Source: an uncultured Pseudomonadales bacterium
GTDB lineage: Bacteria; Patescibacteriota; Microgenomatia; UBA1400; PJMF01
Assembly (NCBI GenBank): GCA_964511345.1
Contig: CAZEEV010000002.1
Span: 66,770 to 130,769, forward strand
Direction: 5' to 3'
DNA: 64,000 bases
The translations under genes were made by a program, and so were the position numbers. Positions 1-64,000 of this stretch are shown here, piece after piece; position 1 is the first letter of the stretch, and every line of letters starts with the position of its first letter. The notes beneath the pieces are model-generated. The model saw only the letters and a program-made list of their open reading frames with translations. It did not search any database and was not told the DNA's origin.

Positions 1-1
1 C

Positions 2-229
2 ATCTGGGTACTCTTTAACTTCATTATGGCTGGATTTACTTATATTACAGCTAATGGTGACAGCGGTGCTTACGCCAAAATTGGAGAAAAATTAGCCCTT
101 AGCGCCACTGGTTTATTGCTCATTGTCGCTTCTTACACTATCGCCGGTATCCTCGGATTACTAATTTTTGGCGATGCGACTTACATTATTAATCCACAAA
201 TACCAACAGCAATACCAACAGGTACCTAA
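2..229 (+). CDS. T4SS pilin-like (TrbC/VirB2-like) small two-TM protein, 5'-truncated by window edge (paralog 0 of a tandem array)
   Basis: Reading frame is open from nt 2. Its C-terminal pattern (ITANGDSG...KIGEKL...TM helix) parallels the W-I-T-[AS]-G-[GS]-D-[KS]-x-K loop and second TM of the five downstream paralogs. Confidence 0.45.
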   Translation: MWVLFNFIMAGFTYITANGDSGAYAKIGEKLALSATGLLLIVASYTIAGILGLLIFGDATYIINPQIPTAIPTGT

Positions 230-231
230 TT

Positions 232-582
232 ATGGCAGACATCGGAACTATACAACCAATTACAGAAGCGAGAGCTCCAAAGACTTTGGACAATGCTGGC
301 TTTACCGATTCGCTAGAACTTTATATTAGCGACATCATTGGAGCAATTACTGTTTTAGCGGTATTATTCTTCCTTGTTTATTCCTTTTTAGCCGCTTATG
401 AATGGGTAACCGCTGGATCTGACAGTGGCAAAGTGGAAAAAGCTAAAAATAGATTTATTTGGGGAACTTTGGGACTAGTCTTAATTGTCGCTGCCTATGC
501 TATTGTTGGTTTAATTGGTAGCTTAATCGGTATTTCAGTCTTAAATCCAGGAGAATTATTTCAAAATATTATTCCTAAATAA
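232..582 (+). CDS. T4SS pilin-like (TrbC/VirB2-like) two-TM protein, paralog 1
   Basis: 116 aa. TM1 is followed by the loop 'YEWVTAGSDSGKVEKAKNR' and then TM2. This is the same architecture as its neighbours. Confidence 0.55.
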   Translation: MADIGTIQPITEARAPKTLDNAGFTDSLELYISDIIGAITVLAVLFFLVYSFLAAYEWVTAGSDSGKVEKAKNRFIWGTLGLVLIVAAYAIVGLIGSLIGISVLNPGELFQNIIPK

Positions 583-605
583 AAACAAGTGAGTCTGATC
601 AAAAT

Positions 606-1022
606 ATGAAATTAAATAAAAAAACTCTTTTAGCTAGCCTTTTATCTTTGAGTATTTTTTTCTTAATGGTATCTTCTGCTCGAGCAGCCATCTCTAATCC
701 AGTGATAGGCGATCTCGGAACTAATGAAGGCGCTGAAGATGGCAGTAAATTTATCAATTACGTTGTCTATTTATGGAAAGTAAGTATTAATCTCGGAGCT
801 TTAGCTGTAATTGCTTATTTTATTTGGGGAGCAATTGAATGGATCACTGCTGGCTCTGATAGCAAAAAAACCGAAGGCGCCAGACAAAGAATGACTAATG
901 CTATCATTGGCTTAGTAATTTTGGTTTCCTCTTTTACCCTTCTCAGTTTCATCAGTAAGATATTCTTTGGAAATAGTTTTGATTTATTAAAACTAACCTT
1001 ACCAAGTCGATTGGGTAATTAA
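606..1022 (+). CDS. T4SS pilin-like two-TM protein with cleavable signal peptide, paralog 2
   Basis: 138 aa. N-terminal signal peptide (…SSARA/AIS), then TM1, the loop 'IWGAIEWITAGSDSKKTEGARQR', and TM2. Confidence 0.6.
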   Translation: MKLNKKTLLASLLSLSIFFLMVSSARAAISNPVIGDLGTNEGAEDGSKFINYVVYLWKVSINLGALAVIAYFIWGAIEWITAGSDSKKTEGARQRMTNAIIGLVILVSSFTLLSFISKIFFGNSFDLLKLTLPSRLGN

Positions 1023-1024
1023 AT

Positions 1025-1363
1025 ATGACAAGACAACTTGCACTTACATTAGACATTGCTGGCGAAGCACAAAGCCAAGATTTGCAGGGAGCACAATTTC
1101 ACAATACCAGTGACGGCGGTTTTGGTAATTGGTTTGGCAACATTATGACCGTGGCAATGACCTTAGCTGCTATTTTAGTTTTTGGTTTTCTGATCTGGGG
1201 AGCAGTGGAGTGGATCACTTCTGGAGGAGATAAAAGTAAAGTAGAAAGTGCTAGAAATAAAATTAGCAATGCCGTTATGGGCTTGATTGTTTTGGCAGCG
1301 GTAACCGCTCTGTTTGTTGTGGTAGAAGAATTCTTAGGAATAGATGTTTTGACATTTAATTAA
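1025..1363 (+). CDS. T4SS pilin-like two-TM protein, paralog 3
   Basis: 112 aa with 'LIWGAVEWITSGGDKSKVESARNK' between two hydrophobic helices. It starts 3 nt after paralog 2. Confidence 0.6.
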   Translation: MTRQLALTLDIAGEAQSQDLQGAQFHNTSDGGFGNWFGNIMTVAMTLAAILVFGFLIWGAVEWITSGGDKSKVESARNKISNAVMGLIVLAAVTALFVVVEEFLGIDVLTFN

Positions 1364-1388
1364 AATTTAACTAAACTTGATATATAAT
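1359..1388 (+). promoter_or_regulatory. Candidate sigma70-like promoter internal to pilin array (TATAAT at 1383-1388; weak -35 TTAAAA), followed by AAGGAG RBS at 1410-1416
   Basis: TATAAT hexamer lies about 35 nt upstream of the paralog 4 ATG. A strong Shine-Dalgarno sequence sits 8 nt before the ATG. Confidence 0.3.
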
Positions 1389-1423
1389 AATTTAGAAATT
1401 TAATAAGTAAAAAGGAGCGATTT

Positions 1424-1828
1424 ATGAAATCAATTAAAAAACTTGCTTTGGCCACTGGAGCTGCCATGAGTAGCATGCTTGCTACTGCGTCAGTAGTAAT
1501 GGCAGATGTCAAAATTGATCCAATTGATACTGGCAAAGGTTATGCCACTAATTTTGGAACCATGTTTAGCTCTATTCTTAATGTAGTAATGCTTGTCGCT
1601 GCCATCTTGGTTTTTGCTTACATGATTTGGGGTGGCGTAGAGTGGATTACTTCTGGCGGAGATAAAAGTAAGGCTGAAAGTGCTAGAAACAAATTAACCG
1701 CTGCCATTATTGGTTTAGTGATTATTGCTGCTTCATATGCCGTAGTCACCTTAGTGGTTCAGTTCTTGGGCTTCAAAGATTTTAATGATGTCTTCAATAA
1801 TGTTGGAGATATTAACAACCCAAGGTAA
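1424..1828 (+). CDS. T4SS pilin-like two-TM protein with signal peptide, paralog 4
   Basis: 134 aa. Signal peptide (…VVMA/DV), then 'MIWGGVEWITSGGDKSKAESARNK', then TM2. It is followed by a strong terminator. Confidence 0.6.
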   Translation: MKSIKKLALATGAAMSSMLATASVVMADVKIDPIDTGKGYATNFGTMFSSILNVVMLVAAILVFAYMIWGGVEWITSGGDKSKAESARNKLTAAIIGLVIIAASYAVVTLVVQFLGFKDFNDVFNNVGDINNPR

Positions 1829-1845
1829 TCATCAAGAATTTAGAA

Positions 1846-1876
1846 AAACCCGCTTCTTAACCAAGCGGGTTTTTTA
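1846..1876 (+). terminator. Rho-independent terminator (aaacccgctt…aagcgggtttttt)
   Basis: GC-rich 9-10 bp stem with a 6-nt loop and a T6 run, immediately after the paralog 4 stop. Confidence 0.7.
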
Positions 1877-1925
1877 ATACTTAATTTTGCTTTAGGAAAA
1901 AATAAAGATATAATCTAAAAAAGAC

Positions 1926-2291
1926 ATGAAAATAATCCCACAAGCTTATGCTCAAACTAAAGAATGGTCAGAAATTGGCGCCGGTTGTGTCAGCGAAGAT
2001 GGCGTCGCCACGGTTCAAGGTTTTGGTTGCATGATGGCCAACGTGTTATCGGTCTTTTTAACCGTACTCGGCATTGTAGGATTTGTCATGATCATCTACG
2101 CAGCTTTCAACATGATGATTATGGGTGGTAATAGCCAAGCAACTGAGAAATCCAAAAATACCATTACCTATGCCATTATTGGGATTATTCTAGCCTTATC
2201 GTCTTTTATCATTATTAATCTAATTGCCAACTTCACTGGATTGGATGTGATTAAAAATTTCTCTATTCCTGGTTCTGGGAAGCAATGGTAA
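1926..2291 (+). CDS. Divergent T4SS pilin-like two-TM protein, paralog 5
   Basis: 121 aa with two hydrophobic helices separated by 'MGGNSQATEKSKNT'. It keeps the array architecture but its loop motif is degenerate. A TATAAT sits at 1909-1914 with TTGCTT 16 nt upstream. Confidence 0.45.
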   Translation: MKIIPQAYAQTKEWSEIGAGCVSEDGVATVQGFGCMMANVLSVFLTVLGIVGFVMIIYAAFNMMIMGGNSQATEKSKNTITYAIIGIILALSSFIIINLIANFTGLDVIKNFSIPGSGKQW

Positions 2292-2309
2292 AAACCAAGT
2301 CGGTTAAAC

Positions 2310-2987
2310 TTATTTTCCAAATCTTCTCTGTCTCTGCGCATAGTCTTCTAATGCTTTAGCAAATTCTTTTTCATTAAAATCAGGCATTAAAACATCGGTA
2401 AAATACAGCTCACTATAAACTGTTTGCCAAGTTAAAAAGCCAGATAATCGTTTTTCTCCACCGGGGCGAATTAATAAATCTGGATCAGGTAAAACAATCA
2501 TTTTTTGTGTATCCAAAAATTGCACAAAATTCTCTTTACCCGCTTGCACTGCTCTTTGGATTTCATCTCTGCCTCCATAATTAAGAGCAAAAGTCACAAT
2601 TAATTTTTGATTTTTTTTAGTTTCTTTCACCCAAAAATTAACTCCATCTTGAATATCTTTTGGAAAGCGACTCAAGTCACCGATAACAGCCACTCTCACT
2701 CCTTTTTTATGTAATTTTCCTGCACTTGTGGCAAAAGTTTCGCGAAAAAGATCCATTAATCCGCCCACTTCTTCTTGAGAACGCTGCCAATTTTCCGTAC
2801 TAAAAGCCCACAGAGTTAGATAACTAATTCCCTTAGCAATAGCAAAATCTGCTAAACGTTCAATAATTTCTTCGGCTACTTTACGATGACCCTTAATAAT
2901 CGATAGGCCATGTTGACGAGCCCAACGACGATTGCCATCCATAATAATTGCTACGTGTTGAGGAGTTAGTGATTTTATTTCTGCCAT
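2310..2987 (-). CDS. uppS: Undecaprenyl-diphosphate synthase (cis-isoprenyl transferase)
   Basis: Hallmark motif 'HVAIIMDGNRRWA' plus 'YLTLWAFSTENW…R' motifs. 225 aa. Confidence 0.85.
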   Translation of the reverse strand: MAEIKSLTPQHVAIIMDGNRRWARQHGLSIIKGHRKVAEEIIERLADFAIAKGISYLTLWAFSTENWQRSQEEVGGLMDLFRETFATSAGKLHKKGVRVAVIGDLSRFPKDIQDGVNFWVKETKKNQKLIVTFALNYGGRDEIQRAVQAGKENFVQFLDTQKMIVLPDPDLLIRPGGEKRLSGFLTWQTVYSELYFTDVLMPDFNEKEFAKALEDYAQRQRRFGK

Positions 2988-3562
2988 AAGATTAAAGATT
3001 GGTCAATTTTCTTAATAATTTCTGTGGTTCCCAAAAAAAGATTAAACCATGGAGCTAACTTCTTCTCCCCTATTTTTTTAAGTTTGAGATCATTCCAATT
3101 CTCCCAATCAATAGCACTTACTTCATCTAAATTGGGAGAGATTTCCAGATTAGCACTCGCCTTTTCATTTAAAATTGAAATAAAAAGATGATCAATTTCA
3201 TTTTCGCAGAAATCATCCTCACAAGAAACTTGATAATCAAAAACCATGAATTCTTTTACTGTTCCAATTTGGTTTAGGTCTATTCTTAATTCTTCAACTA
3301 ACCGCCGTCTGAGAGTTTGCGAATGATTCTCTCCAGGCACTACATTGGCACACAAAGTATTAGCCCACTGCATGGCTCCCACAATTTTTTGACCACTCCG
3401 TTGTTGTAATAAAAGTTCAAATTCTCCATTTTTATTTTTACGAAACAGAAATAAAGAAACAGCCTGATGTTTTTTACCATCACCTCGATGAGCATCTAGC
3501 AAATCAGTTTGACCAATTATTTTATCTTCAGAGTTAACTAAGTTCACTTGTCTCATAAACAA
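2975..3562 (-). CDS. idi: Isopentenyl-diphosphate delta-isomerase, type 1 (Nudix fold)
   Basis: Matches 'HRGDGKKHQAVSLFLF…LLQQRS…KIVGAMQW…' and Nudix-like 'RRRLVEELRIDL'. Overlaps uppS by 13 nt, giving an isoprenoid pair. Confidence 0.65.
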   Translation of the reverse strand: MFMRQVNLVNSEDKIIGQTDLLDAHRGDGKKHQAVSLFLFRKNKNGEFELLLQQRSGQKIVGAMQWANTLCANVVPGENHSQTLRRRLVEELRIDLNQIGTVKEFMVFDYQVSCEDDFCENEIDHLFISILNEKASANLEISPNLDEVSAIDWENWNDLKLKKIGEKKLAPWFNLFLGTTEIIKKIDQSLILWQK

Positions 3563-3613
3563 AAGCTATTCTACTATGAATTTCTGACGAATGTTATAAT
3601 TGCCAGACGAAAC

Positions 3614-5857
3614 ATGCTAGATAAACAATACCAATCCCAAGATCACGAAGACCAAATCTACCAATTATGGCTAGATCATGATTGCTTTAATCCAGATAGC
3701 GAAATTAATCAAAAATTAAAGGCAAAGTCGAAAAAATCTCAAGAAAGTTTTTCGATTATTATGCCACCACCTAATGCCAATGATCCTTTGCACGTTGGCC
3801 ACGCCATGTTCGTCACTCTTGAGGATATTTTAATTCGTTTTGCCCGCATGCAAGGTAAAGACACTGTTTGGGTTCCGGGCACAGATCACGCTGGCATTGA
3901 GACTCAATTTGTTTACGAAAAAAAATTAAAAAAAGAAGGCAAAAGCCGTTTTAATTTTGATCGAGAAACTCTTTTCCAAATGATTTGGGATTATGTAAGT
4001 GAAAACTCCGCGATTGCTGTTGATCAAATTAAAAAACTTGGCGCCAGCGCAGATTGGAGCCGTTATAAATTTACCCTAGATAAAGACATTGTTAAAACTG
4101 TCATCGAAACCTTCATTAAAATGAATGGGGACGGATTGGTTTATCGTACCAATCGCTTGGTAAATTTTTGTCCCAAGTGTGGCACTGCTTTTAGCAATTT
4201 GGAGGTTGACCATAAAGAACAAAATGCTTCTCTTTATTACATCCAATATGGCCCTTTTGTATTAGCGACTACCAGACCAGAAACTAAGTTTGGCGACACT
4301 GGACTAGCTGTTCATCCAACTGACAAACGCTATCAACAATACGTCGGTAAAGAAATTGAAGTTGAGGGTCTGAATGGTAAATTTAAACTCAAAGTAATTG
4401 CCGATGAATTTGTCGATAAAGACTTTGGTACTGGGGTGGTGAAAATCACTCCTTATCATGATTTTAATGATTTTGCTGCCTGGCAAAGACACAAGGATGA
4501 ATTGCCAGATCCAATTCAAATTGTCGATTTTGAAGGACGTTTAACTAAAGCAGCTGGCAAATATGCTGGCCTTAAAATAGTTGTTGCCAGAGAACAAGTA
4601 GTTAAAGATCTAGAAGAAAAAGGCTTGTTAGTAAAAGTTGACAAAAATTACCATAACAATTTGAGTGTTTGTTATCGTTGTGGCAATCCAATTGAGCCGC
4701 TTCCCCTTCCTCAGTTTTATATTAAAGTTAAAGAACTTACTCAAGCAGTTATTGAAAAAATCGACCAAGGAGAAGTTAAGGTTTATGGCGCAGGTCATGA
4801 CAAAATTTTACGTCATTGGCTAGAAACTTTGGAAGATTGGAATATTAGCCGCCAGATTGTTTGGGGTATTCGTTTGCCAATTTGGTACAAAATTGATGAA
4901 AACCTGGATGCACAGATTACTTTTATCGATCATGAGCAGCAACGCATTAGCGGAAAGCTTGGAGAACTTTTAAAAAAGTATCAAATCGAGGATATTAGAA
5001 CTGGCTTGCAAAGTATAAATACAAGTGTAAGCGCAAAATACCTAATCATCAAAGAAAATCCAGGAAGTGAATACCTTCAAGAAACTGACACTTTTGACAC
5101 TTGGTTTTCTTCCAGTCAGTGGCCTTTTGTCACATTGATGAATAATAAACCAGGTGATTTTGAAAGATTCTACCCCACCAACACCATGGAAACTGCTTAT
5201 GACATTTTAATGTTCTGGGTAATGAGAATGTTAATGATGGGTATTTATAAAACTGGAAAAACTCCCTTTAAAAACGTTTATCTGCATGGACTGATTAGAG
5301 ACACTAAAGGACAAAAAATGAGCAAGAGTAAGGGCAATGTAGTCAATCCTATGGAAATCAGTGAAAAATATGGCACTGACGCGCTCAGAATGGCTCTTTC
5401 TATTCGTTCTTCCGCCGGTTTAGACAAATCTGTTGGCGACGGCGATTTCAAAGCTGCTCGCAACTTTAGCAATAAACTCTGGAATGCCAGTCGTTTTATT
5501 TTGATTACTAGAGAAGAAAGTGAAAATCATCAAAATTCTCCTTGCGCCAATGATCAAATTTTCAAGGACAAATTAAAGCAAATCACCAAAGACATTAATA
5601 AAAATCTAAATTCTTTTCAAATTGGTGTAGCTGCTGACACACTTTATAACGAATTTTGGCATTGGTTTTGCGATCAATGCATTGAAGAATCTAAAAAGGG
5701 ATTGATAAATCAATCTTTAATGTTCGATGGTCTAGTAACATTTCTAAAATTACTCCACCCCTTTATTCCCTTTGTCACTGAAGCAATTTGGCAAGAATTG
5801 GTTAAACAAAAACTGGTAGAGGAAGCAGTTCTTGCTAGCAGTATTTGGCCAGAATAG
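3614..5857 (+). CDS. valS: Valyl-tRNA synthetase (compact form); ORF-track start at 3548 is probably too early, likely start is ATG at 3614
   Basis: Class I HIGH motif 'PPPNANDPLHVGHA', 'WVPGTDHAGIETQ', and KMSKS as 'KMSKSKGNVV'. The N-terminus 'LDKQYQSQDHEDQIYQLWLD' is typical of ValRS. Confidence 0.7.
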   Translation: MLDKQYQSQDHEDQIYQLWLDHDCFNPDSEINQKLKAKSKKSQESFSIIMPPPNANDPLHVGHAMFVTLEDILIRFARMQGKDTVWVPGTDHAGIETQFVYEKKLKKEGKSRFNFDRETLFQMIWDYVSENSAIAVDQIKKLGASADWSRYKFTLDKDIVKTVIETFIKMNGDGLVYRTNRLVNFCPKCGTAFSNLEVDHKEQNASLYYIQYGPFVLATTRPETKFGDTGLAVHPTDKRYQQYVGKEIEVEGLNGKFKLKVIADEFVDKDFGTGVVKITPYHDFNDFAAWQRHKDELPDPIQIVDFEGRLTKAAGKYAGLKIVVAREQVVKDLEEKGLLVKVDKNYHNNLSVCYRCGNPIEPLPLPQFYIKVKELTQAVIEKIDQGEVKVYGAGHDKILRHWLETLEDWNISRQIVWGIRLPIWYKIDENLDAQITFIDHEQQRISGKLGELLKKYQIEDIRTGLQSINTSVSAKYLIIKENPGSEYLQETDTFDTWFSSSQWPFVTLMNNKPGDFERFYPTNTMETAYDILMFWVMRMLMMGIYKTGKTPFKNVYLHGLIRDTKGQKMSKSKGNVVNPMEISEKYGTDALRMALSIRSSAGLDKSVGDGDFKAARNFSNKLWNASRFILITREESENHQNSPCANDQIFKDKLKQITKDINKNLNSFQIGVAADTLYNEFWHWFCDQCIEESKKGLINQSLMFDGLVTFLKLLHPFIPFVTEAIWQELVKQKLVEEAVLASSIWPE

Positions 5858-5870
5858 GTATGATTGAAAG

Positions 5871-6305
5871 GTGATAAATAAAATCACTTCAACCCTCCAA
5901 TTAGCATGTCTATGTTTTAGATTAACTTCTAATATTTTATTTTTTGGACTAAAACTTCTTTTAATTCGAGTTAAAGCACATAAAATCAACCCAGTTTTAT
6001 TTGTCATCTGCCTATTGTTGATTTGGCTTGGCAATTTATTGATTTATAACAAAAAAAGCACCCCCCAAACAGAAATCATTTTAGTTCCTGCTCTAAAACA
6101 GTCTCCAAATATTAGTTTGACAACAAAGCGTTTTTTATTAACAAAAAATAATGTGAAAAACTTATTAACAACCTACACTGAACTTGAGAAAAAAGATGTT
6201 AAAAATTTAGGTCTATATTTGAACTTAAGTCAACTTGAGAATGTGAACGGCAACGAACAGCTGGCACAAGAATATCTAGAACAAGCAAAAAACATTGCTC
6301 CATGA
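5871..6305 (+). CDS. Hypothetical small membrane-anchored protein
   Basis: ORF only, with a hydrophobic N-terminus and low-complexity Lys/Asn-rich sequence. No recognisable motif. Confidence 0.25.
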   Translation: MINKITSTLQLACLCFRLTSNILFFGLKLLLIRVKAHKINPVLFVICLLLIWLGNLLIYNKKSTPQTEIILVPALKQSPNISLTTKRFLLTKNNVKNLLTTYTELEKKDVKNLGLYLNLSQLENVNGNEQLAQEYLEQAKNIAP

Positions 6306-6332
6306 TTATCACATAATTAATTTAGTGAAATC

Positions 6333-7025
6333 TTAAGATTCTGCAACTGGTTCAGTTGATTTTTGTTCGGCTGATTTATCACCTTCACCACCCTCTTCAG
6401 CTTTCTCACCAACTAATTCTGGTTCAACTAATTCACCGCTGGTTTCTTCCTCAATTACTTCTTCAGCTTTTTCTTGAACTAAAACTAGAACAACATCTTC
6501 AGGTTTTTCTTCTTCACCCAAAACTAGAGTTATTTTGCTCTTATCAAAGACTAAAGAATCCAGAGTAATACGGTCACCAATCGCTTTTAATTGACTTTGA
6601 TCAATTTCAAAATTGGCCGGCACGTCGGTTGGCAAAGCTTCGACTTCTACACTATCTTTAGCCAAAACCAAAACTCCATTGTCAACATCAAATTCGCCCA
6701 CCAACTCGATAGAAACGTCAGCGTGAATTTTCTCAGAAAGATTAATTTTTCTAAAAACCACGTGTAAAATTTCTTTACCAAAAACGTCATATTGAACTTC
6801 GTCAATTAAAACTGGTAATTCCTTTTGTTCGCCTTCAATTTGCAAATAAAGAATAGCATTTTCATTTAAATTGCGAATTAATTTGGTAAAAATACCATTA
6901 TTCAATTCTAAAGCAATTGATTCTTTACCTGCCTGATACATATTGGCAGGAATTAAACCTTCACGGCGCAATTGATTGTTTTTTTTATTTTGTTTTTTTG
7001 CAACAAGCAACTTAGTTTTTTCCAT
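6333..7025 (-). CDS. rplY: Ribosomal protein L25 (Ctc/general-stress form) with acidic C-terminal tail
   Basis: N-terminus 'KLLVAKKQNKKNNQLRREGLIPANMY' and the L25 beta-barrel pattern, followed by a Glu-rich tail. Confidence 0.7.
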   Translation of the reverse strand: MEKTKLLVAKKQNKKNNQLRREGLIPANMYQAGKESIALELNNGIFTKLIRNLNENAILYLQIEGEQKELPVLIDEVQYDVFGKEILHVVFRKINLSEKIHADVSIELVGEFDVDNGVLVLAKDSVEVEALPTDVPANFEIDQSQLKAIGDRITLDSLVFDKSKITLVLGEEEKPEDVVLVLVQEKAEEVIEEETSGELVEPELVGEKAEEGGEGDKSAEQKSTEPVAES

Positions 7026-7250
7026 ACTTTTAGATTAAGACCTTTCCTAGTTAACAGGCAGTTATTCTATCACAGCTGAATCAGACTTAAAAGCCAAGGT
7101 AAAAATTGTCTAATTAAAATAATGATTTTGTTAACAAACTATATCAAACTAAAAAACAATTTTTTGTAAGAAAAAATATAAAAAAAGATTGATAGACAAG
7201 TTTGTTATTGCAATGAACACAAGAATCGCACGTGAAAATTTAACACAAAT

Positions 7251-10181
7251 TTATTGATCAAAAGAAATCGCAAATAAAAAGTGATCTAAGTTTTTATTCT
7301 CAAAACGGATGACTTTGTCTTGATACTTTGCCTGTGGAGCAATTAGTTGTGGCTTGAACTTTTCTTCAAAAACAATTTGATAATTGGTTATTTTGTTAAA
7401 GACACCGGCTTGTTTTTGATCAAGGAAAACATATGAAAACGGTGTATTCATTTGATTTGGAACTAAATAAGTAATCACCAACTCCACTTTGCTCTGCTTG
7501 GGAATTTCTATCAGCATTGACAGTTCCCTACTTTGTTCTGCATCAACAATCTTAACCCGACTTAAATCAACCACTCGTCCATTTAATTCTACTTTTTCTA
7601 AGTTGGCTGAAGCATGTAAATAAAATCTTAAATAATTTTTGTAAACGCCAAGTGGCCAAAAATCGCTTGTAGCATTATTCTCAAAAATTATTTTGCGCTT
7701 GTGGCGGATGAATTTTTCACTAATCCCCAAACTATGCTCAATTCTTTCTGAAATATAAGGATTAACCTTATTTATCCCAACATTTGACTCTACCTGGAAA
7801 AATGAATCAACTAGACAATTATCCTGTTTAAATTCGATTGGACAAACCAGATCAGCTTTTTCCCCACCCCAAGAATTACCCTCAATAGCCTGTTGGAGTA
7901 TCTGATGACCGCTGAATAATAGAATCTCTTTTTGATTTAATTGTTCAAGCAACAATTTATTAACCATAGATAGCTCATGACTAGATAATTTCATAAGCCT
8001 ATCAACCAAGGCATTCGCAAATTTCCAGGTAAAGCTGTCTTTATTAGAAGTACTTTTAGAATCAATAATTACAGTTTCTTCTTGTTTGGCTAAATAATTA
8101 GCGGCGTTAATTATTAAATCATCACTAGCTTTTAGCTCTCCTACGACAGTTAGTAGTTCTTTAACCACTTTAGTGTTTAAAACAATTACCAGGTCAATTT
8201 TTGAACCAGTTGCTTGCTCTACAAACCATTGTATTTCTTGGCCACTTTTGGCAAAATCAGCTTGCCAATTAGCATCGTGTAAAAGAGCGTTTTCTTCTTT
8301 TAATAAGTCTTTTACCTCTGGTAAAACCGCTTTCTGTCCATAAACCCTATTGTCTAAATCGTCGACGTGAAAAATTTGTTGATCAATTAAATTAGCATTA
8401 TTAAAACCAAATAGTACTGCTTCTGTTAGAAATCCCCCAGTGGCTCTTAACTCTCCGCTATCCTGCATTAAAACTAAAACATTTACTCTACCCGATTGTA
8501 AAATAAAATCCTTAAAAACGGGAAGAAATCTTTTAAGCTGTAGATTATTCTTTAAATCTGTTTTAGTTTTCTCTAAATTGTCTTGCCACATCTTTTTTTC
8601 TTGTTCTTGATAAAGATCTAAGTTTAAATTCATCAAATAAGCATTAAAATCTTTTTGATAGGCAATTTGCTGATCAAGTTCTAATAAAATTTGATCATAA
8701 AAATGATTTAATTCCACACCGCCTTCAATGGTTTTCTTATATAAATCAAAAACAGCTTGATCAAATTTTATTCCATCTTGATAGAGACTAGAGATAATCG
8801 TACTAAGTTTTTGCAAGTCAACAGCTTCGGTTAAACTTTCACTGGGAAGAAGTTTTGCGTACTGAGCTAGCTGAAAAGAAAAAATGCGATAATTAATTGA
8901 TTTATCAATGTTTTTTTCTATATCAAGCGGCTTACTGATTATTTCATCAAGTTGCTTTTTCAGAATTTTTTGATTTAAGTTGAAAAGAGAGAATAAGCTT
9001 AATGCCAAAAAGCTAATTCCGAAAATAATAGTTCCTAGCCAAAATAAAAGCTTCCTTTTTTTAGTTTTATGTAAAATTGTTGTTCCTTGAGTAATATTTT
9101 TTTCTTGTCTGGATTTTTTCTCCTGATGTCTTTGAGTAGAGAAGAGGTTTTCAATTTTACTCGCAAACTCAGAGCTAGAATCTTTACTTAGAAGCTCTTC
9201 AATAGGTTCTTTATGGGCTTGCCGATTCACTTTTACGCTAGCATAAGGGATAGTTTTATGAAGCTTGTTTTGAACCTTTTGTTTTTTAAGTTGTAAAGCC
9301 CTTTGTGTTCTACTTACTTGTAGAGCTTTTTCTAATTCCTCTTCTGATGGAAAGGGTAAGTCACTATCAAAATCAATTAGACCACGAATTTTTTGATCAA
9401 TTATTTTGTCTATTTGAGTTTTACTATTGTTAACTACACTAAATTCTCTAATGAAAGGATGTTTTTTCTCGTTAGTTAAAAGCTTAATCGTCTGAAGCTT
9501 CTTTTGAAAATACTGTTCATAAAGATAAATAATTTGCTGAGCTAATTTAGCAGAAGAAAGTTTAGCCCCCTTAATTAAAAATTTACCGGCCTGATGGGGC
9601 TTAATTAGATATTCTTTAATTAAATTAAAAAAACTTCTTTCATCCTGAAAATAAAAATTATTCTGCGCATCAAAAACATAATTTCTTTTCACTGCAGAGA
9701 AGAACAGGAGTAGAGGATAAGTGACTTTTTTATTAGCAACTAAAACATCTTGCGCTAAAAAAGCCGTACTATTGGGAAATTGACTGAAAAAAGATCTCAA
9801 AAAATTTTCTTGCTTAGTTAAAAAATCATTATAGCCGAAGTCGAAATCATCTAAAATTTCTAAAGAAGTGCTTAAGGCAGAAATTAAAATCAAAGGAATT
9901 TTCTGATTTTTAGCTTGATTGAGTAAAGTTAAAAAATTAAAAACTTCTTCCATCACTTTTTGCGCTATGCTTTGAAAGCCATAAATAAAAATTATTTTAT
10001 AAATGTCTTTTTTGCGTTCAGCTAGTTCACGGTAATTGAGAAAAAAATCTTGATCCAGATGGATTAATTCGACACTTAGCGCCTTATTTTGCAAAAATTC
10101 CACGACAAAATCGGCAAGTAGATGACCTTGTTCAGAAATAACTAAAAACACAGAATCCTGTGTGACTGGATTATCTTCCAT
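7251..10181 (-). CDS. Large hypothetical bitopic membrane protein (976 aa; cytoplasmic N-domain, single TM near residue 375, ~580-aa extracytoplasmic domain)
   Basis: Long intact ORF with one strong hydrophobic helix 'LLFWLGTIIFGISFLALSLFSLF'. No motif I can name confidently. Confidence 0.45.
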   Translation of the reverse strand: MEDNPVTQDSVFLVISEQGHLLADFVVEFLQNKALSVELIHLDQDFFLNYRELAERKKDIYKIIFIYGFQSIAQKVMEEVFNFLTLLNQAKNQKIPLILISALSTSLEILDDFDFGYNDFLTKQENFLRSFFSQFPNSTAFLAQDVLVANKKVTYPLLLFFSAVKRNYVFDAQNNFYFQDERSFFNLIKEYLIKPHQAGKFLIKGAKLSSAKLAQQIIYLYEQYFQKKLQTIKLLTNEKKHPFIREFSVVNNSKTQIDKIIDQKIRGLIDFDSDLPFPSEEELEKALQVSRTQRALQLKKQKVQNKLHKTIPYASVKVNRQAHKEPIEELLSKDSSSEFASKIENLFSTQRHQEKKSRQEKNITQGTTILHKTKKRKLLFWLGTIIFGISFLALSLFSLFNLNQKILKKQLDEIISKPLDIEKNIDKSINYRIFSFQLAQYAKLLPSESLTEAVDLQKLSTIISSLYQDGIKFDQAVFDLYKKTIEGGVELNHFYDQILLELDQQIAYQKDFNAYLMNLNLDLYQEQEKKMWQDNLEKTKTDLKNNLQLKRFLPVFKDFILQSGRVNVLVLMQDSGELRATGGFLTEAVLFGFNNANLIDQQIFHVDDLDNRVYGQKAVLPEVKDLLKEENALLHDANWQADFAKSGQEIQWFVEQATGSKIDLVIVLNTKVVKELLTVVGELKASDDLIINAANYLAKQEETVIIDSKSTSNKDSFTWKFANALVDRLMKLSSHELSMVNKLLLEQLNQKEILLFSGHQILQQAIEGNSWGGEKADLVCPIEFKQDNCLVDSFFQVESNVGINKVNPYISERIEHSLGISEKFIRHKRKIIFENNATSDFWPLGVYKNYLRFYLHASANLEKVELNGRVVDLSRVKIVDAEQSRELSMLIEIPKQSKVELVITYLVPNQMNTPFSYVFLDQKQAGVFNKITNYQIVFEEKFKPQLIAPQAKYQDKVIRFENKNLDHFLFAISFDQ

Positions 10182-10230
10182 TACTAAAACATTTTAGAAC
10201 AAAATAGGGAGCTAAACAAATCTGGTAAAA

Positions 10231-10653
10231 TTAAATCAGAGCAGTGTCCATGGCTTGATTGGCGAGCAGATCAGCCATTTTGTTTTCTTCACGTGAAATA
10301 TGTTTGATTTCACAGGTAGAGCAGGGTAGTATGCTTAAAATTTGCCAATTTTCTTGAGCTAAGGTTTGTAAGCGTGTTTCTTTGATTTTCCAATTTTTAT
10401 TCATTTGCTCAACGACTAATTTAGAATCTAATTTGAAAACTAAAGCGACTGAAGATTTCAAGTGTTTTTTTAAATACAAAAGAGCTAGGTTTAACGCCAG
10501 ATATTCAGCTTCATTGTTGGTTTTTAAACCTAAATATTGGTATTCCCGATGAATTTCTAATCCTTTTTCATCAATCATATAAACACCAGCGCCAGCAATT
10601 CCTGGATTACCCCTAGAACCTCCGTCAGTAAAAATAGTGATTTTTTCCTGCAT
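10231..10653 (-). CDS. rnhA: Ribonuclease HI
   Basis: Matches 'IFTDGGSRGNPGIAGAGVYM…TNNEAEYLAL' and a C-terminal DDE-type residue pattern. Confidence 0.75.
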   Translation of the reverse strand: MQEKITIFTDGGSRGNPGIAGAGVYMIDEKGLEIHREYQYLGLKTNNEAEYLALNLALLYLKKHLKSSVALVFKLDSKLVVEQMNKNWKIKETRLQTLAQENWQILSILPCSTCEIKHISREENKMADLLANQAMDTALI

Positions 10654-10685
10654 ATTTACCGCTTTATTAACGCAAAGCCTGGTGA

Positions 10686-11144
10686 TTATTCTTCTTTTAG
10701 TTTAATCAGTAAAACTCTTTCCTCATTTCTATCTTCTGAATAGCTCTCTAAATTACCAAGGGTTTTATCTTCAGTGAGCACGCTATGAACCAAAAAGCGC
10801 TCATAAGAGTTTAAGCCATGCATTTCTTCTGTTTCACCTGTCTCTAGAACTCTTCTTGCTAATTCCAGAGCCTTGTCTTTCAACCTGTTTTCCAAACCAC
10901 TGCGATATTCATTAATATCTAGCATAATTTTCTTGTCTGAAAAATCATCCTTGAAAGATAATTTCGTAAGCAATTCTAAAGCCTCAAGTGTTTCACCTCT
11001 ATTACCAATCAAAAGAGCGGCTTCAGTTTGTGAGACTGTGACAATAATTTTTAGTCGATCATCGCTTTCTTCTAAAACGATTTCAAAATCATCATCAACT
11101 CCCAGATGTTTAATTAATTTTTCGAGATATTCTTGAACTTTCAT
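10686..11144 (-). CDS. jag: Jag/KhpB RNA-binding protein (KH + R3H domains)
   Basis: KH-like 'LLIGNRGETLEALELL' and R3H-like 'MHGLNSYERFLVHSVL'. It sits immediately downstream of yidC. Confidence 0.7.
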   Translation of the reverse strand: MKVQEYLEKLIKHLGVDDDFEIVLEESDDRLKIIVTVSQTEAALLIGNRGETLEALELLTKLSFKDDFSDKKIMLDINEYRSGLENRLKDKALELARRVLETGETEEMHGLNSYERFLVHSVLTEDKTLGNLESYSEDRNEERVLLIKLKEE

Positions 11145-11148
11145 TTTT

Positions 11149-12126
11149 TTACTTTCTGTTTTTGTTTTTATGACGTTTTAGTCTACTTGCCTTTTTAGGT
11201 TTAGTAGCATTTGTGTTTCTTGGCTTAATAGCATTATTGCTGCCATCAATGTTTTTTAAAACATTGGCTAATTCTCCACCGGTGGAGTTTTTTATAAATA
11301 AAGGGCTTTTTTTAAGATGAATTTTCTTAGGAATTTTAGTTAACACCTTGGCTTCTGGAATTTTTATATACTTATTTTTAAACGGACCAAATTTAGTTAT
11401 ATATTTATTCCAATAAGTGGCTAAACCACCCCAACCAGAAACGAAATATTGAGTCACCATAGTGATAATAGTTCCAGCAATCCAATATAGAGCTAATCCC
11501 GATGGTAATTTAAGGGCGATGACTGTAGTCATAATTGGCATAAGAAAAATCATTTGTTGCTGCATAGTGGCGGCCATCTCAGCAACATCCTCTTCTTTCT
11601 TATTCGCCTCTTGAATAGGTTTTAAACTTGAGTTGTTTTTAACAACGTCTCTAGTTTGAGTAGCTGGAGAAACCATTAATGATAAAAGAAATTGAGTGAC
11701 TCCAGCAATAATTGGTAAGACATAGATAGAGTCTGGCTGACTCAAATTCACCCACAAAAAGCTTAGGTTAAAATTTAATTCTGGGCTGTTAAATAATTTA
11801 ATAATAGCCTGATATAAAACAATTAAAATAAAAAGTTGCAATAATTGAGGTAGGCAACCAGCAAGAGGATTAATGTTATAGCTTTTATAAAGCTGAGATT
11901 GGGCTAAAGCTAAACCTTGCTTATCTTTACCATACTTTTCTTTCAATTTTTTAATTTCTGGTTGCAACTCTTGCATCTTTTTACTCGACTTAACACTAGG
12001 TAAGGTCAAGGGTAATAAGGCTAAACGAATTAAAATAGTAAAAACAATAATTGTTAAGCCGAGATTGTTAAAAACAGAATATAAAAAAACTAAAATTGAG
12101 GTAAAAAAACTAATAAATAAATTCAT
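11149..12126 (-). CDS. yidC: Membrane protein insertase YidC/Oxa1 (short Gram-positive-type)
   Basis: Five-TM YidC core pattern with a Lys-rich C-tail, in the conserved rnpA-yidD-yidC-jag context. Confidence 0.8.
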   Translation of the reverse strand: MNLFISFFTSILVFLYSVFNNLGLTIIVFTILIRLALLPLTLPSVKSSKKMQELQPEIKKLKEKYGKDKQGLALAQSQLYKSYNINPLAGCLPQLLQLFILIVLYQAIIKLFNSPELNFNLSFLWVNLSQPDSIYVLPIIAGVTQFLLSLMVSPATQTRDVVKNNSSLKPIQEANKKEEDVAEMAATMQQQMIFLMPIMTTVIALKLPSGLALYWIAGTIITMVTQYFVSGWGGLATYWNKYITKFGPFKNKYIKIPEAKVLTKIPKKIHLKKSPLFIKNSTGGELANVLKNIDGSNNAIKPRNTNATKPKKASRLKRHKNKNRK

Positions 12127-12136
12127 TTAAAAAATC

Positions 12137-12337
12137 CTAGAAGTGGCGACAATTAATAACTCGCCACAAACCTTGTATTAACCCGACAATTGTACCATTT
12201 TTTTTAACTTGTGCAGCCGTGTAAGTACTGCAGCTTGGATTCTGCCTACAAGTAGAGGTGAAACCGAATAAAGAAATAAATAATTGATGCTTAAACAATC
12301 TAAATGAAGAATAGGTTTTTTTAAGAATCTTATACAT
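12137..12337 (-). CDS. yidD: Membrane protein insertion efficiency factor YidD
   Basis: 66 aa with 'CRQNPSCSTYTAAQVKKNG…GLWRVINCRHF', matching the YidD signature. Confidence 0.75.
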   Translation of the reverse strand: MYKILKKTYSSFRLFKHQLFISLFGFTSTCRQNPSCSTYTAAQVKKNGTIVGLIQGLWRVINCRHF

Positions 12338-12701
12338 GACTAGAATTTACATGAATTAAAATTTTTTTCATTAAATCAGTAAAGTCTTTTTTTAAAAGCT
12401 CTTTTTGTTCAATAAAATTTCTTTTTAAAACTATTACTAAATCAGCTTTAAAATCGGTTTTAAGAATTCCTTTTTGAAACTGCTCTTCAACTAATGAATA
12501 AATAAAACGTCGATAATAATTTCTTAAAGTAGCTTTAGTTAAAGCTGTTTTAGGAGTAAGACAAGTGATTTTCAAATCATCTTGATTTGATCTTATATAA
12601 ACTAGAAAAAACCTAGAATTAATTAAAAAAGAGTTTCCTTTTTCAAAAATAGAGGAATTTTGCTTAAGAGAAAGATTTAGACGATTTTTTTTAGCTAACA
12701 T
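12330..12701 (-). CDS. rnpA: RNase P protein component
   Basis: 123-aa basic protein. 'KKNRLNLSLKQ…' at the N-terminus, then 'TLRNYYRRFIYSLVEE'. Position between rpmH and yidD supports the call. Confidence 0.65.
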   Translation of the reverse strand: MLAKKNRLNLSLKQNSSIFEKGNSFLINSRFFLVYIRSNQDDLKITCLTPKTALTKATLRNYYRRFIYSLVEEQFQKGILKTDFKADLVIVLKRNFIEQKELLKKDFTDLMKKILIHVNSSHV

Positions 12702-12713
12702 TTATGATTAGGT

Positions 12714-12860
12714 TTACCAATGCTTGGCAACAGCTAATTTCCTTCTGCCTTTAGCGCGTCTGCGTTTAATGACAATTTGTCCAGTAAGAGTTTGCATTCT
12801 TTTTAAGAAACCATGCATTCTCATTCTTTTTTTCTTTTTAGGATTCCATGTTCTTTTCAT
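12714..12860 (-). CDS. rpmH: Ribosomal protein L34 (48 aa; below the 60-aa cutoff of the ORF track)
   Basis: Hand translation of the minus strand gives [48 protein letters not shown], matching the canonical L34 pattern (MKRT.QPS…R.HGF..RM.T..G..V...RRAKGR..L). Confidence 0.85.
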
Positions 12861-12899
12861 AAGTTAGAGATTATATCATAAAAAATGCTTAACTACAGG

Positions 12900-14009
12900 C
12901 TAATTATTTACTCTAAATGGCATAGCAATATAGAAATAATTATCAATTTTAGTGTCTTTAAAAATAGCCGGTTTTAAACTTTCATTCATACCAAAAACTA
13001 AAAAGTTGGGTTTGACAGCATTAATAAAATCAATCAAATAATTGACATTAAAAGCAATTTCTCCCGTCATTTCAGAAGAGTTTTTTATCATAATCTCGCC
13101 AGAATATTCGCCTGAAGAAGGAGATTGTGAAGAAATTAGCATTCTTTCTTTTTCTATTGTTAATCTCACAATATTAGAGGCATCTCTAGAGAAAATAGCT
13201 GCTCTTTTCAGTTGAGTTAAAAATTCTTCACCTTCAAATTCAACTGTTAAATTGAAATTTGGAGGAATTATTTTCTCATAAGGAGGATAATCACCCTCAA
13301 TTAGACGAACATACATTTCAACGCTATTTATTTTAAACAGTAATTGCTTTAATTCGTCTGAAACTAGTATTTGAACACTCTTAACTTCTGTTTGTTTAGC
13401 AATTCTATAAAGCTCATTTAAGGCTTTGGCGGGAATCAAAATTGCCTTCTCCTGTTTTGAGTTAATTGTTTTAAGGAATAAGCTGCTTAAACGAAAGCCA
13501 TCTGTAGCAATTACCTCCAAGCCTTTATCATTAAATTTTAATAGCAAAGCAGTTAAAACTGGTCTACTCTGATCGAGACTGGCGCAAAAAGAAACTAAAT
13601 TCTGAATTTTTTCCAAATCTTCAATATCTAAAGAAAAAAAATCCCCCTCCACAATTGGAAAACTCGGAAATTCCTCACTGTTTTGACAAGCTAGGCGACT
13701 AACTGTTTTTCCTTGAGAAATAATTAAAAAATTATCTTTTAATTTAAGAGAGATTTTACCGTTTTCCAAAGAATTAATAATGCTTTTAAACAATTCACCA
13801 TTAACTATTAATTCTCCTTCTTCTTCCACTTCAATTATTAATTCTGTTTTAATTCCTAAATAAAGATCGGTTGCAGAGAGCACGAGCTTGCTTCCTTTAA
13901 CACTTAAAAGGATTGAAGATAAAACAGTGATTTGTGGTTTGGTGGGAATTACTTTTTGAAGGTAATTAATAGAGTTTTTTAAATTTTCTTGTAGAACATT
14001 GAATTTCAT
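12900..14009 (-). CDS. dnaN: DNA polymerase III beta sliding clamp
   Basis: N-terminus 'MKFNVLQENLKNSINYLQKVIP…ILSSILL' and the three-domain clamp pattern. 369 aa. Confidence 0.85.
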   Translation of the reverse strand: MKFNVLQENLKNSINYLQKVIPTKPQITVLSSILLSVKGSKLVLSATDLYLGIKTELIIEVEEEGELIVNGELFKSIINSLENGKISLKLKDNFLIISQGKTVSRLACQNSEEFPSFPIVEGDFFSLDIEDLEKIQNLVSFCASLDQSRPVLTALLLKFNDKGLEVIATDGFRLSSLFLKTINSKQEKAILIPAKALNELYRIAKQTEVKSVQILVSDELKQLLFKINSVEMYVRLIEGDYPPYEKIIPPNFNLTVEFEGEEFLTQLKRAAIFSRDASNIVRLTIEKERMLISSQSPSSGEYSGEIMIKNSSEMTGEIAFNVNYLIDFINAVKPNFLVFGMNESLKPAIFKDTKIDNYFYIAMPFRVNN

Positions 14010-14318
14010 ATTTTCTTTTATTTAATTATATATTTTTAGTAGTTGTAGTAGTAGGGTATGTGCGTAAGTTAATATTCATTCCTTTTTTAGTCTAGTCCAT
14101 TTCTTCTAAATTTATGTTTAAAAACGGTCTTTTATTGTTGATTATTTTGTTAGAATGTGTGAATTATTGTTTATAAAAATGAAAGTTTATTCACAGTCCT
14201 ATAAGTTTTTAATGTTATTGTTAACAAGCTTTCAACTTCTTTTCCACTGATTTTTCCACAATTGTTGATAAACTGAACTTACTTTTATGTTTAACATAAC
14301 TTTTAATTGATAAATCTG
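14010..14318. promoter_or_regulatory. Candidate oriC: AT-rich dnaA-dnaN intergenic region with DnaA boxes
   Basis: One perfect box TTATTCACA (14187-14195). One-mismatch boxes at 14158-14166 (reverse) and 14252-14260 (TTTTCCACA). A two-mismatch box at 14241-14249. A very AT-rich segment next to dnaN could serve as the unwinding element. Confidence 0.45.
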
Positions 14319-15896
14319 TTAATTTGATATAGCAATTAACGACATTTTCATTGCAGAAACATCTTGTTGAATATTTTGATCAATAATTAAGTCCTGTTCT
14401 ATCTTTTTAATAGCATGAATTACACTACTATGATCCCTACCGGAAAACCATTGCCCGATTTCCTCCAGAGGAATCTGCAACTCATTTCTTAGTAGATACA
14501 TAGCAATATGTCTAGCTTTCACTAATTCTTTACTACGTCTTTTTCCTCTAACAGCGCTCTGTTTTATACGATAATGATTGGCAACGGTTTTAATAATGTC
14601 TTGAGGTTTCGCTCTAATAATTTTTTGTTGATTTTGTCTAACTTCAGTTTGTAGGATTTTGTCAATTAAAGCAGAGTCGATGTTTAGATTCTGTAGTTCT
14701 ACTGCTGAACGAATTTTTTTAATAATCCCTTCAATACGACGAGCGCTATCAACTTGAGAGGCGATTTTTTGAGCCAATTCAATAGGAATATCAAGCTTAT
14801 TAGCCTGAGCTTTTAATAATAAAATAGCAGTGCGCAATTCAAAGGTTGGTTGTTGAATGTCAATCATGAGTCCAGCCTCAAAACGAGACCTTAGCCGGTC
14901 TTCTAAGAGACTTATCTCTTGCGGTGGTCTATCCGAAGTCATAATAATCTGTGAGTTGATAGCAATCAGAGCATTAAAAGTGTGAAAAAATTCTTCTTGC
15001 ACAGAATTTTTACCAGCAATAAATTGAATGTCGTCTAAAAGTAGGAGATTGGTTTTGCGATATTTGTTTTTTAATTGTAGAGTGTTGTGGGTTTTAATTG
15101 CCTTAACGATTTCATTGGTGAACTGTTCTCCAGAGGCATAAATAATTTCCGCTTCCGGGTTATTTTGTAGCATGTGGTGAGCAACCGCATGAATTAAATG
15201 GGTTTTACCAACTCCCACTCCACCATAGAGAAAAAGCGGATTGTAGCTAGTCCCTGGATTGTTAGCGACGGCTGTGGCTGCGGCGTGAGCCATTTCATTA
15301 CTCGACGAGACTGCAAAGCTTTCAAAAGTATAATCTTGTCTCAAACCGATCTGCGAGGCCCTAACCTTCAAACGATCAAAAGTATTGTTATTAATATTTG
15401 CTTGAGAAAACAACTCTTCCACTGTCGGCGAGGGACTATTTTGATTATTTCCAGGAAAACTTTTACCAAAAGCAAGATTATTTCTAGACTCATTGAAATT
15501 GCGTCCATTAATTTCTTTGTAAATCGATTCTTCTTTTTCTGTTTTTTCTGAGAAATAATCTATTTGTACTGAAGGTGATTTTTTATTGGCTTGTCTTAAA
15601 TCAGTGACAATAAACTCTATTTCAAGTGGTTTATTAATGTATTTTTCCAAAGCAGTTTTAATTTGCGAGTAAAGATTGGATTTGAGATTGGTTACATGGA
15701 AGGCAGTCATACAACTAATAGTGGCGATGGCTTTTTGATCATCCTCAATTTTAATAGAAGTGAGTGGACTAGGCACAATCCAAGTATTAAAAAAAGCCGG
15801 GCTAAGACTGGCCTCCAAATCAACCTTGGCCATTTGCCAGACTTGTTTTACTGTTTCTAAATCATAGATTTGTTCAGACATATCGTCTTTCTTCAA
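14319..15896 (-). CDS. dnaA: Chromosomal replication initiator DnaA
   Basis: Walker A 'GGVGVGKTHL', Walker B 'LLLLDDIQFIAG', and the C-terminal DNA-binding helix 'ELVKARHIAMYLLRNELQIPLEEIGQWFSGRDHSSVIHA'. Confidence 0.9.
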   Translation of the reverse strand: MKKDDMSEQIYDLETVKQVWQMAKVDLEASLSPAFFNTWIVPSPLTSIKIEDDQKAIATISCMTAFHVTNLKSNLYSQIKTALEKYINKPLEIEFIVTDLRQANKKSPSVQIDYFSEKTEKEESIYKEINGRNFNESRNNLAFGKSFPGNNQNSPSPTVEELFSQANINNNTFDRLKVRASQIGLRQDYTFESFAVSSSNEMAHAAATAVANNPGTSYNPLFLYGGVGVGKTHLIHAVAHHMLQNNPEAEIIYASGEQFTNEIVKAIKTHNTLQLKNKYRKTNLLLLDDIQFIAGKNSVQEEFFHTFNALIAINSQIIMTSDRPPQEISLLEDRLRSRFEAGLMIDIQQPTFELRTAILLLKAQANKLDIPIELAQKIASQVDSARRIEGIIKKIRSAVELQNLNIDSALIDKILQTEVRQNQQKIIRAKPQDIIKTVANHYRIKQSAVRGKRRSKELVKARHIAMYLLRNELQIPLEEIGQWFSGRDHSSVIHAIKKIEQDLIIDQNIQQDVSAMKMSLIAISN

Positions 15897-15940
15897 GATA
15901 GGGAGGGCAGAATGGAGCAGCTAAAAATCTTCGTGCTTAC

Positions 15941-15961
15941 TTATACACAAAGTTTTCCACA
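15941..15961. promoter_or_regulatory. Two DnaA boxes (TTATACACA perfect; TTTTCCACA 1 mismatch) in the 93-bp gap between VirB4 stop and dnaA start
   Basis: Direct match to the TTATNCACA consensus, read from sequence. Likely dnaA autoregulatory/promoter boxes. Confidence 0.4.
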
Positions 15962-15989
15962 ATTAGCAAGGGGCAATTTTTTAATGAAA

Positions 15990-18140
15990 CTATTTTGGTG
16001 GCTGATAATCATCAATATTGTAAACACCGTGTTGATCTGGTTGAAGAGCTTTTTCTTCTGATTCTCCAAAGATAGTCTTGATTTTAAACTCATTTTTTTG
16101 ATCTGCTTTAAGTGCTTGATCTGCTTTTTTGGTAGAATTTTCCAAAAGATCTTCTTCAATTTTTACGTCAGTACCTTGCCAAGGCATTTTAGTTGTTATT
16201 TGATCATTCTGATTTTTCTTAAAATCAAGACTGTTTTCTAAACGACGTTTTTTCAACTCTCTTACTTTTTGGTAACTTTCATAGCTTTCAGTTCTGAGAC
16301 TAGCTTCAGCGCTAAGGGCTTTTTTAGTCTCAATTTCATCTTTTTTCTTCAAAATTTCTTCTGGATTAGTAGTGATAACCTCGTGTTCTTCTTGAGAGGC
16401 AATTACCCTAAGTGCGACGTGATTCTGACCAGCAAAAAATATTCCTTCGCCAACATCTGAGGAAACCAATAGCTGTCTCTCACCTTCAGAAAGATAGAAA
16501 ACCTGAGTGAGAATTGGAATAGAAGCTGTGGACTGCTTCATTAAAAATTGAATAGAAGCGTTGGAAACAATGGCTTTGCCATAATCATTGCGCAAGAAAT
16601 CTTCCACGTCTTGAGTAATAGTGGTAATACCTAAATAATATTTACGAGCTCTTTTAACCATCGAATACACAAAAGCGGCACTATCAGGGTGCATCATAAA
16701 GTACCAAGCTTCATCAATAACTAAAATGCGTCTCTTCAAGTTCTTTTTTATTCTTGTCCAGATGAAATCAAGAATGACGTACATGGCAATTGGTCGCAAC
16801 GATTCTTCCATTTCTTTAACCGAAAAAACCGTAAATTGAGAACTAATGTCAATGTTGGAAGCTTGATTAAAAATTCCTCTAAAAGAACCAGTAATAAACT
16901 TTTCTAAGCGAGCTGCTAAATCATCACTTTCTTCTCTTTCCATGCCAATTAAAGTTTTATACAAATCTTCCATAAGTGGAGGAGTGTTCTTTTGTGTAGC
17001 TGGATCCGGCGTAATACCCTTGGATTTATAAGCGGCAATAATAGCACGATCGAGTAAGGCTTCTTGCTGAGGAGTCATTTCTCCAAGCATAACTTTTAGA
17101 AGTCCGTGAATGGAGAGAATTTTTTGCCCCAATTCATTTTCACCTTCTTCATAAATGCTAGATAAATCAAAAGGATTGATTTTAGCCTCTGAGCCAAAAG
17201 TGAAGTTAATATATTCGCCACCAACCATTTTACAAAGTTCTTCATACTCATGTTCTGGATCAAGCACAATTACTTCAGCATCAAACATTAGTTGACGCAA
17301 AATTTCCAACTTAACAGTGTAGGATTTACCAGCGCCAGACTTGGCAAATATTACCATATTGGCATTTTCCATTTTGAAACGATCAAAAATGACTAAGGAA
17401 TCATTGTGTTCATTAATTCCATAGACGATGCCGGTTTCCATGGTTAATTCAGAAGAGGTAAAAGGAAAAGTGGTGGCTAGAGAAGTAGTGTCCATATTTC
17501 TTACCACTGATAGGCGATCGACGCCCATGGGCAAAGTGGTTTTGAAGCCTTCATCCATTTGTAGAGCGGATTTTTTAGAGACGATCATTAAAGCCCCTAA
17601 AGTTCCCTGAATACTTTTAGTAATCTTGTCCAGCATTTCTTTGCTATCTGCCCTAACCGTAACATACAGGCCAAATTGGAAAAATCTTTCCGAACCAGCA
17701 GCCAGTTGTTCTCTCATGGTTCTGGCGTCGTTTAATTTGATTTCAGTATTAATATTACTGATTTTCCCAGATCTAATATCTGAAGTAATTTCTGCCTCCA
17801 TTTCAGTAATTTTTCTTTTCAAATTGTCTAAGATGTCACCAGTGTCAGACGGGAAAATAAACATTGAAATGTTAGCTTGATACGGATAATTGATTAAAGG
17901 AGATAGCCAGTTGGCTGGCACAGCTCTTGGATAGCCAGCAATAAATAAAGTACGAGTGTAAGTGGAATTGATTTTTTGGTAAGTAAAGTCAACCTCAATA
18001 GCTTCTGGAGCAATAATGTCTTGGATGGTTACTAGGCCACGAGAAAATTCGCTCAATTTTTCTTGAGTGTATTCTTCGACATTGATTTTGTTCTGATCGG
18101 TCGAAACAGTTGGTTTTTTCTTTCCAAAAAAATTTAACAT
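15990..18140 (-). CDS. virB4: T4SS ATPase VirB4 (Gram-positive TcpF/PrgJ/Tn916-Orf16-like)
   Basis: 716 aa. N-domain 'TYTRTLFIAGYPRAVPANWL', Walker A 'MVIFAKSGAGKSYT', and Walker B 'RRILVIDEAWYFMMH'. Confidence 0.8.
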   Translation of the reverse strand: MLNFFGKKKPTVSTDQNKINVEEYTQEKLSEFSRGLVTIQDIIAPEAIEVDFTYQKINSTYTRTLFIAGYPRAVPANWLSPLINYPYQANISMFIFPSDTGDILDNLKRKITEMEAEITSDIRSGKISNINTEIKLNDARTMREQLAAGSERFFQFGLYVTVRADSKEMLDKITKSIQGTLGALMIVSKKSALQMDEGFKTTLPMGVDRLSVVRNMDTTSLATTFPFTSSELTMETGIVYGINEHNDSLVIFDRFKMENANMVIFAKSGAGKSYTVKLEILRQLMFDAEVIVLDPEHEYEELCKMVGGEYINFTFGSEAKINPFDLSSIYEEGENELGQKILSIHGLLKVMLGEMTPQQEALLDRAIIAAYKSKGITPDPATQKNTPPLMEDLYKTLIGMEREESDDLAARLEKFITGSFRGIFNQASNIDISSQFTVFSVKEMEESLRPIAMYVILDFIWTRIKKNLKRRILVIDEAWYFMMHPDSAAFVYSMVKRARKYYLGITTITQDVEDFLRNDYGKAIVSNASIQFLMKQSTASIPILTQVFYLSEGERQLLVSSDVGEGIFFAGQNHVALRVIASQEEHEVITTNPEEILKKKDEIETKKALSAEASLRTESYESYQKVRELKKRRLENSLDFKKNQNDQITTKMPWQGTDVKIEEDLLENSTKKADQALKADQKNEFKIKTIFGESEEKALQPDQHGVYNIDDYQPPK

Positions 18141-18146
18141 ATTACA

Positions 18147-19517
18147 TTATAATTTGTTTGAAGTGTCTTGACTTTCTTCCGTAGTTGCTTGCTCTGGAAC
18201 TTGTTCAAACTGACTCTGTAAAGGAGCAATTTCTTCTGTAAAATCATTCTGTTCTTGAATTGGAGCTAGTCCTGGATTAGGTTCTGAAGTTGGCACTGGC
18301 GCTGATTCCAACTCTCGTTTCGCCTCCGATGTCGCCTCCGACGTCGTCGGTTCTGGAACAAGATTTGAATTTAAAGTCAAATTTACATCAGGAGACTGAC
18401 TTGGTTCTAAAGTTGTATTTAGAATCGACTCAGTAGTTGGTTCAGCAATTGGTTTGATGGTTGGCGTTGGTTCTAAAACAAGCTCAGGAGCTGGAACTTG
18501 ATTTATTGTTGTGTCTGGCACAGCTTCTAATATTGTAGCCTGAGTAGAATCAGCGGTGAAGTTTGGTGTTAAAACTGGCGCAGATTCTGGCGCAACTGTT
18601 AATTCTGGAATGGAATTTTGTTCCGAGTTCATCTCTGGAGCGATGATTGGACTACTATTAATAGTTGGGTCAGCATCAATAATTTGGTTGGCGTCAGTAG
18701 TTCGGTTAATATCAATATTACTATTAGGAATAGTGGATTCAATGTGGGCAACAATGGGTTCGGTGCTAGTAACAGTGGAACTCGGAGCTTCGCCGGTGAG
18801 CATTTCTTGAGGTGTTGGGTTTTGCATAATTTTTTCTCCAAAACTCGCCCTAACTAGGGAAGTCGTGTAATTTTCATTATTGCTGATTTCTTGTCCCTCA
18901 GCAGCTTCGGGATTGTAATTGATATAAAAATTTTGAATGATTTCTTGAGTGTTTAATTGTCTAGTGTAAAGTCCAAGACGATTAAATTGAGAGATTAGAT
19001 GATCTCGGCGAGGTTCTAGCAAATTGGCGGCTTTTTCCAAAATAATACTTTTTTCAATAGTATTGATGTCAAAAGTAGTTTTTCCAGGCAAAACATTAGT
19101 AGGGGTAATTAAACCCATCTCGGCTGGACTGGCGGGAATTGTAACGTAAAAACGTTTTTCCAAAACATTTCTTTCTTTAATTAAAGTAGCAACAAAATCA
19201 CGATATTGTTTAATAAGATTGGCTTTTCTATCCGAGCTGGCTTTTTGTATTTGCTCATCAAGCAAGCGCAGGTATTTAGTAACGTCTTTGGTTTGTGATT
19301 GAATGCTAATTTGGATAGGGTAGTTAAGAGAATTAAGTAAAGACCCATAGGTAAACATAATGGCGTCTTGTTCTTGCTCAGCTAGAAGACTGAAATTCAT
19401 TGTGCCGACCTGGAGGATAATGGAGGCGGTACCATCTTTGAGAAGAATAGTATTATTAACAATGTCGTAAACATCAAGAAATTCTTGCGTAGTGGAACTA
19501 ATGACTTTTTCGCTCAT
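18147..19517 (-). CDS. T4SS-associated protein: N-terminal ~230-aa domain resembling the VirB4/TrbE N-terminal domain, followed by a ~225-aa disordered Pro/Thr/Ser/Glu-rich tail
   Basis: 'ILLKDGTASIILQVGTMNFSLLAEQEQDAIMF' parallels the CagE/TrbE/VirB4 N-domain pattern. The C-terminal half is low complexity (PEPTTSE…). It lies 6 nt upstream of virB4. Confidence 0.35.
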   Translation of the reverse strand: MSEKVISSTTQEFLDVYDIVNNTILLKDGTASIILQVGTMNFSLLAEQEQDAIMFTYGSLLNSLNYPIQISIQSQTKDVTKYLRLLDEQIQKASSDRKANLIKQYRDFVATLIKERNVLEKRFYVTIPASPAEMGLITPTNVLPGKTTFDINTIEKSIILEKAANLLEPRRDHLISQFNRLGLYTRQLNTQEIIQNFYINYNPEAAEGQEISNNENYTTSLVRASFGEKIMQNPTPQEMLTGEAPSSTVTSTEPIVAHIESTIPNSNIDINRTTDANQIIDADPTINSSPIIAPEMNSEQNSIPELTVAPESAPVLTPNFTADSTQATILEAVPDTTINQVPAPELVLEPTPTIKPIAEPTTESILNTTLEPSQSPDVNLTLNSNLVPEPTTSEATSEAKRELESAPVPTSEPNPGLAPIQEQNDFTEEIAPLQSQFEQVPEQATTEESQDTSNKL

Positions 19518-19542
19518 GAGCTGAGATATAGTGTACTAAATT

Positions 19543-20400
19543 TTAGGGCTTGATTACAAGGGGATTGATTTGCTGACCATTCAACTCGACTGTCATTTTT
19601 GGAAAAACGAGATCATCTTTTTCTACAGTGATTTGGTAACTGCCGTTTTCCAAGGGTCGATCGGTCAAGAATTTGCCATCCTGATCACTTTTCAAAACTC
19701 TTACTGTTTGCTGATTTTGATCCTTAATTTCTACGATGGCATGACCAATTTTGTGTTCACTTTTATCAATGATGGTGCCGGCAATTTGGTTTGGCAATAG
19801 CTTTTGTTCTTCACTAATTTCTTTAGGTAGTTTGAGCTTGCGCACTCTAGTTTGTAAATTGGGCTTTTCTTGTTCTGAGTTTTCTATGCTAATTTCACTT
19901 TGTTGCACTTCTACGTTATCAAACTCGTTTAGAACGGCATTGATTTTTTGATTTTCAGCTAAGTCAAATTGATCCTGACTTTTTTCACTGTCGGGAATAC
20001 TTTTGAGATATTCAAAAATACGCTGTTTGCGTGCAGGATTTAAATTAATATCTGGAGCGAAAAAATCTTCGCGAGTAGAGGTGATTTTATAATTAAAAAA
20101 ATCTGGAATTTTATTTGATTTTTTCCAGAAAAACTTAGTAGGTTTATAAATATTTTGGAAAAAAGTTTTGATCCAATGGTCAAGTGGTCTTTCTTCAACT
20201 GGCACAAAAGCAATTGCTGCTCCAAGTCCAACAATAGTAAAAACCAGTGGCCATTTTACGATGCCAATGAGATTTGTTTTATAAATAATGAAAGCCAAGA
20301 CAGCTGCTACGGCTAATTCGGCAAACTGCTTAAGAGTCATGCTTCCTACGAGATGAAACTTATAGTTGGTGATATCTTGCGGAATAGGGTGTTGTTTCAT
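19543..20400 (-). CDS. PrgI/VirB3-like T4SS membrane protein with C-terminal carboxypeptidase-regulatory-like beta domain
   Basis: N-terminus 'YKFHLVGSMTLKQFAELAVAAVLAFII…WPLVFTIVGLGAAIAFVPVEERPLDHWIKTFF' follows the PrgI-family two-TM pattern. The C-terminus 'GTIIDKSEHKIGHAIVEIKDQNQQTVRVLKSDQDGKFLTD…GSYQITV' resembles a CarboxypepD_reg fold. Confidence 0.5.
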   Translation of the reverse strand: MKQHPIPQDITNYKFHLVGSMTLKQFAELAVAAVLAFIIYKTNLIGIVKWPLVFTIVGLGAAIAFVPVEERPLDHWIKTFFQNIYKPTKFFWKKSNKIPDFFNYKITSTREDFFAPDINLNPARKQRIFEYLKSIPDSEKSQDQFDLAENQKINAVLNEFDNVEVQQSEISIENSEQEKPNLQTRVRKLKLPKEISEEQKLLPNQIAGTIIDKSEHKIGHAIVEIKDQNQQTVRVLKSDQDGKFLTDRPLENGSYQITVEKDDLVFPKMTVELNGQQINPLVIKP

Positions 20401-20448
20401 GACTTATTCCATTTTAGCAGAAAAAGCAAAGCCTTGTTTGTGCTAGAC

Positions 20449-21462
20449 TTATTTCTCTATAGCACTGGCTACGGCCGGAGTGATGATTTCTGCCTGAATA
20501 TTGATGCCGGCAGAATTAGTTAGCTTGCCGCGAAATTTGTAAAATGGATAAGCGATCTTTAGATTGCTGTCGTAGCGATATTCAATTTCTACTGAGTACA
20601 AATTAGCCTCATCAATCCAATTCAAATCAATGACCTCAACTATTTCACTGCTAGCATTGATAATAGAAGCATTGCCTTTCTTTATGTTGTTTATCGCTTG
20701 ATTAATAGATATAGCAGGCAATTGTTTGGAAATTTGAAATTCTTGGAAAAAATCACGGAAATTAACTCTTTTTAAATTGTAAAAATTATCAACTCGACAA
20801 AAAAATGGATAATCATTTTGGTTTTCATAAAAAACTTTATAACCATCAAGCTCATAAGTCAGAGGAATTTGTGCAAAAGTAGCTCTATTTTCATCAATTA
20901 TATTTTGCTCAAAGCCAGAATCTAAATAAATAATACTGTCTTTTTGTACCACTAAAGGCACTAATATATTGTATTTGCTATAAAAATTTTGGCAAACTTC
21001 GATAGCTGAGTCAGTGATAATTTTTAAATTGTTTTCACCTTCATTTTTTACTCCACTATTAAAAGTATAATAGTGTTCGTAATTATTTTTTGCTAAAGCA
21101 TGATTCTCACCAAGCCAATAATTTTCTATATTAGAATCTTTGTTTAGTTGATATTCAATAATTAATTTATTAGCCAACTCATCTGCCAAACCAGATGTAT
21201 TTTGAGCTTGGTAAATATTAAAAAATTCTGGAACAGCAATTTCCGTACCGCTAAAATCAATTTTTTTAAAAGTGCTTTGAGTGTTGTCATAATTATTAAC
21301 AACAAAGTCATTAGCAATGATTTTCTCTTCGACGGGTGTGATAATTTTGAAAATAACTGATAGAAGTAAAGCTCCTAGTATTAAAATCCCCAAAAATAAA
21401 AGAAAATTATTTTTTTTCTTTACGGGTTGATTTGTTTTAGGTGTGCTGTTGTTCATAATCAA
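20449..21462 (-). CDS. Bitopic membrane protein (N-terminal TM + ~290-aa external domain); VirB8/TcpC-like candidate
   Basis: Single N-terminal TM 'FLLFLGILILGALLLSVIF'. Size and position (between the hydrolase-like giant and the PrgI-like gene) match TcpC/Orf13-type VirB8 analogs. No sequence motif to confirm. Confidence 0.3.
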   Translation of the reverse strand: MIMNNSTPKTNQPVKKKNNFLLFLGILILGALLLSVIFKIITPVEEKIIANDFVVNNYDNTQSTFKKIDFSGTEIAVPEFFNIYQAQNTSGLADELANKLIIEYQLNKDSNIENYWLGENHALAKNNYEHYYTFNSGVKNEGENNLKIITDSAIEVCQNFYSKYNILVPLVVQKDSIIYLDSGFEQNIIDENRATFAQIPLTYELDGYKVFYENQNDYPFFCRVDNFYNLKRVNFRDFFQEFQISKQLPAISINQAINNIKKGNASIINASSEIVEVIDLNWIDEANLYSVEIEYRYDSNLKIAYPFYKFRGKLTNSAGINIQAEIITPAVASAIEK

Positions 21463-21468
21463 AAATAA

Positions 21469-24400
21469 TTAATAACAAGTCGTCACGCCCTGTCCATATT
21501 TTGGAGGATAGTTGCCGCCATCATCTTCTGGTACAAGGGTTTCAATAATAGAAAGTCCTGGATTATTAGCCATATAGAAAACTCCGTTATGAGCAGCTCC
21601 GTAATGCAGATGAACTCCATCTGAAAACCCCTTATTGCCCATTAAGCCAATCATAAACCCAGCCTCGACCTGCATACATTGATTCGGAGTGCTCAAACTA
21701 GGGTTCGGTTCTTCGAAGTGTAAAAACTGTATCTTTTGCGTTGTGCCGCCATTTTCGAAACTTAACACATAAAAACATCCCTCGCTTCCTCCACATCCCC
21801 CAAAACATAGATTTCCATCAAATGGAACATAAACTGGAGGACCGTAAAGTGCAGCCTCACCGCAACCGTTACAACCAATATCATAAGCATCCATAAAACT
21901 TAGGCCCGGTGGTTTGGAATGAGAATAATCACCATAAGGCATTTGAGATATGTGACCAGTAGCTGGCCAACACCCTGCGTCGCCTCCGCATTCACCCAAA
22001 CAAACCCTAGCGGCCGTAATGACGTTATCTGTGCCTGCCATGAAAGAATTTTGATAATAAAAATTTACCTCAATAGTGTTAAGAATAGCAGTGTTGTTGT
22101 AGTTACTACTCAGATCATCCAGGGTGTAAGTAAAAGTTAGGCTTTCTCCAGCTGGAATAATGATAAATTCGCCACCTCCAGTTTGAAAACTTGCTTCTGC
22201 AGCATCGGCATCAGTTTCTTCCTCATTTCCTGGCGCGTAACTGAGAAGGGGAGATATTTTTAGAGGCTCGCTGCTAAGCCCAACTTGTTCTTTGATGAGA
22301 TTTTGAAAATAATCGAAACCCAACTCTTTACTGCTGTCTATGCTGGGCATGGCTTGTCCGCTTTCTTCCCAACCTTTAGAACTTTGACCAAATTTAATTT
22401 GATCTTTAATATTGCTAATCTGTAAAGAAAAATCTTCTTTTGGTTTAATGGTGACGGTATATTCGATGGAAAGCGGAAATGAAGGTGAAGTACACTTAGC
22501 ACCTTCATTTTCTAAACCAATACAGCCTTTGGTGATTTTAGCTGTCTTTTCAATCGAAGCATACTTGGAGGTTTTTTCAATTGAATTGGTAATTTCTGAT
22601 TCACTAATTGGAAAATCCGTCAAAAAAGCTGAATTAAGACTGGCTTGTTGAAGAATAAAAAACAAAGCCGTGGTGCCAAAAGCAGCAGCTACTGCTTGGC
22701 TGGCAGTAACCATAGCTGAAGATGCAAATTGACTAAAAAAACCTCCGTTAGTTGGTGTTGTTTGAGAGATCACTTTGCTTTGGTTTTGTAAAGTTGCCTG
22801 ACCTCCAACGGGGGTCTGTGTGATTGTGGCTCCGCTGGCTCCACCAATAGTGTGAGTTGCCTTGCCAGCTCCCCAAATAGCATTTTTAGCACCACCACCC
22901 CCTCCGAAAATATTACGGAAAAACAAGACAGCTGGTAAAGCTAAAATTAGCCATGGTAGCATAGCTGCCAGCGCAGCAAAAATGGCACCTAGTACCAGGA
23001 TTGGCCAATTTTTTTTGACCCACTCTAGAACTTTTTCTAAACCCATTTCTATCAACTGTTCTTTGAGTTTTTTAATGATAGGCGCAGCAGCCTCTGCTGC
23101 TTTCAAAGCTTGACCCCAACCACCAGCTGCATCCAAAGCCATATAGAGGCCCTGGCTCAATGCTTTAGTGGCGAGTTTTTTACCTTGCTGACCAAGAGCA
23201 CTGTCCATCAAGCCAGTGCCTTGATAATTTCCTTGTGGATTGAAGGCTTGCTGCATGAAACCGCCACCATTAGCGTCAAAAGCACCCTCGCCAAAATTCT
23301 CTGCCATCTGCAGCATGTAGAGATCCATGGGATTGATCTGCGGGGCAATCTGATCTTGGAAAGTAACAATGTCGTATGTTTCATAGGTGACGCCAGGATT
23401 GTAGAACTCAAAGTAAATTTTGAGAGTGCTTTGTTGTTCGGCGCCAGATAATTTGCTTAATTCTTGGGTCAAAAATTTTTCTAATAGAGCCGCTTGCTGG
23501 CTTTGCCACTCTTGCATTTCTTGACTGCTTGCTCCGACTCTGCCATATAACTCATTGGTAATTTGTCCACCACCATAAGTCAAATTAAGAATGCCTAGGT
23601 TACGTAATTGAGCAAGTTTTTGTGGATCTTTTTGGATTTCTGCTAGTAATTTCTGAGCCTCTTCTGGAGTATATTTTTCAAGAGCGATTTCTTGACGAAC
23701 CTCTAGCGACCAAAGAGCTCGCTTACGTTTCCAATAGAAAATAATTAGATTGGCAAGTTCTTCTTTGTGAGCATCAAAAGCAGCTTTGTCTAGACTATTA
23801 CCAAAAATGTTAACAAATCTGTTGTAATCAAAATTTTTTGGATCGGAAATTAAAAATTCTGGCGGAAGGCCTTGCTGAATAAAAACTTCAATCAGCGGGC
23901 GCACATTGTCTATAACCAATTTTATTCTAGAATTGTCTTGATAACCAGTAATTTCTGCGATTTTTTTGGAAAAAACCTCATCTAGGTATTGTTCGTTGCC
24001 AACGACATTGAGTTCTGATTCAATCGCTTTGACAAAGTTTGGGTCAACTTTGCTTTCTTCGATCATTTGTTGAGCTGTTTCACTGTTTAAGTTTTCGTCT
24101 TTAGATTTTTCATTTTCTCGTAGCTTCTGCTCGCCATATTTAGCGATGTCGCGCACCGCGCTATTGAGCAAATTCAGGCCATAGACATCCATTAATAAGC
24201 CAAAAGCTGCCTGATTACTAAAATTAATTCTTTGTGATGGATCACTGATTAATTTATCCAGGGAAAATTGTCCTGTGAGGAGCAAATTTTCTACCTGTGA
24301 AAAAGCCCGATCCATTAATTTTTGTCTGATAGCTAATGGCAATTGGTCGAAGGTGACAACTGTACCAGGTGGCAAACCAATTTTTGCCAGCGAAGCCTCA

Positions 24401-25188
24401 TTAAAATATTTGCTTAAAGCTTGATTAATAGTGATAATCGAAAGCGATTGAAGATAAAGTCTGGATTGAGGATCGAGCTCAGCGATTTTGAGAGGGGCTT
24501 TGTCGTCTGGAGGCTTTTGATCTTTATTTCTTTGGGTTTCTTGTTTTTTATGGTCTTGATCTTGCTGTTTTTTATCTTTATCTGTTTGTGGTATAGGTAA
24601 ACCAAAACCTCCACCTCCATCACCGCTAGAACTAACTTCATCTTGTTTTTCTTCCTCAATTTTTAGTTCTTCAGAACCAATACTTGGTTTGAGAATTAGA
24701 TAAATTAACTTAATTCTATCAACGATTCTTCTTGAATAATCAAAGTATTCAATTTTTTGCAATTCTTCTACGGTAATTTTTTCACTGGCTGGATTGACAC
24801 CAATGAGTGTAAATGTACTACCTAATTTATCCAATTCTTGTCGCTGGACTGAATCCAAAGAAATGTTTTTACTACTCAGTGAAGTGCGGATTTGCTCGAT
24901 AAAATTAACTAGATCAGAAAGAAATAAGTATGGAACTTTACCTCTTGGCGGAGCAACGCCATCTAAAATGTCTTGAGCAGTGCTTAAATCAAACTCTCCT
25001 CCATAGCTAAAACCCTCAATGGCAAATTCACCCTTAACTTTTTTGTCACCAGCTGATTCGGCGTAAAAATTAGTAATCCAATTGGCACTTTTCTGCAAAA
25101 TTTCATTGATTTGTACAGCACTAAGACTATCGACGCCAGCTAATTTTTTTAGCTCAATTCGAGTATTTTGATTAATGTCTTCTGGCAT
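21469..25188 (-). CDS. 1239-aa membrane protein with Gly-rich TM region and C-terminal Cys-rich M23-peptidase-like domain (candidate T4SS cell-wall hydrolase, VirB1/TcpG/PrgK analog)
   Basis: C-terminus '…MDAYDIG…GPPVYVPFDGNL…GFMIGLMGNKGFSDGVHLHYGAAHNGVFYMANNPGLSI' parallels the M23 motifs (compare '[31 protein letters not shown]' in the LysM-M23 gene at 50527). Mid-protein TM helices are present. First gene of the minus-strand operon. Confidence 0.45.
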   Translation of the reverse strand: MPEDINQNTRIELKKLAGVDSLSAVQINEILQKSANWITNFYAESAGDKKVKGEFAIEGFSYGGEFDLSTAQDILDGVAPPRGKVPYLFLSDLVNFIEQIRTSLSSKNISLDSVQRQELDKLGSTFTLIGVNPASEKITVEELQKIEYFDYSRRIVDRIKLIYLILKPSIGSEELKIEEEKQDEVSSSGDGGGGFGLPIPQTDKDKKQQDQDHKKQETQRNKDQKPPDDKAPLKIAELDPQSRLYLQSLSIITINQALSKYFNEASLAKIGLPPGTVVTFDQLPLAIRQKLMDRAFSQVENLLLTGQFSLDKLISDPSQRINFSNQAAFGLLMDVYGLNLLNSAVRDIAKYGEQKLRENEKSKDENLNSETAQQMIEESKVDPNFVKAIESELNVVGNEQYLDEVFSKKIAEITGYQDNSRIKLVIDNVRPLIEVFIQQGLPPEFLISDPKNFDYNRFVNIFGNSLDKAAFDAHKEELANLIIFYWKRKRALWSLEVRQEIALEKYTPEEAQKLLAEIQKDPQKLAQLRNLGILNLTYGGGQITNELYGRVGASSQEMQEWQSQQAALLEKFLTQELSKLSGAEQQSTLKIYFEFYNPGVTYETYDIVTFQDQIAPQINPMDLYMLQMAENFGEGAFDANGGGFMQQAFNPQGNYQGTGLMDSALGQQGKKLATKALSQGLYMALDAAGGWGQALKAAEAAAPIIKKLKEQLIEMGLEKVLEWVKKNWPILVLGAIFAALAAMLPWLILALPAVLFFRNIFGGGGGAKNAIWGAGKATHTIGGASGATITQTPVGGQATLQNQSKVISQTTPTNGGFFSQFASSAMVTASQAVAAAFGTTALFFILQQASLNSAFLTDFPISESEITNSIEKTSKYASIEKTAKITKGCIGLENEGAKCTSPSFPLSIEYTVTIKPKEDFSLQISNIKDQIKFGQSSKGWEESGQAMPSIDSSKELGFDYFQNLIKEQVGLSSEPLKISPLLSYAPGNEEETDADAAEASFQTGGGEFIIIPAGESLTFTYTLDDLSSNYNNTAILNTIEVNFYYQNSFMAGTDNVITAARVCLGECGGDAGCWPATGHISQMPYGDYSHSKPPGLSFMDAYDIGCNGCGEAALYGPPVYVPFDGNLCFGGCGGSEGCFYVLSFENGGTTQKIQFLHFEEPNPSLSTPNQCMQVEAGFMIGLMGNKGFSDGVHLHYGAAHNGVFYMANNPGLSIIETLVPEDDGGNYPPKYGQGVTTCY

Positions 25189-25249
25189 TGATTGACTTTA
25201 TTATAACTTGGCAATTAATTAGTTAAAAGCTCAATAGGATTTTAATTTA

Positions 25250-28200
25250 TTGCTCTTGGCTTTTGCTAATATTTTGCATAAAATAGTAGCTATGGCAGGT
25301 GAATTTGTTAAAGATAGTCTTGAAAATTTGATTAATTCTATATCAGTAAAATCGTCTGGTTCTTTTGATGATATCAGATATGGAAATTTAGAACCAAGTA
25401 AAGATTCTTTGACAAAGTTAACTGATAAAGATAGAAATGTTGTAGATATTATAAAAAACACTGAGCTAATTGGAATATTCAAGAAAATAAATGCTCTGGA
25501 CAACGTAATTGACGCTTTTCAAAAACAAACTACGGCTGAAGGAATTGTCAATAATCTCTTTGACATAATAAGCGATCTAAACACAGACCTCTTAATGGCG
25601 GATGAAGCCTCTCCTGAGTACCAAAATATTTTGCAATCTTTGGCAGTGGCTTTTTACATGTACGAACAAGTTTTATACCCAGTAGTCAAAGAGGTTGTGG
25701 AGAATAATGTATCCACCAATGACGAAGAGCAATCCACTAGTGAGTGGATTGCTGACAAAACAAGTGAAATCGAAGATTTAAAAATTAGGATCGAAACACA
25801 ACTCTTTTTAGAAGGTATTTCTAAAACAGAAAGACATAGCAAAGATAAATTTATAGAATCTGAGTTTAATAATGGAATAAAAAATATATTAATAGATTTG
25901 GAAAAAAGAAAAAGAAGCTTGTCAGGTGACGCGCAAGAATTGGACAATTTTAAAATTTTTATTTCTGCCGAAAGAAAAAAATTTTTCACTGAATGGAATG
26001 TGTCACCTGACGAAAATGAAGAGACTTTAAATGTTTCAAAGATGACCCTCCGCGAAATTGCTGATTACGTATTGAGAAAAGAATTGCCTTTTTGGACTGG
26101 CGAACATGATAACTGGACAGATGAAAATGATAGAAAAGTTGTTGATGCTCTCATTCAAAGATTATGGAAGGATAATCATAAAATTGTTGGTTTAACCAAT
26201 GATTTTATTCCTGATCCATCAAATGAAAAAGTTCCAGATCCAAAAGAAAATGGACTTAGATTTAGTGATCTTGAATTTAGGGAAATAGTTAGCGACCTAC
26301 AAATTCTTGGGCTGTTTGGAATAATGAATGTTAAAGGTAAAGAGAGAAAAGATGATGGCGCTGCTGAGGGTTTGTTACCAGAATTAGAAGCTTGTCTTTC
26401 TAAATTACAAATGAATAATAAAGAATTATTGAATTTAACAACCTTTGCTCATCCAAGAACGGGTATGATTTTATATGAGTTTCTTAGGAGGATGAAAGAT
26501 CAGGGAGCTCTAAGAAAAGGAGAAATTCCAAAATTAAAACGAGGAGAAGTACCAACTGGTTTTGGTCGAGCTCCTATGAACGACAGGTTGGTTATGAGAA
26601 ATGGGCAAAAAGTTTTGCTTTTTGGAGACAGATTTATCAAAGAACTGAAAGAAAATGGTGAAGGTATGGATGATAAATTTTATGAGGGTACCCCTCTTGA
26701 GAGTGGAGATGTTTTAATTTTGGATTATTCTGGAACAGAAGTTGATCCTGAAACTAGAATGCCAGACGGCAAAATAAGAAAACCAGATGGTTCTGAGTGG
26801 AAGGAAATAAACGACAGAGTTGTAAAGAGAGATAACAAAGATACATTGCTAGTAGGAGATAGGCTGGTCAAAATAGTTAATGGTAAGGGTGTTGAGATTG
26901 GCAAAAAATGGTACGATTACGAACCTAAAGATACAACAGATATGCCTCTTTATGAATTTGACGAACGCTTCTGTTATGAAACTTTGGCTGCTGACTCTGG
27001 AAAAGCAAGGCTGAGGCTTTATGCCGCCGATCTAGCCTCAAAACTAGAGGATCAAAGATTGGAAATCAAAGCCGCTGAAATAGCAGGAGAAGAGCCTGAT
27101 CAGAGCAGAATTCATTTTAAAGAGTTAATTGGTTATCAGTTGCCCGATCCAAACGACAAACAATTTGGTGAAAGAGATGTTGAAAGACTAAAGATGTATT
27201 CTAGGTATCTGTTCTTTTCTTTTCCATTTTTAACAAATATCTTAGCTATGAGACAAGAGAGAACGTGCACGCCTGCTCATGGCTTTGCCAATAAAGACAT
27301 TCAATTCACCTGGATATTTGACATACTTGGTTTTATTGTTCATAAATCTCAAAGATATGGCAACTCTGACACTGCTTTTTACTACCTATTGAAGTTTTTT
27401 CCACCACTTCAAGAGGGGCACTATGGTGCTGGAGGTGATGTTAGAAGGTTGAACCAAATTAGAGATCTAATAATAAAGTATGATAAGATTTTCGACGATA
27501 GAGCTGGCGAAAGTTTGTTTCCAAAACTCCCTTACGGATCCTCATATTTTCATACAGCTTTGAGCATGTTGGCAATGGCTCCTGGAGAGCACACCAGATT
27601 AATGGGAAAAGCTAAATTAGCTGATGGTCGTATATTAGAAGGAACACAAGAAAAGCCAGTATTGCTGGCTCTAGGAGGTGAAGAGAAAAAAAATGAGAAA
27701 TTTAAAAGTCCTTATAACTTTTCAAATATTTATACCTCTATTAGAGCGTGGGATAAATTTATAACTGATATAGCTAAAGATCTTCCTCCCAAATTAAACA
27801 TACAAGACATTGCTGGGGGAGGTGGTAAAGAAAAATCTTTAATTAGTCAAAGATATGGCGATGATGTTGGTCAAGCAAAAATGAGCAGTACTAAGACTTT
27901 AGAAAAAGATAAAGATCCTAATTTAGCCGATTTTGATCATTTGACTATGTCAGCAGTATTCATGTGGGATACTGTAAAGAGATTGTTTCGTCAATTTCAA
28001 TCAAATAGTGTAGAAGTGAGAAAAAATCTTTATAAAGAAATGGAAAAAGGATTTATAGAAACAGCATCTAGAGGAGGGTTGTCGGAGGGATCGGCTGCAA
28101 CAGTTTTAAAATATGTTTTAGCACGGATGTCTAGCCCTGATAAAAATGGTAAATTTTATGCTAAAGATAGGTCATTCGCAGGAATGAATCCGTGTTTAGA

Positions 28201-28519
28201 TGCACTTGAACCGACTGTAAAAAGTATAAATGCTCAACGAGTCTTTGAATACGTAGAAGCTCTTTGGAACTATCAACACTCTGATGTCAATGGCAATGTA
28301 GTAAAACTTTTCCCTTTTAAATTGGCTAATGCTGGAAGTCTTGGGTCAGGCATATTAAATAGACCTCTTATTAATGTAAGACAGGCTCTAAATGCAGATC
28401 CAGATATTACAAAATATCAAGGCTATCTTCTTGGCTACGAAGAAATTAATGGTAAGAGAAGGCGTGTTGAACTGCCTGAGCCTATAAAAAGAATTAATCT
28501 AGAAAAACACGACGACTAG
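25250..28519 (+). CDS. Large hypothetical soluble protein (1089 aa), no recognisable motif, no P-loop, no TM; possibly starts at the internal ATG near 25292 ('MAGEF')
   Basis: Long intact ORF divergently transcribed from the T4SS operon. I could not recognise any catalytic motif. Confidence 0.5.
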   Translation: MLLAFANILHKIVAMAGEFVKDSLENLINSISVKSSGSFDDIRYGNLEPSKDSLTKLTDKDRNVVDIIKNTELIGIFKKINALDNVIDAFQKQTTAEGIVNNLFDIISDLNTDLLMADEASPEYQNILQSLAVAFYMYEQVLYPVVKEVVENNVSTNDEEQSTSEWIADKTSEIEDLKIRIETQLFLEGISKTERHSKDKFIESEFNNGIKNILIDLEKRKRSLSGDAQELDNFKIFISAERKKFFTEWNVSPDENEETLNVSKMTLREIADYVLRKELPFWTGEHDNWTDENDRKVVDALIQRLWKDNHKIVGLTNDFIPDPSNEKVPDPKENGLRFSDLEFREIVSDLQILGLFGIMNVKGKERKDDGAAEGLLPELEACLSKLQMNNKELLNLTTFAHPRTGMILYEFLRRMKDQGALRKGEIPKLKRGEVPTGFGRAPMNDRLVMRNGQKVLLFGDRFIKELKENGEGMDDKFYEGTPLESGDVLILDYSGTEVDPETRMPDGKIRKPDGSEWKEINDRVVKRDNKDTLLVGDRLVKIVNGKGVEIGKKWYDYEPKDTTDMPLYEFDERFCYETLAADSGKARLRLYAADLASKLEDQRLEIKAAEIAGEEPDQSRIHFKELIGYQLPDPNDKQFGERDVERLKMYSRYLFFSFPFLTNILAMRQERTCTPAHGFANKDIQFTWIFDILGFIVHKSQRYGNSDTAFYYLLKFFPPLQEGHYGAGGDVRRLNQIRDLIIKYDKIFDDRAGESLFPKLPYGSSYFHTALSMLAMAPGEHTRLMGKAKLADGRILEGTQEKPVLLALGGEEKKNEKFKSPYNFSNIYTSIRAWDKFITDIAKDLPPKLNIQDIAGGGGKEKSLISQRYGDDVGQAKMSSTKTLEKDKDPNLADFDHLTMSAVFMWDTVKRLFRQFQSNSVEVRKNLYKEMEKGFIETASRGGLSEGSAATVLKYVLARMSSPDKNGKFYAKDRSFAGMNPCLDALEPTVKSINAQRVFEYVEALWNYQHSDVNGNVVKLFPFKLANAGSLGSGILNRPLINVRQALNADPDITKYQGYLLGYEEINGKRRRVELPEPIKRINLEKHDD

Positions 28520-28520
28520 T

Positions 28521-30203
28521 TTATGATTTTTCTTTAGGTGGGCTAGTTCCTCCATTTTTATTGACATATTTTCCTATCATGGCTCCAAGATCTTCTGCTT
28601 CAAAACCTCTTCCTTCTAGCACTTTATTTACCTGCACCCTTATGTTCTTTCCTCTTTCAAATCCGCTAGAAAGTCCACCTTGAGTATCTTCAGTTGCTTT
28701 GCCAGTAACACCGCCATATGACTTAATTATTTTATTATTATCATCTCTTCGATCATATCCTCCAAAGAAGGCACCCACCCTCTCTCTTAAGGTAGCATTT
28801 TTAAAGTCTTTTCCATAGGCCGCTCCAGCTCTAATTCCTCCAACTAAACCCTCTACTCCAGACGTTATAGCTGGCGCAGCTATTGTGCTTTCTTTGATTC
28901 TACCTACTGCATCTTTAGCTAACTGTCCAAACACTCCATCTTCGACACCCATGGCTTTTTTGGCCTGTTGTAAAATTTCTGGAATCACTAACAATATGCC
29001 AATACCAAGAATGACAGGAATAATTTCTCCTTGTCCCTGACCAACTAAGAATGGAGGCATAAAACCTCCGCCAAAACTGCTGCTGATTTCTCCAGTGCCC
29101 ATCATGGCGCGCATGGGGGCAGTTAGCATTCTTTGTACCAAAATACACAGTAACACTATTGGCCAGAGGATCAGATTGCCGGCTAGATTTTTAATCCATT
29201 TAACAAAGGAGTTTTTACCAGGAAAAGCTCCAAGCATTAAAATAATAGGTGAGAAAATAATTTGAATTAAAACTGACACATAGCTTTTAACTAACTCAAA
29301 GAAAATCTTGAAGGTAGCAAAAAGAATTGCTAAGCCAACAATCATGGTAGCAACCAAGCTAGATAGCCAGGTAAGAGCCTGACCTACAAAACTAATATTC
29401 AGAGCATCATCCATAAAAGATTTAATAGCCATTTGCGTCCCGCTTGTGCCACTAAAAATCAAACCAATTAAGCCAAAGATGTTGCGGGTAATAATGTCCG
29501 AGCCTTCATTAAAATACCCAGCAACGACATACATAATTACATACATGAGATCGATCATGAAACCAGCAATGGCGTAAGAAAAAGTTACTGCTAACATGGC
29601 AACAATAACACTTGGAATAGCTTGCTGAGCGGTAATGGCTGCCTGGCCAACCTTGGTTCTAAACATAATCATAAAACCAATAATCAAGAAGATAACGACA
29701 AAAAATAAATAGGCTAAATTACGAAAGGCTTTCCAAGTTTCTAGAATTGGATCCAGAGCGGAAAAACCAAGACCCTGGGCTTGAGCTTCTGGAACAATTT
29801 TGGCAGATTCCATCAAATCGGCAACATAAGTACGGGCGCTGGCAGGTGGAGTGTAAAGTGCAACGATACCACTATTAATATCTCCTAAGACGCCATAACC
29901 AATTTCTTTTTCCAAAATCTTTCTGTCTGATTCAGAAAGATCAGCGCTTTGTGGGATGGATGACATGCCGATAGTGTGTAAATTAATATTAGTGATGATA
30001 TTAGAAAAGCCCTCAGCATCAAACTTTTCTTTATCAGCGCTACTGCTACCAAAAGATTGGACGCTTTTAGCCGTTGAATCGTTAGTGAAAATTCCTCTCA
30101 ACCAATCGCCAATAGATGCTTGAGCTGGCTTAGCTGACATCAAGAAACAGGAAAAGACAAAGAAAACAATTAACAATAGGCGAGAGGTTTTTATCTGCGT
30201 CAT
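28521..30203 (-). CDS. Polytopic membrane protein, VirB6/TrbL-like candidate (signal peptide + periplasmic segment + 6-8 TM + hydrophilic tail); track start 30317 probably too early, likely start ATG at 30203 (MTQIKTS…)
   Basis: Signal peptide '…SAKPAQA/SIG', then multiple long hydrophobic helices (for example 'ALTWLSSLVATMIVGLAILFATFKIFFELV'). This is the VirB6-like topology. Confidence 0.4.
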   Translation of the reverse strand: MTQIKTSRLLLIVFFVFSCFLMSAKPAQASIGDWLRGIFTNDSTAKSVQSFGSSSADKEKFDAEGFSNIITNINLHTIGMSSIPQSADLSESDRKILEKEIGYGVLGDINSGIVALYTPPASARTYVADLMESAKIVPEAQAQGLGFSALDPILETWKAFRNLAYLFFVVIFLIIGFMIMFRTKVGQAAITAQQAIPSVIVAMLAVTFSYAIAGFMIDLMYVIMYVVAGYFNEGSDIITRNIFGLIGLIFSGTSGTQMAIKSFMDDALNISFVGQALTWLSSLVATMIVGLAILFATFKIFFELVKSYVSVLIQIIFSPIILMLGAFPGKNSFVKWIKNLAGNLILWPIVLLCILVQRMLTAPMRAMMGTGEISSSFGGGFMPPFLVGQGQGEIIPVILGIGILLVIPEILQQAKKAMGVEDGVFGQLAKDAVGRIKESTIAAPAITSGVEGLVGGIRAGAAYGKDFKNATLRERVGAFFGGYDRRDDNNKIIKSYGGVTGKATEDTQGGLSSGFERGKNIRVQVNKVLEGRGFEAEDLGAMIGKYVNKNGGTSPPKEKS

Positions 30204-30301
30204 AAGACAAGTATATTTTAGATGAAGAGCGGAAAAACTGCAAAGGTAAACTTGATAATTTAACTTGACAACTGGCTTAAAAACATTTAAAACAATCATA
30301 A

Positions 30302-31105
30302 ATGATCGATCAAGCACAAACTGATAAATTCAAGAACATTTTAGAGCTTAGTCAAAATATTTTAGTCATTTTTCCAGAAAGCAAAGATCTTGATTTGTTT
30401 TTAGCCAGTTATTGTTTTTATGCTTTTTTGAACACTAAAAAAGGCGTGCGCTTGTTAACTCCAAAGTTAATTCAGCCGATTCCTCGTAATTTAACCAATC
30501 TCATCGCTATTAAACAAATCGAAACTGAACTTGGCAAAGAAAATTTAATTGTTAGTTTCCCTTATCAGGAAAATCAAGTTGATAAGGTTTCTTATTATAT
30601 TGGTGAAAATGATAAGCGTTTTTATTTAACCATCAAACCTAAAAAAGGATCCACACCGCTTACTAGTTCTCAGGTGGAATTTTCTTATGCCGGTACTCAG
30701 GCAGACTTATTGATTTTATGTGGAGTAGAAGAGTTAGAGAGTTTACAGCAATTATATTTTGCCTACGAAAACTTATATAAGGGAACTGATAATCATTTGG
30801 TCAGTATCAATGATTTTATTCCCGATTTTGGCAAGCTTAATTTGGATATTTCTCCCAGTAGTTCTTATTGTGAAGCTTTGTTTTATTTACTGCAGGATTT
30901 GGATTCGGAAAGCGAAGAAATATTGTCTCAGAATTATTTGTCCACCTTATTACTTTATGGGATAGAGTTCAAAACCAAAGGTTTGCAATCCCCTGAAACT
31001 AGTATTAGCACATTTTTAGCTGTAGCTTCTTTATTGAAATTGGGAGCGCAACGACTCTTCCAGAGAACCCCTAAAACTAAAGTCCGGCCTCGTTCAACAA
31101 AATAG
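30302..31105 (+). CDS. Degenerate DHH-family (NrnA-like) protein lacking the DHH catalytic residues
   Basis: 'ILELSQNILVIFPESKDLDLFLASYCFYAFL' aligns in register with the NrnA N-terminus (…IILHRHVRPDPDAYGS…), but its His and Asp residues are replaced. 'YAGTQADLLIL' is similar to 'YAGIVGDTGRF'. Confidence 0.3.
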   Translation: MIDQAQTDKFKNILELSQNILVIFPESKDLDLFLASYCFYAFLNTKKGVRLLTPKLIQPIPRNLTNLIAIKQIETELGKENLIVSFPYQENQVDKVSYYIGENDKRFYLTIKPKKGSTPLTSSQVEFSYAGTQADLLILCGVEELESLQQLYFAYENLYKGTDNHLVSINDFIPDFGKLNLDISPSSSYCEALFYLLQDLDSESEEILSQNYLSTLLLYGIEFKTKGLQSPETSISTFLAVASLLKLGAQRLFQRTPKTKVRPRSTK

Positions 31106-33938
31106 CAGTGGCAAGTGCGCCGGGTCTTTGCCATGCTGGGTACTTATTGCCATTGCTTAAACTCTGACAGTTGCTTGAGTTAGCAAAGCAATATTGTTTT
31201 GCTTGGTCAATTAGTTCTTCTTTGGTGGCATCATCGACTTGTTTTTCGTCAAGACTGCTGCGCAGTTCAGAAATTACAGCATCAGTTGGATTAACTTCAC
31301 AATTAAATTCTACGTAATCTACACAGAAAATTAAATCCATGTCAGTGTGGCGCTCATCAATCCAAGCCATAGGGTAAGGATGGTCTTCTGAACTAAACTT
31401 TGAAGGACATTTGCCATTATTGGCCCAGCGAGTGTCTTTATCACAATTTTGGTTACCAGTGCCATTGTAGGCACCAATAGCTGTGACTAATGCCTCATAC
31501 TCAATGTTATTACGATCAAAATTACCGCCAAATTTATCAATCAAATGTTGCATGGCGGCTTTGGCGTCTTCTTTTAAGGAGCCATTCCTAATTTCACCGC
31601 CATCAAAGACCGAACGGGTAGGACTTGATCCAGCTTCATTCCAATGAATGCCAGCTACGATTTCACAAGGAATGCCAGTTTCTTTTTCAGCGTATTCGTA
31701 AGCCTCCATCACTTCCGCAGTCATGCCTGGGGCGATGTCTGCCACAAAATAATCTTTGGCAAATTGTGGAATTTGTGTTGCACTTGGTATATTTTTAATA
31801 TTCTTAAAAGCTTCGCCTGTGCAGGCCGCTAGAGTAGAGCTACCTTGTGGGCGGCCGCTGCAGCGCCCTAAGAACATATCTTCCACCCTGGTACATGAAG
31901 CAATGTAGTTATAGGTTTGGTTGTAAGAGTTACGTAATTTTTGTTGGATTTTGCGTATTAAAAATCCCAGACCAAAGTCTGGAAGTAAGACGTTGTTTTC
32001 TGGTTCTTCTAGGTTAACACCAACAGTGTAATTTTTACAGACACGGACATTTTCTACATATGGCACGCCTTTGGAGTCATATTTGATCACTTCTTCATAG
32101 CGACACTCATCAAGTGGGCTAATAGAATCAGAACCATCAATACCTACTTCAGCATTTTTGATGGTGTAATACTTAGGAATAACTCCTGCCTTATTGTCCA
32201 TGTCCTCAATAACATTAGTGCGAACAGTATTAAAAAACTCTTCTTCATTCCAAAAAATACTCAGAGCTTTGTTAGCATCTTTAATGGCTTCACCTACTGG
32301 TAAAACAAGGTAGGCGTTAACAATGACTTGTTCATCTAATTTTGGTGGATTGCTATCGATTACTAATTGCCAGTTAAAGGCATTTACATCTTGAGAAAGT
32401 AATTGATCAGCGATTTTTTGATTATTTTGATTTTTATAATTGTAATCTTTGATATCTTTAGAAGCCGGAGTGAAAAGATCGCCAGCTTTTTCAAAATTAA
32501 CATCCTCTTGATTGAAAATGTCTTCAATATTGGCACTTGCAGTGGCGCTAACTGTTGAACCAGCATTTGAGTCACTCTCTTCTTCAACGATCCTCAAAGT
32601 AGTGTTTTGACAATTAGGAGCTGTGCCATTGATAACGTCGATTAGAACATTATTAAGAGCATTTTGGTCGCTTCTGCTACATTGCGGATAAGAAGCGGGA
32701 CATTTAATCAGTGAATCACTTGAATATGGAGCTTCTTTGGCTGATTCATAGACTGCAATTCTTTTCTTATCCTGATTTTCAATGTCTAATTGATTTTGCT
32801 CGCTAGATTGCAAAGCCATTTTAACTATTTCTAAGGTGTCTATATTGCCAGCGAGTTTAGATTTGTTAGTACCAAATTCTGGAATTTTAAAAGCAATAAT
32901 AATTGGGGCATGTACATCATCATTCACTTGGGGACTAGACTGCAAAAAATGAAAGTTGTCATTGCTTTCATTTTTGTTTTGCTTTGGAACTAAAACCAAA
33001 AAAGCTAGTCGATATAATGAGTCTAGATCAATACTAACAGCTCTAATAGCTTCTCGAGCTTTGGCAATTTCATCTATACTCGCTGACAAGGCCGGTTGAT
33101 TTTGATTTTCCTCATCGCCACCACTAAATAAATCAGAGCACACCTGAGGATATAATTCTTCCTCACTGGTTTGAGGACGAAGATTTTTGAGCCAATCTAA
33201 TAAAGTTTGACTGTTAAAAGCTACGTTCAATCGATGCTCTTCAGCTGATAAAGTTTCTGACTCACTAATTGCTCGACTATTTCCTGCTGCATCCACGGCA
33301 ATTGGGAAATCAAATTCTTTATCTAATATGCACTTATCATTTGCGACTTGCGCACAAATTTTTGTTATGGCTGCTAAGTTTTGAGTTTTAGCCAAACATT
33401 GCTGATAAGAAGAAAGCAATCTCTGGCTAATTCCTGAAGCATTAAGCATGTATTGATCTCCAACAGTTTGAAAATCAGCGCCAAACATACCTTCAAAAGA
33501 ACTATTTTTCAAAGTTTCAGTTTTTGGCTCTAAACCTCTAAAAAGAGGAATACGTGCCTTGGAAAAATCAACTACATAATCATTTGCGCCACCAAAAATA
33601 GTTGGATTGAGTCCTTGATAAAAACTTTCTTCAGGTGGGACGCTGCTGCTAAAAAATTTATCAATATCACCCCAGATTTTCTTATCAATGACCCATTGCG
33701 CGCCTCCACAGTGAGCCTCGTAACCCTGATCTTTGACCATAGTGGAGAGTAAATCTTCATAAGCTAAGCCCAAGCTTGATGAAGAAATAAACATCGGCAT
33801 AAGAGTGTAGTTGGTGCTCTCATCAGTAACTTGAGTTTCACTACTTTGGGCAAAAACTAAATTTGAAAAATTACAAAAAAACAGCAGATTAGCAAAGAGC
33901 ACGCCGGCAATTATTTTTTTACACAAACGACTTAGCAC
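31077..33938 (-). CDS. 953-aa secreted protein with C-terminal SLT/lysozyme-like domain candidate
   Basis: Signal peptide '…LVFA/QSS'. C-terminus '…IVAGIHWNEAGSSPTRS…AKAAMQHL…AIGAYNGTGNQ' echoes the SLT motifs (E-S…GLMQ…AYNAG). Confidence 0.35.
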   Translation of the reverse strand: MLSRLCKKIIAGVLFANLLFFCNFSNLVFAQSSETQVTDESTNYTLMPMFISSSSLGLAYEDLLSTMVKDQGYEAHCGGAQWVIDKKIWGDIDKFFSSSVPPEESFYQGLNPTIFGGANDYVVDFSKARIPLFRGLEPKTETLKNSSFEGMFGADFQTVGDQYMLNASGISQRLLSSYQQCLAKTQNLAAITKICAQVANDKCILDKEFDFPIAVDAAGNSRAISESETLSAEEHRLNVAFNSQTLLDWLKNLRPQTSEEELYPQVCSDLFSGGDEENQNQPALSASIDEIAKAREAIRAVSIDLDSLYRLAFLVLVPKQNKNESNDNFHFLQSSPQVNDDVHAPIIIAFKIPEFGTNKSKLAGNIDTLEIVKMALQSSEQNQLDIENQDKKRIAVYESAKEAPYSSDSLIKCPASYPQCSRSDQNALNNVLIDVINGTAPNCQNTTLRIVEEESDSNAGSTVSATASANIEDIFNQEDVNFEKAGDLFTPASKDIKDYNYKNQNNQKIADQLLSQDVNAFNWQLVIDSNPPKLDEQVIVNAYLVLPVGEAIKDANKALSIFWNEEEFFNTVRTNVIEDMDNKAGVIPKYYTIKNAEVGIDGSDSISPLDECRYEEVIKYDSKGVPYVENVRVCKNYTVGVNLEEPENNVLLPDFGLGFLIRKIQQKLRNSYNQTYNYIASCTRVEDMFLGRCSGRPQGSSTLAACTGEAFKNIKNIPSATQIPQFAKDYFVADIAPGMTAEVMEAYEYAEKETGIPCEIVAGIHWNEAGSSPTRSVFDGGEIRNGSLKEDAKAAMQHLIDKFGGNFDRNNIEYEALVTAIGAYNGTGNQNCDKDTRWANNGKCPSKFSSEDHPYPMAWIDERHTDMDLIFCVDYVEFNCEVNPTDAVISELRSSLDEKQVDDATKEELIDQAKQYCFANSSNCQSLSNGNKYPAWQRPGALATAILLNEAGL

Positions 33939-33965
33939 GCTTTGATTATACTAAGGATCATCATC

Positions 33966-34871
33966 CTAGGAAAGAATGCGAATCCCAAAGATGATTTCTA
34001 GCAATTGCGCAATCCAATAAGCGGCAAATAACAAAATAAAACCGATAATAGCTGAGGTAATTTTTTGCTTACCTTCTTCAAGAGACTTAGAATTATTAGC
34101 TCCAGCAAGCATTTGAAAACCACCCAGTAGCAGAACAACAAAGAGAATTATGCCAGCAATGGGGAAAACAAAACTTTTTAGTGCTTTGGAAATGATTCCT
34201 CCTGGAGTGGAGAGACTGGCGTCACCACTAGCGATTTTAAGAGGATTTAAACGGTCTAAAGTTCCTTGATCAACTTCGATATCATTAACAGCTGAATCAG
34301 TATTTCTACATTTGCCATCGCGTAACCAACCACAGCAGGTTTTACCCGCATTTTCTCCCTCAGTGATTGGGGTTCTGCCACTACCTCCTCCACAAATACA
34401 CTGTTGGTCAGAATTAGGATCGTAAACATCTCCACAATAAACATCATTGGCGCCTGGAGGAGCGGTTAAACATTGAGTGAAATCGTCATTGGTAAATCCG
34501 CAACAAAGTCCCCTTTTACTGGTCCATTGGTTAATCCAATATGACTCAAGTTGGCCTCCTTCGCAGTTACAAGTAAATCCTCTTGGATTAGATTTATCTG
34601 CCGATCCCAATGTTTGTCCACAACTCAGTTCTTTTTCTAAAACCAGGCATTGATCATTTTCAACAAATCCACAACAATAGGCATATGATAGTCCAACACT
34701 ACCTACTTTCTCAAGGTGATTGTTATTTCTATCACACTGACATAAGGTTTCTTCGTCTACGTCTTCAAATCCACCAGAGTACCATTCTCCACAGCCAATT
34801 GCTTTCACAGTATTTATCGACAAAACTATGAAAATTATTTGCAATAATAAAGTTTGAACAATTTTTTTCAT
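33966..34871 (-). CDS. Cys-rich secreted protein fused to a C-terminal T4SS-pilin-like two-TM hairpin (candidate minor pilin/tip adhesin)
   Basis: Signal peptide, about 28 Cys in the N-domain, and C-terminus 'GIILFVVLLLGGFQMLAGANNSKSLEEGKQKITSAIIGFILLFAAYWIAQLL'. That is the same TM-loop(…SKS.E..K.KI..AIIG)-TM layout as the array at 1..2291. Confidence 0.5.
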   Translation of the reverse strand: MKKIVQTLLLQIIFIVLSINTVKAIGCGEWYSGGFEDVDEETLCQCDRNNNHLEKVGSVGLSYAYCCGFVENDQCLVLEKELSCGQTLGSADKSNPRGFTCNCEGGQLESYWINQWTSKRGLCCGFTNDDFTQCLTAPPGANDVYCGDVYDPNSDQQCICGGGSGRTPITEGENAGKTCCGWLRDGKCRNTDSAVNDIEVDQGTLDRLNPLKIASGDASLSTPGGIISKALKSFVFPIAGIILFVVLLLGGFQMLAGANNSKSLEEGKQKITSAIIGFILLFAAYWIAQLLEIIFGIRILS

Positions 34872-35761
34872 TATGATTCTCCAAAGCCTGGTATATGTAA
34901 AATTTCTACTCCAATAAATTGCAAAATAGTTACGGAAAAAATCACAAACAACAAGCCAATAATAGCAGAAGTAATAATTTCTTTGGCTTCTTTGGTTTTA
35001 TTCGGATCACCTTGAGAAACAGAGAGCATAAACGAGCCGACTAGAATCATGATCAAAACAATACCGCCACCAGCTGCTAGACCAATGGTAATGATGGTTT
35101 TAATTACACTCTCTGGATTACTTGGAATACAACCAACTGCTGTCCAAATGCCACTGGTTCTGAAACATGCTTCACAGGCCTGATATTGATCGGTATTTTT
35201 ATCGATTTGAGAACACAATTCATAGCTGGCAAATGAATCTAAATTGGTCTTACATTGAGTATCGTCGCTACCGCATTGAGCCATAGCAGGTGAAGAAATA
35301 GGGTAGTTGATCACATTTTTCTTGGTGTCAGTGACACTACCAGCATTTTTAGGTAATTCAACCATGATTTGATAGGTACAATTTTGTTTGACAAATTCAT
35401 CTCCAACATAGACAAAAATACCGCCATTTTCTACTTCGATTGGAGCTGGATCATTTCCTCCTTGCCAAAGTACCTCACCTTGACACCCTGTTCCTTGTGG
35501 AAGAAAGGCTAAATTAATACTTTCTCCATCTGGGAACGGTGTGCCATTGTTATAAGCAATACCACTTAGTTTAATATAGACACCCGTACCAGCCTGAACG
35601 CAACTATTAAAAAAATTGCATTTTTTATCGCCTCTTTCTTGGTAAATGTTGACCGTTTCGATAATTGGTTCTGGAGTTGCAGCAAAAACATTTTTTGCAC
35701 TCAGCGAAAAAAAAGAACTAATCAGCAAAAACACTAGAGCTATTTTTTTCATTTTCGTCAC
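34871..35761 (-). CDS. Secreted protein (signal peptide, beta-rich N-domain with ~10 Cys) fused to C-terminal T4SS-pilin-like hairpin
   Basis: C-terminus 'GGGIVLIMILVGSFMLSVSQGDPNKTKEAKEIITSAIIGLLFVIFSVTILQFIG'. Its stop overlaps the next gene's start at 34871. Confidence 0.5.
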   Translation of the reverse strand: MTKMKKIALVFLLISSFFSLSAKNVFAATPEPIIETVNIYQERGDKKCNFFNSCVQAGTGVYIKLSGIAYNNGTPFPDGESINLAFLPQGTGCQGEVLWQGGNDPAPIEVENGGIFVYVGDEFVKQNCTYQIMVELPKNAGSVTDTKKNVINYPISSPAMAQCGSDDTQCKTNLDSFASYELCSQIDKNTDQYQACEACFRTSGIWTAVGCIPSNPESVIKTIITIGLAAGGGIVLIMILVGSFMLSVSQGDPNKTKEAKEIITSAIIGLLFVIFSVTILQFIGVEILHIPGFGES

Positions 35762-35821
35762 CTCTATATTAAATCATTAAACGCCATTAAAACCAAGCTT
35801 TTATTATAGTAGAATAAAAGC

Positions 35822-37546
35822 ATGTTTCGCATGCCCGTCTTTCGCAAGCTATTCTTTTTGTTATTTTCATTGACCCTGATTGTCGCTGTTCTATTTTCGA
35901 ATTTATTTATCGATAACCAGAGAGTGGAGGCATTGTCAGATGTAGAAAAGTTGCAGCAAGACATAGACGAATTAGAGAATCTTAAAAAACTTTCCGAAAA
36001 TGCTACCACTCCTCTCGAAAAAGAAGTAGCAAACCTTGAGGCACGAATTAACTCTGCCAGAGCAGGCATTGCCAAGGCTAAAACTCAAGCTCAGGAATTA
36101 GCCAGAAACATCGAAAAAAGAGAAGGGGATTTAACTTATCACTATCAACTATTCGCTAATCGCGTTTCTGAATCTTATAAGAGAGAACGTACTTTTAACC
36201 CTTTAGCTCTCTTTCTTTCCAGTCAAAACGCTAGCAAATTAACCAAAGATTTAGCTTACAAGGAATCAGCTCGTGCTCAGGATGATCGTTTAATTAGATC
36301 ACTCTCTGGAGAGATTGCTCAACTAAATACTGATAAAAAACAATTAGAATCCGATCAAATTCGTTTAGCGGCGCTCTCAGAACAATTAGACAAACAAGCA
36401 GACTTTTTTAAGGGTGAAATCGCCAAAGCAAAGGCATATCAGAGTGAATTGAGTGGACAGATTGCAGCTTTATCAGCTAAGCAGCAATCCATTTTATCAG
36501 AAAAATCTGGCACTTTTCAAACAACTGTTGGTGATGTGCCGTTGGCTGATGATGCAGCCAGTCGCCCAGATTACAAGCCAGGCTTTTCACCAGCTTTTGC
36601 GGTTTTCAGTTTTGGCGCTCCACATTTTAAAGGTATGAGTCAGTACGGTGCTTTGGGTAGAGCTAAAAGTGGGCAGAATTACGAAAAAATTCTCAAAGCA
36701 TATTATGGTAGTGGTATAGAAATTAAAACAGTTGATGCTAATCAAAAAATTAAAGTCGATGGTTATGGCTCTTATTCTTTAGAAGATTATGTTAAAAGAA
36801 TCTATGAAGTGCCTAATAGTTGGGGAGACGATGGTGGAATGGAAGCCCTCAAGGCTCAGGCAGTGGCGGCTCGCAGTTATGTTCTAGCTAGAGGAGGATC
36901 AATTTGTGCTACCGAAGCTTGTCAAGTTTTCAAACCAAATGCAAAAGGAGGAAATTGGGAAAAAGCTGTTAATGAAACTAAAGGAAAAGTGGTTTACGCT
37001 AACGGTAAACCATTTTCAACTTGGTATGCTTCCACATCTGGTGGATATCAAGAATCTTACTCTTCAAATGGTTATTCAACCCCAGGATTTTGGGATACTG
37101 CTGATGGACGTAATGGTTGGACCTCCAAAGCTTATGAAAAAATTGCTGGATCGCCATGGTTCTACAAAGCTTGGTATAAAACTAGATCTGGAGATGCTTG
37201 TGGTAGAAATCATCCTTGGTTAAATAGTGAGGAAATGGCAGATATTTTGAATGCTTGGGTAGTAATGTACAAAGGTGGTGGGGATAGTAGTAGAGTCACT
37301 CCAGAATCATCTTGTTGGGGTGGCAATCCTTATAGTAAGAGTGATCTTAAAAATATTGGTGGTTACAGTAGTGTCAGCGGAGTAAGTGTTAAATATTCTA
37401 ATGACGGTGTTACTGCAGAAGTTACTTTTCAAACAAATAAAGGTAGTTTAACCATCAAAGGTAATGAATTCTATAAAACCTTCAACCTAAGGGCTCCTGG
37501 CAGAATCTCTGTTAAATCTGGACTATTTAATATTGAGAAAAAATAA
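35822..37546 (+). CDS. SpoIID/LytB-domain protein with N-terminal membrane anchor and ~200-aa coiled coil
   Basis: SpoIID signatures 'APHFKGMSQYGALGRA' and 'AQAVAARSYVLAR'. The N-terminal heptad-rich segment is EKLQQDIDELENLKK…. Confidence 0.7.
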   Translation: MFRMPVFRKLFFLLFSLTLIVAVLFSNLFIDNQRVEALSDVEKLQQDIDELENLKKLSENATTPLEKEVANLEARINSARAGIAKAKTQAQELARNIEKREGDLTYHYQLFANRVSESYKRERTFNPLALFLSSQNASKLTKDLAYKESARAQDDRLIRSLSGEIAQLNTDKKQLESDQIRLAALSEQLDKQADFFKGEIAKAKAYQSELSGQIAALSAKQQSILSEKSGTFQTTVGDVPLADDAASRPDYKPGFSPAFAVFSFGAPHFKGMSQYGALGRAKSGQNYEKILKAYYGSGIEIKTVDANQKIKVDGYGSYSLEDYVKRIYEVPNSWGDDGGMEALKAQAVAARSYVLARGGSICATEACQVFKPNAKGGNWEKAVNETKGKVVYANGKPFSTWYASTSGGYQESYSSNGYSTPGFWDTADGRNGWTSKAYEKIAGSPWFYKAWYKTRSGDACGRNHPWLNSEEMADILNAWVVMYKGGGDSSRVTPESSCWGGNPYSKSDLKNIGGYSSVSGVSVKYSNDGVTAEVTFQTNKGSLTIKGNEFYKTFNLRAPGRISVKSGLFNIEKK

Positions 37547-37551
37547 AATCC

Positions 37552-37890
37552 CTAAAACTTAGTACTAATATATTGTACTTCTTTAGGTGCTCTAACTAGT
37601 CTGGACTTTTTAATAGGATCTCTGGTAATTTCTCTGTTAGACACAATCACTCTGGCGTCTTTTTCCCAAACACGACCATCTGCCAAGACTGTTCTTTTTT
37701 TCAAAACGACGGTAGCATGACCATAAGAATTATTAATGCTTTCCAAGATGACGGGAATGTTTTGACCATGATAATAAAGGTTAACTTCAGCGCCGATTAA
37801 ATACTCAGGAATTTCTCTGATGATTTCTGGTTCATTTTTGTATGAACTGATAAATGACTCTGGATTTTTAGGCATAATTTTCTTTATCAA
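37552..37890 (-). CDS. Hypothetical small protein (112 aa)
   Basis: ORF only. Confidence 0.35.
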   Translation of the reverse strand: MIKKIMPKNPESFISSYKNEPEIIREIPEYLIGAEVNLYYHGQNIPVILESINNSYGHATVVLKKRTVLADGRVWEKDARVIVSNREITRDPIKKSRLVRAPKEVQYISTKF

Positions 37891-37944
37891 GACTGTTGAG
37901 GGGCATTATATCAAAAGAGATCAATTAATGCATTAAGTGAGGAT

Positions 37945-39768
37945 TTAGACTCCTTGCAAAAACTTCGCTGCCCAAGGTCGGTAACTACTATAATAGTAGT
38001 CTTCGCGAATGGTTTGACCATCTTTATCACGAATGACATTGGTAAATTCAGCCTTAATACCACTTGCAGACCAATCAATTTGTTTGAGTTGACCTGGTTT
38101 TAAACTAGGATCAGGAATGTAGACGGTGGGGAGAGCAGGACTTTGTCCCCATTTTTTGTACTTAATAATTTCTGTGCTTCGACCATCACTGGTGCCATAG
38201 AGTTTGCAAAACATATAAAGATTCTCGCTGTCAGCTTGGCAACTAATTAAAATATGTCCGGGCGTGTCATTTATAAAACGCAAATCAACGTTCCCAGCAT
38301 AGACAGTGGCGTCGAATCCTGGTTCATTCCCGATTTCATAATAAGAAACGCGATAAGCGTGGGGGAGACGACGAGTAATTTTAACGCCAGCATTGAGCAA
38401 GGAGCGGAAAAGTGTGCTACTGACCTGACAAACTCCACCTCCTGGAGAAAGTTTGGTTTGTCCAGCTTCAATGACGTAGGCATTCTTATAGCCAGTTTTG
38501 TCAGAAACTTCACCTAAAACTTTATTAAAAGAAAATTCTTGTCCTGGTTTGACAATATGATTATTGATGCGGCTAGTGGTGAGAGCAACATTGTCAACGC
38601 GATTAGGAATCGAGTGAGCATACCAACTTTCGCCAAAACCAATCACTTCTTTGATACCTAAATCATTGGTTTTTCCCAAAGTGATATTTGCGGGAGCACT
38701 ACTCATGGGTAAATTAAAGGTATTTCCTGCGTCTAATTCTTGATTGTCTGAACTGAGAATATTGTTGAGAAAATCTTCAATGATTTTTTTACTTGCCTCG
38801 GTGTCAATTTCTAAACCATTTTGATCTGGAACAAATTCTATAACTTGCAGGGTTTCTGAATCATAACTAAAACGCGCATCGCTGCTAGGACGGTTGATTT
38901 TAGTTTTGAGATCGTCTAGATAGAGCTGAATTGCTTCCTGATTAATGCTTTCAGGCAAAGTCAGAAAATTGAGTAATTGTTTGTCATCAAGCCAATTTTT
39001 TTGATATTCATAAGTCAAAATCAGGCTTTGACCGATAAACTTTGCAGCTTGTTTTTGTGCCACTTCAATTTCTTCTTGAGTCAAAGCCAGAATGTGATGT
39101 GCCACAACTGCTTGTACTTGAAAATCTTTTTCTTCCAACTCACTGACTTTTTTAGTCAAAAGCTGTTCTTGCAAGACTTGCCAAGTTTCATCAATTAATA
39201 ATTCATTACTCTCCAATCCAGGATTGATGGTGACTGTTTTATTGATGAGAGTTGTGCTGGGTTTTTCTCCAGCAAAGTCAACTTGCGTCTTAAGTCCTTC
39301 AATTAAGCCTTGTATTTTTTCCTGATCATAGCTGAGTACTGAGTAATATTTATTGACGTGTAGGTGTCCTTTGATAATAAATTTAATTTTTTTCCAAAAT
39401 TTTTCTTGATGACCAGTAGCAAAAGCATTGACTAAATTATCATCAAGTTTGTTTTCAATTTCTAAGTCAGAGAGCTTTGCTTCCATCTTTTTTTCTTGAA
39501 AAGCAATTTGCAAAGTGCTTTGGGCGAAATCAATTTGTTTTTCTTGCAACTTTTCTTGAATTTTACTTTTTGCTTCATCTATGGTCATGCCAGAAATGTT
39601 GATGTCATCAAGGTAAGTTTTGGGATAAAAACGACTTTGGTAATAATTCAAGTAAATTGCGATTAGCCATATGCTGATCAAAATCAAAACCACTCCGACA
39701 CTTAATAAGGCAATATTTTGTTTTCTTTGTGCAAAGTTGAGCTTGATTGATGAATAAATTTTATCCAT
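37945..39768 (-). CDS. VanW-family protein (membrane-anchored)
   Basis: VanW signature 'GGGVCQVSSTLFRSLLNAGV…RRLPHAY'. N-terminal TM. Confidence 0.7.
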   Translation of the reverse strand: MDKIYSSIKLNFAQRKQNIALLSVGVVLILISIWLIAIYLNYYQSRFYPKTYLDDINISGMTIDEAKSKIQEKLQEKQIDFAQSTLQIAFQEKKMEAKLSDLEIENKLDDNLVNAFATGHQEKFWKKIKFIIKGHLHVNKYYSVLSYDQEKIQGLIEGLKTQVDFAGEKPSTTLINKTVTINPGLESNELLIDETWQVLQEQLLTKKVSELEEKDFQVQAVVAHHILALTQEEIEVAQKQAAKFIGQSLILTYEYQKNWLDDKQLLNFLTLPESINQEAIQLYLDDLKTKINRPSSDARFSYDSETLQVIEFVPDQNGLEIDTEASKKIIEDFLNNILSSDNQELDAGNTFNLPMSSAPANITLGKTNDLGIKEVIGFGESWYAHSIPNRVDNVALTTSRINNHIVKPGQEFSFNKVLGEVSDKTGYKNAYVIEAGQTKLSPGGGVCQVSSTLFRSLLNAGVKITRRLPHAYRVSYYEIGNEPGFDATVYAGNVDLRFINDTPGHILISCQADSENLYMFCKLYGTSDGRSTEIIKYKKWGQSPALPTVYIPDPSLKPGQLKQIDWSASGIKAEFTNVIRDKDGQTIREDYYYSSYRPWAAKFLQGV

Positions 39769-39807
39769 AATAACGGTAAACTACATTGTACTTTGTAGTT
39801 TGTTATT

Positions 39808-41802
39808 ATGCCAAGTCAGAACTTGCCAAAACCTAATTTACCAGGTCAAATAACTCCGTCGGGAGCTAATCCAGCTGATGCATCTGCTCAAACTAACCAA
39901 GCTCCAACAGCTCCACTAGCCTCACCGGCTCCATCAGACGCACAAACTATTTTCAGTCAAAAACCACCTCAGGCGCAGACTATCCCCGGTGGTTTATCTA
40001 GAGAAAATCCCGGTGGTACGCCACCGAACATGAAGGTGAGCGTCCCTGCTCCAACGGTGTCGCAAGATCAATTGTCAGTTTCTCCAGCATCAGCTCCGGT
40101 CGCTGAGGCTTCTAAAATTGCTAATCGTCCAGCTAGTCCGCTTGATCAAATATCTTTGAATCATCCAACCTTATCAACGCCAACCGCTGCTGAAAAACCA
40201 ATTTTAGCAACATCTTCAGCTCCTGAGCTTATTACTCCACAACTTACCATGTCGACACCTTCCGTTGCTTCTACACCTTCTCTTGCTCCAACACCTATTG
40301 CTACATCTATGCCAAGTAACCCAATTTCTGCAGAAGCAGCTAAAGAGGAGGTAATAGCTGAAAATCCAGTGAATGCAGATTCCTCAGTAAAAACACCAAC
40401 CGGTTTTTTATCTAAATTAAAAATAAAAAAAATTCCTTTGCCATTCTTAATTGGTGGAGGAGTATTGGTTTTGATTTTAATTGCTGTTTTGTTATTCAGC
40501 TTGTTTAAACCAAAAGCTAAACCAAGCACTAAAACTCCAAGCTCTTCGACTAATACCGGAAGTGGCAGTAACACTGGTAGTACGGCTACTAATAGTGCAA
40601 GCACAGGACAAATTTCTACGGTTACTTATTGGGGTCTATGGGAAGACAGTCAGGTTTTAAAAGAAGTAATTGCTGATTTTGAAAGTAAAAATCCGACTAT
40701 TAAAATTGATTATCGCAAACAATCTCATCGAGATTATCGAGAGAGACTGCAGCAAGCAATTCTTTCTGGCAATGGTCCAGATATTTTTCGTTATCACGTC
40801 GCTTGGGTACCAATGTTAAGTGCTGACTTATCGCCTATGCCGGCCAGCGTGATGAGCACTGCTCAGTATAAGGAAATTTTTTATCCTACTGCTTACAACA
40901 ATTTGCAAGTAGGTGGGCAAATTGTAGGTATTCCCTTGATGTATGATGGTTTAGCTTTGTTCTATAACAAAGAAATGCTTAAAACCGCTAATATCGATGT
41001 GCCTAAAACTTGGGCCGAGTTACGCGCCGCCGCCAATAAATTAACTGTGCCAGCCAATACGAGTGAAAGATCAAATATTACCAGAGCAGGATTGGCTATT
41101 GGTAATGCTGGTAACGTTGATCATTTTTCTGATATTTTAGCGTTATTGATTATTCAAAATGGTGGCAATCCTGCTGAAGCAAACAGTCAGTATGTCAAAG
41201 ATGCGATTACTTTTTATACTAACTTTATTAAGCAAGATAAGGTTTGGTCAGATCGCTTAGCTAATTCCACCACCGCTTTTGCTAGAGGAGACGTGGCGAT
41301 GATTTTTGCGCCATCTTGGCGAGTGCACGAGATTAAGACAATTAATCCAAATTTGGATTTTGCCATCACCGGTGTTCCGCAGTTAGACACTGAGAATCCT
41401 GTAACCTGGGCAAGCTTTTGGGCAGAGGGCGTGAGCGCTAAGAGTAAAAACAAAGAAGCGGCTTGGACTTTCTTAAAGTATTTATCTACTCCAGAAGTCT
41501 TGCGTAAATTTTACAATAATGCCAGTCAATATCGTGCTTTCGGTGAAATTTATCCTCGTGTGGATATGGCCAGTGAATTGCAAACTAGCGAATTAGCTGG
41601 AGCCTATGTTGCCGACGCACCTTTAGCTAAATCTTGGTATATGTCTAGCTTCACTCATGATAATGGCATCAATGATCAAATCATTAAATATTATGAAGAC
41701 GCGATCAACACTGTTTTGTCTGGGTCAGATATGGAAAAGGCTTTAGAAACTGCTAAAGCTGGGATCAATACAGTGCTAAGCAAATATTCTTCAGCTAAGT
41801 AA
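39808..41802 (+). CDS. ABC transporter solute-binding protein (sugar-type, family 1) with long disordered P/S/T/A-rich N-terminus and TM anchor
   Basis: The mature domain 'VTYWGLWEDSQVLKEVIADFESKNPTIKIDY…' is an SBP_bac_1-like pattern, preceded by 'IPLPFLIGGGVLVLILIAVLLF'. Confidence 0.6.
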   Translation: MPSQNLPKPNLPGQITPSGANPADASAQTNQAPTAPLASPAPSDAQTIFSQKPPQAQTIPGGLSRENPGGTPPNMKVSVPAPTVSQDQLSVSPASAPVAEASKIANRPASPLDQISLNHPTLSTPTAAEKPILATSSAPELITPQLTMSTPSVASTPSLAPTPIATSMPSNPISAEAAKEEVIAENPVNADSSVKTPTGFLSKLKIKKIPLPFLIGGGVLVLILIAVLLFSLFKPKAKPSTKTPSSSTNTGSGSNTGSTATNSASTGQISTVTYWGLWEDSQVLKEVIADFESKNPTIKIDYRKQSHRDYRERLQQAILSGNGPDIFRYHVAWVPMLSADLSPMPASVMSTAQYKEIFYPTAYNNLQVGGQIVGIPLMYDGLALFYNKEMLKTANIDVPKTWAELRAAANKLTVPANTSERSNITRAGLAIGNAGNVDHFSDILALLIIQNGGNPAEANSQYVKDAITFYTNFIKQDKVWSDRLANSTTAFARGDVAMIFAPSWRVHEIKTINPNLDFAITGVPQLDTENPVTWASFWAEGVSAKSKNKEAAWTFLKYLSTPEVLRKFYNNASQYRAFGEIYPRVDMASELQTSELAGAYVADAPLAKSWYMSSFTHDNGINDQIIKYYEDAINTVLSGSDMEKALETAKAGINTVLSKYSSAK

Positions 41803-42780
41803 TTTGAGCAAACTTGCTGCCAATTTTTGTTTGTGATGACGAATTAAACTTCTCTGTAGAGCATCATTCTTTTCTGTTTTGACAATGGTAGCAGAGATTA
41901 AATTTTCCCTCACAACGCTCATAATTGAGTCGTTTTCTAAATCATCAATGATAGGAAAGTCATTAGCTTTTCGATAAAGTGCTTCAATTTCTTCAGGAAT
42001 AGGACTGTTATTGATTAAAACAAAGTCTGGTTTTCTTTGACAATATTTTTGTACTTCCAATAAATGATCCTTAGCCGTCATTTGATAAGTTTGTGAAAAA
42101 TGAGTAACTAAATTGCTAACATAAACAAATTTACCACCATTTCTTTGGTTTTCTGCTAAAGCTTGCACAAAACCATTTACCAAGGCGTGAGGTAATAGGC
42201 TACCATATAAATCTCCTGGGCCAAAAACCACCAAATCAGCATCAGCAATGGCACGGTAAGCTTTATCGTAAATATGAGCTTCTTTATCGAGAGTAATTTG
42301 CTCGATTTTTTTGCCGCCAAACTGTGGATCATCGAGGTTTTTTTCACCAACAACAACTTGACCATCAGTATAGTGCACTACCAAATGTACGCTATCTTCA
42401 CTAATAGGTAAGACAGCGCCGTTAATACGAAAAATCTTAGAGGCTACTTCAACAGCTTTACTAGCAGAACCAGTCAAACTTTCGAGAGAAGTCAGAATTA
42501 AATTGCCTAAATTATGACCTTGTAAACTTGAGTTTTGGTCAAAACGATAAAGCAATAACTGACGAATTTCTTTTTCATTTTCTCCAGTGGCCAAAGCAGC
42601 GATGCACTGGCGCAAATCGCCAACTGGTAAAAAACCAAATTCATCTCGCAGTCTCCCCGTTGAGCCACCATTGTCTGAAACAACAATCACTGCACTTAAA
42701 TCAACATCTGGATAATCTTTAAGTCCGGCTAGTACGACTGCACTGCCTGTACCTCCACCAATAGCAACGATTTTTTTCAT
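41791..42780 (-). CDS. yvcK: YvcK/CofD-family (UPF0052, gluconeogenesis factor-like) protein
   Basis: 'IVAIGGGTGSAVVLAGLK…VIVVSDNGGSTGRLRDEFGFLPVGDLRQCIAALA'. Confidence 0.75.
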   Translation of the reverse strand: MKKIVAIGGGTGSAVVLAGLKDYPDVDLSAVIVVSDNGGSTGRLRDEFGFLPVGDLRQCIAALATGENEKEIRQLLLYRFDQNSSLQGHNLGNLILTSLESLTGSASKAVEVASKIFRINGAVLPISEDSVHLVVHYTDGQVVVGEKNLDDPQFGGKKIEQITLDKEAHIYDKAYRAIADADLVVFGPGDLYGSLLPHALVNGFVQALAENQRNGGKFVYVSNLVTHFSQTYQMTAKDHLLEVQKYCQRKPDFVLINNSPIPEEIEALYRKANDFPIIDDLENDSIMSVVRENLISATIVKTEKNDALQRSLIRHHKQKLAASLLKLLS

Positions 42781-42843
42781 AAGCCTGATTGTACTTCAAA
42801 GTAGCAACATGTTAAACTTGGACTTAATTTACACAAGATATTC

Positions 42844-43314
42844 ATGTCAAATTTAGATTATTTTTTAAGTGAAAGACGCAGATTAAATAAAACTTTAACT
42901 CTGGTGACAGGAGTTTTTGATTTACTCCATGAAGAACATTTACATTTTTTGCAAAAAGCCAAAAAAACTGCAGATTTATTTATAGTGGGCGTGGAATCTG
43001 ACCTGAGAGTTAAGCAGATGAAAGGGCAGAATCGACCATTTAATGATCAAATGAGTCGTTTGGCAAATTTGCAAAAATTGGGTTTAGCTGATTTTATCTT
43101 CATTTTGCCAGAGCAATTTTCTAAACCAGACGATCATCGCGCTTTAATTGCGCAAATCAGGCCAGACTTTATGGCTGTTTCTTCTAACACTCTTTTTCAG
43201 GCAGAAAAAGCAAAAATTTTAGCAGAATTTAATGCTAAACTAGTCATAGTCCATGATTACAATCCAGAATTTTCCTCAAGCAAAATTATTAATCAGGTAA
43301 TCAAGGAAGGTTAA
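42844..43314 (+). CDS. Cytidylyltransferase-like nucleotidyltransferase (HxGH family)
   Basis: 'LVTGVFDLLHEEHLHFLQKAKK…DLFIVGVESD' resembles glycerol-3-phosphate cytidylyltransferase/RfaE-II. Confidence 0.55.
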   Translation: MSNLDYFLSERRRLNKTLTLVTGVFDLLHEEHLHFLQKAKKTADLFIVGVESDLRVKQMKGQNRPFNDQMSRLANLQKLGLADFIFILPEQFSKPDDHRALIAQIRPDFMAVSSNTLFQAEKAKILAEFNAKLVIVHDYNPEFSSSKIINQVIKEG

Positions 43315-43316
43315 AA

Positions 43317-43619
43317 ATGAAAAAAATAATCATTGTTTTTTTAATGGCAGCAGCTTTAATTGGTGTAGGTGCACTTGCACTTTCTAGATTAAAAAATACA
43401 ACTCCTCCTCCAGCTACTAATCAAAAAGTAGGCACTACCACTAAAACTGGCGTGATTTCTACTTCCAATGGTGTTTTTTACTTGCAAGAAGCAGGTCAAA
43501 CTCCTAAAGAAATTGATAGTTACACAGTTGAACTTGGTGACTATGTTGGTCAAACTGTCACTGTTAGTGGTCAATATAGTGGCGACACGCTTTTTGTGGG
43601 GAGTGTGGAAACTAAATAA
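43317..43619 (+). CDS. Small secreted protein (signal peptide)
   Basis: ORF with an N-terminal signal-like helix. No motif. Confidence 0.35.
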   Translation: MKKIIIVFLMAAALIGVGALALSRLKNTTPPPATNQKVGTTTKTGVISTSNGVFYLQEAGQTPKEIDSYTVELGDYVGQTVTVSGQYSGDTLFVGSVETK

Positions 43620-43621
43620 TT

Positions 43622-45046
43622 ATGTCTAAAGCCAAATCTCATTTTCGCTGCCAAAATTGCGCAGCTAGCTTTCCAAAATGGATGGGGCAATGTGGGGAAT
43701 GTGGAAGTTGGAACACTTTGGTCGAAGAAGTTCTACCAATTGAAACTGTCGATCGTCGCTCGCAAACGAAAAATTCTTTGAATGAGGCTGAAATTGCGCA
43801 AAAAAGCATAGTCTTTTCTCGAGTGGAGCGCTCAGAAGCCACAAAACAGCGTTTTTCGACCAGCATTGGAGAATTAGATCGGGTTTTGGGCGGTGGTTTA
43901 GTCGCGGGAATGGTAGTTCTGTTGGGTGGCGAACCGGGAATCGGTAAATCGACCTTGTTGACCCAAATGATATTGCAAATTTTGCGTCTGCGAAAAGATG
44001 CGCCAAAAAAACTGAAGCCACTTAAAATTTTTTATGTAGCTGGTGAAGAAAGCCCATCACAAATTTCACTTAGAATCGATCGATTTTTGTATAATGAACA
44101 ACATGGCTACTCCAAAGATGACATTGGAGAGAGTTTAGTTTTTATTACCACTACAGATGTGGATGAACTTACTTTTTTAATCAAAAAAGAAAAACCCGAT
44201 CTTTTAATTGTCGATAGTATCCAGTCCTTGTCAACAAGTTTTCTTACGGGGGCGAGTGGCAGTGTGGGGCAAATCAGAGAAGTGGCTGATCGGATCATTA
44301 ATACCGTCAAAGCTTTCGGGATTCCGACTTTTTTAATTGGTCACATTACCAAAGACGGGGTAATTGCTGGACCTAAGATTTTTGAACACATGGTTGATAC
44401 AGTTTTGTTATTAGAGGGCGAAAGATCCGACCAATTACGAATGCTAAGATCACTCAAAAATCGTTTTGGAGCGACCGATGAGGTGGGTCTTTTTCAAAGT
44501 GAAGACTATGGCCTTCGAGAAATTAGTAATCCAAGTGAGTTGTTTCTAGAAAACACTAACCAGTTAGTAGTTGGAGCAGCCACGGTTTGTTTGATGGAAG
44601 GAACACGCCCCTTACTCGCTGAAGTCCAAGCACTGGTGGTGAAATCCCAATTAGCCATGCCACGTAGGGTGGGGCGAGGAGTAGACTTGGCGCGGATTCA
44701 GGTTTTATCGGCAGTCTTACAGAAGCATGCTAATTTGCCCTTGGCTTTTTATGACATTTTTTTAAGTGTTGCTGGTGGTTTCCGCATCAAAGAAGCCAGT
44801 GTCGATTTGGGTTTAGCAGTTTCCATCGCATCTTCGCTTTCGGGTAAAAAAATACCTCAAGATACTGTTTTTATCGGAGAGATAGGACTGCTTGGAGAGA
44901 TCAGAAAAACTCCATATTTCGAGCGTCGCGCAAAAGAAGCCCGAAGGTTAGGTTTTAAAAAAATCATTTCGCGAGAAACGCATGGGAATATTAGAGATTT
45001 GCTGAAGGATTTAGAACTTTTGCAAAAAGGAACTAAAAATGAATAA
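43622..45046 (+). CDS. radA: DNA repair protein RadA/Sms
   Basis: C4 zinc finger 'CQNCAASFPKWMGQCGECGSW', Walker A 'GGEPGIGKSTLL', 'KNRFG', and a Lon-like C-domain. Confidence 0.9.
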   Translation: MSKAKSHFRCQNCAASFPKWMGQCGECGSWNTLVEEVLPIETVDRRSQTKNSLNEAEIAQKSIVFSRVERSEATKQRFSTSIGELDRVLGGGLVAGMVVLLGGEPGIGKSTLLTQMILQILRLRKDAPKKLKPLKIFYVAGEESPSQISLRIDRFLYNEQHGYSKDDIGESLVFITTTDVDELTFLIKKEKPDLLIVDSIQSLSTSFLTGASGSVGQIREVADRIINTVKAFGIPTFLIGHITKDGVIAGPKIFEHMVDTVLLLEGERSDQLRMLRSLKNRFGATDEVGLFQSEDYGLREISNPSELFLENTNQLVVGAATVCLMEGTRPLLAEVQALVVKSQLAMPRRVGRGVDLARIQVLSAVLQKHANLPLAFYDIFLSVAGGFRIKEASVDLGLAVSIASSLSGKKIPQDTVFIGEIGLLGEIRKTPYFERRAKEARRLGFKKIISRETHGNIRDLLKDLELLQKGTKNE

Positions 45047-45509
45047 TCAAGTGCTCAGCCAATTTTTGTATGACTCTAACCAAGCCGGTTATGGTAGTGG
45101 AGAAGAAAAAAAATGGATTAAAGAGTCAGATGGTTCTACTTCCATTCCTTATCAAAAGGGAGATTGGCAATCTCATGACAATTTTTTTGGTGGTGAACCA
45201 TATGGAGGCAGAATTATCGTTTCGTATAAAAATAAACCGGTTTGGATGATGGTCTATTATGGTTTTGTTAAAAATGGTATTAAGCCAGATCTCGTTTATG
45301 GAATACTCAAGAAGGCTTTAATGAAAATGCCTAAAGAAGCACCTTTTCGAGGGCCAAAAAGATTTGAATATGGCGATTTATTGTATTTAAACAAATGGGT
45401 GGGTGATGTAGAAAAATACTCTGGTGAAGAAAAAATTTATCAAGGTAAAGAAATAGTTTATCAGTCAAATTATATGGGTGGTTTAGTTGATCAAAAGGTT
45501 GGCGTCTAG
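45039..45509 (+). CDS. Hypothetical protein (156 aa)
   Basis: ORF overlapping the radA stop by 8 nt. No motif. Confidence 0.35.
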   Translation: MNNQVLSQFLYDSNQAGYGSGEEKKWIKESDGSTSIPYQKGDWQSHDNFFGGEPYGGRIIVSYKNKPVWMMVYYGFVKNGIKPDLVYGILKKALMKMPKEAPFRGPKRFEYGDLLYLNKWVGDVEKYSGEEKIYQGKEIVYQSNYMGGLVDQKVGV

Positions 45510-45516
45510 TTTTTGA

Positions 45517-47661
45517 CTACAAATTCCTTTTTTTTGCGTATCTTTCGCGACTATTGCGAATCACTTTTTCACGATTTTGGTTACTGCTTTTGGCAAGATT
45601 CAGAGTGTAAGCGGGGAAAGGTCGACTCAAAACATTGTCAATGGAAATCTTATTAATGATTTGATATTTGTCCAAATTAACTAAGTCGTCTTGGGTATAT
45701 AAACCACCATACTCAGACTGGAAATAGGTAGCGTCGCCAGCGCCCATCACGAAACTCATAATATTGCCGCAGTTGCCGAAAATAGCATGACGAACTTCCT
45801 CTGGAATTTGGTCAATGTACTGGTTGGCTAAAATCAAATTAAGATGATATTTGCGGGCTTCAGAGAGAATTTTAATGAAAGCATCAGTAGCGAAGTTTTG
45901 AAATTCATCAACATAGAGATAAAAATCACGACGTTTTTCTTCTGGAATATTAACTCGAGCCATGGCAGCTAATTGAATCTTAGTAATCATCATTGCGCCA
46001 AGTAGAGTGGCATTATCTTCACCGAGACGACCTTGGGATAAATTGACCAGCAAGATTTTACCTTGGTTCATCAATTCCTCAATGCTGAAAGATGATTGAG
46101 TGGTATTCACTACATTGCGCACAATTGGCGAAGAAACAAATTGGCCAACTTTATTAAGAATTGAAGCGATTGATTCATTGCGTTGGCGCTCTTGCATTTT
46201 ATTGTATTCATTTAGCCAAAAGTTTTTCAAAATTGGATCATCTAGCTTTTCGACAATGGCGTCACGGAATTTTTTATTGGTTAATAAATCTAACACATCA
46301 GATAGTTTGGCCTCTGGACTTTTAAGTAAAGTTAATAAGCAATTGCGTAAAATATATTCAAGTCTTGGACCCCAAGAGTAACTGTAGAGTTTTTGAAAAA
46401 CCGAAATAATACCTGAAGCAATTAATTCGCGATGAACGACATTTTCACCTTCAAAAAGGTTAATTTGCACAGTGCGTTCTTGATCAGCTGGATCAAAGTA
46501 AATAACATCGTTAATGCGGTGTTTAGGAATGTAATTTAATAACGTTTCTACTAAATCACCATGAGGGTCGATGACACACATACCTTCGTTGTGTTTTAAA
46601 TCGTTAATAGCCATGTTAGCTAAGAGGGTAGATTTACCGGTGCCAGTTTTACCAATGACATAGAGGTGACGACGACGATCATGGCGTAATAAGCCATATT
46701 TAATGTTGCGATTTTTGTAAACTGTTTCGGCTACGACATTAATATTCTGTTTGATTTCATCAGGAGTATCTTGATTAACGATGGGTAAATTTTCCGGAGC
46801 TTCACCGAGTAGTTTCTTACCCCAGGAAATGTTGGGAATATTGGCAAGTTTTTTACTGGGCAAATGAAAGAGAGTAGCAATTTCTTCTAAACTGAGATTC
46901 AGATTGGGTGAAGCGACGAAATTGCGCTGCCTCATTCTTTTTAAGAAAGTATTTTTAAACAAATATCTGTTTTGTAATTGCAAAGCATTGCCCTCACTTT
47001 GAGAAATAGCCTGGTAGGCAGCAGCTACATTTTCCAAAATAAGCTTGCTTTTTTTACGATCATTAGTGGCGACGGCAATTTTGAAAGCAGTGCGCAGTGA
47101 TCTCTTGTCTAATTTTTGAGCAATGAGGCTTTTTTGGGGATGAGCCTCAAGTTTTTCACTAGAAATTTGTGTTCCTTTAGCCCAGAAAGAATCTTCATTG
47201 TCCAAAATCATTTGAATTAAGATTGTGTCATCGCCTTCGTTTTTGGATAAAGTTGACATTAGGGTTGAGAGAGGATCAATTTCTTTAAAATCGCCATAAG
47301 TTTTAAGAGGTAAATAGCTATGATTTTTAAGTTTCAGGCTGGCCACACGTTTTTGACTTGCTTGATCCATGAAAAAATCTACTGGATCAAAGGATAATTC
47401 CGTCATAACCGCTTGTGGATAGCTAGCGTGCAGAGCACCTTTGAAATACTCTAGTAAACGCAAGGGCACATGAGCTAAAAAATGAATGCTTTGTTGATGA
47501 ACTAAAATTTCAAAGCTCAAACTTTCTGTTTTGTTCAGTAAACGATGAAAGAAATTGTTTTTCAGATTAGGTAAAGTAGAGAAAAGCTGCACTGCTGTTT
47601 CTGGCGTTTCTTCACTATCTTTGCTGGTTCTAATCTCAAGTAAAAGATGGTTTTTTAGCAC
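45517..47661 (-). CDS. VirD4/TraG/TrwB-family (or HerA/FtsK-type) P-loop ATPase without N-terminal TM; T4SS coupling-protein candidate
   Basis: 'RRHLYVIGKTGTGKSTLL…MCVIDPHGD' gives Walker A plus a DPKGE-like motif. 'FYLYVDEFQNFA' is Walker B and 'ILANQY' follows. The ~330-aa N-domain is unique. Confidence 0.5.
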   Translation of the reverse strand: MLKNHLLLEIRTSKDSEETPETAVQLFSTLPNLKNNFFHRLLNKTESLSFEILVHQQSIHFLAHVPLRLLEYFKGALHASYPQAVMTELSFDPVDFFMDQASQKRVASLKLKNHSYLPLKTYGDFKEIDPLSTLMSTLSKNEGDDTILIQMILDNEDSFWAKGTQISSEKLEAHPQKSLIAQKLDKRSLRTAFKIAVATNDRKKSKLILENVAAAYQAISQSEGNALQLQNRYLFKNTFLKRMRQRNFVASPNLNLSLEEIATLFHLPSKKLANIPNISWGKKLLGEAPENLPIVNQDTPDEIKQNINVVAETVYKNRNIKYGLLRHDRRRHLYVIGKTGTGKSTLLANMAINDLKHNEGMCVIDPHGDLVETLLNYIPKHRINDVIYFDPADQERTVQINLFEGENVVHRELIASGIISVFQKLYSYSWGPRLEYILRNCLLTLLKSPEAKLSDVLDLLTNKKFRDAIVEKLDDPILKNFWLNEYNKMQERQRNESIASILNKVGQFVSSPIVRNVVNTTQSSFSIEELMNQGKILLVNLSQGRLGEDNATLLGAMMITKIQLAAMARVNIPEEKRRDFYLYVDEFQNFATDAFIKILSEARKYHLNLILANQYIDQIPEEVRHAIFGNCGNIMSFVMGAGDATYFQSEYGGLYTQDDLVNLDKYQIINKISIDNVLSRPFPAYTLNLAKSSNQNREKVIRNSRERYAKKRNL

Positions 47662-48089
47662 TGCTTTAGTATAGCAAATTAGTAGAGCAGGCGCGAGCGA
47701 GGGCTTTTTAGTTTTCCAGAGTTTTGCACTTTTTAAGCAGTTTGGTTTTTTTTGTGAAAAAAGAGCTTTCTTTACTCAATAAATTGTCGTTATATAAAAA
47801 TATAGGATATCTGGCAAAAGCAATAAAAAAAACTATAGGACATAATTGAGCATTGAAAAAATTATAGAACTAGCTATAATATTTTTTAGTTCTTTAAAGC
47901 AGTCACTTTTTTGAAGGGAAGTTGGTTTTTCAGCTATTTCTTAGGAAAGAGTGTGATAATTGTTGGACAAATAAAAAAATCCATCCCGTTTAGGACTTGT
48001 TCTTAAGGCAGTCAAGAACCTAAACAAGATGGATTATAGCGAACATTATTACCGCTGATGAATCACGAATAACAATGTAGCTTGTTGTA

Positions 48090-48107
48090 GTTATCTCAAG
48101 AGATAAC
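48090..48107. promoter_or_regulatory. 18-bp perfect palindrome GTTATCTC-AA-GAGATAAC (operator-like)
   Basis: Read directly from sequence, inside a 620-bp non-coding region. Confidence 0.3.
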
Positions 48108-48194
48108 TGAGTGCTTATAGGTTATCATTTTCCTTTTGAATAGTAAATTATACTTAAGTGATATTAAAGATATCAAAATAGTTAAGAATTTTAT

Positions 48195-48233
48195 GCGAAA
48201 GTTCGGTAGTTGGGCAGGCAACCGAACTTTCGC
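48195..48233. promoter_or_regulatory. Perfect 12-bp-stem hairpin (gcgaaagttcgg…ccgaactttcgc) followed 6 nt later by T-rich run; terminator/attenuator-like
   Basis: Read directly from sequence. A TATAAT at 48269-48274 sits only 8 nt before the ATG at 48283. Confidence 0.3.
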
Positions 48234-48282
48234 AGAGAATTTTTCTTTTATTTCCGCGTTTTTTGCTTTATAATTTCTGTAT

Positions 48283-48993
48283 ATGAATAGTATGGAATAT
48301 TACAATAAGAATAATAGACCTGAAGGTAGAAGATCTCCAGAGAATAAAACCAACCAAACTCCGTTAACATCCAAAATTAGAAATGGTTTATTAGTTGCTT
48401 TTTTAGGTATTGGTTTGACTATTGGTGCGACTAAAGTTGCCGAAAATAGAGCAGAGGCAGCCATTATTGGAGCCGGCATCCCACCAGAAGTAGCACATGA
48501 TCCAGACTTGATTTGGGCTGCCATGAATGGAGCTAGCGCGAGCGAGCTTAATACTTTGGCTGGCAATATCATGAGAAATAATTCTCTCATGTTAAATAAC
48601 ACCATGGAAGAGATGAGTGAGTTTAGTCCTGATGATACACTAGAGAATTCTGCGGAGATCGCTCCAGAATTTGAAACTTTTGCTCTAGAAAAACTTACGG
48701 AGGGCGTATACGGTTTTACCGCTGATAAAAATATAGAGGTGACAAGCCAAAATTTTATTAAACAATTAAGGGAATCTTTGGGTCAGGCTGGGCAGGTTTT
48801 CTTTGCAGTGCCAGACGATAATTATGGCACTACTAGAGTTTTTACTGACTCGACCATTAATGGTTATAGAGATAATTATGGCAATTTTTATGCTTATATA
48901 GGTGACTATGTTTATGTTGCAACTGATGCTCAGGCGTTGAATAACTTGTTAAGCGCTAAGGGAATTAATCACGAAACTTTTGGCTTGCCATAG
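48283..48993 (+). CDS. Hypothetical membrane-anchored protein (236 aa)
   Basis: ORF with a TM 'LLVAFLGIGLTIGA'. No motif. Confidence 0.4.
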   Translation: MNSMEYYNKNNRPEGRRSPENKTNQTPLTSKIRNGLLVAFLGIGLTIGATKVAENRAEAAIIGAGIPPEVAHDPDLIWAAMNGASASELNTLAGNIMRNNSLMLNNTMEEMSEFSPDDTLENSAEIAPEFETFALEKLTEGVYGFTADKNIEVTSQNFIKQLRESLGQAGQVFFAVPDDNYGTTRVFTDSTINGYRDNYGNFYAYIGDYVYVATDAQALNNLLSAKGINHETFGLP

Positions 48994-49138
48994 CTTTTGA
49001 AAATAAGCTTGCTTTTTGAGGCTTTTTTGACATAATAATGGAGTATTCTGATTTCCCGAAATGTCTTTTTTAAACTAATTTCATATGAGTCACGACAATC
49101 AAGTAAATTTTTTAGCATTAAGAAAGGTTTAATTTTTT

Positions 49139-50503
49139 ATGCCAGTTAACAAAACTAGCAAGATAGCTGATGAATCAGCTAATAAAACAGTTCAATTAGA
49201 ACAAGAAACAACCTCGGTGGCTGAACAAGAAACTCCTCAAGAAAACCATGTGGAAGTTGCTGCTCAAGAAACTTCCAAAGAAGAACCAAGAGATTTTAGG
49301 GATAACCAACAAAATGGTTACAATCCAAGAATTACTCGTCACAAGGTGAGTAGAAGTAATTATGTAGAATCCAATGATCCTTCTGAAACAATTGAAGGTA
49401 TTTTGGACATGTCCAGAGATGGGCATGGTATTTTGCGAGTTGGTTTTTCTGAATCAGAGCGCGATGCCTATATTTCTACTTCTCAAATTCGTCGCTTGCA
49501 ACTTCGCCCTGGAGATGTGGTCACTGGTCCAGCCCGTAGACCGAAGGATAACGAGCGTTTTTGGGGTTTATTGAAGATTGATAAAGTCAATGGTATGCCT
49601 ATAGAGGATTTTTTACAAAAAGATCGTGTTAAATTCCAGGCTTTAACTCCTGTTTACCCAGATAGTCAAATCAAATTAGAAACTGGTAAAGAACCTTTGT
49701 CTTTGCGCATCATTGACATGATTGCCCCTATTGGTAAAGGTCAGAGAAGTTTAATTGTGTCTCCGCCAAAAGCTGGTAAAACTACTTTACTCAAAGATAT
49801 TGCTACCGGTGTGGCTGCTAATAACCCAGATATTCATTTGATGGCAGTGCTAGTTGGTGAAAGACCAGAGGAAGTAACTGACATTCGCCGTCACATTGAA
49901 GGTTTAACTAAGGGCAAAGGCGAAGTTGCAGCTAGCAACTTTGACGAAGCAGCGACTGATCAGTGTCGAGTGGCTGAACTAGCCTTAGAAAGAGCCAAAA
50001 GATTAGTGGAAACTGGTAAAGATGTGGTGATTTTACTTGACTCGATTACTCGTTTGGCTAGAGCATACAACTTAGCCATGCCAACTTCCGGACGTACCTT
50101 GTCTGGAGGTTTCGATCCTGCAGCTCTTTTTCCACCTAAGAAATTCTTTGGCGCAGCTAGAAACTTTGAAGTGCAGGGATCTTTGACCATTGTTGGAACT
50201 GCTTTAGTAGATACTGGTTCCAGAATGGATGATTTGGTTTATGAAGAATTTAAGGGTACTGGTAATCAAGAGATTCATTTAGATCGCGGTTTAGCTGAGC
50301 GACGTATTCATCCTGCTATCGATGTTCAAAAATCTGGAACTCGTCGTGATGATTTATTAATCGATCCAGTCACTTATCAGTCCATTATTACTTTGCATCG
50401 CATGTTAGATATGTTGGGTAAAGACGAGCGAACTGTTACAATTATTGAGAAACTAAAGCGTAGCGATAGCAATAAAGACTTTTTGGCTTCGCTTAAGGGT
50501 TAA
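49139..50503 (+). CDS. rho: Transcription termination factor Rho with acidic/Gln-rich N-terminal extension
   Basis: Walker A 'PPKAGKTTLL', 'LDSITRLARAYN', and the RNA-binding OB region. The first ~90 aa are low complexity. Confidence 0.9.
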   Translation: MPVNKTSKIADESANKTVQLEQETTSVAEQETPQENHVEVAAQETSKEEPRDFRDNQQNGYNPRITRHKVSRSNYVESNDPSETIEGILDMSRDGHGILRVGFSESERDAYISTSQIRRLQLRPGDVVTGPARRPKDNERFWGLLKIDKVNGMPIEDFLQKDRVKFQALTPVYPDSQIKLETGKEPLSLRIIDMIAPIGKGQRSLIVSPPKAGKTTLLKDIATGVAANNPDIHLMAVLVGERPEEVTDIRRHIEGLTKGKGEVAASNFDEAATDQCRVAELALERAKRLVETGKDVVILLDSITRLARAYNLAMPTSGRTLSGGFDPAALFPPKKFFGAARNFEVQGSLTIVGTALVDTGSRMDDLVYEEFKGTGNQEIHLDRGLAERRIHPAIDVQKSGTRRDDLLIDPVTYQSIITLHRMLDMLGKDERTVTIIEKLKRSDSNKDFLASLKG

Positions 50504-50526
50504 GTTAAGAGAGTGAAGGAGCGATT

Positions 50527-51690
50527 TTGCTAACAAGAAATTTCGATTATGGCAAAAAGAACAATAAGTTTTTTGGAAACTTATTCTTATGGTTTGCTGA
50601 ATTGAGAGCTTTTGGTGTTTTTGTGAGAACTTACCTCAAGTATCGGGTTTACAAAATTTTTGCTTGGTTTGAAAATTTTAAAGATAAGCTAGTTGACGTG
50701 CTTTATATGCAAAGGGGGAAATATACTAAACCTTTTTTGCATTTTGGTACGATTGGCTTGAGTTTTTTAATGGTGACGCTGGGTCCAAGTTTTTTAAACA
50801 AATCTGATCAAAACGATCAACAAAGAGTATTGGCAAGTCCAGTGCTTTCCACTGCCACCGCAGCCGCTCCGGACTTTTATACTTCTCAGGCAGAGGAGGT
50901 TCGTCAGTATCGAGGTGGAGAAATTATTAGCCATGTAGTGGCAGAAGGCGAAACTGTTTCTAGTATTGCAGATCGTTATGGTCTCAAAGCGAGTACTATT
51001 TTTTGGGAGAACAATTTGACCGACAAGTCCAAAATTAAGCCTGGTCAAGAATTGAGTATCTTGCCAGTTGATGGTGTTCGTCACAAGGTGACACGTGGTG
51101 AGACCATTTATTCAATTGGTAAAAAATATGGCTTAGATGGTTCTCAAGTCCAGATGATCGTTGATTATCCATTTAACGAGTTTTTAAATGATGAAACTTT
51201 TGAGTTGGTAGTTGGGCAATACTTAATGGTCCCAGAAGGTGTGAAAGCAGAAGTGAAATTGCCAAGTGGTTCCACTGGTGTGACCAGATTTGGCTCAATT
51301 ACTCCAGATGCCGGCACGGTTTCTGCTCTAGGTTCTTTTATTTGGCCAGCTTCTGGTGGAATTACTCAGGGTTATAGCTTTTTTCACAAAGCTATTGATA
51401 TCGCTAATCGTGGTGCAGGACCAATTTTAGCTGCTGATGCCGGAGTAGTGACTACCGCAGGTTGGATCGATGGTTCTGGTTATGGTAATCGTGTGGTTGT
51501 TGACCATGGTAATGGCTATGTGACTTTATATGCTCATTTATCTGTGGTGCAAGTAGTCACTGGTCAAAGAGTCAAGCGTGGTGATGTTTTGGGTCAAATG
51601 GGTAGCACTGGTCGTAGTACTGGTACTCACTTGCACTTTGAAATTCGTCAGGGTGGAGCATTACTCAACCCATTAAGCTTTTTGAAATAA
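50527..51690 (+). CDS. LysM(×2)-M23 family peptidoglycan endopeptidase, membrane-anchored (TTG start with AAGGAG RBS)
   Basis: LysM 'GETVSSIADRYGL' and 'GETIYSIGKKYGL'. M23 motifs 'HKAIDI' and 'GSTGRSTGTHLHFEIR'. Confidence 0.8.
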   Translation: MLTRNFDYGKKNNKFFGNLFLWFAELRAFGVFVRTYLKYRVYKIFAWFENFKDKLVDVLYMQRGKYTKPFLHFGTIGLSFLMVTLGPSFLNKSDQNDQQRVLASPVLSTATAAAPDFYTSQAEEVRQYRGGEIISHVVAEGETVSSIADRYGLKASTIFWENNLTDKSKIKPGQELSILPVDGVRHKVTRGETIYSIGKKYGLDGSQVQMIVDYPFNEFLNDETFELVVGQYLMVPEGVKAEVKLPSGSTGVTRFGSITPDAGTVSALGSFIWPASGGITQGYSFFHKAIDIANRGAGPILAADAGVVTTAGWIDGSGYGNRVVVDHGNGYVTLYAHLSVVQVVTGQRVKRGDVLGQMGSTGRSTGTHLHFEIRQGGALLNPLSFLK

Positions 51691-51707
51691 AAATATAAAG
51701 GAAAACA

Positions 51708-52871
51708 GTGATCGATCTAATCAAATTAATTTTAGCAGCAGGTAATGGAGGCGAAGGCAAAGTTTCTTTTCGCCGAGAAAAATTTGTCACCAAAGGTGGT
51801 CCTGATGGTGGTGATGGTGGTGATGGTGGATCAGTTCTTATCAGAAGTGTGGCAGGGATGACCACGCTTAGAGATTATGCGGGGGTGAAGCTATTTAAAG
51901 CCCAGGGTGGAGAAAATGGTGGGCGTCGTAAAAAATTTGGTGAAAAAGGTGCGGACAAAATTCTCGAGGTGCCGGTCGGCACAGTGATTTATTTATTAGC
52001 AGAAAATCAAGTTGCTCAAAAACGTCGTCATAATTCTTTGATTGGTAATGATTTAATTGGTGGAGGTAAATATTATTTGGAATCAGAAAATCAAGGTATT
52101 CCGCCGCGCGATCCAGATGATCAACTTACATCACTTGACGAAAAATTAGAATTATTTGTCTTCGATAGTCCTGACCAGGAATTCTTGGTTTGCCATGGTG
52201 GCAAAGGTGGACGAGGCAGCGTGCATTTCAAATCTTCGACTAAAACCACTCCGTTGGAAGCGGAGTACGGTGGGTTTGGAGAACAAAAACTGGTTCAGCT
52301 GGAGCTTAAATTATTAGCAGACTTAGGATTAGTGGGTTTTCCTAATGCTGGTAAAAGTACTTTTTTATCCAAAGTGACCAAAGCCAATCCTAAAATTGCC
52401 AATTATCCTTTTACCACGATTGAACCTAATTTGGGAATTATGTATCTCGGTTCAGGGCAGGGTAAAGAAGAGTTGGTGATCGCCGATATTCCTGGTTTAA
52501 TCGAAGGGGCTAGTGCGGGGAAGGGTTTAGGTCTGGACTTTTTGCGCCACATTGAAAACTGCCAAATTTTGATGTTTATTCTGTATTTAGATGAAAGTGT
52601 TATTTTTGATGAAAGTATTAGCGATCAGCAAAGAGCTGAGATGCTGTGGCAACAATATGAACAACTGAAAAAAGAATTGGGCGACTACAGCTCTAAACTA
52701 CTAGAAAAACCCAGTCTTTTGACAGTTAATAAGATAGATTTATACACTGCTAAACAGATAGATGTCTTTAGATCATATTTTATGGACAAAGATATGAATG
52801 TGATGTTTTTCAGTACGGTTACCAATGAGGGCTTAGCAGAAATTAAACAAGCAATTGGCAAATTACTTTAA
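51708..52871 (+). CDS. obg: GTPase Obg/CgtA (GTG start)
   Basis: Obg Gly-rich N-domain 'GGPDGGDGGDGGSV' and G1 'GFPNAGKSTFLS'. Confidence 0.9.
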   Translation: MIDLIKLILAAGNGGEGKVSFRREKFVTKGGPDGGDGGDGGSVLIRSVAGMTTLRDYAGVKLFKAQGGENGGRRKKFGEKGADKILEVPVGTVIYLLAENQVAQKRRHNSLIGNDLIGGGKYYLESENQGIPPRDPDDQLTSLDEKLELFVFDSPDQEFLVCHGGKGGRGSVHFKSSTKTTPLEAEYGGFGEQKLVQLELKLLADLGLVGFPNAGKSTFLSKVTKANPKIANYPFTTIEPNLGIMYLGSGQGKEELVIADIPGLIEGASAGKGLGLDFLRHIENCQILMFILYLDESVIFDESISDQQRAEMLWQQYEQLKKELGDYSSKLLEKPSLLTVNKIDLYTAKQIDVFRSYFMDKDMNVMFFSTVTNEGLAEIKQAIGKLL

Positions 52872-52879
52872 CAGAATCT

Positions 52880-52899
52880 TCTCAATATATTTTTTGAGA
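52880..52899. terminator. Weak AT-rich hairpin (tctcaa-tatatttt-ttgaga) between convergent obg and ligase-like gene
   Basis: 6-bp stem and 8-nt loop with flanking T/A runs. Could act as a bidirectional terminator. Confidence 0.25.
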
Positions 52900-52900
52900 T

Positions 52901-54976
52901 TTAATTTCCTATCAAATTTTGATCTGAAGTGAGAGCGCCATCTTGGATGACGGCTTCGGTTTCTTGTTGATCTAAGAGAGTAGACAAGTTGGAATCATCT
53001 ACTGGAGGCACTAAACTAGCTGGAGCAGAAGATGACTGATCGTTATTAGGAATGGAATCAGTAGGAGCTAATTCTTGTTTATTCTGTTCAGTAGCTGAAG
53101 GAACGCCTTCTAGTTGAGTGATTATAGTATTTAGTTCTTTTTCGACAACTTTATATTCTTCGCTATCTTTAACTAGTAAGTTAAGGGCACTAATTAAGGC
53201 GCTTTTGGCTTCTTGTAGTTTGTTATCCGCTTTGAATGATTGAGCTAGGTAATAATGAGCGGCAAATAAATCTGGCTTTCTTTCTATTGCTTGATCAAAG
53301 AAATTAACCGCTTCTGCGGGTCGATTAACACTGAGAAATAATTGGCCCAAAGCTAGTCTAACTTCTGGATTACTCGGGCTGTAAGTTGCTGCTTTCGCCA
53401 ATGCATTAAAAGCTTCTTGCATAGCTTGGTCAGTAGTATTAAGCAACTGCATATAAATTTGTGCCAAAATTAACCAGTTTTGATAATTACTTGGGTCTAA
53501 CACAGTGGCTGCTTTAGCTTCTCTAATAGCCTGATTAACCAATTGTAAAACTTGCTCTTGTTCTGCAGGAGTAATGTCAGCCTTGTTAGATAAAGCGATG
53601 GCAATTTGTAAATTAATGAGTGAATAACTTCTTCTAATTACATCGATCTCTGGAGCCAACATCTTGGCTTTTTTATGATAATCATAAGCCTTGGCTACTT
53701 CATTTTTAGTGATGCTGACATTACTTTGATAAAGTAAATGGTAAGCGACAAATGTTTTGACGGCGAAATACAAACCTAAAGATATGGCGATTAGTGCAAG
53801 CACGTTACTAGATATAAAAACATAATTACGAATCTTGAGTAATTTGCCACGGTTCAAAAAATCAGTTAGTCGTTGTGCATGAAAGTTTACTTTTTTATAC
53901 TGGTCTTGATTAGAAGCAATGAGAAAAGCTAGCGCAATCGCAAATAAGGCTAACATGAGCAAATTGACTGGTGCGAAAAATTGCCAAAGTAATATTGTAA
54001 AAACAAAAGCTTTCAAGAATGGTTCTTGATCGCTATCTTTCTTCAAAACAACGAGGGCTTTCCAGATAAAAAGCAAATAAACTAAGAAAGCAAGTAAGCC
54101 AACACTGACGATAATAGTTAAAGGTAGATTGAAAGCTGAGTCAAAAGTAAATTTCCAGTAACTTAAACCATTGATCCAGATAGGTTTGAGAACATTGTAG
54201 GCATTGCCATAAGAGTCTGGTCCGTAACCAAAAAGAGCATTTTTAGTGAAAGTTAAACTATCTTTAGCAATGTTAGCGCTAGCGAGCAATGATAGGCTTT
54301 GGAATTTAGCTTCTCCCCCTGGAGAAATAGCCCAAATATTAATTCCTAAAGCAATAGCAATAATGACCGTGCTAATCTTGCTAAACAATGAACTTCTCCA
54401 AGTTTTTTGATCGAAAACATTACTGAGCAAAACGACTGATAAAAATTGCACTGTAATAAAAGTTGCACCACTAAGTGAAAAAGCCAGACTATTGGGTAAT
54501 TCTAAAGCACTCAGGCGATTGATTAGGGGGGCAATACCCAGTCCAAACAATTGAAAAATAGACAGAATACTCAAAATTAAGGCTGCTAAATTGTTAGCTA
54601 AGACGAAATAATGTTTAAATTTATTTTTCAGTAAACCAGGGGCGAGCAAAACAATACTCACAAAACTCAAATATGCTCCTCCTAAATTTAACAATTGTTT
54701 GCTGGGGTATTGGTGACTCACTAAGCTAGAAACCAGGACCAGAAGAGCAAAACCAAGTAAAGGTAAAGTAATGGGAGTTTTAATGATCTCCCAACTTTTT
54801 TTCTGTAAACTATAAATTACATATACCAAAGCATTAATGAAACCAAGCAAGAGCAATAGAAGTAACTTGCTATTAATCAGAGGATTGAAAATAAAGGGTA
54901 GGAAGAAAATAGGCAACAAAACTACCACAACGATATTTAACCAATTGAAAAAAGTGTTCAATCTATTTTCTTTCAT
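52901..54976 (-). CDS. O-antigen-ligase-like (Wzy_C) polytopic membrane protein with C-terminal TPR repeats; candidate pilin O-oligosaccharyltransferase (PilO/TfpO/PglL-like)
   Basis: About 12 TM helices. The TPR-like C-terminus is 'AEAVNFFDQAIERKPDLFAAHYYLAQSFKADNKLQEAKSAL'. Transcribed divergently from the pilin genes. Confidence 0.5.
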   Translation of the reverse strand: MKENRLNTFFNWLNIVVVVLLPIFFLPFIFNPLINSKLLLLLLLGFINALVYVIYSLQKKSWEIIKTPITLPLLGFALLVLVSSLVSHQYPSKQLLNLGGAYLSFVSIVLLAPGLLKNKFKHYFVLANNLAALILSILSIFQLFGLGIAPLINRLSALELPNSLAFSLSGATFITVQFLSVVLLSNVFDQKTWRSSLFSKISTVIIAIALGINIWAISPGGEAKFQSLSLLASANIAKDSLTFTKNALFGYGPDSYGNAYNVLKPIWINGLSYWKFTFDSAFNLPLTIIVSVGLLAFLVYLLFIWKALVVLKKDSDQEPFLKAFVFTILLWQFFAPVNLLMLALFAIALAFLIASNQDQYKKVNFHAQRLTDFLNRGKLLKIRNYVFISSNVLALIAISLGLYFAVKTFVAYHLLYQSNVSITKNEVAKAYDYHKKAKMLAPEIDVIRRSYSLINLQIAIALSNKADITPAEQEQVLQLVNQAIREAKAATVLDPSNYQNWLILAQIYMQLLNTTDQAMQEAFNALAKAATYSPSNPEVRLALGQLFLSVNRPAEAVNFFDQAIERKPDLFAAHYYLAQSFKADNKLQEAKSALISALNLLVKDSEEYKVVEKELNTIITQLEGVPSATEQNKQELAPTDSIPNNDQSSSAPASLVPPVDDSNLSTLLDQQETEAVIQDGALTSDQNLIGN

Positions 54977-55000
54977 TCTATGTTAAGATTAAATGATAAC

Positions 55001-55714
55001 AAGATGAAAGTGAAGAAGCAAAACGGCTTAACGTTGATTGAAATTCTAGTTGTTGTTGCGCTTTTAATATTGATTTTGCTGGCTTTATTTAGAGTTTTTA
55101 GAGTTGACATTAATCGTACCAAAGACGCCCAGCGAAAAAGTGATCTGCGCGACATTAAATTGGCTTTTGAAGATTACTACAATGACCATCAAGAATATCC
55201 TCCAGAAGAATTTTTGCTAGATTGTGGAGGTGATTCTCTCAAACCATATTTGAAAGCAGTGCCTTGCGATCCAGATACAGGGGAACCATATTTATACTTT
55301 CCTTATCCAGGGAATGGAGACAACAGTCAAGGATATCGAGTTTTGAGTATTTTGACCGATTTAGCTGATCCTACCGTTGCGCAACTGGGTTGTCAGCGTG
55401 GCTGTGGCATTCCAGAGGATCACCCGAGCTTTAGCAATAGTTTCAATTATGTCTATGGTATTTCTGAGGGAGTCCCATTGGTTTTAGAAAATGTGACTTT
55501 TCCAACCAATACTCCCACTCCAAGTGTTACTGTTACACCAATTCCAACTGCTTATCCGGAGTATTGCGATACGCATTTGTGTTATTGTTGTGCTAACTCA
55601 GCTTATTCTTCGAGCCAAGACTGTAATGTTTGGGTGCAAGGCAACAACTGTGACATGGGTCCATTTACCACTGTTTCTCAGTGTTATAACGAGACACCTT
55701 GTGTGAGACAATAA
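55001..55714 (+). CDS. Type IV pilin-like protein (prepilin motif KKQNG/LTLIEIL), Cys-rich C-domain
   Basis: Class III signal with E at +5. Shares the 'YYNDxQxYP' motif with the two downstream pilins. Track start 54980 is likely too early. Confidence 0.65.
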   Translation, partial: KMKVKKQNGLTLIEILVVVALLILILLALFRVFRVDINRTKDAQRKSDLRDIKLAFEDYYNDHQEYPPEEFLLDCGGDSLKPYLKAVPCDPDTGEPYLYFPYPGNGDNSQGYRVLSILTDLADPTVAQLGCQRGCGIPEDHPSFSNSFNYVYGISEGVPLVLENVTFPTNTPTPSVTVTPIPTAYPEYCDTHLCYCCANSAYSSSQDCNVWVQGNNCDMGPFTTVSQCYNETPCVRQ

Positions 55715-55722
55715 ATAAAATT

Positions 55723-56271
55723 ATGCAAAAGCAAAAAGGTTTTACCTTACTCGAACTTCTAGTGGTGATGGCGATTATGGCCCTTTTAGCCGGTTTGGGA
55801 CTTCGTACTTTTGGTAGCGTGCAACAAAAATCCAGGGATGGACGTCGCAAACAAGACTTGCAAAGCATTAGTAAAGCTTTAGAAATTTATTACAATGATT
55901 TTAAGCATTATCCTTATGCTTCCAGCGGGAAAATTATGGGTTGTGGAGAAAATGCTACTGAAGAGTGTGTGTGGGGAGATGTTTGGCAAAATAGCAGTGA
56001 CTTGACTTTATACATGAGTAAGTTGCCGCAAGATCCTGGGGGTAGTCAGTATTTTTATTTAGCAGACGCTCAAGGACAGACTTATCGTTTATTCGCTTAT
56101 TTAGAAAATACGGAAGATGAAGCAGTGGCTAAAAATTCAGATAACGAAGCTGCTTATTATAGCGGTACTTATTGTCGTATTATTGATACTGTATTGTTAG
56201 TTAATACTTGTAATTACACAGTGATGAGTACCAATTTAACCACGACACCAGATATAGTAGATAGTTATTGA
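55723..56271 (+). CDS. Type IV pilin (MQKQKG/FTLLELLVVMAI)
   Basis: Canonical G/FTLLE prepilin cleavage and methylation motif. 'YYNDFKHYP' is present. Confidence 0.8.
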   Translation: MQKQKGFTLLELLVVMAIMALLAGLGLRTFGSVQQKSRDGRRKQDLQSISKALEIYYNDFKHYPYASSGKIMGCGENATEECVWGDVWQNSSDLTLYMSKLPQDPGGSQYFYLADAQGQTYRLFAYLENTEDEAVAKNSDNEAAYYSGTYCRIIDTVLLVNTCNYTVMSTNLTTTPDIVDSY

Positions 56272-56284
56272 TGCGCAATTTATT

Positions 56285-56749
56285 ATGCAAAAACAAAAAG
56301 CTTTTACTTTAATTGAACTTTTGGTGGTGATTTCAGTATTGGGAATTTTGGTGGCAGTAATTCTGCCTAACTTAATAGGTGTGCGTGCTCGTGCCAGAGA
56401 TAGTGCTCGTAAAAATGATCTCCGCCAACTCAAAGTGGCAATTCGCATGTACTACAATGATTATCAAACTTATCCTCCAGATGATGATAATGGTAATATT
56501 GTTGCTTGTGGATCAGATGGTACTTTGTTATGCCCAAATGGTGATGGAAGTTATGCGATTGGCGACATGATTTATATGAAAGAAATGATTCCAGTAGCGC
56601 AATTTGACTATGTGCAGATGAGTGCTGGGGAAGATTTTTTGCTATCCACAGTTTTAGAGAATGCTTCTGACACTGATATTGCAGAGAATGTTAGGCGCTG
56701 TAATGTGGCAGCTCCAGTGGCTTCTACTTATTATATTTGTGCTGACTAA
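56285..56749 (+). CDS. Type IV pilin (MQKQKA/FTLIELLVVISV), Ala at −1
   Basis: Near-identical N-terminus to the previous pilin, but with A instead of G before FTLIE. 'YYNDYQTYP' is present. Confidence 0.7.
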   Translation: MQKQKAFTLIELLVVISVLGILVAVILPNLIGVRARARDSARKNDLRQLKVAIRMYYNDYQTYPPDDDNGNIVACGSDGTLLCPNGDGSYAIGDMIYMKEMIPVAQFDYVQMSAGEDFLLSTVLENASDTDIAENVRRCNVAAPVASTYYICAD

Positions 56750-56800
56750 TTATTCTTGCGCCGATTAATCTTTTTTAGTTTTTTATTTTTTTACGTATTT

Positions 56801-59800
56801 CTAGTTGAAATGCAAACCGCTTGCGTTAACTCCTTCTAGATTAAATAAACCAACCCCAATGTTCAAAGGACTGGCAACACACCAAGAGGCGTAATATGGA
56901 CCAATAAAATACGGGGCAACTCGATATTGATAGGTATGGCCGCTACTAATACTAGTATCCAATAAATTAACGGTATTGGCAGCAAGGCTGGTTTGTAGGG
57001 TGGTCCAAACACCACCATCAACGCTGCGTTGCACTTCATAAAAATCTTCGTTACTCGCATTGTCCGTCCAGACTAATAAAAATTGAGTGCGGTCAATGTT
57101 TTCTTGAATGTAGCAATTACTGGCTGGAAGAGGAGTAGCTAGCGTGGCGAAACTATACGGTGTGTTTTGAGTTTCACTCCAAGTGTTAGTTCCAGCCGGG
57201 TCAATCGCATAACTACGCCAATAATAAGTGGTATTGGGTTCTAAATCTGTTTGAATGGTATAAGTGGCTTGAGTAGTGCTGGTATAAGCAGTGTCAGTTT
57301 GGCTATTTTGTCCACTCCAACCAACTTGAGAAGAGGTTTGATCAAAGGTTTGGCAGTTGGCTGTCATACCCACATTGGTACAAAGCTGAATCTTATAACG
57401 TAAATAATCTGAATCTGAGTCAGTAGTAGTGGTTTTAAAAGCAATAATAAAATTTTGATCAATAGCACTATCTGCTGGTGAATCTAAAGTTGGAATGTTG
57501 GGCTTTTGATTGGTGGTGAAATACTGCGTATCTGACCATGGACTTACCAGACCGAAAGTATCCCAGAAACGAATACGCCAATAATATGTATTGTTACCGT
57601 AATTAAGACCTGTGCCAGCATAGGAAATTTGAGGAGAGCGAGCGCCATTGGCAGTGGTAGTCATGCTTTGTTGGCCAGAATCCCAAATTACTGTTCCCGT
57701 AAAATCTGCAGCAGTGTTTACCTCAATCTCGTAATAATTAGCGCTATCACCATCATTGTCATTGTGAATAGCGGAGAATTCAGGAGTGGTGTCGACAACG
57801 CTAGTAGGATTAGCTGTATTTTCGGTGTACGGATTAGTAGGAGCTTCAGGATTATCAGTAGTAGTGAAACTGTATGGTGTGCTTTGAGTTTCGCTCCAAG
57901 TATTGCTGCCAGCTGGATCGATAGCGTAACTACGCCAGTAGTAAGTGGTATTAGTCGCTAAAATATCAGTTAACTGAATTGTATAAGTAGCTTGTGCTCC
58001 AGATGAATATGAGGCTGCTGACCAGCCAGTCTGAGAGGAAGTCTGATCAAAGGTTTTACAATTAGTAGTCATGGCTAAATCAGTACATAATTCAATCTTA
58101 TAGCGCAAATCGTCTGAATCTGGGTCAGTGGCAGTGGTTTTAAGAGCAGGAAGAAGACTTTGATTAACAGCTCCATCGAGGGGAGCATCTAAGGATGGAG
58201 TGAGAGGGATGTAATTAGAAGAATAATCAAGTGATACTGATGTTAAAGTTGCAGAGGGAGCTGGAGCATTATTTTGCGAAAGAATGGCTCGGTATTGAAA
58301 ATACTGATTGCCAGCAGAAGATGAGATAAGTGAGCTAAGTGGATTGGTGAGGTAACCAACAGAATAGCGGATATCATCTAACCAGATATTTGCTCCCTGT
58401 GAACCATCAGTGATGCGATATGTGAGGCGAGAAATGGCATCTCGGTGTTCTGCCATTGAGCCAGTAATGTCAAAGTATTCACGTTGCCACTTAAAAACAG
58501 TAGCGTTGGCAGTAAAACCACCAGTTGGAAAGGTGCTATCTGCATCCCAAGCAGCCACCGTGACTGCGCCAGTAGAGAAGTTAACAGCATTGACTGTGCC
58601 TTGAGCTAGATATTCAGTACCATCATAGTTTTCTTTGACAATGATTTTGTCATCTAGGAATAAGTGATTTGCCATAGCAGAACTACCATAAGCAGTTTCA
58701 TCAACAATGAAACTTAAATCCCCAGAGTTTGCAATCAGATTGCCGGCTCCAAGTTTGGCCTTAAAATCAATGGTAATGTCATGAGTGCGAGCACCGACTT
58801 CATAAGCTTGACGGATTTGATCTGCACTACGAATAACATTGTCTACGCGTACCTCATCAACAATAGTATTTGAGTATCTATCAGAAACATTTCTTCTAAG
58901 AGCTCCTACGGCGTAGCCTAAGTCATAGCTAGCATGATAGGCTACATCACTAGTAGACAACGTGCCTGAAGCAACTAGTTGACCGTTAAGATAGAGTAAT
59001 GTTTCTCCAGTAGTTTTATTATATGTTGCTGAGGCAAAATACCAGTTTCCTGCAACCGGAGTAAAACTGTAAGTGACAGCGGTTGCTGTCGAAGTACCTA
59101 TATATCTATTAAACACAAGTCCGCCACTATTAAAATATAACCCCATGCCATAATACAGTCCTCCTGTAGATACAATGCCTCTGTTTAGAATAACTACTTC
59201 ATTAGTAAAGTTGGTAGCCTTAATCCAACCGCTAACACTAAAAGAATTATTTTTAATAGGAGTATCAATAGTATTGGGCAATGTTAAATAATCACTGCTT
59301 GTGCCATTAAAATATCGAGCCCTCCCAATTTTCCCCAGAGTAAAAGTAGTGCCTGTTGGAGTGCCATGATTGCTATTGCCAGAGAAATCTTTTAAGTAAG
59401 CACCTGCGCCAGATTGTTCATCGAGGTGCCATAGTCCAACAGTGCTAGTATCAGGCTCATAGTTGGCTAAGGCTGATTCTCCAATAGTAAGTTGGGAAAA
59501 GGTTCCAAGTCTGTCTGAAGCAATCCAGAAAGGTAACTTAGTGGTAGAAGAAAGATTTGTAGAAGAAATGATTTTGCTTACTCGATTGTCTCGACCCATG
59601 CGGTAGTTTTCAGCAATTTCTTCGAAAGAACGAGCGACGCTGGAGATGCGAATTTCGTCGATTGTTCCAGCGAAATAGCTTCCCGCACCTAACCTTCCTA
59701 TGTTGTTGCGTGGAGCAGGAGAGTAATCTATGGCTGTTGAATAAGTGCCAACACCTTGTTGAACTCCATCAACATAAATCTTAATTTGGCTGCTTCCAGC

Positions 59801-62800
59801 ATCTTTATTATATGTTCCAACCAGATAATGCCATGCGTTATTATCAATGTCGATTGCTGATGTAGCAACTGCACTTCCGCCATTAATGCTGAAAACTGGC
59901 TTACCTGTATTATCTAAGTATAATCCAAAGCCATCTACAGTCTCCAAACGATCGTAAATGGATTGCAATGAGGAAACTGTGGAAGAAGTTTTAACCCAGG
60001 CTTCAACTGTTACTTGACTAGTTGGACTCAAATTAGCGGTTGAACCAATACTGATATAATCACTACTTCCATTAAAACTTCTCGCTTTGCCAGAAGTGCC
60101 TTCAGTGACGGCGGTTCCCGTGGGTGTACCATGATTATTATTTCCAGATGAGTCTTTGATATATGCACCGGCCCCACCTGTTTCATCAAGGTGCCAAATA
60201 GCAATGGTATTGAGGTCCGAGCCAGGCTTTCCAGTTGTTAATTGCATACTACTACCGAGACCACTTGATTTTGCCTGTGGTGAAATTTTTTGTGTGTAAA
60301 AAGAAGATGGACTAGTAGAGCCAGAAAGAGTATTAGAGTAGTACATGGCAATTGAGCCATAGTAACCAATAATTCCGGGATAGCCACTTCCGCCGTCTCC
60401 AGCTCCCTGAGTGCCTCCAATCCCTCCAGTTCCACCCGTTCCATAGTTAGTAGCTGTAGTACCAGTTAAGGAGATGCTATTGGCGTTAATGACAATGCTA
60501 CCTCCACTTCCTCCTTGGCCACCTCCACCTCCACCTCCAGCTCCGGCACTAGATCCAGAACCGGCCCCACCATTTCCACCATTTCCACCATTTCCAGCAT
60601 TCGAAATAATATACCCAGAAGAACTGATTGAGTTGGAGTTTATGATGATAATTCCACCTCCACCTCCACCGGCCCCACCATTTCCACCAGCAGAGGAATT
60701 ATTGGATCCGGTATCTGTGCCACGGGCGCCGCCGATACCATTACGTGAGCCACCTCCACCTCCATTAGCACAGGCATAGTCTCCAGCACCACCTCCACCT
60801 CCACCTCCAGCTCCTTGGCTAGCTCCACTCCCAAAAAAGACTAGTGAACCATCATTTTTATACAAATTTCTAATACTAGAATAAGCACCACCTCCACCTC
60901 CACCACCAGCAGAATCACGGTTGCCGGCTCCTCCACCTCCACCACCACGATATCCACTAGAACTACTTCCAGCATATCCGGTATTTGAAACCTTACTCCC
61001 CCCATTTCCTCCAGGGCTGCTACCACTTCCACCCGTTCCATTATCATAGCCATAACCAGAACCTCCACCTCCACCTCCAGTGGCGCTTCCATTGCCTCCA
61101 ATGCCGGTTGTACCACTGACATAGCCATTGCCAGCCCCATCAGCGCCTATTCCACCAGAATTTACTGCGCCTGCAGTACCACCGCATCCATGTCCCATAG
61201 TACCTCCACCACCTCCACCTCCACCTTCATTGGCAAAACCGATGTAACTTTCTGGACCATTCCCACCGACGACTCCACCCCGGAATCCTTTTTGGCTTAC
61301 GTCAATATAGCCACTATTTGTAATTGCTCCGGTAGCTCTAAAAAATAACACACCATTTTTTGTTCCATTCCAGGCGTCAATTGTCAAAGTTGCTCCACCA
61401 CTAATTGCTACGTCCGTATAATTTGGCACTCTTTGAACCATAATTTTGTGAGTGGTGCCGTCATAAATATTTTGTATATGGTAATCTGTGAAATTAAGCG
61501 TGTTTGTAGAAATAGAGGATATGGTGTGAGTTTCATATTGTCCAACGCGGTTATAGCTAGAACTAGTGCCCTGAAGATTGATGATCAGAACTTCATCTCC
61601 TACATCAAGTCCAGTTGGCGAGGATGAGATAGTTATCGAAGTGCTTCCAGCATCAGTGAAAGTATTTGATGAAAAGTTAATAGCGTCTGCATCAGCACGG
61701 CCTGAGCAACTTGCTGAATTTAAATTTATTGTTCCAGAATCAATAGTACAATTGCCGTCATCACCAGTTCCCGTATTAATGGCACCAACTTTATTGATAT
61801 TAGAAGAAATATTCTGGTAATTTTCTGTTGACCATTGATCAGCAGAATTATCTAAACTATCTATTTGTGACTCGTTTATTGTTGGTTGCCATTCCTCCCA
61901 CGTACCATCATTAGTATTGGCAGAGGATCCAACTCTAGTCTGTAGCTCGATACGAGAAGAATTGTAGTTAGAGAGGATTTCAGAAGCAGTCAGTGCACGA
62001 GAATAGATACGAGTGGAGTCGATAATGCCTGAGAAGAAATTACTGCCTCCATATGAACCAATATCAAAATCATTATTTGTTGTGAGCAGATTTCCAGATG
62101 TCGCTGTTGAGCCGGTTAATTGTCCATTAACATAGATCTTTACGCTTGATCCGTCGTAAGTACCAACAAGGTGATACCAACTCCCAGGATTCAAGGCAAT
62201 GGAGGAGTCAGCGTTATAATCAGTCCCTCCGGGCCCAACTCTAAATCTAGGCTTTGAAGAGGTGTAGCTGGAGAATAAGACGAAGCTATTAGATGAAGGA
62301 TTAGTCCAATTTGAAACAACGGCACTAATGTTGCTAGTTGCGGCTGGTTTTACCCATGACTCGACCGTTAATTGATCGGTAATGGTATTTATTGCCGATG
62401 AGGTGATTGTATCGTTTGTTCCATCAAACATTAAGGCCCCAGAACCCCAACGTTTATTATTTGTGGTCCAACCAGAGCCTACTGATGATGAAATTGGATA
62501 TCTGATAATCACAACACCATTGCCACCAGCTCCAAGACTTGCGCCAGTTGAGCCACCACCACCACCTCCACCAACCAAACTTGTTGTGTTACCGCCACCA
62601 TTTTGGCCAAATCCTAATCCACCACTTCCGCCGGTAGCATAATATCCATTACCACCACCACCTCCACCATAATAAACAGATGTACCGCTAATTGAATACG
62701 CAGCTCCATTACCTCCGTTTCCACCACTACTAGAGTTGCCATTGGTTCCACTTCCTCCAGCACCTCCACCACCACCACCAGTATATGGACTGCTACAACC

Positions 62801-64000
62801 TATTCCTGATCCTCCAGAGTTTCCTTGTCCAGCGGTTCCGCTTGCTCCACTGCCACTGTATCCACCACCACCACCAGATCCTCCTGAAGTAGCATTTACG
62901 ATTACAACACAGCTATTACTACTACCACCATGCCCACCACCATAAGCAGTAATAGTACCGAATACTGAATTCTCTCCATTTGTTTCAATTGCTCCACCTG
63001 AGCCAACGGTAACAGTAACGGGGGAAGTATTTAGAGAGTAGGAAGAGTTATACGCAATACCTCCACCTCCACCACCTCCGCCATATGTAGCTCCACCGCC
63101 GCCTCCACCACCAACAACCAGAACTTCTGCATTTAATGTTTGAGATGGAGTAAAAGTACCACTGGATGTAAAAGTATGAACAGCGTAGCCATCAATATAA
63201 GTAATAGTTCCACCGGTTGCTAAAGCAGTTGGTTCAGGACTACTAGAAAAATTATTTAGCGTTCCATCACAGCTGTCGCCACAACTGCCTCCAGAGTTAG
63301 CAGTGGTGCCATTGGTTTCGTTAAAGTTCCATTGTGCTACCAAACCATCTGTAGAATAAGGAGTTTCGCCATCGCCAGTTGCAATGCCATTTGCCAACCA
63401 GCTTAAATCATTCCAAGCATTAACATTGGTTAGATCAATAACATCAGAAGTATAAACAGAATAGGGGCGACGAGAGGCGGTGAGCTTGATTTCTTCTGGA
63501 GTGCGGGCGACATTACTAATGCGGACTTCATCCATTGTGCCGTTGAAGGTATTACTTGTTCCGTTATAACGCTTTCCAAGAACCAAGGCATTGGCACTTG
63601 CTCCAATTGCTCCGGTGTTAATTACAGATCCAATGTTATTTCCATCTGCATAAAAAGTGTATTGGCTACCAGCTTTTGTCATTGCCACATGGACCCAACG
63701 ATTTGTTGGCCAAGTGTAGTTATTTGAATTAGCAATAACAGTGTTTGAACTTCCTGAAGTGCCAACAAATTCTAAACCCGCTGTGGCTGATTTAGTATAA
63801 AAAGTCCAGCCACTGGCAGAAGTCCATTTTTCTGCAAGAATTTGTGTCCCTGGGGCTGTTGTCCAATAATACCAACCTTCAATAGTGAAGTTTGAAGTTG
63901 CCGATAAATCGAATGCTGTGCTAGTACTTGATGTAATAATATCGCTCGTGGTACTAAATTGACGACTATTTCCCAATAATCCACTAACTATAGTTGTATT
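56801..64000 (-). CDS. Giant surface protein (>2399 aa, 5' end beyond window): 4 LamG/ConA-like domains, long poly-Gly tracts, C-terminal tandem FN3-like repeats
   Basis: The ORF stays open to nt 64000; the track 'start' at 63976 is a TTG. The LamG_3 signature recurs four times ('MDEVRISNVARTPEEI', 'IIDSTRIYSRALTASEI', 'TIDEIRISSVARSFEEI', 'IVDEVRVDNVIRSADQI'). Runs of GGGGGG are present. Confidence 0.6.
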   Translation of the reverse strand, partial: NTTIVSGLLGNSRQFSTTSDIITSSTSTAFDLSATSNFTIEGWYYWTTAPGTQILAEKWTSASGWTFYTKSATAGLEFVGTSGSSNTVIANSNNYTWPTNRWVHVAMTKAGSQYTFYADGNNIGSVINTGAIGASANALVLGKRYNGTSNTFNGTMDEVRISNVARTPEEIKLTASRRPYSVYTSDVIDLTNVNAWNDLSWLANGIATGDGETPYSTDGLVAQWNFNETNGTTANSGGSCGDSCDGTLNNFSSSPEPTALATGGTITYIDGYAVHTFTSSGTFTPSQTLNAEVLVVGGGGGGGATYGGGGGGGGIAYNSSYSLNTSPVTVTVGSGGAIETNGENSVFGTITAYGGGHGGSSNSCVVIVNATSGGSGGGGGYSGSGASGTAGQGNSGGSGIGCSSPYTGGGGGGAGGSGTNGNSSSGGNGGNGAAYSISGTSVYYGGGGGGNGYYATGGSGGLGFGQNGGGNTTSLVGGGGGGGSTGASLGAGGNGVVIIRYPISSSVGSGWTTNNKRWGSGALMFDGTNDTITSSAINTITDQLTVESWVKPAATSNISAVVSNWTNPSSNSFVLFSSYTSSKPRFRVGPGGTDYNADSSIALNPGSWYHLVGTYDGSSVKIYVNGQLTGSTATSGNLLTTNNDFDIGSYGGSNFFSGIIDSTRIYSRALTASEILSNYNSSRIELQTRVGSSANTNDGTWEEWQPTINESQIDSLDNSADQWSTENYQNISSNINKVGAINTGTGDDGNCTIDSGTINLNSASCSGRADADAINFSSNTFTDAGSTSITISSSPTGLDVGDEVLIINLQGTSSSYNRVGQYETHTISSISTNTLNFTDYHIQNIYDGTTHKIMVQRVPNYTDVAISGGATLTIDAWNGTKNGVLFFRATGAITNSGYIDVSQKGFRGGVVGGNGPESYIGFANEGGGGGGGGTMGHGCGGTAGAVNSGGIGADGAGNGYVSGTTGIGGNGSATGGGGGGSGYGYDNGTGGSGSSPGGNGGSKVSNTGYAGSSSSGYRGGGGGGAGNRDSAGGGGGGGAYSSIRNLYKNDGSLVFFGSGASQGAGGGGGGGAGDYACANGGGGGSRNGIGGARGTDTGSNNSSAGGNGGAGGGGGGIIIINSNSISSSGYIISNAGNGGNGGNGGAGSGSSAGAGGGGGGGQGGSGGSIVINANSISLTGTTATNYGTGGTGGIGGTQGAGDGGSGYPGIIGYYGSIAMYYSNTLSGSTSPSSFYTQKISPQAKSSGLGSSMQLTTGKPGSDLNTIAIWHLDETGGAGAYIKDSSGNNNHGTPTGTAVTEGTSGKARSFNGSSDYISIGSTANLSPTSQVTVEAWVKTSSTVSSLQSIYDRLETVDGFGLYLDNTGKPVFSINGGSAVATSAIDIDNNAWHYLVGTYNKDAGSSQIKIYVDGVQQGVGTYSTAIDYSPAPRNNIGRLGAGSYFAGTIDEIRISSVARSFEEIAENYRMGRDNRVSKIISSTNLSSTTKLPFWIASDRLGTFSQLTIGESALANYEPDTSTVGLWHLDEQSGAGAYLKDFSGNSNHGTPTGTTFTLGKIGRARYFNGTSSDYLTLPNTIDTPIKNNSFSVSGWIKATNFTNEVVILNRGIVSTGGLYYGMGLYFNSGGLVFNRYIGTSTATAVTYSFTPVAGNWYFASATYNKTTGETLLYLNGQLVASGTLSTSDVAYHASYDLGYAVGALRRNVSDRYSNTIVDEVRVDNVIRSADQIRQAYEVGARTHDITIDFKAKLGAGNLIANSGDLSFIVDETAYGSSAMANHLFLDDKIIVKENYDGTEYLAQGTVNAVNFSTGAVTVAAWDADSTFPTGGFTANATVFKWQREYFDITGSMAEHRDAISRLTYRITDGSQGANIWLDDIRYSVGYLTNPLSSLISSSAGNQYFQYRAILSQNNAPAPSATLTSVSLDYSSNYIPLTPSLDAPLDGAVNQSLLPALKTTATDPDSDDLRYKIELCTDLAMTTNCKTFDQTSSQTGWSAASYSSGAQATYTIQLTDILATNTTYYWRSYAIDPAGSNTWSETQSTPYSFTTTDNPEAPTNPYTENTANPTSVVDTTPEFSAIHNDNDGDSANYYEIEVNTAADFTGTVIWDSGQQSMTTTANGARSPQISYAGTGLNYGNNTYYWRIRFWDTFGLVSPWSDTQYFTTNQKPNIPTLDSPADSAIDQNFIIAFKTTTTDSDSDYLRYKIQLCTNVGMTANCQTFDQTSSQVGWSGQNSQTDTAYTSTTQATYTIQTDLEPNTTYYWRSYAIDPAGTNTWSETQNTPYSFATLATPLPASNCYIQENIDRTQFLLVWTDNASNEDFYEVQRSVDGGVWTTLQTSLAANTVNLLDTSISSGHTYQYRVAPYFIGPYYASWCVASPLNIGVGLFNLEGVNASGLHFN
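57150..58230 (-). repeat. Tandem duplicated ~120-aa FN3-like modules (two near-identical copies separated by a third related module) inside the giant gene
   Basis: Protein repeats '…LDAPLDGAVNQSLLPALKTTATDPDSDDLRYKIELCTDLAMTTNCKTFDQTSSQTGWS…TTYYWRSYAIDPAGSNTWSETQSTPYSF' and '…LDSPADSAIDQNFIIAFKTTTTDSDSDYLRYKIQLCTNVGMTANCQTFDQTSSQVGWS…TTYYWRSYAIDPAGTNTWSETQNTPYSF'. The matching nucleotide similarity is visible near 57150 and 57870. Confidence 0.5.

Follow-up and report, generated by a model that had tools for sequence, protein, structure and literature searches.

Two secreted patescibacterial proteins with a C-terminal PF18895 pilin module: candidate type IV secretion system minor pilins

Pilin arrays are the sole hint of a pilus in a monoderm type IV secretion system (T4SS), and for the patescibacterial systems no adhesin has been found and no VirB5 counterpart reported (PMC12102498, PMC12857230). 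In the locus described here, from an ultrasmall bacterium, the products of two adjacent genes, A and B, combine a secreted domain with a pilin-like hairpin. This makes the pair a candidate for the component, so far missing, by which a secretion machine needed for life on hosts makes contact with the host. Pilins are essential in Southlakia (PMC10633639), and the patescibacterial T4SS proved essential in the one species tested, with its role called completely unknown (PMC11665869). Arrays of 2–11 pilin genes were surveyed by Quinonero-Coronel et al. in 2025, with adhesins not detected and ectodomain-bearing pilins not discussed (PMC12102498). VirB5 is reported to be missing from Gram-positive T4SSs, Patescibacteria being an exception for VirB2-like pilins only; the wording of a review is limited to the 'potential to elaborate conjugative pili', and neither a filament nor polymerisation has been reported experimentally for any PF18895 protein (PMC12857230). 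A first-pass annotation of this DNA proposed A and B as candidate pilus-tip adhesins, which we likewise treat as a candidate function, and noted that such fusions are not known to have been characterised for VirB2-type pilins, a reasonable view.

The gene pair and its surroundings

In the window, i.e. the whole 64,000-nucleotide stretch analysed, A (33966–34871, 301 aa) and B (34871–35761) lie on the minus strand where the first-pass annotation had placed them, sharing one base in a TAATG stop/start at 34871. The earlier length was correct for A; for B, assigned 296 aa, the true start is most likely the ATG at 35752, which has a GAGGTG RBS 7 nt upstream and yields 293 aa, as in the database copy (P0107). 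The conserved divergent neighbour of B (35822–37546, plus strand) encodes a secreted SpoIID-like protein of 574 aa (Pfam SpoIID PF08486, 5.2e-14). The 60 bp between them (35762–35821) contain a TATAAT-like box and a GAGGTG RBS and are likely to be the promoter region of a transcript covering B, A and possibly a third gene. This third gene (31077–33938, minus strand), located 27 nt downstream of A, encodes a secreted Cys-containing protein of 953 aa; no terminator was predicted in the 27-nt gap, and co-transcription with A is probable.

A and B sit at one end of the T4SS gene region. Syntenic with the block formed by B, A and the 953-aa gene, and in a conserved position, is the gene for a polytopic membrane protein of 598 aa (28521–30317, minus strand), which has no Pfam match and is a candidate VirB6-like platform. 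The core T4SS genes (15990–25188) adjoin dnaA and are all on the minus strand: Pfam identified a giant of 1239 aa that includes an M23 peptidase domain (21469–25188), a PrgI/VirB3-like gene (19543–20400) and a VirB4-like gene (15990–18140), with ORFs of 337 aa and 456 aa, respectively, in the two intervals. A coupling-protein-like gene (45517–47661) is separate from the core. The composition of the core near dnaA matches that reported for Patescibacteria (PMC12102498). The VirB4-like and PrgI genes are 14–18 kb from A and B in the same strand block. Some 32 kb away, five complete short pilins of PF18895 (112–138 aa; 30.8–43.5 bits) form an array (232–2291, plus strand) beside a further partial ORF (26–229). 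A and B are therefore co-encoded with T4SS genes (VirB4, VirB3/PrgI, candidate VirB6-like), as expected of PF18895 pilins.

The hairpins are PF18895 pilin modules

Both proteins begin with a Sec (type-I) signal peptide, with cleavage sites between VKA and IG in A and between VFA and AT in B. An N-terminal ectodomain of about 190 aa follows, which confirms in each the secreted domain noted earlier (~220 aa). Hydropathy places two hydrophobic helices with a short Lys-rich loop between them at each C-terminus, and the AF2 models show a long helix-loop-helix (34 and 35 residues; helices at 223–256 and 261–295 in A, and at 216–248 and 253–287 in B). Signal peptide followed by helix, short charged loop and helix is the architecture of PF18895 (T4SS_pilin). 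Whole-protein scores against this model were 36.1 bits for A and 28.7 bits for B, both above the gathering cut-off of 26.6 bits, and the isolated modules (81 and 84 aa) scored 40.3 and 32.0 bits, respectively. Eight shuffles that preserved the composition of every TM segment and of the loop gave zero matches at E ≤ 10, so the hairpins do score better than random two-TM anchors. They align gap-free with the five complete short pilins, with which they are homologous, and have in common with them the motif G..(S/D)xK..E(G/A)(K/R)..I(T/S)xAIIG(L/F). The TM-loop-TM module noted earlier as common to A, B and the pilin array is thereby confirmed. These results support the conclusion that in A and B a secreted ectodomain is genuinely fused to a true pilin module of PF18895, which makes them specialised 'long' members of this patescibacterial VirB2-like pilin family.

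The hairpin could instead be a mere two-TM anchor of ordinary surface proteins independent of the T4SS. Helical hairpins are structurally generic, fold searches with those of A and B retrieved generic helical hairpins only, and in this window the distance from the two genes to the VirB4-like gene is about 16 kb and that to the short-pilin array about 32 kb. However, the pilin signature is sequence-specific and disappears on shuffling, the hairpins are homologous to array pilins, other lineages have the two genes directly joined to the pilin array, and hairpin identity of ~87% goes far beyond what a passive anchor needs. We regard an anchor of this kind as very improbable.

Comparison with other families sets the limits of this assignment. 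The closest relatives are the PF18895 arrays already described, such as SEML1_0014-0019 of Southlakia epibionticum, which belong to the same Pfam family, phylum and type of T4SS gene set near dnaA (PMC10633639, PMC12102498). The pilins of those arrays are short, sequence-divergent hairpins, whereas A and B add folded ectodomains of ~190 aa (up to ~450 aa in relatives), are fixed beside a SpoIID-like gene and, in family A, carry a private six-Cys repeat. With the VirB2/TrbC/TraA pilins (PF04956), A and B have in common the signal peptide, a pair of hydrophobic helices, a short basic loop, a T4SS locus and a topology that in those pilins puts the N-terminus on the fibre exterior. In contrast to the Gram-negative pilins, they come from a monoderm and have a large folded mature N-terminus instead of a few residues, and their sequence similarity is sub-threshold: against the PF04956 cut-off of 27.9 bits, A scored 16.8 bits and its isolated hairpin 20.3 bits (E 6.5e-4), and B had no match. 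Among NCBIfam models, only the Mbov_0395 family (NF045849) touched the hairpins, at 18–22 bits against a cut-off of 40. These proteins of Mycoplasma ICEs are likewise small pilin-like hairpins serving monoderm conjugation but, unlike A and B, are about 80 aa long and lack an ectodomain. Profiles built for family A, for family B and for the pilins of the window matched no solved pilin among PDB sequences; the matches that did appear were to membrane proteins or titin and were rejected as spurious.

Other kinds of pilus protein were also considered. The minor or tip pilins of type IV pili and of the pseudopili of type II secretion follow the same design, a conserved polymerisation module with a variable globular domain, and are clustered with pilin genes. 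Their module, a single N-terminal helix with a prepilin-peptidase signal, is unrelated to that of A and B, in which a C-terminal helix-loop-helix stands behind an ordinary AxA-type signal peptide and the domain order is reversed; the class III signal (G at -1, E at +5) and the N-terminal hydrophobic helix are absent from both. Neither protein contains the LPxTG of a sortase-anchored pilus adhesin or a lipobox, and neither matched a VirB5/TraC family in Pfam or NCBIfam at E ≤ 1.

Two different ectodomains

A consists of the signal peptide (aa 1–24), three six-Cys modules (aa 27–75, 84–134 and 146–188), a linker (aa ~191–222) with the conserved sequence LNxLNP...LSTPGGII, and the hairpin (aa 223–295). 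Its 18 Cys residues, rather than the roughly 28 first claimed, form three repeats of CG-x(n)-CxC-x(n)-CCG(F/W)-x(n)-C and are all invariant across 33 three-repeat homologues. The AF2 model has a mean pLDDT of 84. Proteins at the A position carry from zero to about seven such modules, of which 1–4 were seen directly and five in P0229, and their Cys counts range from 0 to 42, mostly in multiples of six. The ectodomain is present in locus L044 and missing from the near-identical L039, and some lineages have an A-position protein without any ectodomain, which indicates that it is dispensable for the role of the A hairpin.

A phmmer search with the A ectodomain against 1.84 billion representatives gave eight matches. 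Five were pilin-module proteins, namely four known members of family A and the new five-repeat protein P0229; the other three (an ankyrin, a Kelch and a 3688-aa repeat protein) were discarded as repeat or composition artefacts. The six-Cys module is thus confined to pilin-module proteins in this search, and it defines a new module, predicted to be of disulfide type, that is found on pilins only.

B, with 291 homologues, consists of the signal peptide (aa ~1–27), a beta-sandwich (aa 33–152), a six-Cys neck (aa 163–211) ending in GIWTAVGCIP, and the hairpin (aa 216–287). The beta-rich character and the approximately 10 Cys attributed to it earlier were borne out (10 Cys; an AF2 beta-sandwich), with a mean pLDDT of 83 overall and above 93 in the sandwich. 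Foldseek against the PDB returned weak matches of Ig/FN3/nanobody type (E 3e-3 to 2e-2; target-normalised TM 0.3–0.5), by which the modelled domain may be called an Ig-like sandwich but not given a family name.

Pfam matched no ectodomain in A, B or ten larger relatives (445–543 aa). The idea that these proteins display enzymes was dropped, as no catalytic domain was found in any of the twelve, and the reservation that the N-terminal domains might be periplasmic enzymes likewise drew no enzyme signature from this set.

Conservation and possible roles

Of 80 Patescibacteria species genomes, 74 have B in divergent orientation to a SpoIID-like gene, and 76 have B followed by a second gene with a pilin module. 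The fusion, for which a search in other patescibacterial genomes had been recommended, is therefore a conserved pair. In four loci (L039, L044, L061 and L076), B and A occupy the first two positions of contiguous pilin arrays of 11–12 genes. B and A constitute a conserved gene pair belonging to the T4SS/pilin gene set. No PLSDB plasmid matched A or B in tblastn searches, so there is no evidence that they travel on known plasmids.

Across relatives, identity is 87% in the hairpin of A and 86% in that of B, compared with 30–50% in the ectodomains. A slowly changing hairpin joined to a fast ectodomain is what is typically seen where an assembly module carries an interaction surface, and may be read so here. 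In a second clade the hairpin of A is the most conserved, and that of B is no more so than array pilins. The proposal that the two hairpins stand out from the array pilins by their conservation thus holds for A but not clearly for B, and the notion of a special conserved core is only partly true.

We consider, with a probability of roughly one half, that A and B are specialised minor pilins of the patescibacterial T4SS whose ectodomains are displayed by a pilus-like structure, perhaps at the tip. Both would be exported by Sec and their signal peptides cleaved, leaving in the cytoplasmic membrane a hairpin whose Lys-rich loop faces inward and whose two ends lie outside, as in VirB2/TraA pilins. 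The ectodomains, in A a putative disulfide-stabilised six-Cys stack and in B an Ig-like sandwich on a Cys neck, would then stand on the cell exterior. The VirB4-like ATPase and the VirB6-like platform could extract A and B along with the short pilins to form a pilus-like polymer. With a domain of 20–25 kDa on each subunit, a helical lattice of VirB2 type would be crowded, so A and B are most likely low-copy minor subunits.

The same crowding bears on the alternative that A and B are shaft subunits coating the whole fibre with Ig-like and Cys-rich domains, alone or mixed with short pilins, like the outer domains of flagellin. In the F- and T-pilus structures both termini of VirB2-type pilins face outward, and an N-terminal domain could therefore be displayed anywhere along a fibre; moreover, the array pilins have variable N-terminal extensions (total length 100–220 aa), which make ectodomain size a continuum. 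Against this, each subunit of a five-start VirB2 lattice offers an estimated ~7 nm2 of outer surface, which is small for a domain of 20–25 kDa on every one, and one conserved copy each of A and B heads an array of many short pilins. A coating function appears quite unlikely.

A and B may also be fixed parts of the machine, with hairpins that stay in the cytoplasmic membrane or belong to a short stalk spanning the wall at the base of the T4SS and ectodomains forming a collar or scaffold in the wall zone, for example with the SpoIID-like and 953-aa proteins, that opens or lines a passage through peptidoglycan. The strictly kept position beside a peptidoglycan-remodelling gene of SpoIID-like type, and in this lineage also the synteny with the 953-aa and polytopic membrane protein genes, favours such a collar, and the very high hairpin conservation would suit contacts with conserved machine parts. 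The arrays of other lineages, ordered sets of about 12 distinct paralogues, suggest a defined heteromer over a homopolymeric fibre, and Gram-negative VirB2 is needed even without a pilus (PMC12857230). However, the fast divergence, the changes in repeat number and the gain and loss of the ectodomain at A are unexpected for a collar on the cell's own conserved wall, and Pfam detected neither a peptidoglycan-binding nor an enzyme domain in A, in B or in the ten larger relatives. We hold a fixed-part role to be possible but doubtful.

T4SS pili grow from the base, so under the minor-pilin reading A and B would be at the distal tip if they prime assembly, and their fast-evolving ectodomains could contact the host cell or host wall there, in a system for which neither VirB5 nor an adhesin of PrgB type is reported. 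A stronger version makes B and A together the counterpart of VirB5, a pilin-fold primer that nucleates the pilus on the VirB6-like platform and rides to the tip, with exchangeable ectodomains setting which host cell or surface polymer is engaged; this we judge unlikely. The likeness to VirB5/TraC is one of proposed role only, an analogy with a low-copy protein that nucleates the pilus on VirB6 and acts as tip adhesin (PMC12857230). VirB5, for which no homology was detected, is soluble and helical and lacks a pilin hairpin, whereas the candidate adhesin here would itself be a pilin. If true, this would be the first tip adhesin in which a globular domain is fused to a pilin of VirB2 fold, and it would determine host range in a large share of the bacteria that are uncultured. 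As a phylum-wide, position-fixed pair combining a conserved module with modular ectodomains, A and B are concrete candidates for the host-contact end of the T4SS.

The 953-aa neighbour has a homologue in 31 of 80 related loci. It had been labelled SLT-like, but no Pfam or NCBIfam model, SLT/lysozyme-like ones included, matched it at E ≤ 1, nor did a profile of 28 sequences match the PDB at E ≤ 1; the label was therefore withdrawn, and a motif read by eye, HWxExG...AYNGxGN, is kept as a motif-level lead.

Pilin hairpins joined to secreted domains

ORF B (34871–35761, minus strand; 296 aa counted from a GTG) and ORF A (33966–34871, minus strand; 301 aa) share a one-base TAATG junction, confirming that the stop of B overlaps the start of A. 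The ATG at 35752 is the likelier start of B, given the GAGGTG found 7 nt ahead of it and the 293-aa length of P0107, an identical protein in the database. Both proteins carry an ordinary signal peptide (...TVKA/IGCGE in A and ...NVFA/ATPEP in B), followed by a secreted N-terminal part (ectodomain) and a C-terminal module of two hydrophobic stretches with a short Lys-rich loop between them. The fusion of a secreted domain to a pilin hairpin, noticed in the first-pass annotation, is real and not a chance resemblance.

In a Pfam search, A and B scored 36.1 and 28.7 bits, respectively, against PF18895 (T4SS_pilin; gathering cut-off, 26.6 bits), as compared with 30.8–43.5 bits for the five complete short pilins encoded at 232–2291, and the isolated modules (81/84 residues) scored 40.3 (A) and 32.0 bits (B). 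Eight shuffled controls, four for each protein, were made by permuting residues separately inside the pre-helix, TM1, loop and TM2 segments; they did not match PF18895 even at E ≤ 10, so the hairpins score better than random two-TM anchors would. Both modules align without gaps to the short pilins of the window through both helices and share with them the motif (S/D)xK..E(G/A)(K/R)..I(T/S)xAIIG(L/F) in the loop and helix 2. AlphaFold2 models, built on alignments of 88 (A) and 91 (B) sequences, predict helix–loop–helix hairpins (34 and 35 residues), at 223–256 and 261–295 in A (mean pLDDT 84) and at 216–248 and 253–287 in B (mean pLDDT 83). A and B are therefore members of PF18895, the patescibacterial pilin family. 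Matches to PF04956 (VirB2/TrbC) were sub-threshold (16.8–20.3 bits; cut-off, 27.9), and profiles of the A and B pilin families retrieved no solved pilin from the PDB; kinship with the solved VirB2/TraA pilins thus rests on Pfam curation, gene context and the literature.

Composition of the ectodomains

The mature N-terminal part of A, predicted to be beta-rich, consists only of three tandem six-Cys modules, CG-x(n)-CxC-x(n)-CCG(F/W)-x(n)-C (residues 27–75, 84–134 and 146–188), and is followed by a conserved linker, LNxLNP...LSTPGGII. The first-pass annotation gave one of the two proteins about 28 cysteines; the count in A is 18. In 33 three-repeat homologues, none of the 18 cysteines varies, nor does the Gly following each CG and CC, and other relatives possess 1, 2 or 4 modules (6, 12 or 24 Cys) in place of 3. 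A phmmer search of 1.84 billion representative proteins with the A ectodomain alone found the module only in proteins also bearing the pilin hairpin, including a new match with five repeats (P0229). Matches to ankyrin, Kelch and giant proteins were repeat artefacts.

B has 10 cysteines and a modelled beta-sandwich (residues 33–152, AlphaFold2 pLDDT > 93), in line with the beta-rich protein of about 10 Cys in the first-pass annotation. The best Foldseek matches of this sandwich in the PDB were weak and of FN3/Ig/nanobody-type folds (E 3e-3 to 2e-2). A six-Cys neck (residues 163–211), ending in GIWTAVGCIP, leads into the hairpin. Neither ectodomain matched a Pfam or NCBIfam family, and those of ten larger relatives (445–543 aa) had no Pfam family match, the pilin module being the only part recognised by Pfam, often below threshold. 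Nothing in these sequences suggests an enzymatic role.

Gene order and variation among Patescibacteria

Homologue searches retrieved 106 relatives of A and 291 of B, the majority with a precomputed PF18895 match. Where source names were given, all were "hypothetical protein" except for a 186-aa match to B, labelled by JGI as a YidC-type insertase. One genome per GTDB species was scanned, and the 80 loci retained come from Pacebacteria, Microgenomates, Woesebacteria, Paceibacterota and further MAGs of Patescibacteria. Taxon label and patescibacterial gene content disagree in L006 (CP011212.1) and in many CAZ*/CAY* records (labelled "candidate division TM6", "uncultured Pseudomonadales", "Limisphaerales" or "Methylococcaceae"), which are apparently mislabelled or mis-binned.

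Annotation of these loci showed that B is followed directly by a second pilin-module gene, at the position of A, in 76 of the 80 loci, and that a SpoIID-like gene diverges from B in 74. A and B have a fixed place, heading the pilin gene set beside the SpoIID-like gene. In 31/80 loci the genes that come next match those of the window: one for a protein of ~950 aa, a DHH-like gene running the other way and one for a polytopic membrane protein of ~550 aa. Long contigs preserve this order at identities of 57% and 41–48%. In PLSDB plasmids, tblastn found no match for A or B. The window counterpart of the ~950-aa protein (31077–33938, minus strand) is a secreted 953-aa protein with many conserved cysteines. 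Its earlier "SLT-like" label is unsupported, as Pfam, NCBIfam and PDB-profile searches gave no match; its C-terminal consensus, HWxExG...AIGxYNGxGNxNC, may recall lytic-transglycosylase motifs.

The hairpin is conserved and the ectodomain is variable and modular. Within close families, hairpin identity to the window proteins is 87% for A and 86% for B, as against 30–48% for segments of the A ectodomain and 31% for the B sandwich. Of the twelve hairpins in a second clade, that of A is again the most conserved (64–78%), and that of B (47–63%) is inside the range of the array pilins. The length of B-type proteins is ~210–507 aa and that of A-position proteins ~100–543 aa; values below these ranges stem from ORFs truncated at contig ends. 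A-position ectodomains have 0 to 42 cysteines, mostly in multiples of six, as would fit a content of zero to about seven modules. In the near-identical genomes L044 and L039, the A position holds a 334-aa ORF encoding a Cys-rich domain plus a linker rich in Pro and Thr (L044:5710–6714) versus a 104-aa pilin, with no ectodomain, preceded by a 377-nt gap (L039:4044–4735), although the shared C-terminal part is 91% and the hairpin 97% identical; this is either a recent loss or gain of the ectodomain or a MAG assembly error.

In other lineages (L039, L044, L061 and L076; also L036, L048 and L068), up to ten short pilin genes follow directly, B and A being the first and second members of an 11–12-gene pilin array; this array recurs in L074, where the contig end truncates B. 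Contiguous arrays span L039:2782–9874, L044:4550–11645, L061:5596–12824, L074:7–6168 and L076:5221–11436. Since the order and lengths of the members are constant between genomes, and the best hairpin matches pair members of similar length, the arrays suggest not antigenic variants that could stand in for one another but an ordered set of distinct paralogues making up a defined heteromeric structure. These arrays of 12 paralogues in fixed order, together with the conserved synteny with wall-remodelling genes, favour the main rival reading, in which A and B remain at the base and form part of a stalk or collar across the wall, acting together with the SpoIID-like and 953-aa proteins; ectodomain lability argues against this reading, which we consider possible but doubtful.

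Possible role in the secretion machine

We favour A and B being minor pilins that are co-assembled with the short pilins and display their ectodomains (probability about 0.5). By analogy with pilins of the VirB2 type, as established from F- and T-pilus structures (PMC12857230), they would be exported by Sec and held in the membrane as a hairpin whose basic loop is inside and whose two termini are outside, and in the polymer the termini would face outward, so that the N-terminal domain could be displayed. According to our own rough estimate, a five-start VirB2 lattice offers ~7 nm2 of outer surface per subunit, too small for a 20–25 kDa domain on every subunit, and there is one A and one B gene versus many short pilin genes; a low-copy role is therefore favoured, and decoration of the shaft appears unlikely. 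That A and B are surface proteins independent of the T4SS (type IV secretion system) is more improbable still. Since T4SS pili grow from the base, a primer would reach the tip, the role of VirB5 in Gram-negative systems. A tip-adhesin function is plausible, and the specific tip-adhesin/primer version, which we hold tentatively, takes about half the weight given to minor pilins. Type IV minor and tip pilins also combine a polymerisation module with a globular domain, and the proposed role resembles that of VirB5; since tests of A and B for membership of the type IV pilins and VirB5 were both negative, these are analogies only.

Among known systems, those closest to A and B are the patescibacterial arrays of PF18895 pilins, essential in Southlakia (PMC10633639) and reported with 2–11 genes in 383 assemblies (PMC12102498). 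As A and B belong to this family and, in some lineages, to the same arrays, they were probably counted in that survey as "VirB2-like pilins", and our finding extends a family already described. Large folded ectodomains on pilins, the SpoIID-B-A arrangement and the six-Cys module are undescribed in the cited patescibacterial T4SS literature, which states that no adhesins, including the PrgB type, were detected (PMC12102498) and reports no VirB5 counterpart (PMC12857230). A and B are specific candidates, found across the phylum, for the part of an essential and little-understood secretion machine that contacts the host.

The T4SS genes of the window (37% G+C), which also contains dnaA (14319–15896) and other housekeeping genes, follow the layout published for Patescibacteria, most of whose clusters are without relaxases (PMC12102498). 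They encode a VirB4-like ATPase (15990–18140), a PrgI/VirB3-like protein (19543–20400), a protein of 1239 aa that contains an M23 peptidase domain (21469–25188), the short pilins of the array at 232–2291 and, apart from the VirB4 block and ~10 kb from B and A, a coupling-protein-like ATPase (TrwB_AAD_bind, TraG-D_C; 45517–47661, minus strand). A 598-aa polytopic membrane protein without a family match (28521–30317, minus strand) is possibly a VirB6 analogue; this gene and the DHH-like gene (267 aa; 30302–31105, plus strand), which overlaps the end of each neighbour, occupy the same places in related genomes. A 2391-aa ORF (56801–63976, minus strand) occupies the right end. At the left, a 67-aa ORF with a hydrophobic stretch (26–229, plus strand) lies directly upstream of the first complete short pilin, and the array probably extends past the start of the window.
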